A DNA stretch of 64,000 nucleotides from Macrostomum lignano (Eukaryota): assembly GCA_002269645.1 (NCBI GenBank), contig NIVC01002124.1:62001-126000 (forward strand). The letters run 5' to 3'. This document shows, piece after piece, positions 1 to 64,000 of this stretch. Under the pieces are notes generated by a model. That model saw only the letters and a list, made by a program, of their open reading frames with translations. It was not told where the DNA came from and did no database searches. The translations under genes were made by a program, and so were the position numbers. Each line of letters begins with the position of its first letter. The stretch's first letter is position 1.

Positions 1-25250: not shown

Positions 25251-28200
25251 TTATTTCGAGTCGCCGTCAGGGGACGCCTCGGGCTTGTCGGCGAAAGGCA
25301 CCGCCGCGGAGGCTGCCTCGGTAGACGAGGTTCGCGCAGCTTCCGCCTCCTCTCCCTCCTCGCGCTCGTCTGCCCGACTTCGACGCGTCTTCCGCTTCGA
25401 CTTCCGGCTGCCGCCCCGGCGGCGACTCGACAGCGAACTGCTGAGCGACTCCACGGCCTGCATGATGTCGGCGAGCTTGGCTTCGACGCCTTGCAGCCGG
25501 GAGCTCAGGTCGCCGATGCTCGGCCCGGCCGGCTCCGCTTCCGCCTCAGCCGCTTCCGGTCCGTCCGGCTGACGTTTCTGCAGCTGCAGTCTGGTGTTGC
25601 TTCTGCTTTCGCTGAAGATAGGAGTTCGAGAATTCGATAATTTCATGGGCTCTGCTTGTCGAATTTCTGACGCCTTAGCAGCCCTCTGAACCCAAATATC
25701 CAGCCGTGTGTTGGTAACAGTGTTGAGAGGGGAGCTCGGCAGTTGACTGCCACAGTATAAGTTAGGGCTAGGGTTATCAGCATTCAATGTGAGATCAACA
25801 GCAAAGGGGATCCGGGATCAACAGCCATGTAATCCGGGATCAATGGGATCAGCAGCCAGGAGATGCGGGATCAATGGGAGCAACAGCCAGGAGATCCGGG
25901 ATCAATGGGATCAGAAGCCAGGAGATCCGGAATCCATGGGATCAGCAGCCAGGAGATGCGGGATCCATGGGAGCAACAGCCAGGAGATCCGGGATCAATG
26001 GGATCAGCAGCCAAGAGATCCGGGATCAACAGCCAGGACATCCGGGATCTATGGGATCAACAGCCAGGAGATCCGGGATCCATGGGATCAACAGCCAGGA
26101 GATCCGGGATCCATGGGATCAGCATCGAGGAGATCCGGGATCAATGGGATCAGCAGCCAGGTGAAGAACTCACAGCTGGAGGGCAATGCCGGTCAATTTT
26201 CTCCGACTGCTGGCGGTCAGCCGCGACTCCAGGTGCTCAACCTGGTACTTCACATCGTCCAGCCGTTCAAGCGCCAGCAGCCAGTTGTCCTCCTCGTCGT
26301 CTGGCTGGGCGTACTCGGAACGCCGCGCAGTCAAGTACTTGTCGGTGCCCTGCTGCACGAAGGCGCCAAGCATCCGCTGTGTCCTGGAGTCGTAGTCCAC
26401 CACTACGAAGGGACGGCCATGGACATTTAATGTCACTATGCACTTTGACTAGATCCCAGTGTACCAATTTCACCTCTAGGTTGTAGCCTACTAGTTAGAG
26501 CGTCCAACACAGGACTTGAAGGTCAGGGGTTCGATTTCCGATCCCACTTGGAGCAATTTGTGTGCTTGAGCAAGACGCTTGACTCTGCACTGCTTCAGTT
26601 CACCCAGCTATAAAATGGGTGCCAACATTAGCTGGAGTAATTGAGGGTGTGTGGCGACCCCCCCCCCAGTCCTCGGACTGAACAGCCGTACGCAGCCTTC
26701 AGATGCGCCGAGCAATAGCTGCGGCTGAGCTGTCGGTTATACAAGTTACTAAAAGTGCACAGTTCGAATTCCGTGCACTTACTGAAGGCGTCCCTTGTCG
26801 GTGCCTTCCTGCCGCAGGCGGCTCTCCAAAGCCGCTCCAAGACGTTGGCAATGTGGCACAGCACAGTCAGAGGGTGGCAGAGGAACGGCCTGTGATGGAA
26901 CTCAAAGATCAGCTGGTAGCGGGAGTAGGCCCACACCTTGCGCGAGCTTTCCTGCACCAGGTCGAATGTGTGCTGGAACATGGCGATCAGCAGGTTGAGC
27001 AGCAGCACGTTGGTGATGAGCATGTAGAAGGCGAACAGCACGATCACTAGCGGGCTGTGCACCGCCTCCGATTCCTCGCCCTCGCCGCCGCCCTCGAATC
27101 CTCTGCCGGTGACGTTCGACGGCATGATCGGGGGGCTGTCGGGGCTGACTTTGTCGTCGTCAGCCAGGATGTCGCCGAGCTGGAGCTCGCCGTACATCTG
27201 CCAGTAGGGCAGGTAGACGACGTCTTTGATGAGCTTCCAGGACAGCGGACTGTTGGGGTACAGCAGCGCCTGGGCGGCCACTCCGTAGGCGAGAAGGAAC
27301 ACCACCAGGATGGCGAAGAAAAACACGGTGTCGTTGATCTGTGGGTAGTGTTAAAGTATTGTAAGTAGTATGGGCCGTTTTTACGCTTTCTTGTGCCAAA
27401 GAACACGGACAGGACTCTCTTGTTTCACAATTTTCGAAGAGTTCTCTCCAAGGTCCTCTAGGACCGCTTTTCCGTAGTGGGAAGCGACACTAACCTGCAG
27501 GGCTCGGACGGAATTCCCAACTTAAATCCCGAGTCCCGACTTCTATCCCCGAGTCCCGACTTATATCCCCGAGTCCCGACTTATACCCGAGTCCCGACTT
27601 ATCTCGAGTCCAAAATTAAATCCCGAGTCCCGACTTAAATCCCGAGTCCCGACTTATCCCGAGTCCAAACTTAAATCCCGAGTCCCGACTTAAATCCCGA
27701 GTCCCGACTTATCCCGAGTCCAAACTTAAATCCCGAGTCCAAACTTAAATCCCGAGTCCCGACTTAAATCCCGAGTCCCGACTTATCCCGAGTCCAAACT
27801 TAAATCCCGAGTCCAAACTTAAATCCCGAGTCCCGACTTAAATCCCGAGTCCCGACTTATCCCGAGTCCAAACTTAAATCCCGAGTCCAAACTTAAATCC
27901 CGAGTCCCGACTTAAATCCCGAGTCCCGACTTATCCCGAGTCCAAACTTAAATCCCGAGTCCAAACTTAAATCCCGAGTCCAAACTTAAATCCCGAGTCC
28001 CGACTTAAATCCCGAGTCCCGACTTATCCCGAGTCCAAACTTAAATCCCGAGTCCAAACTTAAATCCCGAGTCCAAACTTAAATCCCGAGTCCAAACTTA
28101 AATCCCGAGTCCAAACTTAAATCCGGAGTCCAAACTTAAATCCGGAGTCCAAACTTAAATCTCGAGTCGCGACACTGAAATCGAGACTGTTCGGAACAAA

Positions 28201-31200
28201 TTAGGACAAGAATTAAAAAACTTGAAAAAGGTAACTACAGTTACTCACCATCCTAGTAACCATGACAACCTTTGGCCCCAGAGTTTGATGAATCAAATAG
28301 AACTGCATAAATCGAATGTAGAACATGGTTAGCGTCAGCGCGTAAGTCATGCGGACCCACACGAAGTATTCTTCCGTAACGAATACCCGAACCAGGATGC
28401 AGGAGATCATCATGAGATTGAGCACCAGGTCGAACACGTCCCAAGCGTGTGCGAACCAGTCCTTCAGCTTTTCCAGCGCGCTCACCTTGTTTCGGTCGAA
28501 TATTTGGCGAATTTCTTCGGCAATGAGGCTCACCATCCAGCCTGAAATATCAAACGATTTCCTTAATGCAAGATTTGGGAGCAGAGATTTCTCCAACCCC
28601 CCTCCCAGGATCATTGTACATTGATGATAAGAGGACAGAGATTTTTCCAATCCCACTCTCAGGATCATTGTACATTGATGATAAGAGGACAGAAATTTCC
28701 CCAACCCCACTCCCAAGATCAGTGTACATTGATGATAAGAGGACAGAGATTTTTCCAATCCCACTCCCAGGATCAGTGTACATTGATGATAAGAGGGCAG
28801 AGATTTCTCCAACCCCACTCTCAGGATCAGTGTACATTGATGATAAGAGGGCAGATTTCTTAAAACCCACTCCCAGGATCAGTGTACATTGATGATAAGA
28901 GGGCAGATTTCTTAAAACCCACTCCCAGGATCAGTGTACATTGATGATAAGAGGGCAGAGATTTCTCCAACCCCACTCTCAGGATCAGTGTACATTGATG
29001 ATAAGAAGGCAGATTTCTTAAAGGCCACTCCCAGGATCAGTGTACATTGATTATAAGAAGGCAGATTTCTTAAAGGCCACTCCCAGGATCAGTGTACATT
29101 GATTATAAGAAGGCAGATTTCTTAAAGGCCACTCCCAGGATCAGTGTACATTGATTATAAGAAGGCAGATTTCTTAAAGGCCACTCCCAGGATCAGTGTA
29201 CATTGATTATAAGAAGGCAGATTTCTTAAAGGCCACTCCCAGGATCAGTGTACATTGATTATAAGAAGGCAGATTTCTTAAAGGCCACTCCCAGGATCAG
29301 TGTACATTGATTATAAGAAGGCAGATTTCTTAAAGGCCACTCCCAGGATCAGTGTACATTGATTATAAGAAGGCAGATTTCTTAAAGGCCACTCCCAGGA
29401 TCAGTGTACATTGATTATAAGAAGGCAGATTTCTTAAAGGCCACTCCCAGGATCAGTGTACATTGATGGTTTTAGATTTCTTCCCCATCAGGCCCGGCTT
29501 CGTTCCAGTTTCAAAAATGAAATTACTGACCAATCAGTACGAATTCTAGCACACTGGGCTGCGGCTCCTCCTCCGTGGCCTCGTTCGGGTGCTTCAGCGT
29601 CACCAGGGTCACAAAGGAGAACAGCAGCAGAAAGACAACGGCTGAGGCCACGGTGCTGATAAACTTCACCTGCGGTGACGTGTAGAACATGAACACGCAC
29701 TGAAGGAAAGACGGGTTTTGAATGTGCCCGCCACTGGACACCTGCTGCTGCTGTTGAGACTTGCGCAGAGACGGCGTGGCGCCTTGCTGCTTGTGCTGCT
29801 GCTGCTGCTGCTGCTGATGTCTATCAAATGACTGCCGAGTAGACACAGTCTTCGGCTGCACCGATGAGCGCTTCATCTGTACAGTAGGAGTTCGAATAAA
29901 GGGCTTAAGAATAGTCGATTCACTCAGTGAGCTGCAGCCCGCTGCTCTTCTTCACTCCCACTACTCCCTCTCCAGTCCTCCTATTCCCCCTCCAGTCCCG
30001 CTACTCCCCCTCCAGTCCCGCTACTCCCCTCCAGTCCCACTACTCCCTCTCCAGTCCTCCTATTCCCCCTCCAGTCCCGCTACTCCCCCTCCAGTCCCGC
30101 TACCCCCTCCAGTCCCGCTACCCTCCCTCCAGTTCCGCTACTACCCCTCCAGTCCCGCTACCCTCCCTCCAGTCCCGCTACCCTCCCTCCAGTTCCGCTA
30201 CTACCCCTCCAGTCCCGCTACCCCCCTCCAGTCCCGCTACCCTCCCTCCAGTTCCGCTACTACCCCTCCAGTCCCGCTACCCCCCCCTCCAGTCCCGCTA
30301 CCCCCCCCCCTCCAGTCCTGCTACCCTGCCTCCAGTCCCGCGTCCACGTGACCCGATCTTTGAGCATTGCAGTACTCACTCTGACACTCGAATGCCTGTC
30401 GCCTCCGGCACCGGTGGACTCGCCAGCAGGCGGGCTGGTCAGCAGCCACTTGTCAAAGATGAGCGCAGGTATGAGCATGGGTAGCAGCATGCAAATCAGG
30501 GTGCGCCACAGAGGCAGGTAGGTCTTGCTGCCAGCAATCCAGATGTCGCTGATTTTGGTCTGCACAGCCTGCTGGGACATGAACTCCATGCACTCGCCTT
30601 GGTCGGCCAGAGTTAGCAGGGTCTGGCCGTCCCAGACTGGCAACCGGCGGACCAGAGTGTCCAGCGTTTTCTGCTTGTCCTGCGCGTAGCATGTGGCCAG
30701 AACTCCCGCAGCCAGGCCTTCGAAACTGTCGGCAGCGGCGCCGAGCTGGGCGCTGGCCTCTAGGGAGCCTTCGGACTCGGCTAGGGACTTCATGTTGCGC
30801 AACATCATGGCGGACACCAGAGCGCTGGCGATGGTGTCGCTGGTCTGCGGGTGGGGGGGGTCACGTGGTGCGGTAGCCTTTGATTAGTCTTCTGGTTGGC
30901 GGACTAGCCTCTCCTGACTTCAGGACTTCAGGACCCACTGATACGCTTCCATCCAACACTTCAGGACTCTCTGATGCACTTCCATCCAAGACTTCAGGAC
31001 TCTCTGATGCACTTCCATCCAAGACTTCAGGACTCTCTGATGCACACTTCCATCCAAGACTTCAGGACTCTCTGATGCACACTTCCATCCAAGACTTCAG
31101 GACTCTCTGATGCACACTTCCATCCAAGACCTCTCCTGACTTCAGGACTTCAGGACTCTCTGATGCACTTCCATCCAAGACTGCAGGCTCTCTGATGCAC

Positions 31201-34200
31201 ACTTCCATCCAAGATTTCAGGACTCTCTGATGCACACTTCCATCCAAGACTTCAGGACTCTGATGCACTTCCATCCAAGACTTCAGGACCCTCTGATGCG
31301 CTTCCACCCAAGATTTCACGACCCTCTGATGCACTTCAACCCAAGACTTCAGGACTCTTTCCGTTGAAAGTCTTCAGAACGCTCACTCAGTCCCTTCGGC
31401 TGGCACTCACCCATTAGTTAGTGTTTCCGAGTGGTCTCAAGTCTTTAGCCTTCTCCCAAAGCAAATTATTATTCGCCTCACCTGTCGCCAGATAATCCTG
31501 GCCATGTCAGTGCGCTGCACCACAATAGACCAGATCAGCAGGTCCTCAGCTTGGTAGGAGCTCCTGTCCCGGCGCGGGTACGGACTGCGCAGCACCCCGC
31601 CAGACTTGGCCGACACGTACAGCCCGACGGCGCGCAGGAGGCGTTCCTGGTAAGCCGTCTGGCTCTCGTTGTGCGTGGCGTAGCCGACTGTCTTGGACTC
31701 GGTCATCAGCCAGCTGGACAGGGGGCTCTGATGGGTTGCGGGAACAGTTGCTTTTCTGCTAGCCTTGCCCTCAAAGTCTACCCCGCAAACGCCCACAGTA
31801 CACTTACGCTCAGGTAGTCCAGCTGCTCTCTCAGACGCATCATTTGTGGATCCGGCTTGTTGATCAGCTGAAGTTTGAAGATGGTGAAATTTGACAGTAA
31901 ATTGCTTTTTGTAATGTAATTTACTCGTTTTTACTGAGGTGGGTGATGAAACAGGGTAGGTGATGAAACAGTGAGGTGGGTGATGAAACAGTGATTTGGG
32001 TGATGAAACAGTGAGGTTGGTGATGAAACAGTGAGGTGGGTGATGAAACAGTGAGGTGGGTGATGAAACAGTGAGGTGGGTGATGAAACAGTGAGGTAGG
32101 TGATGAAACAGTGAGGTGGGTGATGAAACAGTGAGGTGGGTGTTGAAACAGGGTAGGTGATGAAACAGTGAGGTGGGTGGTGAAACAGTGAGGTGGGTGA
32201 TGAAACAGTGAGGTGGGTGATGAAACAGGGTAGGTGATGAAACAGTGAGGAGGGTGATGAAACAGTGAGGAGGGTGATGAAACAGTGAGGTGGGTGATGA
32301 AACAGTGAGGTGGGTGATGAAACAGTGAGGTGGGTGATGAAACAGTGAGGTGGGTGATGAAACAGTGAGGTGGATGATGAAACAGTGAGGTGGGTGATGA
32401 AACAGTGAGGTGGGTGATGAAACAGTGAGGTGGATGATGAAACTGTGAGGTGGATGATGAAACAGTGAGGTGGATGATGAAACAGTGAGGTGGGTGATGA
32501 AACTGTGAGGTGGATGATGAAACAGTGAGGTGGGTGATGAAACAGTGAGGTGGGTGATGAAACAGTGAGGTGGATGATGAAACAGTGAGGTGGGTGATGA
32601 AACAGTGAGGTGGGTGATGAAACAGTGAGGTGGGTGATGAAACAGTGAGGTGGATGATGAAACAGTGAGGTGGGTGATGAAACAGTGAGGTGGGTGATGA
32701 AACAGTGAGGTGGGTGATGAAACAGTGAGGTGGATGATGAAACAGTGAGGTGGGTGATGAAACAGTGAGGTGGATGATGAAACAGTGAGGTGGGTGATGA
32801 AACTGTGAGGTGGATGATGAAACAGTGAGGTAGGTGATGAAACTGTGAGGTGGATGATGAAACAGTGAGGTGGGTGATGAAACAGTGAGGTGGGTGATGA
32901 AACAGTGAGGTGGGTGATGAAACAGTGAGGTGGGTGATGAAACAGTTAGGTGGGTGATGAAACAGTGAGGTAGGTGATGAAACAGTGAGGTGGGTGATGA
33001 AACAGTGAGGTGGGTGATGAAACAGTGAGGTGGGTGATGAAACAGTGAGGTGGGTACGATGCTTCATCATGCTTCTCCCCTTCCGCACCGAGCTGTAGAG
33101 GCCGGCCAGCGTCTCCAGGTTCAGCAGGGTGCCAATGTTGATTCCGTGGTCGAACAGAAGAGACACGAACTCCGTCTGGTTGCGCGCCAGAGCCCGCAGC
33201 ATGCTGTATTCGAGGTCTCGGCCAGTCAGCTGCTCCCACTTGGCCTTCCGTTCTGACGAGAAAATTTCCTGCGCGGCCAGGTCGGGCCGGTTCCAGGCCA
33301 TGGCCATGTTCAGCTGGGTCACCACGCTCAGCGAGGTCTGGCGAAGGAAGGTCGTGAGGATGACTCGGTCCAGCTGCTCGTTGGGGTCCATGGACTCGGC
33401 GTCGTAGACGTTCAGCATGCGCTGATAGTCGGGCTCGGCCAGCTTCATCAGCCAGTCCACCAGGCTGCGCATCTCGCTGGAGTTGGGCTCGAATTCCGAG
33501 GAGAAGTGCTCCTCCGTTATGGCCTCGATCTCGTACCTGGGTGGGCGCAGCGATGATGGAGCTGGATAGAGGGATCTTTATAATGGGATCTGATAGTGGG
33601 ATCCAGATAAGTAGGATCTGGATATGTTGGATCAGGATAGTGGGATCAGGATAGTGGGATCTAGATAGTTGGATCAGGATAGTGGCATCTGGATAGTGGC
33701 ATCTGGATAGTGGCATCTGGATAGTGGCATCTGGATAGTGGTATCTGGATAAGTTGGATCTGGATAGTGAGATCTGAGTGTTGATGATTCAGGCTAAGTT
33801 CAAGAAGTGCTCCCGTACCTCTCGAGCTCCGTGTTCTCGCAGATGTAGGCGATGACGTTGGCAGCTCGGCCGGAGCCCTTGACAACCACGACTGGCGAGC
33901 CGGTCTCGACGCTCACCAACGCCGCTTGCACGTCCTTGCGGCCGCCCTCGATGATGAGGTGCACGCACGGCGTCACGGAGCGCAGGTCGCTGCCGTCGCC
34001 GCGGCTTCGCCGTCGAACCATCTGCTCAGCAACTTTCTTCTCGAAGCTGGCCCGGAAGTCGATCTCGGCGCCGAACATGGACTCGGTGCCGTCGTCGCAC
34101 AGCAGGAAGTGGGTGTGGTGCGGCTCCAGCACCGCCTGGCCCTTCACCGGCGCGGTGTTGTCGGGTTTCGGTAGGTGGACACTGGCAGGTCGTCTTCGAG

Positions 34201-35890
34201 ACTCTGCGCGCGGCGTTTAGAGGATTTGGGAGGTGCACCTTTGCAAGCTCGAAATTTCACACTGGGCTGAGGAAGTTTCGAGCTTGAGGAAGTTTCGAGC
34301 TTGAGGAAGTTTCGAGCTTGAGGAAGTTTCGAGCTTGAGGAAGTTTCGAGCTTTAGGAAGTTTCGAGCTTGAGGAATTTTCGAGCTTTAGGAAGTTTCGA
34401 GCTTGAGGAAGTTTCGAGCACTTTTCAATCTCAATCTCATTCTATGAAATGGTCAAGTTTACTTAAATTCACTGCTAAGCACGCCGCATAAATACCTTGT
34501 CCTCGCTGACCAGCAGGCACTCTTTGTCGCGCACGGAGCCCCAGGGACAGACGCCGATGAGCACAACGTCTCGCTCGCTGCCGCCAGCCAGTTGGTAGTC
34601 GCGAATCGCTTCTCCGACAAGCTTGTTTGTGCCAAGGTTGAAACCTCCAGTCACGATCCACGTCTCTGTTCGGGGAGAGGAGAGGTGAGGGGTTTTTCTC
34701 TGGTTTATGCCTTCGGTCAAGGACTTTGGTCTCAGCTCAGTCGCTGATTGACCAGCCAGAACCAGCACAACTGTCTGTCCTACCTTGGCTGGCCGCTGAT
34801 TGGCTAGCCAGAACCAGTACAACTGTCTCGTGTCTGTCTTACCCTGGCTGGCCGCTGATTGGCTAGCCAGAACCAGCACAACTGTCTCGTGTCTGTCTTA
34901 CCCTGGCTGGCCGCTGATTGGCTAGCCAGAACCAGCACAACTGTCTGTCTTACTCTGGCTGGCCGCTGATTGACCAGCCAGAAACAGCTCAATTGTCTGT
35001 CTTACCCTGGCTGGACGCTGATTGGCTAGCCAGAACCAGCACAACTGTCTGTCTTGCCCTGGCTGGACGCTGATTGGCTAGGTCCTGTTTTACTATTTAT
35101 TTCCCGTTTTAAAACACCGCAATCAGCTTTAAGTGATTCTTATCCAGGAAAAGCTTGTATTCGTGAAATCTTAGTAAACGCATAGTTCTGACGAGAGCAG
35201 CACTCACTAGTTTTCGTGGCGATATTGATAATACCCTGGCGCAGCTTCTTAATAATCTTGTCCGACATCGGTCGCATCTTCTTGGCACCGCCGGTGACGC
35301 TGACGATGAGCTCCGGCTCGGGGATGCGCCAGGTTTTAGTCAGCAGCTTCCACAGCAGGTTGGGCCTTGAATTCAGGCAGTCCAGCCGGATGTACTTGGC
35401 GTTCTGGCCAAGCCGAGTGAATTCGAAGTTCTCGAAGCGCAACACTCCGTAGGCGTCAGTTCGAGTCGTCGCCGTGCAACCGTCCACTGTCCAGCGCTTC
35501 GGCAGTCGGGCTGTCCGAGACAGAGTGTCCGCGCTGGCGTCGGTGATGTCGGTGACGGCGGCTGCGGCGGCCGCTTTGGAGGCATGCCAGGCTGCCGAGC
35601 GATTGCAGCAGCAGATTCTGGGACTGCGCGGGGTAGGAGAGACTTTTCTGGGACTTCAGTGAAGGACTTATCGGGAAATTCGGTGAGGCACTTATCTGGG
35701 ACTCGAAGGAATTTTATCTGGGACATTAATAATTTTTTATCTCGAACTTGAATCAAAAAGCGGGACTGGGACTGATGGGTGATGTAAATTGACAGCAAGG
35801 ATTAATACATGTAATTGTCTCACCTGTTCGCTCGCGGCACAAACTGGAAGCACTCTCTTTTCTGGAAACTGCTGTAGATGTCCCTCTCGG
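25251..35890 (-). CDS. TRPM: TRPM-family cation channel, multi-exon; 5' end uncertain; no NUDT9-H or kinase tail
   Basis: Exons 5'->3': ~35890-35824, 35623-35208, 34665-34496, ~34201-33819, 33536-33089, 31867-31808, 31727-31482, 30844-30380, 29876-29531, 28541-28249, 27338-26783, 26402-26174, 25590-25251. Motifs FQKRECFQF/ICCCNR, TDAYG, PELIVSVTGG, WIVTGG, HTHFLLCDDG, pore YWQMYGEL, LLLNLLIAMF, TRP box WAYSRY. Confidence 0.9.
25800..26160. repeat. 31-bp minisatellite (GGAGATCCGGGATCAATGGGATCAGCAGCCA), TRPM last intron
   Basis: Read directly. Confidence 0.85.
26483..26740 (+). mobile_element. tRNA/CORE-type SINE copy in a TRPM intron
   Basis: Colinear with 17085-17330 over ~240 bp. Confidence 0.8.
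27528..28170. repeat. 17-19-bp minisatellite (CCCGAGTCCCGACTTAAAT / CCCGAGTCCAAACTTAAAT)
   Basis: Read directly. Confidence 0.9.
28580..29465. repeat. ~50-54-bp minisatellite (CCAGGATCAGTGTACATTGAT...)
   Basis: Read directly. Confidence 0.9.
29950..30335. repeat. ~19-bp C-rich minisatellite (TCCAGTCCCGCTAC...)
   Basis: Read directly. Confidence 0.8.
30910..31350. repeat. 33-35-bp minisatellite (ATCCAAGACTTCAGGACTCTCTGATGCACTTCC)
   Basis: Read directly. Confidence 0.85.
31935..33055. repeat. 20-bp minisatellite (GTGAGGTGGGTGATGAAACA), ~55 copies
   Basis: Read directly. Confidence 0.95.
33560..35080. repeat. Three small intronic arrays: 14-bp GGATAGTGGCATCT (33560-33780), 17-bp GAGGAAGTTTCGAGCTT (34265-34400), ~52-59-bp CTGGCTGGCCGCTGATTGG... 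(34735-35080)
   Basis: Read directly; each array lies between TRPM exons. Confidence 0.8.
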
Positions 35891-36799
35891 CTCAGTGACC
35901 ATGGAGTGCATCTGCGGAGCGGGTCAAAATACTTGATATAAAGGGTTTTTACGGAAAATCCGCGGAACTTCCACGAGTATAGTAGGAGCAGACGAAGTGA
36001 ATGTGTAGTTTTTAAAGATGCCTTCCCTTCAAATTGGCTTAGTCTCAGGGGGAGGCTGGGCACTGCCTAAAATCAAGGCAACAGTCAGCACCCATAGTGT
36101 ACTCCTTGGGCAATGGGACATCATGTGCGTACGATTGAAACTTACTGCCAGCCCGTTGGGCAAGCCGTCGCCTTCATCCTCATAATCTGAGAAGTCTCCA
36201 TACTCCGAGCCAGAATCCATCAACTCAGACAGGTAGCTTTTACAAATAATTATAAGTTTTCGACTGCCACTCACTGAGCAGTAAAGACACTGTTGCTTTC
36301 GATAGTGAGCTCTGAGCTTGCCTGAGAAGAAAAATAAAAGAAAAAATACCAATTTCGTGGACGGCAATAGATAGCTGAAGGGCCACTCGTATGGGGGACC
36401 GCTTATCCCAGTCAGATAAGGCTCGGTCGAGACTGCACAAATCGCAGGGTCAAAAAACAGCTCGCACTTGAGCACTGCTCAAATTCTGTACATGCCATTC
36501 TAATAGTCGGAACGGCAACTGTCATGCATGCCATTAATTCTGCTAAGGCGATATCTCAAACATACGGCTGGGTGTGCGCTGTTGCCACGGGTAACGGGTA
36601 CTCAGAAATAGATTGACTGCGCGCAATAACTGCTCATAATTTCTAGTACAGATGCTTCTCAGAACATATTCGGCTCTCAGTACGGCATGCTCGATGTGGG
36701 TGGCATTCTAAAATATCAGAAACAGCTTAACTGAACCGTATGGTCCGAATTTTTCGCTCAAACTATACTTCAGCGCATCGCCCATAGGCGAATGCTGCG

Positions 36800-38065
36800 T
36801 AGATACGCTGGCCAGAGACCAATGCTGTGTAAATAACCAGGCCATAGTAATGCTGTGTAGATATGCTGGCCATATAGACCAATGCTGTGTAGATATGCTG
36901 GCCATATAGACCAATGCTGTGTAGATATGCTGGCCATATGGACCAATGCTGTGTAGATATGCTGGCCATATAGACCAATGCTGTGTAGATATGCTGGCCA
37001 TATAGACCAATGCTGTGTAGATATGCTGGCCATATAGACCAATGCTATGTAGATATGCTGGCCATATAGACCAATGCTGTGTAGATATGCTGGCCATATA
37101 GACCAATGCTGTGTAGATATGCTGGCCATATAGACCAATGCTGTGTAAATAACCAGGCCATAGTAATGCTGTGTAGATACGCTGGCCAGAGACCAATGCT
37201 GTGTAAATAGCCCGGCCATAGCTCGTAGTAATGCTGTGTAGATATGCTGGCCAGAGACCAATGCTGTGTAAATAGCCCGGCCATAGTAATGCTGTGTAGA
37301 TATGCTGGCCAGAGACCAATGCTGAGTAAATAGCCCGGCCATAGTAATGCTGTGTAGATATGCTGGCCAGAGACCAATGCTGAGTAAATAGCCCGGCCAT
37401 AGTAATGCTGTGTAGATATGCTGGCCAGAGACCAATGCTGAGTAAATAGCCCGGCCATAGTAATGCTGTGTAGATACGCTGGCCATATAGACTAATGCTA
37501 TGTAGATATTCTGGCCATATGGACCAATGCTTTGCAGTTAGCCTGGCCATAGGCTAATGCTATGTAGATATCCTGACCATAGACTAATGCTATGTAGTTA
37601 GCCTGGCCATAGAATAATGCTGTGTAGATATCCTGACCATAGACTAATGCTGTGTAGATATCCTGACCATAGACTAATGCTGTGTAGATATCCTGACCAC
37701 AGACTAATGCTGTGTAGATATCCTGACCATAGACTAATGCTGTGTAGATATCCTGACCACAGACTAATGCTGTGTAGATATCCTGGCCATAGACTAATGC
37801 TGTGTAGATATCCTGACCATAGACTAATGCTGTGTAGATAGCCATGCCATAGACTAATGCTGTGTAGATATGCTGGCCATATAGACTAATGCTGTGTAGA
37901 TATCCTGACCATAGACTAATGCTATGTAGATAGCCTGGCCATGGACTAATGCTGTGTGGATAGCCTGGCCATAGACTAATGCTGTGTGGATAGCCTGGCC
38001 ATAGACTAATGCTGCGTAGATAGCCTGACCACAGACTAATGCTGTGTAGATAGCCTGGCCATAGA
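36800..38065. repeat. 30-32-bp minisatellite (ACCAATGCTGTGTAGATATGCTGGCCATATAG and variants)
   Basis: Read directly. Confidence 0.92.
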
Positions 38066-38589
38066 AAATACAAAAACAAAATCTACTTTAACTTTCAAAT
38101 GCCAACACAGTAATGGCGATGTCATAAAATCAACGGTCTATCATAGAATATAGTTAATAAGCAATCTATTTTGAAAAGAGTTGGCCATCAATTTTATCTT
38201 CAGAATACCGAATAAGTCAACAATACGCTCATAATTGCGGGCCTGCAATTTTGATGTATTACAAACAGGATTACCTGAACAAAGACAGCGACAAAAGACA
38301 GTATAATTACGGCGACAGAAAAGTGAAATAAAATTTAAAATCCGAGGCAAATTTAAATGAATAGACAATGAGGCGTTTAAAAATCTTGAATAATGCATTT
38401 AGCGACCTATATAACAGATTAGGCATGTAGAACGCGGGAAACCTCTTTGTTAAATAGAAGATAAACACATACACGGACGCAGACACGGACATTTCACTCA
38501 TAAATTGTTGATTTGACTTGAAACTAAATACAGTGTAATACAATTATAATATGCTAAGCAGTCACATTCGGTGTAGTAGAGAGCTAAGC

Positions 38590-41500
38590 AGGGGTCAGAG
38601 AAGGGAGAGGGGTGAGTGAAGGAGTCAGAGAATGGAGAGGGTGGATGCAGGGATTAGAGAAGGGAGAGGGTGGATGCAGGGGTCAGAGAAGGGAGACACT
38701 GGCGGCTGCAGGGGTCAGAGAAGGGAGACACTGGCGGCTGCAGGGGTCAGAGAAGGGAGACGGGCGGCTGCAGGGGTCAGAGAAGGGAGACGGGCGGCTG
38801 CAGGGGTCAGAGAAGGGAGACGGGCGGCTGCAGGGGTCAGAGAAGGGAGACGGGCGGCTGCAGGGGTCAGAGAAGGGAGACGGGCGGCTGCAGGGGTCAG
38901 AGAAGGGAGACACTGGCGGCTGCAGGGGTCAGAGAAGGGAGACGGGCGGCTGCAGGGGTCAGAGAAGGGAGACGGGCGGCTGCAGGGGTCAGAGAAGGGA
39001 GACGGGCGGCTGCAGGGGTCAGAGAAGGGAGACGGGCGGCTGCAGGGGTCAGAGAAGGGAGACGGGCGGCTGCAGGGGTCAGAGAAGGGAGACGGGCGGC
39101 TGCAGGGGTCAGAGAAGGGAGACGGGCGGCTGCAGGGGTCAGAGAAGGGAGACGGGCGGTTGCAGGGGTCAGAGAAGGGAGACGGGCGGCTGCAGGGGTC
39201 AGAGAAGGGAGACGGGCGGCTGCAGGGGTCAGAGAAGGGAGAGGGGCGGCTGCAGGGGTCAGAGAAGGGAGACACTGGCGGCTGCAGGGGTCAGAGAAGG
39301 GAGACACTGGCGGCTGCAGGGGTCAGAGAAGGGAGACGGGCGGCTGCAGGGGTCAGAGAAGGGAGACGGGCGGCTGCAGGGGTCAGAGAAGGGAGAGGGG
39401 CGGCTGCAGGGGTCAGAGAAGGGAGAGGGGCGGCTGCAGGGGTCAGAGAAGGGAGACACTGGCGGCTGCAGGGGTCAGAGAAGGGAGAGGGGTGGATGCA
39501 GGGGTCAGAGAAGGGAGAGGGGTGGATGCAGGGGTCAGAGAAGGGAGAGGGGTGGCTGCAGGGGTCAGAGAAGGGAGAGGGGTGGCTGCAGGGGTCAGAG
39601 AAGGGAGAGGGGTGGATGCAGGGGTCAGAGAAGGGAGAGGGGTGGCTGCAGGGGTCAGAGAAGGGAGAGGGGTGGCTGCAGGGGTCAGAGAAGGGAGAGG
39701 GGTGGCTGCAGGGGTCAGAGAAGGGAGAGGGGTGGATGCAGGGGTCAGAGAAGGGAGAGGGGTGGATGCAGGGGTCAGAGAAGGGAGACGGGCGGCTGCA
39801 GGGGTCAGAGAAGGGAGACGGGCGGCTGCAGGGGTCAGAGAAGGGAGACGGGCGGCTGCAGGGGTCAGAGAAGGGAGACGGGCGGCTGCAGGGGTCAGAG
39901 AAGGGAGACACTGGCGGCTGCAGGGGTCAGAGAAGGGAGACGGGCGGCTGCAGGGGTCAGAGAAGGGAGACGGGCGGCTGCAGGGGTCAGAGAAGGGAGA
40001 CGGGCGGCTGCAGGGGTCAGAGAAGGGAGACGGGCGGCTGCAGGGGTCAGAGAAGGGAGACGGGCGGCTGCAGGGGTCAGAGAAGGGAGACGGGCGGCTG
40101 CAGGGGTCAGAGAAGGGAGACGGGCGGCTGCAGGGGTCAGAGAAGGGAGACGGGCGGCTGCAGGGGTCAGAGAAGGGAGACGGGCGGCTGCAGGGGTCAG
40201 AGAAGGGAGACACTGGCGGCTGCAGGGGTCAGAGAAGGGAGACGGGCGGCTGCAGGGGTCAGAGAAGGGAGACGGGCGGCTGCAGGGGTCAGAGAAGGGA
40301 GACGGGCGGCTGCAGGGGTCAGAGAAGGGAGACGGGCGGCTGCAGGGGTCAGAGAAGGGAGACACTGGCGGCTGCAGGGGTCAGAGAAGGGAGACGGGCG
40401 GCTGCAGGGGTCAGAGAAGGGAGACGGGCGGCTGCAGGGGTCAGAGAAGGGAGACGGGCGGCTGCAGGGGTCAGAGAAGGGAGACGGGCGGCTGCAGGGG
40501 TCAGAGAAGGGAGACGGGCGGCTGCAGGGGTCAGAGAAGGGAGAGGGGTGGATGCAGGGGTCAGAGAAGGGAGAGGGGTGGATGCAGGGGTCAGAGAAGG
40601 GAGAGGGGTGGCTGCAGGGGTCAGAGAAGGGAGAGGGGTGGCTGCAGGGGTCAGAGAAGGGAGAGGGGTGGATGCAGGGGTCAGAGAAGGGAGAGGGGTG
40701 GATGCAGGGGTCAGAGAAGGGAGAGGGGTGGCTGCAGGGGTCAGAGAAGGGAGAGGGGTGGATGCAGGGGTCAGAGAAGGGAGAGGGGTGGATGCAGGGG
40801 TCAGAGAAGGGAGAGGGGCGGCTGCAGGGGTCAGAGAAGGGAGACACTGGCGGCTGCAGGGGTCAGAGAAGGGAGACACTGGCGGCTGCAGGGGTCAGAG
40901 AAGGGAGACGGGCGGCTGCAGGGGTCAGAGAAGGGAGACGGGCGGCTGCAGGGGTCAGAGAAGGGAGAGGGGCGGCTGCAGGGGTCAGAGAAGGGAGAGG
41001 GGCGGCTGCAGGGGTCAGAGAAGGGAGACACTGGCGGCTGCAGGGGTCAGAGAAGGGAGAGGGGTGGATGCAGGGGTCAGAGAAGGGAGAGGGGTGGATG
41101 CAGGGGTCAGAGAAGGGAGAGGGGTGGCTGCAGGGGTCAGAGAAGGGAGAGGGGTGGCTGCAGGGGTCAGAGAAGGGAGAGGGGTGGATGCAGGGGTCAG
41201 AGAAGGGAGAGGGGTGGCTGCAGGGGTCAGAGAAGGGAGAGGGGTGGATGCAGGGGTCAGAGAAGGGAGAGGGGTGGCTGCAGGGGTCAGAGAAGGGAGA
41301 GGGGTGGATGCAGGGGTCAGAGAAGGGAGAGGGGTGGATGCAGGGGTCAGAGAAGGGAGAGGGGTGGCTGCAGGGGTCAGAGAAGGGAGAGGGGTGGATG
41401 CAGGGGTCAGAGAAGGGAGAGGGGTGGATGCAGGGGTCAGAGAAGGGAGAGGGGTGGCTGCAGGGGTCAGAGAAGGGAGAGGGGTGGCTGCAGGGGTCAG

Positions 41501-41625
41501 AGAAGGGAGAGGGGTGGATGCAGGGGTCAGAGAAGGGAGAGGGGTGGATGCAGGGGTCAGAGAAGGGAGAGGGGTGGCTGCAGGGGTCAGAGAAGGGAGA
41601 GGGGCGGCTGCAGGGGTCAGAGAAG
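38590..41625. repeat. 30-bp G-rich satellite (CAGGGGTCAGAGAAGGGAGACGGGCGGCTG) with 32-bp variants, ~100 copies
   Basis: Read directly. Confidence 0.97.
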
Positions 41626-42759
41626 AGAGAATAGAGTTACACGGAAATCAAAAAAGCGAATGGCTAAAAGGCGAACCCACACAAGCTAAAAACAAAACAC
41701 AGATAGGAAAGGCATGCAGTACAGCATATACTCGCACAATGTATGCACGGATATAACTAGACATATCACGAGAATAACAGGTTTATCTAGCGCATACTAC
41801 TCCAATCAATTAGTATTATAAGTAGTAACTGTGGGAGAGAAGCAATTTTGAAAAGAAACTAGTATTAAATTCAAAGTAGACGGCAACAATTCACAAAAGC
41901 AGAAAGCTCAAAGAAAGCAGAGCTTTACGAAATTATCAATAACTGCGTAATTACGAGTATAAGTAAATACGAGTATAGCATAACATGGATTTTTGGCACA
42001 AAAAGTTTATAGAAATTATGACCAATAGAACGGCAGGACAATTAATATAAGCGCTTATTAAGCTTCATTAAACGATAATTAAAGCACGGAGTATTAGGCA
42101 TTATTTAGCAAAACTGCAGCCATTTCTATCCATTTTATTCGATTATATATAGTTTAATTTAACTTAACACTAATGGCTTTGTTTTTAGTAGAGGCATATT
42201 AAATAGACATACTACTAAGTTGTGAGTAGAGGGAGTGTCCGCTTTGAAAGAATTTATTTAGGATTTTTAGTATTTTCCTTGGGATCTTGGATGCAACATC
42301 ACAGGCATAGCAACTAGTAATTACGAGCGTAAGGTCAGCATAGCCTGACAGGTAATAATCAGGAACTACCCGAAACAGTTGGCAGCTCCGTTCACTCTAA
42401 GGAAGTACCATTAGTTCGGGAAACTGCTCCGCTTCAGTGTAAATCACAGATATTAGAATAACCAGATGTCACTCGCAAAAATGCGCTTAACTACTTATTT
42501 TCAGTAGCAACATTAGCACTTCTTGCTTTAATAATAGATATTTAAACAGTTTTTTAAGCTGCAAAAATCACCTCGTCAAATTATTAAGGAAGAAATTAAT
42601 TCAAGACTGAAGATTGCAGGAAAACTTGAAAAGCCCAAATCCAGTGCGTGTGCATAGCGAGCAAGAGAAAAGAGAAAAGGGGTGGCGCCACAGCACAAAG
42701 TCAGGCCGATAAACAGTTAGGCTTTGCTCTTGCCCGCTTGTGTCTGACTTTGACCTCTC

Positions 42760-43030
42760 TCCTTACTACTCTCTCATTGGCTGAGCCAAATGGGGCCTGC
42801 CCCCTAGGCTAAGTTTCGTCCGTCTCACCTCTCTCCTTACTGCTTTCTCATTGGCTGAGCTAGATTGGGCATGCCCCCTAGGCTAAGTTTCGTCCGTCTC
42901 ACCTCTCTCCTTACTGCTTTCTCATTGGCTGAGCTAGATTGGGCATGCCCCCTAGGCTAAGTTTCGTCCGTCCACCTCTCTCCTTACTGCTCTCTCGTTG
43001 GCTGAGCTAGATTGGGCCAGCCCCCTAAGC
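42760..43030. repeat. 74-bp repeat, ~3.7 copies, downstream of ERGIC3
   Basis: TAGGCTAAGTTTCG at 42805, 42879, 42953. Confidence 0.85.
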
Positions 43031-43348
43031 TGAATTTTGTCCGTCTTGCATTCACTTGTGTACATCGAGTTAAATGCTTGTTGTTCATTCTTGCTCCTGA
43101 GGCCACAAACGTCAGGAAGGAAAGGAAATTTTAGTTGCCACATTAAATTTAGGTGACACTGCGCAGACAAACTACTGAAAAACAGTAGGCACTCTGCTTT
43201 TTCTTAAATTTAATTGCGAGTGACAAATCTAGTTATTCTAGTATATGTGGTGTACATGGACAAAACTCGTTGCCACATAAGCGTCAAGACTGGATAGTTC
43301 CAGTCCAATGCCGCTATTTATAGAAGTCCATGAAATGATAGTTGAAAT

Positions 43349-46300
43349 TCAAGTCTGCTTTCCTATGGCCAGTTTCTGTTGAATAACCCTAGAAGAATGA
43401 TAGCAGAAGGCGTCAATGAGGCTGGCCACGGTGAACACGCCGCCGACGATGGCGCACACGGAGGTCAGGAAATGCCCGAACGAGCGTCGGCGCTCGGTGA
43501 TTCGAACCAGAATTGGCGAGATTTCGTAATAGAAAAATACGCCAGGTAAATTAACGGAGCTGCGCTCGTGCTTAGTGACGGAGTACTGATTGCTGCTGGT
43601 CTCCGTGCCGTTTAGCGAGGTGTACAGGGTGGGCACCACCTGCGGTGAGGCATATGGCTTGCATTCTAATATTCAATACTAACTAATAAACAGTTTGCGA
43701 GAATACAATGAATAATAATAATTGATTACATCTGCCCTACCCATTTACCGCAGCTAATGCTGGCATCTATTTTACAGCTGGGTGAACTGAAGCAATGCAG
43801 AGTTCAGTGTCTTACTCGGAACAAATTGTTCCGAGTGGGTGGAGAATCGAACCCTCGACCTTTCATATAGTTGTGAGTCCGACGCTCTCTCTAACTCAGG
43901 GGTCGGCAAACTTTTACCCCAAGGGCCTGATAGAAAATGCAGCTCATGGCTACGAGCCATGGAAAGGAAATGAGAGAGGAAAGTAGAAAGGATAAAAGAT
44001 GAGGTGAGATGAGAGAAAAAATGGGAGAGTAGAGAAGGGAGAGAGTGGAGAGAAGAGGAGAGACTGGGAAAGAGGAGGAGAGCGAGGAGAGGGGAGAGGA
44101 GAGGAGGAGAAAAGAGACAGGGAGAGAGAAGAGGCGAGAGAAAGAGAAAGAACTGCATGAGAAGAGACACAAACATTGAGCGGGCCGGATTGCTATTGCG
44201 AAGTTTCAAAGGACCGAGGGCCTGATTGAGAGGCTTCACGGGCCGCATGTGGCCCGCGGGCCGGAGTTTGCCGAGCCCTGTCTAACTGCTAGGCTAACTG
44301 CTAGTACATTTAAAATCTCTAATAAACACTTAAAGTACGAGCTACACTGCATACACTGAATCGGCCTTTAAAGTATACTGGTTGCTCAGAATATCAGACT
44401 AAGCCAGCCCCAAAAAGAACTAACCAACAAACCTTAACATAGTAGGACACCAATTTGGTAGCCGAGCCGTCGACAAACACCCGACTGTGGCCGTCCAGCG
44501 GGTTCACCCGACCGTCGTAGGTGTCGCCGAAGCTGAGCGAGTGCACGCTGTGACTAAGATTGAAGGTGACGCCGCGCAGACCAGACAGGTCGTGCACGTG
44601 CATGTGCGACTGTTCGTAGCTTTTGCCAGGCGCGAAATGAAAATTGCCGGCCACTTTGTTCACCTGCGAGTGGAAATTGAGCTGACTCAGTATATTGCAA
44701 TCAGGTGTGCAGTCTCCATGGGACCATGGTCGCTTTATTTTTAATATATTAGCTTTTAATCTGTACCAATAACAATAATAACCCCCTTTCCCTCCCCCTG
44801 GTCAATTTTCCTGGATCGTGGCGCGAGAGTCGGGGCGCGTTCACACCGCTGAGCTCTGCTCCAAACCCCGCATTCGATCTATTGCATAGCTCGTATCAGC
44901 GGTTGACAAGCTTTTAACCTCAAGGGCCAGATTGCTATTGTAAAATTTTAAAGGACTCAAAGGCCGGATAGAGAGGCTTTGCGAGCTGCATATGGCGACC
45001 CCCGATCGACTATAAAGTACACATATGATTTATAAGGTTAGCGTATAAGATAGTAGTACACATAGCCAACCCCCAGAAGTCCACTGCCCCCCCATACCAG
45101 CAGGTGTCCATGCACCCGACAGCCTTCGTGACCGGCGTTCCTCAGCTTAACGTCGAGTCCCTCCTCTCTGCACTGAGCATAGTTGGCCAGATCAACCACA
45201 GCCCAGCCTTTCAATCTGTAGGCCTCTCTAACATCGTTGCACGTGTTGCAGCAGCGCCGGTCGGCAGTCTCGGCACCGTAGCAGGAGCCGCAGGTTGGCG
45301 CGGTTGGAGCTTCATTTTTATTGCCGTCCTTGGAGACGTTGATTGGCCCGGCTGTGTTCACCTGCGATGGCGGAAATTACAGGTATGATGAAGACCTAGA
45401 ATCACACAGGGTGTATAGCGGCCCTGACATTCTCATCGGGGCATGTACTACACATTCGGTACCTTCAGGATAGCCATCACCTACCTATGTCTAAGTACTA
45501 TCACAGTAGCTAAAGGTCCGGAATCGAACCCGGGTAGCCATCACCTACCTATGTCTAAGCACTATCACAGTAGCTAAAGGTCCGGAATCGAACCCGGGTA
45601 GCCATTACCTACCTATGTCTAAGCATTATCACAGTAGCTAAAGGTCCGGAATCGAATCCGGGTAGCCATCAACTAAGTCTAAGTACTATCACAGTAGCTA
45701 AAGGTCCGGAATCGAAACCGGGTAGCCATCACCTACCTATGTCTAAGCACTATCATAGTAGCTAAAGGTCCGGAATCGAACCCGGGTAGCCATCACCTAC
45801 CTATGTCTAAGCACTATCATAGTAGCTAAAGGTCCGGAATCGAACCCGGGTAGCCATCACCTACCTATGTCTAAGCACTATCACAGTAGCTAAAGGTCCG
45901 GAATCGAACCCGGGTAGCCATCACCTATGTCTAAGTACTATCACAGCAGCTAAAGGTCCGGAATCGAACCTGGGTAGCCATCACCTACCTATGTCTAAGT
46001 ACTATCACAGCAGCTAAAGGTCCGGAATCGAACCCGGGTAGCCATCACCTATGTCTAAGTACTATCACAGCAGCTAAAGGTCCGGAATCGAACCTGGGTA
46101 GCCATCACCTACCTATGTCTAAGTACTATCACAGCAGCTAAAGGTCCGGAATCGAACCCGGGTAGCCATCAACTATGTCTAAGTACTCGCTCACCTGAGT
46201 CTTGACCTGCTCCCCAATCTCCCGACCCCCGCTGTCCAGCCGGGTCTTGTACAGGTCGTGCGCAATGTCTATGTGCTGCTCGCCGGACACGTCCATGGAG

Positions 46301-46575
46301 TCTATAGTGAGAAAGTCGCACGGCATGGAGGGAAAGCTGATATTAACATTAATCTGAATCTTGTTGCCCCTAGTAACGTCAACAAAGATCTCCTGGTTGA
46401 GATCGGTGCTCAAATAGAGCCGCAGTTCGGACACAAACAGGCCGAACATGAGGCAGGCGCTAACTAAAGAAATCAGAGCGCCGCCCAAAGTGCGAACTCG
46501 AAGCTCTTCGAGCGGTTTCGAATACACGTCGAGTCGCTTCAGAGCCGACAGACTTTTGGTGACGTTGGCGGCCAT
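43349..46575 (-). CDS. ERGIC3: ER-Golgi intermediate compartment protein 3 (Erv46 family), 388 aa
   Basis: Exons 46575-46195, 45361-45098, 44663-44433, 43639-43349 (1167 nt, all phase 0). Motifs LKRLDVYSK, CGSCYGA..CCNTC..V..AY, EGCRVHG, VNKVAGNFHFAPG, LPGVFFYYEISP, FLTSVCAIVGGVFTVA, C-terminal GKQT. Confidence 0.95.
43708..44300 (-). mobile_element. tRNA/CORE-type SINE, interrupted in its head by a hAT MITE
   Basis: Reverse complement matches the 17085 and 26483 copies including the ATT tail; the head continues at 44281-44300 after the insert. Confidence 0.75.
43898..44280. mobile_element. Non-autonomous hAT (Charlie-like) MITE
   Basis: TIRs CAGGGGTCGGCAAAC / GTTTGCCGAGCCCTG (14/15 match); flanking TCTAACT repeated on both sides. 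A degenerate relative lies at ~44920-45005. Confidence 0.85.
45465..46185. repeat. 60-64-bp minisatellite carrying a tRNA B-box on the - strand, ERGIC3 intron 1
   Basis: Each unit contains GGAATCGAACCCGGG (reverse complement CCCGGGTTCGATTCC); ~11 copies. Confidence 0.9.
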
Positions 46576-46744
46576 GCTTAGCTTGGAATTTCCTTGTGTT
46601 TAATAAATACAATTACACCGTATAATTTGCACTCCTGCCTACTGTTCTCGAGTAGCACGGTTAGTAGATATTGGCGCAAAATGTTGTGGAAATTTCAGCA
46701 AATCAGAAATAGGAAAAACAGAATTTTCTGAAATTATTATCCTG

Positions 46745-47100
46745 GCTGTGAAGTTAAAGGTGTGAATTTCTCTGGGCCTGGCTGTGAAGTTAAAGGTGTG
46801 AATCTCTGAGATTGGCTGTGAAGTTAAAGGTGTGAATCCCTGAGATTGGCTGTGAAGTTAAAGGTGTGAATCCCTGAGATTGGCTGTGAAGTTAAAGGTG
46901 TGAATCCCTGAGATTGGCTGTGAAGTTAAAGGTGTGAATCCCTGAGATTGGCTGTGAAGTTAAAGGTGTGAATCCCTGAGATTGGCTGTGAAGTTAAAGG
47001 TGTGAATCCCTGAGATTGGCTGTGAAGTTAAAGGTGTGAATCCCTGAGATTGGCTGTGAAGTTAAAGGTGTGAATCCCTGAGATTGGCTGTGAAGTTAAA
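46745..47100. repeat. 34-bp repeat (GGCTGTGAAGTTAAAGGTGTGAATCCCTGAGATT), ~10 copies, 170 bp upstream of the ERGIC3 ATG
   Basis: Read directly; the unit junction forms ATTGG (CCAAT on the - strand). Confidence 0.9.
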
Positions 47101-47502
47101 ATCAAACGTAAACGGCAAAAAAATCCGGTGACCCTACAAAAGTCTGAGCGCACCTTATCTATAGCTAGCCTGACCAATTTATACATTATTACACTTGGCC
47201 GAGATGAGGCCTCGAGGCAGTTTCTACACAAAAGCGACGGGGCGGCGGAACTAGTGCTATAAATTAAGAAGGAACAAACGATTTTAATTAATTAATAAAA
47301 GAAGCATTCGCAGGCAATCCGATGGCGCCATAATATATTTTAATATCTCTGAGCTGAGGGAAGATAAAAAAATCGCAAAACGACCACCAGATAGCAGGTA
47401 GACTTCTATCAGATGGCAATAAATTATTAGTTCGTATACACAACAGCAGTGCAGCCAGAACTTTTTTTGGGGGGGTGGGGTGGGGTGGGCGCATCCGTGG
47501 GG

Positions 47503-48995
47503 GCGCCAGCACCAGAGGCGCCAGCACCAGAGGCGCCAGCACCAGAGGCGCCAGCACCAGAGGCGCCAGCACCAGAGGCGCCAGCACCAGAGGCGCCAGC
47601 ACCAGAGGCGCCAGCACCAGAGGCGCCAGCACCAGAGGCGCCAGCACCAGAGGCGCCAGCACCAGAGGCGCCAGCACCAGAGGCGCCAGCACCAGAGGCG
47701 CCAGCACCAGAGGCGCCAGCACCAGAGGCGCCAGCACCAGAGGCGCCAGCACCAGAGGCGCCAGCACCAGAGGCGCCAGCACCAGAGGCGCCAGCACCAG
47801 AGGCGCCAGCACCAGAGGCGCCAGCACCAGAGGCGCCAGCACCAGAGGCGCCAGCACCAGAGGCGCCAGCACCAGAGGCGCCAGCACCAGAGGCGCCAGC
47901 ACCAGAGGCGCCAGCACCAGAGGCGCCAGCACCAGAGGCGCCAGCACCAGAGGCGCCAGCACCAGAGGCGCCAGCACCAGAGGCGCCAGCACCAGAGGCG
48001 CCAGCACCAGAGGCGCCAGCACCAGAGGCGCCAGCACCAGAGGCGCCAGCACCAGAGGCGCCAGCACCAGAGGCGCCAGCACCAGAGGCGCCAGCACCAG
48101 AGGCGCCAGCACCAGAGGCGCCAGCACCAGAGGCGCCAGCACCAGAGGCGCCAGCACCAGAGGCGCCAGCACCAGAGGCGCCAGCACCAGAGGCGCCAGC
48201 ACCAGAGGCGCCAGCACCAGAGGCGCCAGCACCAGAGGCGCCAGCACCAGAGGCGCCAGCACCAGAGGCGCCAGCACCAGAGGCGCCAGCACCAGAGGCG
48301 CCAGCACCAGAGGCGCCAGCACCAGAGGCGCCAGCACCAGAGGCGCCAGCACCAGAGGCGCCAGCACCAGAGGCGCCAGCACCAGAGGCGCCAGCACCAG
48401 AGGCGCCAGCACCAGAGGCGCCAGCACCAGAGGCGCCAGCACCAGAGGCGCCAGCACCAGAGGCGCCAGCACCAGAGGCGCCAGCACCAGAGGCGCCAGC
48501 ACCAGAGGCGCCAGCACCAGAGGCGCCAGCACCAGAGGCGCCAGCACCAGAGGCGCCAGCACCAGAGGCGCCAGCACCAGAGGCGCCAGCACCAGAGGCG
48601 CCAGCACCAGAGGCGCCAGCACCAGAGGCGCCAGCACCAGAGGCGCCAGCACCAGAGGCGCCAGCACCAGAGGCGCCAGCACCAGAGGCGCCAGCACCAG
48701 AGGCGCCAGCACCAGAGGCGCCAGCACCAGAGGCGCCAGCACCAGAGGCGCCAGCACCAGAGGCGCCAGCACCAGAGGCGCCAGCACCAGAGGCGCCAGC
48801 ACCAGAGGCGCCAGCACCAGAGGCGCCAGCACCAGAGGCGCCAGCACCAGAGGCGCCAGCACCAGAGGCGCCAGCACCAGAGGCGCCAGCACCAGAGGCG
48901 CCAGCACCAGAGGCGCAGGCACCAGAGGCGCCAGCACCAGAGGCGTCAGCACCAGAGGCGCCAGCACCAGAGGCGCCAGCACCAGAGGCGCCAGC
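47503..48995. repeat. Near-perfect 15-bp satellite (GGCGCCAGCACCAGA), ~99 copies
   Basis: Read directly; only two variant units seen, near the right end. Confidence 0.98.
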
Positions 48996-49691
48996 ATTTA
49001 TCAAAGGACATTATGGCCTATACCTTATGACCTACCCACATACATGATCAACTGTGTCAATCTCCGACATGTATCGAAAAAAGCTGTACACTATCGGTAT
49101 AAAATAGCTGAACCAGAATTTGGGTCAGAATTGCGACTCGAACCAACGTCCGCGACGATGCGTGCGTACAGTGGCAATAATTTGTGCAAAAGTATTTTTA
49201 AGAATCGAGGAACTACATAGGTACTGGATGATTGCATAGAGACGTATATATAAACTTGGTAAGTCATGAATTAGGTACAATATTACAATCGCCAAAATCA
49301 GCTAGTTATCAATAAAGCGCGCAAGAATCTATAGATAGAAAAAGACATATGCTACTAAGGCGAACTGCTTTATAAGCTTAATTTTGAGCTGTCTTATATT
49401 AAACAAACACACCGTATTCTTTGAGAGCAGGTGAGTATTAAAAATCATTAAACTGAGAGAACACATTGAAAACAATAGGAATCATCTATGCACAGATATT
49501 GCCGCGACAGCTTGATGAAGAGTTCAGCCAAGTACTTCGTATACGGAATTTGTAATGGATTTTGTATGGACTTCGGCGACATCGTCCCACACCCAGCAGT
49601 TCAGCCCATTCCAGCTCTGACTTCTGAGCGCGCATTCATGCACAGTGGTGTACAGTGCGGCCCTGACTTTCAGGCACGTACACTCTCAAAG

Positions 49692-51883
49692 TCAAGCCGC
49701 AACAGATGGCGGCGTGACAGCCTCCAATCGGTGCAGGGCCGCAGTAACGCTGTGCGGCAAATGCTGCGCTAGCGAGGCCCGGGTCAGCTGCAGCTGGCAA
49801 AAGTACTCCGGACTGGACCAGACTGCGGCCAGAGCCGGACAGTTGGCCGACGAGGCTGCCTGGCTGTCACGCAGCTGGGCGTAGCGTCTGGCCGCAGGGC
49901 TGCGGGTTTCCACCAGGTGCAGCATCCAGCCGGGGAACACGGCAACCGGCTGGCTGCTGTAGAAGCAGCTGTGCAGACTGGCCTGAGCCAGCAAGTCCGA
50001 TGCCCGGCGCTGCGTCGCCGGGTCGGCATCGGCGGCCGCTGCGTTGCCATCGTCGCTAAGGAGACTGTTGTCATTGGCAACGCGGAATGCCCGTTTAGCC
50101 TGGCAGAGTAGGCTGTCTCCTGGCCGGGCCGATGCTGGGCTGTCCACCTCGGTGGCTGATGGCGGCGGAGCTGCCAGCGCCGCGGCAGCGGGGCCAGGCC
50201 CGTCAACCGGGGATGCTTCGTCGTCGTCATCGCTGTAGCCGCGGCTCGGTATGCTGGCGTAGCCGGCGATTCTGGCGCCGACTCCGACGCTGCTGGCGCC
50301 GACTCCGACGCTGCTGGCGCCGCTGGCGTCGCTACCGACGCTGCCAAGTGTCGCCAGTGAGGAGAGAAATTCGCGAAACTGCAAGCAATGCAAATCGTAA
50401 ACTTAGATGAATTATACAAGCTGTTTAAAGAAAGAAAAAGTTGTCTGGGACAGATGTGTCTGGAGAGATTATTTCGGACAGGTTTCTAGGACGGGTCATT
50501 TGGGACAGCTTTCTAGTACGGGTCATTTTGGACAGGTACATGTACCTAGGATGTATCTAGGTTGTTCTTTTCGGAAAGGTGATGAGGACAGGTTATTTGG
50601 GAGAGGTGTCTAGGAAGCTTATTTCGGACAGGTGTCGTAGACAGGTTGTTTCGGACAGGTGTCTTGGACAGGTGTCTAGGACATGTTATTTCGGACTGGG
50701 GTGTCTAAGGTTATTTCGGACAGGTGATAAGGACAGGTTGTTTCGGACAGGTTTCTAGGACGGGTCATTTCGGACAGGTTTCTAGGACGGGTCATTTTGG
50801 ACAGAGCTGTCTAGAACAGGTTATTTCGGACAGGTGATAAGGACAGGTTGTTTCGGACAGAGGTGTCTAGGACAGGTTGTTTCGGACAGGTATCTAGGAC
50901 AGGTTATTTTGGACAGAGGTGTTTAGGATAGGTTATTTCGGACAGAGGCGTCTAGGATAGGTTATTTCGGACAGAGGCGTCTAGGACAGATTGTTTCGGA
51001 CAGGTGATGAGGACAGGTTGTTTCGGAGATGTCTAGGACAGGTTATTTCGGACAGAGGGTGTAGGACAGGTTATTTAGGAAGTGTCTAGTACAGGTCAAT
51101 TAGGACAGGCTACTTAAAACAGTACTACACCTTAGGCTTGTCGCAGTTGTATAGCGCGCACAAAAGTCTATCCTGAAAGTCGTTAATGTTAGTGATGTTC
51201 ATGTGGCTGAATAGATCTTCGCCTAGACTGCAGCAGCACACGAATTGTTTGCAGTGCTCAGCGAACTCGGGCCTGTAATTACAGTGATGAAAATATGAAT
51301 TATTAATATTGTACTATACCGGTATTTGAATCATACTGTACTCAGCGAAGGGAGGTACATATATTCCTCGGTAAACAAAGATTGACGACAATATATAATG
51401 AGGAGATTAAATATTGGCCTGGGAAGTGAGGGGCGATTTGAGAACTCAGGAGACGGGAAATGAAGCTAATTGAAAAGTGAGGGGGCGATTTGAGAACTCG
51501 GGAGACGGGAAATGAAGCTTATCGGGAAGTGAGGGGGGGCGATCTGAGAACTCAGAAGACGGGAAATGAGGCTAATTACAATGAAAACAGTACGCTATCA
51601 CTCACGTGACAACCTGCAGCGGAGGGGAATAGCAGTAGCACACCAGACGAGGATATTTCCTACGCAGCAGGTAGCCTAGTAGAGCGGCTACACCGGCGCC
51701 AAGGCTGTGGCCGACAACTACCAGGCGATAGTCGGGATTCTCCTCCATGGCAGCCTGCAGCACGGACTCGGACACCTTGGCGTTGATAGCGCGGGCGCAT
51801 TGCACTATGCCAGCGTGGGCTTGATAGGCCGGGGCGGCCTGGTCCACCTGCACCATGGCCACCTGCAGGTCCGTGAGGGCGTC
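49692..51883 (-). CDS. DAGL: Diacylglycerol lipase (lipase class 3), 3' exons only
   Basis: Exons 51883-51606, 51272-51131, 50378-49692, phases consistent. DALTDL, AHAG, catalytic Ser in GHSLGAG, Asp in GED, KPK, VFPGWMLHLV, His in QHLP. No transmembrane N-terminal exons were recognised in the window. Confidence 0.85.
50440..51115. repeat. ~27-29-bp degenerate minisatellite (TATTTCGGACAGGTGTCTAGGACAGGT), DAGL intron
   Basis: Read directly. Confidence 0.8.
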
Positions 51884-52130
51884 CTGACCGGGTGGCGGAG
51901 CAGTGGGTTAGGGGGTCGTAAGAATTCTGAATTCATGTAGGAGAAGCAATATAAATTAAAAGAGTGCGCTGATAGAACATCTTCTGAAACAGATTAGCCT
52001 GACACTTAATCTCGCTAATCCATGTTAAGTATTGATAAAATTTGAGCTTTCAAATAGTGCTAGTATTTCCATAGTTTAGATACTAAACAGAAGTTATGAT
52101 AATTAAATTTATCATCTATATTTTGACTGT

Positions 52131-53040
52131 CTAAAATGTGACAACCGCGATGCTTCCAGGATCACTTCTGACCTTAAGGTTGTAGATTTCACGGTCGATG
52201 GTTGATAATATCCTGTGACCGTGCTTTGTGACTGTTAAATTTGACCAACAAAGTAGCTCGTATTCGTGCACTTTAGAATATGAAGTTTCAAGCTTGACTT
52301 TGATCAAGTCAAGCTCATATATTTGCTTATTAACGCCGAAAAGGAAAGACTCTTTAATTTTTGATCCGTGCAAAGCTAGTTGACTTTTCACCTGAGATAG
52401 TATTTTGTGATGTTCAGCGAGAGTTGGCGTGCCGACAATGTCATCCTGGTACAAGGCAACACTTGGAATATCTCGCAGCAGTTTGTTCATCACTTCCTGG
52501 AAAATCAGAGGGGCAGCGGAAATGCCATGCTGCATGTTAGTTGCTGGCTCTCTTCTGAAAACGCGATCTGTAAGTAGGCGTCTTCGAGATCAATCACGGG
52601 GTAGAAGTTCGAATCCGAGATATTCTGCAGTGTTTCCTTCAACTTAGGCAGCTTGTAGCGGTCAGCATCGAAGATCTTATTTAGCATTACGGAGTAATCA
52701 TCACAGATTCGATCAGGTCGAGCATTCGACCTTCCGACATTCTGGCTTGAGCACCGGAACGATCGGACAGGAGACGAAGGTTTTGACACCGGGTAAATGA
52801 TTCCGGCTGCGATGAGTTCTTCAGCTCCGTTTCAACTATGGAATTCATGGAAAAAAGTAGTGACCTGGCTGGATAGCACTTGCTTTTCAAAGAAACATCT
52901 GGTTTGAGACGGAAGATGGCAATGAACCTTTTAGTGAAAGTTAACTATAGCGACGGTATAAGCTGAAGAGGTCTGATGTAGTTCATTCCAAGTATGCTTA
53001 GAGTGTTAGGCTTGCCAACGAATATTTCACCAATCGCACT
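52131..53040 (-). pseudogene. Decayed Ty3/Gypsy pol (reverse transcriptase) fragment
   Basis: Frameshifted pieces RICDDYSVMLNKIFDADRYKLP, VIDLEDAYLQI, HGISAAPLIFQEVMNKLL, ALYQDDI. Confidence 0.8.
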
Positions 53041-54359
53041 TCTGCTGTCATCGTCTTTCACCTCTCTACGTCTTTTATTACACTGAGCACAGAGGCCCGT
53101 ATATCTTCATGCACCGGGACTTTTCTGGCGGATGATTGAATCTCCAAATCGGTTTTTAGAGCCAGATACCCAGGCAAGGCACTGACATGTCCGTAGCCGC
53201 CTTCCAGCCACACCGAAATTTTAAATGAGTGCCCCAGGTGTAATTTTTATAAAAATGAATCACATATGCTCTTAATTGATTACCCCAAAACATGTTTCGC
53301 ATGGTCGATGTTGTTTCTATGAAAATCTGGCAGTGAAAGTTGGCTTTAGGGCGGCTGAAGGGCGGCTGGAAGGGGGCTAGAGAATTGCTCTGTATTGGCG
53401 CAGTATAATTGTGCCCCAAATGGAAAAAAATTAGATGCAAGTCTTATCTTTAATATGCATAATAAACTTTGGTTCATTGGCTTTTATTTCTTAGAGTAGT
53501 GTGACCTTTAGTTTGAAATTCAGCATTCCAATAGGTAAAAGCGTGCCCCAACCATTTTCTTGACTAGCGGCTAATGCCCCAATGCGGTAAAAAGAAGCAG
53601 GGTCAAAATTTTACTGTATAAGTAAATTTCTGTACATGCCCCACAATTTCCAACTGAGTGGCGAAGTGAAATAACTTGATTGTCACTCAGACACCAGTCA
53701 TTACGACTTACAGTCGAGATTACGACTTTGCAATCGTAAAAAATTAAATTCTAACTTGTTGCAAAGCTTGTCTACTAAATAGACTAATGGACCAATTCAT
53801 AAATTACTATCAATGTGACAATGTCCATGTTGATGGATATGTAATTGTATGTGTCCTTTAGAAATATTAAAAACTGGCATGACAATTGTCACTTTAAGAT
53901 TGTAATCAAATCACTCAATATATTCTATAATCTATATATATGCCTATGTATATTAACACTCAGTAACACTAATATTTCAAACAATAATAGCTAGCTATGG
54001 CTATACATACAGAATTCTACATATGCACCTTCTTATGAATTATGTCATGTATGACTCAAATTTATTCAGAATATGATGCATGCAACTAGAGGAGCTTTAT
54101 ATTAAATCCAACTTTATTGTCACTTTTCTATACAATTAACAAAGTAATAATAATACTAGGCCTAATAGCTAGACTAGCTATTGATATTTAAAAATACAAA
54201 ATTCTAGTAGCTAGGGCCTATTTACAATCTATTTTCTATTTTCTATTTCTGTTTCTATTATATTTACATGTTAGGCCTTACAAGCTAAATATTACCATTA
54301 GCTTCAATATAGTTAGAATGCTTCTTTTTTACTCATTCTTAGCTAACTTGAAAAAAATA

Positions 54360-56466
54360 AGTTCAATAGGCAAAACTTTTAGTCTTTTTTTAATTAACAT
54401 ACATATAGCTATGGCTCATTTTTAATATAATTGTTTGAGTTACAAGTCTAGAATGTAATATATTCTTTAAATCAATAACAAAAATAATTATATTAATCTC
54501 CAAATTATATATTTGATAGATAACTCATATTCACAAAAAACAAAATCTGTTTCTGTGTATAATATACACTCAACATCAAGTGCTTCCATGTTAGTTCCAC
54601 TTGTGCCTTTTTAAGTTTTATATCTAAGTAATAATCTCATATAAACATGATAATTCATGTTTTTCATGTTTCTTGTCAATATCTGCTACTTCCACTCATG
54701 TCCTTTCATATCTGAGTAATGTATATCATATAAACATGATAATTCATGTTTTTCATGTTTCATGTCAATATCTGCTACTTCCACTCATGTCCTTTCATAT
54801 CTGAGTAATGTATATCATATAAACATGATAATTCATGTTTTTCATGTTTCTTGTCAATATCTGCTACTTCCACTCATGTCCTTTCATATCTGAGTAATGT
54901 ATATCATATAAACATGATAATTCATGTTTTTCATGTTTCTTGTCAATATCTGCTACTTCCACTCATGTCCTTTCATATCTGAGTAATGTATATCATATAA
55001 ACATGATAATTCATGTTTTTCATGTTTCTTGTCAATATCTGCTACTTCCACTCATGTCCTTTCATATCTGAGTAATGTATATCATATAAACATGATAATT
55101 CATGTTTTTCATGTTTCTTGTCAATATCTGCTACTTCCACTCATGTCCTTTCATATCTGAGTAATGTATATCATATAAACATGATAATTCATGTTTTTCA
55201 TGTTTCTTGTCAATATCTGCTACTTCCACTCATGTCCTTTCATATCTGAGTAATGTATATCATATAAACATGATAATTCATGTTTTTCATGTTTCTTGTC
55301 AATATCTGCTACTTCCACTCATGTCCTTTCATATCTGAGTAATGTATATCATATAAACATGATAATTCATGTTTTTCATGTTTCTTGTCAATATCTGCTA
55401 CTTCCACTCATGTCCTTTCATATCTGAGTAATGTATATCATATAAACATGATAATTCATGTTTTTCATGTTTCTTGTCAATATCTGCTGCTTCCACTCAT
55501 GTCCTTTCATATCTGAGTAATGTATATCATATAAACATGATAATTCATGTTTTTCATGTTTCATGTCAATATTTGCTACTTCCACTCATGTCCTTTCATA
55601 TCTGAGTAATGTATATCATATAAACATGATAATTCATGTTTTTCATGTTTCTTGTCAATATCTGCTACTTCCACTCATGTCCTTTCATATCTGAGTAATG
55701 TATATCATATAAACATGATAATTCATGTTTTTCATGTTTCTTGTCAATATCTGCTACTTCCACTCATGTCCTTTCATATCTGAGTAATGTATATCATATA
55801 AACATGATAATTCATGTTTTTCATGTTTCTTGTCAATATCTGCTACTTCCACTCATGTCCTTTCATATCTGAGTAATGTATATCATATAAACATGATAAT
55901 TCATGTTTTTCATGTTTCTTGTCAATATCTGCTACTTCCACTCATGTCCTTTCATATCTGAGTAATGTATATCATATAAACATGATAATTCATGTTTTTC
56001 ATGTTTCTTGTCAATATCTGCTACTTCCACTCATGTCCTTTCATATCTGAGTAATGTATATCATATAAACATGATAATTCATGTTTTTCATGTTTCTTGT
56101 CAATATCTGCTACTTCCACTCATGTCCTTTCATATCTGAGTAATGTATATCATATAAACATGATAATTCATGTTTTTCATGTTTCTTGTCAATATCTGCT
56201 GCTTCCACTCATGTCCTTTCATATCTGAGTAATGTATATCATATAAACATGATAATTCATGTTTTTCATGTTTCATGTCAATATCTGCTACTTCCACTCA
56301 TGTCCTTTCATATCTGAGTAATGTATATCATATAAACATGATAATTCATGTTTTTCATGTTTCATGTCAATATCTGCTACTTCCACTTATGTCCTTTCAT
56401 ATCTGAGTAATGTAAATCATATAAACATGATAATTCATGTTTTTCATGTTTCTTGTTAATATCTGC
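54360..56466 (+). repeat. Left inverted arm (verifiable part): AT-rich unique sequence plus ~21 x 89-bp tandem array (54630-56466)
   Basis: Window end AGTTTTGCCTATTGAACT pairs with 54360 onward; unit period 54721->54810 = 89 bp. Confidence 0.95.
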
Positions 56467-56718
56467 TACTTCCAGTCATGTCCTTTCTTATATGAGTAGT
56501 AATTCATGGTTTTCCTGTTTTTCTTATCTTCAATGCTAGGATTCACTTAACCAAGTCCAGTATTTGCTTAGTAGAGTTTGTTTAAGTAAGAAAAAGTGAA
56601 GTAAATGTGACTGTACACTTGTCTTATGTCACTATGTTTCTGTCAACGCTTTGAAGTTATTTTCGATGTTATGGAAGCATGTTTTTGCATGTAATAAAAG
56701 TTATATAATTCATTTCAG

Positions 56719-57936
56719 GCTTTCATTAACGATCCTTTTTCGGTCTTTGAGCCAAAAGGAGAACTGCCCTTACCCTTTCCGGACAAGGAAGTGGTCGTGG
56801 GCATCAGACTAACAGCGACTTGTGTTCGTGTAGCTGCTCAGATCCTAAACATTCCACTGTCCGGTTCTCTGCTTCGAAGGGCTCCTGGAACGAATGTCAA
56901 TTATATTTCGGAAAATGGTTTAGCTCTGGCCTACCGTGATGGTGTAGCAATTTTTCGACATAGAAAAAAATCATCGAATTGTCACCAAGACCATTCCAAG
57001 CGAGCGAAAGCGGCTGCTGCCGGAAAAGAGTGGTTGAAACATAATGGTTGGAAGTTGGAAGAAGAGAGTTCGCAGCTTTCAGCTGTGATTGCAAAGCAGC
57101 ATGTAACAAAGGCACTTGATCATCTGGAGTTGGCTGTATCCGTAGCTCCTGATGAAATACGTAGTATAATTCAAATATCTTTTGCGTGTGTGCATCAGGT
57201 AAAAAACGTGATTGATTCTACTCAATTGTCTACTGCGAGGGGAGCAGAATTTGAGCAGGGAGAGTCAGAAGTGGAAAAGCAGCGAGAACTGGAGAAGCAG
57301 CAAGAGCTGGAGAAGCAGCGAGAACTGGAGAAGCAGCGAGAACTAGAGAAGCAGCAAGAGCAGGAGAAGCAGCAAGAGCTGGAGAAGCAGCAAGAGCTGG
57401 AGAAGCAGCGAGAACTAGAGAAGCAGCAAGAGCAGGAGAAGCAGCAAGAGCTGGAGAAGCAGCGAGAACTGGAGAAGCAGCGAGAACTGGAGAAGCAGCG
57501 AGAGCTGGAGAAGAAGCGAGAACTAGAGAAGCAGCAAGAGCAGGAGAAGCAGCAAGAGCTGGAGAAGCAGCGAGAACTGGAGAAGCAGCGAGAACTGGAG
57601 AAGCAGCGAGAGCTGGAGAAGAAGCGAGAACTAGAGAAGCAGCAAGAGCAGGAGAAGCAGCAAGAGCTGGAGAAGCAGCAAGAGCTGGAGAAGCAGCGAG
57701 AACTAGAGAAGCAGCAAGAGCAGGAGAAGCAGCAAGAGCTGGAGAAGCAGCGAGAACTGGAGAAACAGCGAGAACTGGAGAAGCAGCGAGAGCTGGAGAG
57801 GCAGCGAGAGCAATTATCTTTATCGAGAAAGCGATCGGCAAAATTTGTGAACACTGACAAGAAAGACGGAAATACGACAGCCAAAATAAGTCGCACAAGT
57901 AGGCCTTTGCGCCCAAGACATAAGTTTATCAACTAA
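56719..57936 (+). CDS. Transposon second gene, unknown function, with ~30 x 6-aa EKQ(R/Q)E(L/Q) coiled-coil repeat; first exon/start not identified
   Basis: Frame open from the acceptor CATTTCAG|GCT at 56719 to TAA at 57936; 18-bp in-frame repeat ~57272-57810; basic C-terminal tail. Confidence 0.6.
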   Translation, partial: AFINDPFSVFEPKGELPLPFPDKEVVVGIRLTATCVRVAAQILNIPLSGSLLRRAPGTNVNYISENGLALAYRDGVAIFRHRKKSSNCHQDHSKRAKAAAAGKEWLKHNGWKLEEESSQLSAVIAKQHVTKALDHLELAVSVAPDEIRSIIQISFACVHQVKNVIDSTQLSTARGAEFEQGESEVEKQRELEKQQELEKQRELEKQRELEKQQEQEKQQELEKQQELEKQRELEKQQEQEKQQELEKQRELEKQRELEKQRELEKKRELEKQQEQEKQQELEKQRELEKQRELEKQRELEKKRELEKQQEQEKQQELEKQQELEKQRELEKQQEQEKQQELEKQRELEKQRELEKQRELERQREQLSLSRKRSAKFVNTDKKDGNTTAKISRTSRPLRPRHKFIN

Positions 57937-59197
57937 ACTTATGTTGCGAATTGCAGGGACGAGAATAATTTGATGATTTTTGCTCACCATATGAATGCGC
58001 TTTTGTGCAATCGAAACTTGTGAATTTAACTCAATAGCTTAAATTGACACCTGTCAATTAAGGGGTGTACTCCTTATGCTTCATGTTTATAAGTACGAGT
58101 TGCCATACGATCATCTTACGCAGGAGATAGCGGACCCCTGATACCAATAGTACTACACTTTTTTTATTTAGCTTTCGCTTTGATGTGCTTTTGCATTGTC
58201 ATTACACATAACTTCACTCATATACGAGCCTACGTTTGACAACTTGATCGTAAGGTGAAACGTTTAACCGTGTGAGCTCTCCATTAATATATTCTATTCA
58301 GCTTCTATTTTACTTATTATCCTGCAAAAAAGTGCTCACTCTTCAGTTCAAAAACTACTTCCCTTCAGCATTTGAAAAGTTAGTAGCATGATCAATTCGT
58401 AAACTTTTCTTTTCAGTTTTCGCCATATCAGTCAGTTATCAATTATACTAATACAGTACTCGTATACTATGTTTATGACGACTGACAAAACGAATAAACG
58501 AGTCGGACCGTCAAAATCTGATTGAAAAATATTCAGAACCGGAACTTGAAATTCGTAAACAGTTCTTTATATATTTACTTTGTGGATAAACAAATTTAGG
58601 CTACGAAAAAAGATGGCTTATGCATTTGAGGCCCGATGGTAAGTTCAATAATAATCAACACCTTGGGCATACAAGGTAAAACAATACATACAAGGCGCAC
58701 GAGCGTACTACGTTGCTATTTAATAAAAAAGATTGTCAAATTAGGCGCTATCAAGCACAATAAAGCCTTCCTACTAGGCCTATCCTAAGAAGTCATGCCA
58801 ACGGATTCATAGTCAGTTAAAATGTTAATCGATTAATGTGCAGAATGTTTCGTGTGCACCCTGACTAATCAATCCTGTTTATAAGAGATTTTAAAAATCT
58901 TGTAGGAACCGATGATCTAGTGGCAACGACAAACTACTTAACAAAACAATAACTGGATTAGTAGGATTAGTAGCAGCAAAAATTATGATACACATGTGGG
59001 TCATTTATATAGAAAAGAAAGTAAAAGCAGTGATGTGACAAAAAGAATGAAAAAAGGCGCTGAGACAAAGACATTTTGCCATTCAAGCAGGGTGCGGCGG
59101 GAAGACGCCTTCATGTGGGTGCGTGGTATGACATCAGACATGAGTAGGCACTGGTAAAGCGAAAACCCGTAGCTTATCCAAGCACTAGCGAACATAG

Positions 59198-62100
59198 TTA
59201 AAACAAAGCGTACATCGCCAGGTTTAGGCGACCTACATTTCGTTGCCGTCGCAGCGCACCACTGGTAGTCCCGAGGTCGTCATAGTTTAGGACGCTACCG
59301 TCGTCAGAATGTATAGTTGCTACCCAGTGCGCACGCTCTGCTTGAAAGTATGTCGAGCAGAACAGTCTGTATCTGAAAAATATTTAGTTGTACATAACAT
59401 AATGATACATTTAATTTAATAAACAAGTTACTTATTGAACAAAAATGAGTGTCTATTTCTAGTAAAGTCAATATCTAGAACTGCAAATGTGTTCTCCGTC
59501 TGAGAGCATAAAAATTGTACTCGTAGCTTGTTGATCGATAAGTAAAATAATATTGATCGACAGTGTATATAACAACTACTAGTACTTGACACTTCCTTTT
59601 TCGGGTCCAGCACAGCAGCCCTGCATTAGCTAGCTAACACAAGTAATCAGACGATAGTAGAGTACATATATAGAGTGCAAGAACTCACCGAGCAGGGCTG
59701 TTCCGAAAGGGAGTTACCTCTCGTTCTCCCAATGAGACTCGAACAGTTCTATCGACAGAGTCGGGTACAGCAACAACAAGCAGCGGAGGCAATTCTGAGG
59801 AGTACGTCGGTGGCAATACATCTCGCAAACTGTTGCAGTGGCAGCATTCGCGAACGCCAGACTCACGGAAAACAGTGCAGATAAAGCTGTAGGGTGACTC
59901 GATTGGCCCTTCCTCGTGTTGGATTACAAGCCCAGAAAAAAATGATTCCAGTTGTCGATGGCGGCAGGCATCGTTGCGGCAGATGCTTCTTATCAGGAAT
60001 AAATGGCTATTTCCAAGTAACTCCAGAACTATGTCCAGTTCGCTGCTTTCGAGATTTCCGTCAACGATGCTGCTACCGTTTCGCCGCCAACGCAGAAAGC
60101 CTTTGCGCCAGAATGACTCTGTTTGTACTATCAGTGTAGCACGGGCATGCATGGCTTCTTGATCGGTGCGGCTAGCGGTAGCTTCTCTGCAGTACCGGCC
60201 TAGCCGATGAAGCTCTTGAAGTCGAGACGCCAAAATGGCTTCACGGAATGTCTCGCGATCTCTATATGCAAATGCAATACCAGTGAGGAACCCATCAACA
60301 GTACAAGTGTTGTGCAGCATTACTGTTACGAGTTTCCCATTAAAAGGTACACTGGTCGAGCGGCCACCATTTTTTAGAAGAGTAAATTGTTCCTGGGCAT
60401 GATTTGTTAGGTCTCGAAGGAGAACACGCGTCGTAGCTGCAGTGTAGCGTCCTGAAGTGACCCTTCGTTTTTTATTAACTACCTCGGAGCTCAGCGAAGT
60501 TTCTTCGGTCGCTTCGTGGTCATTTAGCATTGATGTGAAAGGGTTCCTGAAAGAACGGGAGCCCTGTAAGTTAGAAATACGAGCATCGCCATCAATTTCA
60601 GGCTGATCGGGGTGACTGGAACTGGAGTTCTCTAACTGCTCGTCGGCGTGACTGGAAGTCTCTGGCTGCTCAGAGTGACTGGAACTGGAGTTCTCTAACT
60701 GCTCGTCGGCGTGACTGGAAGTCTCTGGCTGCTCAGAGTGACTGGAACTGGAGTTCTCTGACTGCTCGTCGGCGGTGTGACCGGAAGTCTCTGGCTGCTC
60801 AGAGTGACTGGAACTGGAGTTCTCTAACTGCTCGTCGGCGTGACTGGAAGTCTCTGGCTGCTCAGAGTGACTGGAACTGGAGTTCTCTGACTGCTCGTCG
60901 GCGGTGTGACTGGAAGTCTCTGGAAGTTCCATAAAGATCCGATGCAACCCCTGCAGGAGCCGACTTTGGTTAGCCAAGAAGTTCCTCATGGAGCTGTCCC
61001 GACCTCCGTGAAGCAGGTTTTTAACGATATTCATCCAGAGCTCCGTGTGGCCTTCCGTGAATCCCTCAGCGTCACGAGAAACACTTTTGAATGCACCGCT
61101 ATTGGACGCAGCATATCTCACGGGATCCAGCATGATACCGCACCAAAGTGGCAGGTATGGCATCACAACATTGGTAAGTTTACCAGCGAGACTGGGGCAG
61201 AAGTACGGATTCGGATCTGGCGTCAGTTCACTCTCACTTTGAACAACTTGTGCTTCGGCACTAGCTTTCACCTCATTGTGCAATGCATCCGCTAGATGGA
61301 AGAATGGCGAAGCTCTCTTCAATGTCGTATCCGGCATTACGTACATGAAACTTTCGGGTGGAACGAAAACTCCGTCTCCAAGTTGATCTGCAGCGGCTGC
61401 GTGCAGAAGAGCGAGTGACGAGTCGACACTCCTCCGAGATGGGCAAAGCAGAAGCCGTAGAAAGCTTTTGTACACTTGCTGTACCTGGTGCAAGCTGGTG
61501 CATCGTAGCAAGGCACCGAAGAAATGCTTCCAACCATTCCTGGCTTCCGGATTCCTGCAATTCGCCACATCAGGCCAATCACAAAACTCGCGCATGATAT
61601 GGCTCCGGCCGAAGCCGATCAACGTAAATTTCTGCAGTTCTTGATAGCTTAATTTAAACGATAGAACGGCATAGCAGTGCCGCAGAAAAGGAATGATTTC
61701 CATGCCGTGAATGCCCATAAGGAGAGCCCGCAAAGTAGGCAAATTAAAATCAAGGGTGACCTGAGCCACGCGAAGATTTTTTACTGATAATCTTGCTGCC
61801 GTGATCCAGGAGTCAAATACAAACTTTAAAGTTGTTCCCGTCTGCGAAGACGATAAAAGTTCCATAACGGCAACGGGTTGCGCTCCAGTTTGAGGATGAC
61901 GCAGTACCACAGCGTGGTAGTAAACATCCTTCTGCTGACTGTCTTTGGGTTTTGAAATAGGCGCTCCGGTTGAATCCATGCCCAGTACGATTGGCTCACC
62001 GTTCGCTTGCATCGAACGCAACACTTCAAAAGCACTGTTCAACCAGAGAGGCACGAATTGGGGTTCCGATGCGCCAAATTGCACACAGACATTCCTTGCG

Positions 62101-62995
62101 TAAGCAGGTTGCATGCTTTGTCCTTGAATAATAAGATCCAGCAGAGTATCAGACGACTGCCGGTCCTGATGTCGTTGCCTACTCGCAGCAATTCGTAGTA
62201 CATTAGGAGATGGCAACAACCGAATGTCCCCATCTGCTGCGATTTCTGCCCTTACCCGCGTGGCACTTGAAGAGCAAACTCTTTTGGCCAATTCAATACG
62301 TCGCTCCCCACATAGAGGACGTGCCTTGGTAGCATGCTTAGTAGGATTCGTTTTGACTTCAAGCGAACAGAGCAACCTGTTTCCAGAGTGGAGCACTTTC
62401 AAACGGAATAGGCCAGTGCAACCATCAACATTGCAGTAAACATCTGCAGATATGTAGCCTGCATTGTGCTTATGCCTGCGCATACACAGGGTGCACTTGA
62501 GTGATGAAGAGAACGACAAAAGAACATAGTCATGCCAGCTCTTTTTCAGATTGCCACTACCATCGAAAACGTGGTCAATGTCAACGAAGCTTTGGTGTAA
62601 TTGCGTTTCAGCTGTTGTACTGCTGGAAGACCTGAAATCAAAACGAAGAAGACGAAATTATAGATGACTATGTCAAAGTTATAAGAAAAGCCAAAGTAAG
62701 AGCGCATCAAGAAAAGCAATACTTACGCTGTATTGCTCGGTATCTCACTCAAAGAATTTCCGGTGATGACAGCCTGAACTTCAGCGATGATATTGCTTCT
62801 TCTGAATTTGTCATAGAGCCATCTGCGACTTGATTCGTTAGTGCCATCAAGACCAAGTAAATCAGCAAGTCTCTGAAGTATGCCATTCGCATTACGCCAA
62901 GTAGGAATCCCAGCGGAAAACTCAGCAACATCAACCTGACCAGATACAATGACCTTCTTGATGTCTTCCAGGGTCACTGAACTAGTGAAATTCAT
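59198..62995 (-). CDS. MULE/NOF-like DDE transposase fused to a USP-like cysteine protease domain, 3 exons, 1128 aa
   Basis: Exons 62995-62727, 62631-59689, 59372-59198 (3387 nt). Donors GC|gtaagt and CG|gtgagt, acceptors ttcag|, both phase 2. Zn finger CNVDGC..H; GMDSTG, TLDFN, RSH, TELWM; NTCTVD, LPPLLVV, AHWVA, YDD. Confidence 0.85.
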
Positions 62996-63051
62996 GGTTG
63001 GTGACAATATCGACAATCACTTGAAGGGCCTGAAATGGAATAATCATAAAG

Positions 63052-64000
63052 GCAGATATTAACAAGAAACATGAAAAACATGAATTATCATGTTTATATG
63101 ATATACATTACTCAGATATGAAAGGACATGAGTGGAAGTAGCAGATATTGACAAGAAACATGAAAAACATGAATTATCATGTTTATATGATATACATTAC
63201 TCAGATATGAAAGGACATGAGTGGAAGTAGCAGATATTGACAAGAAACATGAAAAACATGAATTATCATGTTTATATGATATACATTACTCAGATATGAA
63301 AGGACATGAGTGGAAGTAGCAGATATTGACAAGAAACATGAAAAACATGAATTATCATGTTTATATGATATACATTACTCAGATATGAAAGGACATGAGT
63401 GGAAGTAGCAGATATTGACATGAAACATGAAAAACATGAATTATCATGTTTATATGATATACATTACTCAGATATGAAAGGACATGAGTGGAAGTAGCAG
63501 ATATTGACAAGAAACATGAAAAACATGAATTATCATGTTTATATGAGATTATTACTTAGATATGAAAGGACATGAGTGGAAGTAGCAGATATTGACAAGA
63601 AACATGAAAAACATGAATTATCATGTTTATATGATATACATTACTCAGATATGAAAGGACATGAGTGGAAGTAGCAGATATTGACAAGAAACATGAAAAA
63701 CATGAATTATCATGTTTATATGAGATTATTACTTAGATATAAAACTTAAAAAGGCACAAGTGGAACTAACATGGAAGCACTTGATGTTGAGTGTATATTA
63801 TACACAGAAACAGATTTTGTTTTTTGTGAATATGAGTTATCTATCAAATATATAATTTGGAGATTAATATAATTATTTTTGTTATTGATTTAAAGAATAT
63901 ATTACATTCTAGACTTGTAACTCAAACAATTATATTAAAAATGAGCCATAGCTATATGTATGTTAATTAAAAAAAGACTAAAAGTTTTGCCTATTGAACT
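63052..64000 (-). repeat. Right inverted arm (partial): ~8 x 89-bp array (63052-63740) plus AT-rich unique sequence
   Basis: Reverse complement of the left arm. Confidence 0.95.

Follow-up and report, generated by a model that had tools for sequence, protein, structure and literature searches.

Evidence for an autonomous-looking Rehavkus-type transposon with long inverted arms in the flatworm Macrostomum lignano

Following this analysis, we conclude, with a probability of about 90%, that the right-hand part of the 64,000-nucleotide stretch of Macrostomum lignano DNA analysed here (the window) holds one inserted Rehavkus-type DNA transposon that looks autonomous. Rehavkus elements, which show a 'foldback' architecture, are counted in the MULE superfamily taken broadly, and the M. 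lignano element is a further member of this already described type, not a new kind of element. It is a genuine, young, cut-and-paste element of about 12 kb and is probably still mobile. The element fits Rehavkus because that group is defined by target-site duplications (TSDs) of 9 bp, by long inverted ends and by subterminal tandem repeats that vary. We call it young because the arms within a copy are 99.8–99.9% identical and the copies are 98.8–99.8% identical to each other, and plausibly autonomous because its gene for a transposase of 1128 amino acids is intact in the window copy and in two of three sibling copies. This is in line with the preliminary description, which had proposed a young, possibly autonomous element of about 12 kb in a flatworm-like genome: M. 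lignano is a flatworm, the distance from 53181 to the predicted right end at 65179 is about 12.0 kb, and the siblings measure 11,180, 11,301 and 13,644 bp. The features of the window copy are the following.

53172–53180, no strand assigned: predicted left copy of the TSD, AGGCAAGGC, the nine bases adjoining the terminus on its outer side; the right copy would lie beyond the window
53181–54615, plus strand: left arm, unique outer part of 1435 bp, beginning ACTGACATGTCCGTAGCC; terminus shared exactly with both ends of siblings L001, L002 and L003
54616–56498, plus strand: left subterminal array, 21.2 units of 89 bp (Tandem Repeats Finder)
56499–56718, plus strand: spacer ending in a 3' splice acceptor (ttcatttcag/G, read from the sequence) directly before ORF2
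56719–57936, plus strand: ORF2, 405 codons and a stop, no ATG; open in all four copies
59198–59372, minus strand: transposase exon 3, with the His box (AHW...YDD) of the USP-like domain and then the stop (tblastn and GT-AG, alignment)
59689–62631, minus strand: transposase exon 2 (tblastn of PAA68264.1 and GT-AG)
62727–62995, minus strand: transposase exon 1, ATG at 62995 (tblastn of PAA68264.1 and GT-AG)
63030–63051, minus strand: short spacer from the right array to a 3' splice acceptor (ccatttcag/G, read from the sequence), the acceptor being 34 nt upstream of the transposase ATG
63052–63744, minus strand: right subterminal array, inverted, 7.8 units of 89 bp (Tandem Repeats Finder and inverted-repeat search)
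63745–64000, minus strand: right arm, innermost 256 bp of its unique part, truncated where the window ends; a further 1179 bp or so expected

Each arm consists of a unique terminal part of 1435 bp and a subterminal array of 89-bp units, the copy number of which varies between arms and between copies. Tandem Repeats Finder gave 21.2 copies for the left array (98% matches, score 3640) and, for its reverse complement on the right, 7.8 copies (97%), in agreement with the inverted arms and unequal arrays of about 21 and 8 units described earlier. An inverted-repeat search paired 54360–54809 with 63551–64000 (450 nt) and 54616–55131 with 63052–63567 (516 nt), both at an identity that rounds to 100%. 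The unique part of the arms had been read as free of mismatches to the end of the window, and BLAST of 54360–54615 against 63745–64000 indeed gave 256 identities in 256 positions, up to the final base. Such an inverted arrangement of arrays cannot come from chance. No other inverted repeat of at least 80 nt was found within positions 1–53200, and parts of the element do not recur elsewhere in the window. When the left array was printed unit by unit, its units were near-identical, with variant units recurring every 8 units. The right array has fewer units, as had been noted, but it is not merely a shortened left array, as its two outermost variant units are present in two copies, and the junction carries a 1-nt deletion. 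The 7-mer CATGTCC occurs at the terminus and, in matching orientation, once in every 89-bp unit; it was considered as a binding motif and set aside as a lead only (chance p about 0.07). The 50 kb surrounding the element is packed with minisatellites.

Three further full copies (L001, L002 and L003) were found in GCA_002269645.1. These copies have the same termini (ACTGACATGTCCGTAGCC...), complete right arms and unrelated flanks, and each is bordered by a perfect 9-bp TSD (CTGACTAGG, TGAAGATTG and CTCGAACGC), the right end of the window copy being outside the window. The 13,644-bp copy holds a nested LINE. The left arm in the window is 98.9–99.8% identical to the sibling arms, and its inner 256 bp are the reverse complement of 63745–64000. 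Because the termini are common to the three siblings, we place the left end of the window copy at 53181 and its right end near 65179, where, beyond the window, it would be expected to end ...GGACATGTCAGT followed by AGGCAAGGC. The element that had been placed at 53090–64000 is thus real, with its left terminus moved to 53181. Two observations had been named in advance as arguing against an element, namely an inversion continuing far into host sequence and a lack of TSDs and of other copies; instead, the inversion ends at a sharp terminus, and 9-bp TSDs and further copies are present. On the ORF2 side and the transposase side respectively, the arrays comprise 21.2 and 7.8 units in the window copy, about 8 and about 14 in L002, and 14.6 and 10.7 in L003, and L001 has about 5 on the ORF2 side, the side that its count covers; this range of about 5 to 21 units over four copies is taken from a long-read assembly, in which array lengths may be wrong.

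The transposase gene is on the minus strand, from 62995 to 59198, in three exons with GT-AG introns, and was delineated by tblastn of PAA68264.1 with a check of the GT-AG boundaries. The predicted protein has a mass of 125.7 kDa; the preliminary description was right about a large ORF, and its value of about 120 kDa is corrected by joining the three exons. Encoded in exon 2 are the N-terminal Cys/His beta module, the DDE core (D309, D384, H434 and E620) and the beginning of the USP-like domain (Cys866); a 63-bp coding repeat (60601–60923) is also in this exon. Of the siblings, L001 and L002 have the gene intact, whereas in L003 it is broken. An exhaustive HMMER search gave 250 homologues, none above 30% identity, and a profile of 150 homologues matched all six DDE domains of Repbase Rehavkus elements given in the supplement of PMC6446971, with E-values from 1.4e-37 to 3.7e-80. 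The window protein alone matched Rehavkus-3_TC at E 6.8e-6 (Z=1e6). The four core residues sit at conserved columns, with a D-D spacing of 75 and a D-E spacing of 236 residues, and the C/D of the C/DxxH position is a Gly in this protein (GRSH). An AlphaFold model of the core (pLDDT 90.6) had DDE transposases as its best PDB matches, namely those of the P element, RAG1, ISCth4 (IS256 family) and Transib. The word-indexed protein search returned only the protein's own cluster with the full ORF and only the same protein with the profile, its index probably being overloaded with low-complexity words, and a PDB sequence search with the protein and with the profile returned nothing. The PHD finger listed for Rehavkus was not detected by Pfam in the window protein or in PAA68264.1, even at E up to 10; it is present in 14 of 133 homologues and is thus not universal in the family.

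Calling the ORF MULE-related, as had been done, was correct in so far as the Rehavkus group has been merged into the MULE superfamily, but the Pfam MULE model is not matched. This bears on the possibility that the element is a canonical Mutator element of the MuDR family, outside the Rehavkus group, with a Pfam MULE transposase and a mudrB-like helper, which we consider improbable. The 9-bp TSD and long terminal inverted repeats (TIRs) would agree with this, as would the two convergently oriented genes set in from the ends, similar to maize MuDR. Three homologues also presented weak Pfam MULE matches over the D1-D2 region (E 0.002–0.04), and hhalign to five plant MULEs aligned D2 and CxxH correctly at E 1e-3, although with a probability of 21%. 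However, Pfam gave no meaningful match, MULE (PF10551) included, for the ORF, PAA68264.1 or the family consensus, and canonical plant MULE domains scored E>100 against the same 150-homologue profile that matches Rehavkus domains at 1e-37 or better. In addition, the 26-residue insertion between D2 and CxxH and the 236-residue D-E spacing are common to Rehavkus and absent in MuDR.

Even less credible is a foldback element similar to Galileo, from the P superfamily, which would combine long inverted ends containing internal tandem repeats with a P/THAP9-type transposase. The catalytic residues of P transposase are D230, D303 and E531, and the D-D and D-E spacings in the M. lignano protein resemble those of P transposase. 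In structure, the core model came closest to Drosophila P element transposase (6p5a, E 2.7e-4), and this weak match is the sole link to the P superfamily: the TM-score to 6p5a is 0.31–0.36, with RAG1, Transib and IS256 giving similar values. Against such an origin, the TSD is 9 bp in three copies and not 7–8 bp, no THAP domain (N-terminal in the P superfamily) or Tnp_P_element was matched by Pfam in the protein or in 133 homologues, and the family profile matches Rehavkus at E-values down to 4e-80. Finally, an assembly fold-back or a segmental duplication of host DNA in inverted orientation is ruled out, even though the match runs off the window end, the surroundings are minisatellite-packed and long-read assemblies of repeat-rich genomes can make false palindromes, because the same sharp termini occur at four loci with unrelated flanks, the three complete ones with perfect 9-bp TSDs, and the arms enclose a transposase gene that is conserved and intact.

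The C-terminus of this Rehavkus-type transposase appears to be a divergent USP-fold, protease-like domain. An NTC..D box (Cys866) is invariant in the homologue alignment, and the AHW...YDD box (His1086, Asp1102/1103) aligns with GHY...YDD of the homologues, giving a family form (G/A)H(Y/W)...YDD. Using Foldseek, the best matches of the low-confidence domain model (pLDDT 60) were USPL1, USP18, Ubp8, USP21 and USP30, at E about 1e-3 and TM 0.2–0.3. Among the 133 homologues Pfam found UCH in 8 and Ulp1 in 14; UCH was not matched in the window protein, and a word-indexed protein search with the C-terminal domain returned nothing. Ubiquitin/SUMO-protease domains (Ulp1) are known attached to Mutator transposases (PMC2836005), and the repeated fusion of Rehavkus-family transposases to Ulp1, USP, OTU and C98 adds to the hints in that work that ubiquitin/SUMO pathways matter for DNA transposition.

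The transposase gene and ORF2 face inward from the arms. ORF2, which is conserved in all four copies, has a unique N-terminal part of about 190 amino acids followed by (EKQREL)n, encoded by 30 units of an 18-bp repeat (57272–57811). No homologue was found for it, nor a domain by Pfam, and an exact-protein lookup returned only the L001 locus. Annotated ORF2 products start at the first base past the acceptor. In M. lignano the spliced leader has ATG at its end (PMC8629364), and this ATG would be in frame with ORF2. A candidate upstream mini-exon (ATGGAAGCATGTTTTTGCAT/GTAAT...) leaves an intron of about 28 nt, too short for it to be asserted.

Perhaps transcription begins in the arms, with the ORF2 AUG supplied by the ATG-ending spliced leader or by an upstream exon. 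The transposase would bind sites in the terminal and subterminal repeats, excise the element by cut-and-paste via an RNase-H-fold DDE site (D309, D384 and E620), and reinsert it by a 9-bp staggered attack. The arrays may represent multiplied binding sites, growing and shrinking by unequal exchange, and the USP-fold domain may act on ubiquitin-like modifications in transposition or in host silencing. A stronger proposal would be that the element is now active, that its transposase relies on a USP/USPL1-like deubiquitinase or deSUMOylase domain that is catalytically live, as part of a Rehavkus-wide swapping of Ulp1, USP, OTU or C98 proteases, and that ORF2 is made only via the spliced-leader AUG; as a whole, we find this rather doubtful. 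If ORF2 were made via the leader AUG, expression of the element would be coupled to the host trans-splicing machinery.

Rehavkus is thinly described and known mostly from Repbase entries. A well-bounded flatworm family, its copies diverging by no more than 1.2% and three of them having an intact transposase gene, widens its host range, and also provides a clean case for studying the growth and shrinkage of subterminal arrays and their seeding of satellites, something that has been proposed for Tribolium. Given that M. lignano is a model for transgenesis and regeneration, a possibly active endogenous transposon could be a tool, and could also make laboratory lines unstable.

Rehavkus was merged into the MULE superfamily by Yuan & Wessler, as cited in bioRxiv 10.1101/2021.09.26.461848. 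Elements of this group have 9-bp TSDs, TIRs and minisatellites, with Arthropoda and Annelida as the only hosts listed (PMC6446971), a size range of 4.9–18.5 kb (Table S1 therein) and one ORF (Table 1 therein). Rehavkus has been called 'foldback', together with Tetris, in work that also presents Tribolium elements with inverted ends far longer than the 26–412 bp of Repbase Rehavkus TIRs (bioRxiv 10.1101/2024.12.02.626372). The M. lignano element shares with Rehavkus-1_TC, -3_TC, -1_HR, -1_DY, -2_NVi and Rehavkus1_AP a homologous DDE domain (E 1e-37 to 4e-80), the motifs DATGS / YY..V / PV.EM.S..H / TDFS.A / C.AH / SPFY / PLW / N..E..F, the 9-bp TSD and a comparable size. It differs from them in its host phylum, Platyhelminthes, in arms of 2.1–3.3 kb compared with those short TIRs, in a protein in which no PHD finger was detected and which seems to end in a divergent USP-fold domain, and in having a second ORF.

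With maize MuDR and canonical MULEs, the element shares the 9-bp TSD, long TIRs, a weak profile similarity and, apart from the Gly at the C/D position of its protein, the order D...D...CxxH...E. MuDR carries two genes, mudrA and mudrB, that face inward from the ends. The M. lignano protein differs in having no significant Pfam MULE match, a much longer alpha-helical insertion between D2 and E, and a protease-like domain with a probable USP fold, not Ulp1, and the element differs in its kilobase-long subterminal arrays.

The preliminary description had likened the element to Drosophila FB-NOF. Long inverted arms with tandem repeats, varying in copy number by arm and by copy, and a large coding unit in only some copies are found also in Drosophila FB/FB-NOF, Tetris and Galileo. 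Galileo belongs to the P superfamily and has 7-bp TSDs. The arms of FB are repeats almost to the tip, whereas in the M. lignano element the arm tips (the outer 1435 bp) are unique and the array is internal.

Two 89-bp tandem arrays were located in the window with Tandem Repeats Finder, and the inverted pairs that involve them were delimited with an inverted-repeat search:

54616-56498, left 89-bp array, 21.2 copies with 98% matches
63052-63744, right array, the reverse complement of the left, 7.8 copies
54360-54809 with 63551-64000, inverted pair
54616-55131 with 63052-63567, inverted pair

By BLAST, 63745-64000 is the reverse complement of the unique segment 54360-54615 in 256 of 256 positions, and the match continues to the window's final base. 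Elsewhere in the window no sequence related to the element was found, and its other 53 kb lack inverted repeats of at least 80 nt; therefore the inverted arms with unequal arrays, as the preliminary description had reported them, are real and far beyond chance.

The 944-aa ORF at 59685-62519 (minus strand) has as its sole protein match PAA87906.1 of M. lignano, whose 90% cluster includes three M. lignano proteins from three contigs of GCA_002269645.1. Three sibling loci in this assembly (L001, L002 and L003) each carry the element in full, at 98-99.8% identity to the copy in the window, with flanks unrelated to those in the window and to one another. All six of their ends begin with ACTGACATGTCCGTAGCC, and a perfect 9-bp direct repeat brackets each copy.

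Copies of the element, with length, target-site duplication and 89-bp array units
L001: 13,644 bp, nested non-LTR retrotransposon included; CTGACTAGG; about 5 units on the ORF2 side
L002: 11,180 bp; TGAAGATTG; about 8 units on the ORF2 side and about 14 on the transposase side
L003: 11,301 bp; CTCGAACGC; 14.6 units on the ORF2 side and 10.7 on the transposase side
Window copy: 21.2 units on the ORF2 side and 7.8 on the transposase side

The sibling termini and the 9-bp repeats fix the left terminus of the copy in the window at 53181, flanked by the nine bases AGGCAAGGC; the element reported from 53090 is present, but it starts 91 bp further in. With a right end expected around 65179, the element would measure about 12.0 kb. 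A fold-back in the assembly and an inverted segmental duplication are both excluded by the sibling copies, their unrelated flanks, the shared termini and the 9-bp duplications. Target-site duplications and further full genomic copies, which the preliminary description had proposed to look for, were thus both found.

Array size varies by copy and by arm. For the unique arms, identity is 99.8-99.9% inside a single copy and 98.8-99.8% from copy to copy. Printed unit by unit, the 89-bp repeats are nearly identical to one another; variant units return every 8 units in the left array, and the right array carries its outermost two variant units in duplicate, with a deletion of 1 nt. Both features point to unequal exchange. 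The 7-mer CATGTCC, found at positions 6-12 of the terminus (window 53185-53192), recurs once per 89-bp unit in the same orientation, and each unit holds four CATG-centred motifs, among them the palindrome AACATGATAATTCATGTT. This shared 7-mer may be a candidate binding site, with a chance expectation of p ~0.07.

Within the transposase-side array of L001, a GC-rich insertion of 2.9 kb (6948-9894, NIVC01000212.1) lies between the arm and the transposase gene, which is intact. It is identified as a 5'-truncated non-LTR retrotransposon because its 856-aa ORF encodes RVT_1 (E 1e-34) together with RNase H. Positions 1-51100, left of the window copy, contain over 20 unrelated minisatellite arrays, each 0.3-4.3 kb long and with a period between 4 and 74 bp, including:

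3959-6280, 8 bp x 299
12483-16808, 16 bp x 270
38588-41630, 30 bp x 101
47502-48996, 15 bp x 100

No inverted pairing was found among these arrays, and the long ORFs of the same region, open in several frames, were rejected as genes and taken as repeat artefacts. At 52131-52789 (minus strand), two adjoining ORF fragments match Pfam RVT_1 (E 1.8e-6 and 0.03); judging by these matches, a decayed retroelement lies some 0.4 kb outside the transposon's left end.

The transposase exons were placed by aligning the window with the full-length sibling protein PAA68264.1:

62995-62727, minus, transposase exon 1
62631-59689, minus, transposase exon 2
59372-59198, minus, transposase exon 3
60601-60923, 63-bp Ser/Glu-rich repeat in the transposase, 5 units in the window, 4 in L002 and L003
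56719-57936, plus, ORF2, 405 codons, directed inward from the other arm
57272-57811, 18-bp EKQREL repeat in ORF2, 30 units in the window, 27 in L003

Tandem repeats are thus present in the coding sequence of both genes and vary in unit number among copies. Both transposase introns are canonical GT-AG, and the frame is intact in the window (1128 aa, 125.7 kDa) as well as in L001 and L002, being split into three ORFs in L003. ORF2, which has no ATG, consists of about 190 unique residues followed by (EKQREL)n from the 18-bp repeat; in each of the four copies it is conserved and open. It starts at the G immediately following a good 3' splice acceptor, ttcatttcag, and the annotated ORF2 products start at exactly this base. 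The M. lignano spliced leader has an ATG at its end (PMC8629364) which, joined to this acceptor, would be in frame, a match expected by chance one time in three. The spliced leader may thus supply the AUG of ORF2, the alternative being an upstream exon. On the transposase side, a similar 3' splice acceptor (63029/63030) lies 34 nt ahead of the ATG and is 22 nt inward from the right array; a leader ATG there would open a short out-of-frame upstream ORF. Given the acceptors ahead of both genes, these probably draw their transcription from the arms.

The transposase had no match in Pfam or by PDB sequence search. An exhaustive HMMER search with residues 128-658 of the complete protein gave 250 homologues at E <=1e-3, none above about 30% identity, whose alignment contains the conserved blocks L..DATG, YY..V, PV.EM.S..H, DFSWA.I, FN....YL, LC.AH..K, SPF, PLW and TN..E.W, with near-invariant D and H. 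D309, D384 and E620, with H434, are candidate catalytic residues; the C/DxxH motif has Gly at its C position. The AlphaFold model of the core is confident (pLDDT 90.6, pTM 0.82) and predicts a long all-helical insertion along with an RNase-H-like sheet and, at the N-terminus, a four-stranded Cys/His module. Among PDB structures it comes closest, always with low TM-scores, to the DDE transposases P element (6p5a), RAG1, ISCth4 (IS256 family) and Transib, so that the model identifies a DDE transposase, though not its superfamily.

The family was settled with the six Repbase Rehavkus catalytic domains in the supplementary alignment of Dupeyron et al. 2019 (PMC6446971). A profile of 150 homologues matched all six (E 1.4e-37 to 3.7e-80), and the window protein alone matched Rehavkus-3_TC (E 6.8e-6, Z = one million), whereas the five canonical plant MULE domains of the same file gave E>100 with the profile. 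Sub-threshold Pfam MULE matches in three homologues cover the D1-D2 region, and hhalign against plant MULEs (E 1e-3, probability 21%) aligned D2 and CxxH with a gap of 26 residues, as in the published alignment; the links to canonical MULEs thus appear weak but rightly placed. Another, divergent Rehavkus-like transposase occurs in M. lignano (PAA61959.1, 26% identity, E 2e-18), which therefore has at least one besides that of the element, and a 47-aa fragment from a JGI metagenome (935-bp contig) falls in the same 90% cluster as the element's transposase.

Residues ~840-1128 align with the C-termini of several homologues, with an invariant NTC..D box (Cys866) and a (G/A)H(Y/W)...YDD box (His1086, Asp1102/1103). 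One homologue sharing this C-terminus has a weak Pfam UCH match. Pfam domains among 133 homologues were:

Peptidase_C48 (Ulp1), 14
PHD, 14
UCH, 8
OTU, 2
Peptidase_C98, 1

The model of this domain is mediocre (pLDDT 60), with residues 30-170 good, and its PDB matches are nearly all USP-fold, led by USPL1, USP18, Ubp8, USP21 and USP30 (E ~1e-3). We read it as a divergent, putative USP-fold protease-like domain, which might act in DNA repair or against host silencing.

With its arm architecture, 9-bp duplications, intact DDE transposase and multiple recent insertions, the element is a real, well-bounded Rehavkus-type foldback transposon, probably autonomous and recently active. It would move by cut-and-paste, the transposase recognising the termini and probably also the arrays, which would serve as multiplied binding sites and turn over through unequal exchange, with ORF2 and the transposase expressed from the arms. 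A Tribolium paper (bioRxiv 10.1101/2024.12.02.626372) cites Liu and Wessler 2017 for more excision with more repeats.

In the library searched, no paper describing this element in Macrostomum was found. Homology, target-site duplication and arm architecture all agree with Rehavkus, described with 9-bp duplications, TIRs of 26-412 bp, a PHD finger and a minisatellite, in Arthropoda and Annelida (PMC6446971); they also support the earlier proposal of a young foldback-type element in a flatworm, about 12 kb long and possibly autonomous. The PHD finger, in contrast, was not detected by Pfam in the element's protein. The proposed MULE relationship holds, refined to Rehavkus, which the Yuan and Wessler framework, as cited in bioRxiv 10.1101/2021.09.26.461848, joins with Mutator in the MULE superfamily. 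The interest of the element lies in a wider Rehavkus host range, a possible use in a model flatworm, and the protease fusions. The fusion here is a variation on a known theme, since ubiquitin/SUMO proteases fused to transposases have already been reported: Ulp1 in Mutator, OTU and Ulp1 in Ginger1, and C19 with an IS5-like transposase (PMC2836005).

Follow-up and report, generated by a model that had tools for sequence, protein, structure and literature searches.

A Foldback-type element of Macrostomum lignano encodes a putative transposase joined to a divergent USP-type (C19) protease domain

Introduction

Can a ubiquitin-specific protease (USP) travel with a transposase? Mobile elements have repeatedly acquired proteases of the ubiquitin/SUMO system, such as Ulp1 in MULEs and Ginger elements and OTU and VTD in Helitrons, and to our knowledge the role of such protease cargo in transposition is still not known. 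The USPs are the largest deubiquitinase family. The question is raised by a locus of the flatworm Macrostomum lignano, located on a 64,000-nucleotide stretch of contig NIVC01002124.1 (the window, to which all coordinates refer), which an earlier note, made from the sequence alone, had described as a spliced Mutator-type transposase fused to a USP-like protease. Here we ask how the gene is built, what element it belongs to, and what its two halves are.

Gene structure

From the window sequence, it is clear that the gene lies on the minus strand and that its three exons join in one frame, giving 3387 nt in total, or 1128 codons plus a stop. Exon 1 (62727–62995, 269 nt) encodes residues 1–90, and its ATG is situated 57 bp to the inner side of an 89-bp tandem array on the right. 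It is separated by the 95-nt intron 1 (62632–62726, GTAAGT...TTTCAG) from exon 2 (59689–62631, 2943 nt), which in turn is separated by the 316-nt, phase 2 intron 2 (59373–59688, GTGAGT...TTTTTCAG) from exon 3 (59198–59372, 175 nt including the TAA), encoding the USP His box and the C-terminal ...LAMYALF. The TGA at 59687–59685, which ends the 944-aa open reading frame, sits within the CG/GTGAGT donor of intron 2, exactly as the earlier note had read it. The three-exon model and its 1128-aa product were borne out by the in-frame GT-AG joins and by further evidence for both junctions (below). All motifs quoted in that note are also found in the product: GMDSTG (307), VTLDFN (381), GHTELW (617), HNTCTV (863), CRNDAC (974), CCHCNS (1019), LPPLLV (1037), AHWVA (1085) and NYDDL (1100).

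Junction 1 is present, at 100% identity, in the NCBI entry 'hypothetical protein BOX15_Mlig001973g1, partial [Macrostomum lignano]' (P0001). Junction 2 (59689/59372) is supported by the conservation of its site, its phase and the downstream exon in related loci. In seven of these (L001, L002, L003, L004, L005, L007 and L009), the reading frame likewise stops within a GT donor, and a phase-2 intron lies right before a Tyr-x-Leu/Phe motif. The next exon encodes Y-x-L...GHY...Y(D/N)(D/G) in six of the seven (all except L005; L003 is partial, at a contig end). Exon 3 of the window, with YRL...AHW...YDD, is the predicted counterpart of this His-box exon, and could be aligned to the His boxes of USP15 and USP8.

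The surrounding element

The gene belongs to a Foldback-type element of M. lignano, about 10.7 kb in size, whose inverted arms of ~3.3 kb are mutually 99.3–100% identical. The left arm (53181–56498) consists of an outer, non-array part (53181–54615), which begins at the terminus at 53181 (ACTGACATGTCCGTAGCC...), and an 89-bp tandem array (54616–56498; 21.2 copies with 98% matches by Tandem Repeats Finder). This array has its inverted match in the right-arm array at 63052–63744, which comprises 7.8 copies. The outer part of the right arm (63745–64000) runs up to the window edge and is identical at 256 of 256 positions to the reverse complement of 54360–54615. It should extend for another ~1.18 kb past the window end, the full arm being visible in a second copy of the element.

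This second copy, L006 (NCBI NIVC01000212.1), occupies another locus with unrelated flanks, and is 99.8% identical over 7 kb, with 3 differences from the window copy in about 6,500 unique internal bases. Over the outer part of the left arm 1432 of 1435 positions are identical, and the flanks diverge beyond the terminus. Its anatomy matches that of the window element, with arms carrying 89-bp arrays and the same termini (ACTGACATG...), the terminus being identical on both L006 arms. A perfect 9-bp target duplication, CCTAGTCAG, bounds the L006 copy; the right end of the window copy lies outside the window. L006 also has a CGA-to-TGA change (R940*) that cuts the USP domain short, and at least one copy of the element is therefore defective. 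We regard the gene structure, the anatomy of the element and its mobility as established.

Long inverted repeats made up largely of tandem subrepeats, present in unequal copy numbers on the two arms, define the Foldback structural class, and the 9 bp of L006 falls within the 8–10 bp target-site duplication of the MULE superfamily. The long subrepeat arms and the 9-bp duplication together thus point towards a MULE/Foldback element. The hAT (8-bp duplication), P/Galileo (7–8 bp) and other superfamilies were considered as well and, although they would be compatible with the homology searches, fit the 9-bp duplication more poorly. The MULE/Foldback-like anatomy around the gene had gone unnoticed in the first reading of the locus.

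The C-terminal USP domain

Judging from profile matches, predicted fold and a conserved candidate triad, the C-terminal third of the protein is a divergent USP (C19) domain, as the earlier note had proposed. It is compact (about 290 residues) and is missed by current domain models: neither the window protein nor any of nine relatives matched Pfam UCH or UCH_1 at E≤10. The exon 2 part (59689–60389, residues ~838–1070), supported by AlphaFold, Foldseek and profile matches, contains LLKNGG, the HNTC Cys box, a predicted helical thumb, the putative zinc-ribbon Cys pairs (C974 and C979; C1019/C1020 and C1022) and LPPLLV. The candidate triad residues are C866 (60305–60303), H1086 (59329–59327) and D1102 (59281–59279).

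When searched against the PDB, the family profile A2 matched only USPs, namely USP9X (2.2e-6), USP8 (2.6e-4) and USP15 (7e-3), followed by USP2 and Ubp8, and the alignments span the zinc ribbon, LPPVL, Y-x-L, GHY, YDD and the terminal aromatic-(x-)L-F. The strength of this match depends on the alignment: with profile A8, to which the spliced L007 and L009 had been added, the matches were weaker (USP9X 7.8e-3, USP15 0.011, USP21 0.05). In the A8 search, spurious TPR repeat proteins came out on top because of the motif Y-x-L-G-x-x-Y-Y-x-x-G-x-Y, and the non-repeat matches were all USPs. The single C-terminal sequence, compared with the PDB, gave only noise (BamD, E>1).

The AlphaFold model of the C-terminal domain has pLDDT values of 75–93 across the exon 2 part, and below 50 at model residues 246–328, including all of exon 3. 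The model is unreliable over exon 3 because the alignment had no depth there, the spliced exon 3 sequences of the homologues having been left out. In the confidently predicted part, C866 (model residue 66) opens a helix at 66–81 (pLDDT about 80–90), and a helical thumb and then beta fingers follow. A Foldseek search, which the earlier note had suggested for this part of the protein, ranked USPs first and returned them as nearly all of the top 50 (Ubp8, USP30, USP2, USP14, USP18, USP12, USPL1 and PAN2), with probabilities of 0.9–0.99 (USP30 0.99), although the E-values were no better than ~1e-3 (about 1.5e-3) and the TM-scores only 0.25–0.31. Among viral structures, Foldseek gave no named relevant match.

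Conservation of the triad in homologues had been set beforehand as a test of the assignment, and all three positions are kept. The Cys box reads NTC or STC in ten of ten members, with C866 invariant. The His box is GHY, NHY or AHW, with the His preserved in all seven readable members, and the following Asp/Asn is found in six of six (Y-D-D in four, Y-D-G and Y-N-D in one each). The His-to-Asp/Asn spacing of 15–16 residues falls within the 15–17 range looked for; in USP7 the spacing is 17. In the alignments, GHY falls on the GHY of both USP8 and USP15, and YDD falls on USP15's FDD region. The window Cys box aligns collinearly with that of USP8 (LGNTCYMNSILQCL), a segment that is weak by itself. 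As already remarked in the earlier note, the usual oxyanion Asn at −5 from the Cys is absent. In the window copy, AHW takes the place of the relatives' GHY. About 20 residues upstream of the Cys box is an invariant N-G-G, within a nearly invariant L-L-x-N-G-G.

The predicted domain hence follows the USPs in the order of its motifs: a helix that starts with the NTC Cys box, a helical thumb, fingers that hold a four-Cys zinc ribbon, the LPPxLxV strand, the His box Y-x-L...GHY, then Y-D/N-D and a terminal aromatic-x-L-F. Its nearest counterparts are USP9X, USP8, USP15 and USP21 by sequence, and Ubp8, USP30, USP2, USP14, USP18 and USPL1 by fold. In contrast to these USPs, the window family falls below Pfam UCH detection, lacks the Asn at −5, and has a beta hairpin of roughly 20 residues between the invariant NGG and the NTC; in the window protein, the domain is fused to a putative transposase and is devoid of other USP accessory domains.

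The transposase region

The putative DDE catalytic region (60981–62003, minus strand, residues 300–640) contains D309 (61976–61974), D384 (61751–61749), H434, W586, E620 (61043–61041) and K627. The D, D and E could be aligned across three sequences (the window protein, P0002, the L001 protein), and E620 and K627 (E-x6-K) are invariant in five sequences. The catalytic signature of MULEs includes a (C/D)xxH motif located 15–45 aa beyond the second D, together with a Trp upstream of the E (PMC5499845). Unlike in the Foldback-type MULEs, (C/D)xxH is found only in P0002 (DVAH, at +45), with GRSH at +50 elsewhere, and the aromatic residue upstream of the E is not an invariant Trp, W586 being replaced by F or Y in relatives. 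The second D lies 236 aa from the E in the window protein, versus 136 in Muta1.

No Pfam family, transposase models included, matched the window protein or any of nine relatives at E≤10, and the N-terminal family profile matched no solved transposase, nor anything else, in the PDB. The family's transposase thus falls outside Pfam recognition. The gene is not filed as a MULE, since no homology to a MULE, MuDR or IS256-type domain was found in Pfam or the PDB; the 'Mutator-type' label of the earlier note, as far as it was derived from the protein, was not borne out by these searches. Because homology to known transposases is not detectable, the designation 'transposase' is a putative one, suggested by the context and by the D-D-E conservation in three to five sequences.

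Preceding the DDE region is a Cys/His-rich N-terminal region (62310–62498, minus strand, residues 135–197) with C136-x2-C139 and C156-x4-C161 ... H189, possibly a DNA-binding domain of the zinc-finger type. A WRKY/GCM1-type finger, also proposed in the earlier note, is suggested by the C-x4-C-x24-27-H spacing common to the window and L001 proteins and by four beta strands predicted at pLDDT below 50, whereas Pfam FLYWCH, WRKY and FAR1 did not match here. The AlphaFold model of the N-terminal region has a pLDDT of 40, and its Foldseek matches are generic beta sheets that carry no meaning. An in-frame 63/129-bp tandem repeat at 60601–60923 (minus strand) encodes a linker, (SSHSEQPETSSHADEQLENSS)n, which is acidic and rich in Ser and connects the putative transposase to the USP domain. 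This linker repeat swamped the first word-indexed homologue search.

Relatives of the fusion protein

The useful relatives came from an exhaustive HMMER search. Word-indexed searches, limited by the acidic repeat and by the index, returned just two proteins, P0002 and the NCBI one of M. lignano, and two metagenome scans gave no further loci. In P0002, P0006, P0008 and P0009, a single ORF carries both the USP domain and the E motif of the putative transposase, and their USP regions show 16–30% identity to that of the window protein. The fusion is old, and both it and the candidate triad are conserved among the few eukaryotic relatives of this family, which lack annotation.

Discussion

The element is most similar to the Foldback-type MULEs Muta1 of Aedes, Tm1 of Meloidogyne and FB/NOF of Drosophila (PMC5499845, PMC3169594 and the Dfam note on NOF_FB), with which it shares arms of tandem subrepeats in unequal copy numbers, a 9-bp duplication, and a Cys/His N-terminal region followed by a putative D-D-E. 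It differs from them in its far longer arms (3.3 kb, with an 89-bp unit) and in a protein for which neither the Pfam MULE models nor those of other transposases gave a match.

A C19–transposase fusion has a precedent in Trichomonas, for which Gladyshev and Arkhipova (2009) are reportedly the source. The Trichomonas vaginalis protein XP_001314237.1, an IS5-like transposase_11 joined to a peptidase C19, has been on record since Bao, Kapitonov and Jurka 2010 (PMC2836005), so the earlier note was mistaken in recalling no described USP-type fusion. Its protease, known here from the published description, is likewise C19, whereas its IS5-like transposase is different from that of the window family. 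Apart from this brief remark, we found no USP-bearing transposase described in the literature. As to other protease cargo, Ulp1 (C48) is carried by MULEs and Ginger1, OTU by Ginger1, Helitrons and MuDR-6_HM, and VTD by Helentrons (PMC2836005, PMC9741609, PMC6446971). In these cases too, a papain-like ubiquitin or ubiquitin-like protease is placed at the C-terminus of, or beside, the transposition enzyme; in contrast to Ulp1, OTU and VTD, the protease class of the window family is C19, and its fusion characterises an animal-type family that has several members, shares a conserved intron and is housed in a Foldback element. The window family thus adds a poorly documented class to the ubiquitin/SUMO proteases of mobile elements.

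Taken together, we favour, with a probability of roughly 0.6, the reading that the gene encodes the transposase of a Foldback-type cut-and-paste element, autonomous now or very recently, with a D-D-E region and a C-terminal USP protease domain. The N-terminal Cys/His region would bind DNA, the highly divergent D-D-E region (D309, D384, E620) would catalyse transposition, and the expandable acidic linker would join it to a USP cysteine protease with the candidate triad C866/H1086/D1102 and a four-Cys zinc ribbon. We infer that this domain is an active deubiquitinase or ubiquitin-like protease, which would travel with the transposase and act in cis or nearby. It may remove ubiquitin, or a modifier resembling it, either from the transposase itself or, at the donor or target site, from proteins of the host. 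This would make the transposase more stable or alter how DNA repair and chromatin respond, a role also proposed for the Ulp1, OTU and VTD domains of MULEs, Ginger1 and Helitrons. The element is near-intact and very young and resides in a transformable flatworm model, with L006 as a natural nonsense mutant in the USP domain, and the system thus allows a genetic test of how important ubiquitin removal is for cut-and-paste transposition.

An extended form of this reading is put forward only tentatively. The family could be an undescribed, transposon-borne clade of active USPs, in which the GLxNxGNTC Cys box is split by the beta hairpin and the invariant Asn of LLxNGG is the oxyanion residue; its transposase could be an unclassified DDE lineage within Foldback elements; and transposition might require deubiquitinase activity, which could, for instance, protect the transposase from ubiquitin-dependent degradation or edit the ubiquitin of histones or repair factors at the break.

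The activity of the domain is the point at which the closest rival departs. A catalytically dead USP fold, like those of PAN2 and USP39, might serve the transposase as a ubiquitin- or protein-binding or oligomerisation module, which would agree with the missing canonical oxyanion Asn at −5, the unmatched Pfam UCH, the PAN2 pseudo-USP structures among the Foldseek matches, and AHW instead of GHY in the window copy. Pseudo-USPs, however, typically lose the catalytic Cys, His and Asp/Asn, whereas the Cys, His and first Asp/Asn are kept here in every readable member despite 16–30% identity, and the invariant N-G-G ~20 residues upstream could conceivably replace the missing Asn. We consider a dead domain rather unlikely. 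It is very improbable that the domain is instead a processing protease, as in viral polyproteins, that cuts the fusion near LLxNGG or in the linker and frees the transposase. Coronavirus PLpro, with its USP fold, is indeed a Gly-Gly-directed processing enzyme, and the near-invariant L-L-x-N-G-G just before the Cys box ends in Gly-Gly like USP substrates; but four residues ahead of the presumed cut the family has K, P, R, Q or S, and not Leu as in ubiquitin/LxGG, and the window protein has no recognisable ubiquitin-like domain. In the model, moreover, LLxNGG leads directly into the domain's first strand, and cleavage there would thus cut the domain itself.

A domesticated or decaying locus, in which the exon 3 join is purely computational and translation in fact stops with the TGA at 59685, is improbable as well. 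Junction 2 is deduced from sequence, the NCBI protein is a partial model from a copy with a premature stop, and one copy bears a retrotransposon insertion. Yet a product ending at 59685 would be without the His box kept by all relatives, and seven further loci conserve the exon and the place of the intron. The window copy retains its intact 1128 codons, the arms are 99.8–100% identical with a perfect 9-bp duplication, and so few differences separate two copies with unrelated flanks, all of which agree better with the preferred reading of a transposase that is, or very recently was, autonomous.

In addition to the fusion gene, the element contains a second internal ORF on the plus strand (56791–57936), with 381 codons and an (EKQ[RQ]EL)n repeat that derives from an 18-bp tandem array at 57272–57811. 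Its product matched no Pfam family, and a gene has also been called at the corresponding position of L006.

Gene structure and splicing

The window is DNA of Macrostomum lignano, and the gene is read from its minus strand as three exons: exon 1 (62995–62727) is joined to exon 2 (62631–59689) across a 95-nt intron (GTAAGT...TTTCAG), and exon 2 to exon 3 (59372–59198) across a 316-nt intron (GTGAGT...TTTTTCAG). Together these comprise 3387 nt, that is 1128 codons plus TAA in a single frame, and the NCBI 'hypothetical protein BOX15_Mlig001973g1, partial', in which junction 1 is used, matches the spliced product at 100% identity. The TGA closing the 944-aa ORF indeed falls within the perfect CG|GTGAGT donor, as an earlier note had read from the sequence.

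The C-terminal 355 aa, used as query in an exhaustive HMMER search, gave eight unannotated relatives (P0003–P0010, E 6e-21 to 2e-7), and a word-indexed search gave P0002; all come from metagenome or raw-read assemblies, each as a singleton labelled 'hypothetical' or carrying no name. Their ORFs end ~20 aa past the LPPVLV motif, as does the window ORF. When seven related loci were examined as DNA, the ORF stop was found within a GT donor (GTAAGT, GTAACA, GTGAGT or GTAATT), with a phase-2 intron immediately 5′ of a Tyr in 7/7. The exon that follows in L001, L002, L003 (whose contig ends after the GHY motif), L004, L007 and L009 encodes Y-x-L/F-x-G...(G/N)HY...Y-(D/N)-(D/G)...aromatic tail, collinear with the window YRLFCSTYFQAERAHWVATIHSDDGSVLNYDDL...LAMYALF. 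This common intron site and phase bears out the three-exon model of that note, and the comparative support for junction 2 being real is strong.

A recently mobile Foldback-type element

A Foldback-type element encloses the gene; in it, 63052–64000 is an inverted repeat of 55309–54360 (99.3%). Each arm carries an 89-bp tandem array, of 21.2 copies on the left (54616–56498) and 7.8 copies on the right (63052–63744), and a unique part outside it, with 256/256 bases matching between 63745–64000 and 54360–54615. Since the transposase ATG is only 57 bp from the right array (62996–63051), the promoter probably lies within the inverted arm.

A second M. lignano copy (L006, on NIVC01000212.1, the contig of the NCBI protein) shows 14 differences over 7,074 bp (99.8% identity), of which 3 fall in unique internal sequence. 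Its arms, 1452/1455 identical to each other, both terminate in ACTGACATGTCCGTAGCC, the same terminus with which the window copy begins at 53181 (the other end is past the window). A perfect 9-bp direct repeat, CCTAGTCAG, borders this copy on both sides, and the flanking DNA has no match anywhere in the window. From the unrelated flanks, the target-site duplication and the near-identity, it is clear that the element transposed recently. The 9-bp duplication and the long arms bearing subrepeats resemble those of Foldback-type MULEs (Muta1, Tm1, FB/NOF), whereas hAT (8 bp) and P/Galileo (7–8 bp) duplications fit less well; the anatomy thus supports a MULE/Foldback-like element.

A second ORF in the element (56791–57936, plus strand, 381 aa) has as its middle an (EKQ[RQ]EL)n repeat that stems from an 18-bp unit in 30 tandem copies (57272–57811). 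Pfam gave no match for this ORF, L006 has a gene call at the corresponding position, and the ORF product could be an accessory element protein.

Transposase region and linker

The earlier note had called the transposase Mutator-type, which homology did not sustain: at E ⩽ 10 neither the window protein nor any relative matched a Pfam family, a profile of the N-terminal region matched no PDB chain, and the N-terminal AlphaFold model (pLDDT 40) is unusable, its Foldseek matches being meaningless. P0002 and the L001 protein have D, D and E at the positions aligned to D309 (GMDSTG), D384 (VTLDFN) and E620 (GHTELW), and all five sequences that cover E620 and K627 (E-x6-K) keep both. Muta1, an experimentally defined MULE, has D214, D283, E419 and W401, with (C/D)xxH 15–45 aa after D2 (PMC5499845). 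The D1-to-D2 spacing is alike (75 in the window protein vs 69), but D2-to-E is much longer (236 vs 136), D-x-x-H occurs only in P0002, and the aromatic residue upstream of E is not an invariant Trp. Because homology to MULE transposases was not found, the window protein is not assigned to the MULEs, and on its sequence we regard the transposase as unclassified.

An in-frame 63/129-bp tandem repeat in the transposase gene (60601–60923, minus strand) encodes an acidic Ser/His-rich linker, which seems free to expand. At the linker position P0006 carries another acidic repeat.

A divergent USP domain

The C-terminal third of the window protein is a divergent USP domain, although Pfam gave no match there, nor in any relative. 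When the family alignment A2 was used as a profile against all PDB sequences, it matched USPs only (USP9X 2.2e-6, USP8 2.6e-4, USP15 7e-3, then USP2 and Ubp8), with alignments spanning both Cys pairs, LPPVL, Y-x-L, GHY, YDD and the terminal aromatic-L-F, and the NTC box collinear with LGNTCYMNS of USP8. The match varies with the alignment chosen: A8, with two spliced members more, gave USP9X at 7.8e-3, USP15 at 0.011 and USP21 at 0.05, and designed TPR repeat proteins come in via summed weak repeats. The AlphaFold model of the domain (pLDDT 75–93 at model residues 40–245, below 50 and unreliable over the exon 3 part) has the Cys at a helix start, then a helical bundle, then beta strands carrying the Cys pairs. 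USPs make up nearly all of its top 50 Foldseek matches in the PDB (Ubp8, USP30 at probability 0.99, USP2, USP14, USP18, USP12, USP46, USPL1, USP34 and PAN2), at a modest level (E about 1.5e-3, TM-scores 0.25–0.31). These matches support the USP-like character proposed earlier.

In P0002, P0006, P0008 and P0009 the transposase E motif (AVESDF in P0002, WTEGHTERW in the others) and the USP domain lie within one ORF. Over the USP region these proteins are 16–30% identical to the window protein, and they have the same terminal intron; the fusion is old rather than a local capture.

Proposed role of the USP domain

The element is a mobile Foldback element whose one long gene encodes a D-D-E protein, an expandable acidic linker and a domain of predicted USP fold with conserved Cys, His and Asp. 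We consider it somewhat better than even (probability roughly 0.5–0.6) that this domain is an active deubiquitinase or ubiquitin-like protease, which would remove ubiquitin or a ubiquitin-like modifier from the transposase or host factors at the transposition site. Such a role was proposed for the Ulp1 and OTU domains of transposases by Bao, Kapitonov and Jurka (PMC2836005), and suggested for the Helitron VTD and OTU domains by Erven et al. (PMC9741609).

The candidate triad (C866, H1086 and D1102 in the window protein) is kept in homologues, with the Cys in 10/10 family members, the His in 7/7 and the first Asp/Asn in 6/6 complete sequences (YDD in four, YDG and YND in one each); putative zinc ligands are C974, C979, C1019/C1020 and C1022. 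The Asn at −5 from the Cys is missing, as had been cautioned, and an inactive domain acting as a binding module is a reading that we hold to be unlikely. A nearly invariant L-L-x-N-G-G lies ~20 residues upstream of NTC with a beta hairpin between, and one idea is that an insertion here interrupts a USP Cys box (G-L-x-N-x-G-N-T-C). That the domain is a protease processing its own protein seems very improbable.

A decaying locus with exon 3 unused is also improbable. The window copy is intact, and its sole coding difference from L006 is a C to T change at 60083, at a CpG, turning CGA into TGA in L006 (R940*). This explains the stop of the NCBI protein (P0001) at ...FLRWR; the annotated protein is a truncated allele without most of the USP domain. 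One arm of L006 also has its 89-bp array interrupted by a 2.9-kb non-LTR retrotransposon (L006 6949–9893; 856-aa ORF, RVT_1 at 1.3e-34 plus RNase H) that the window copy lacks.

Relation to known fusions

Proteases of the ubiquitin/SUMO system are established cargo of DNA transposons, namely Ulp1 in MULEs and Ginger1, OTU in Ginger1, Helitrons and MuDR-6_HM, and VTD in Helentrons (PMC9741609, PMC6446971, PMC2836005). The earlier note named no described USP-type fusion, but T. vaginalis XP_001314237.1 combines transposase_11 with peptidase C19 (PMC2836005); its transposase is IS5-like, unlike that of the window protein. Beyond this case, nothing turned up in full-text searches that combined USP or C19 with transposase, MULE or Foldback, and USPs are absent from a survey of MULE diversity (PMC6446971). 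Thus a C19–transposase fusion is already mentioned once in the literature found, and what is new here is the different transposase and the Foldback element. The fusion is testable and should interest both transposon and deubiquitinase specialists.

Surrounding repeats

The element sits among other repeat debris. A reverse-transcriptase remnant (52131–52789, minus strand; RVT_1 E=1.8e-6, YQDD motif) lies ~400 bp outside its left terminus, and upstream are tandem arrays at 50471–51109 (27/56-bp unit, GGACAGGTGTCTAGGACAGGTTATTTC) and 51424–51577 (52-bp unit). Extreme strand asymmetry in 2-kb windows, with GC skew up to +0.57 or −0.64 and AT skew down to −0.77, marks 4001–6000, 12001–16000, 32001–34000 and 38001–42000, which are probably satellite or low-complexity DNA.
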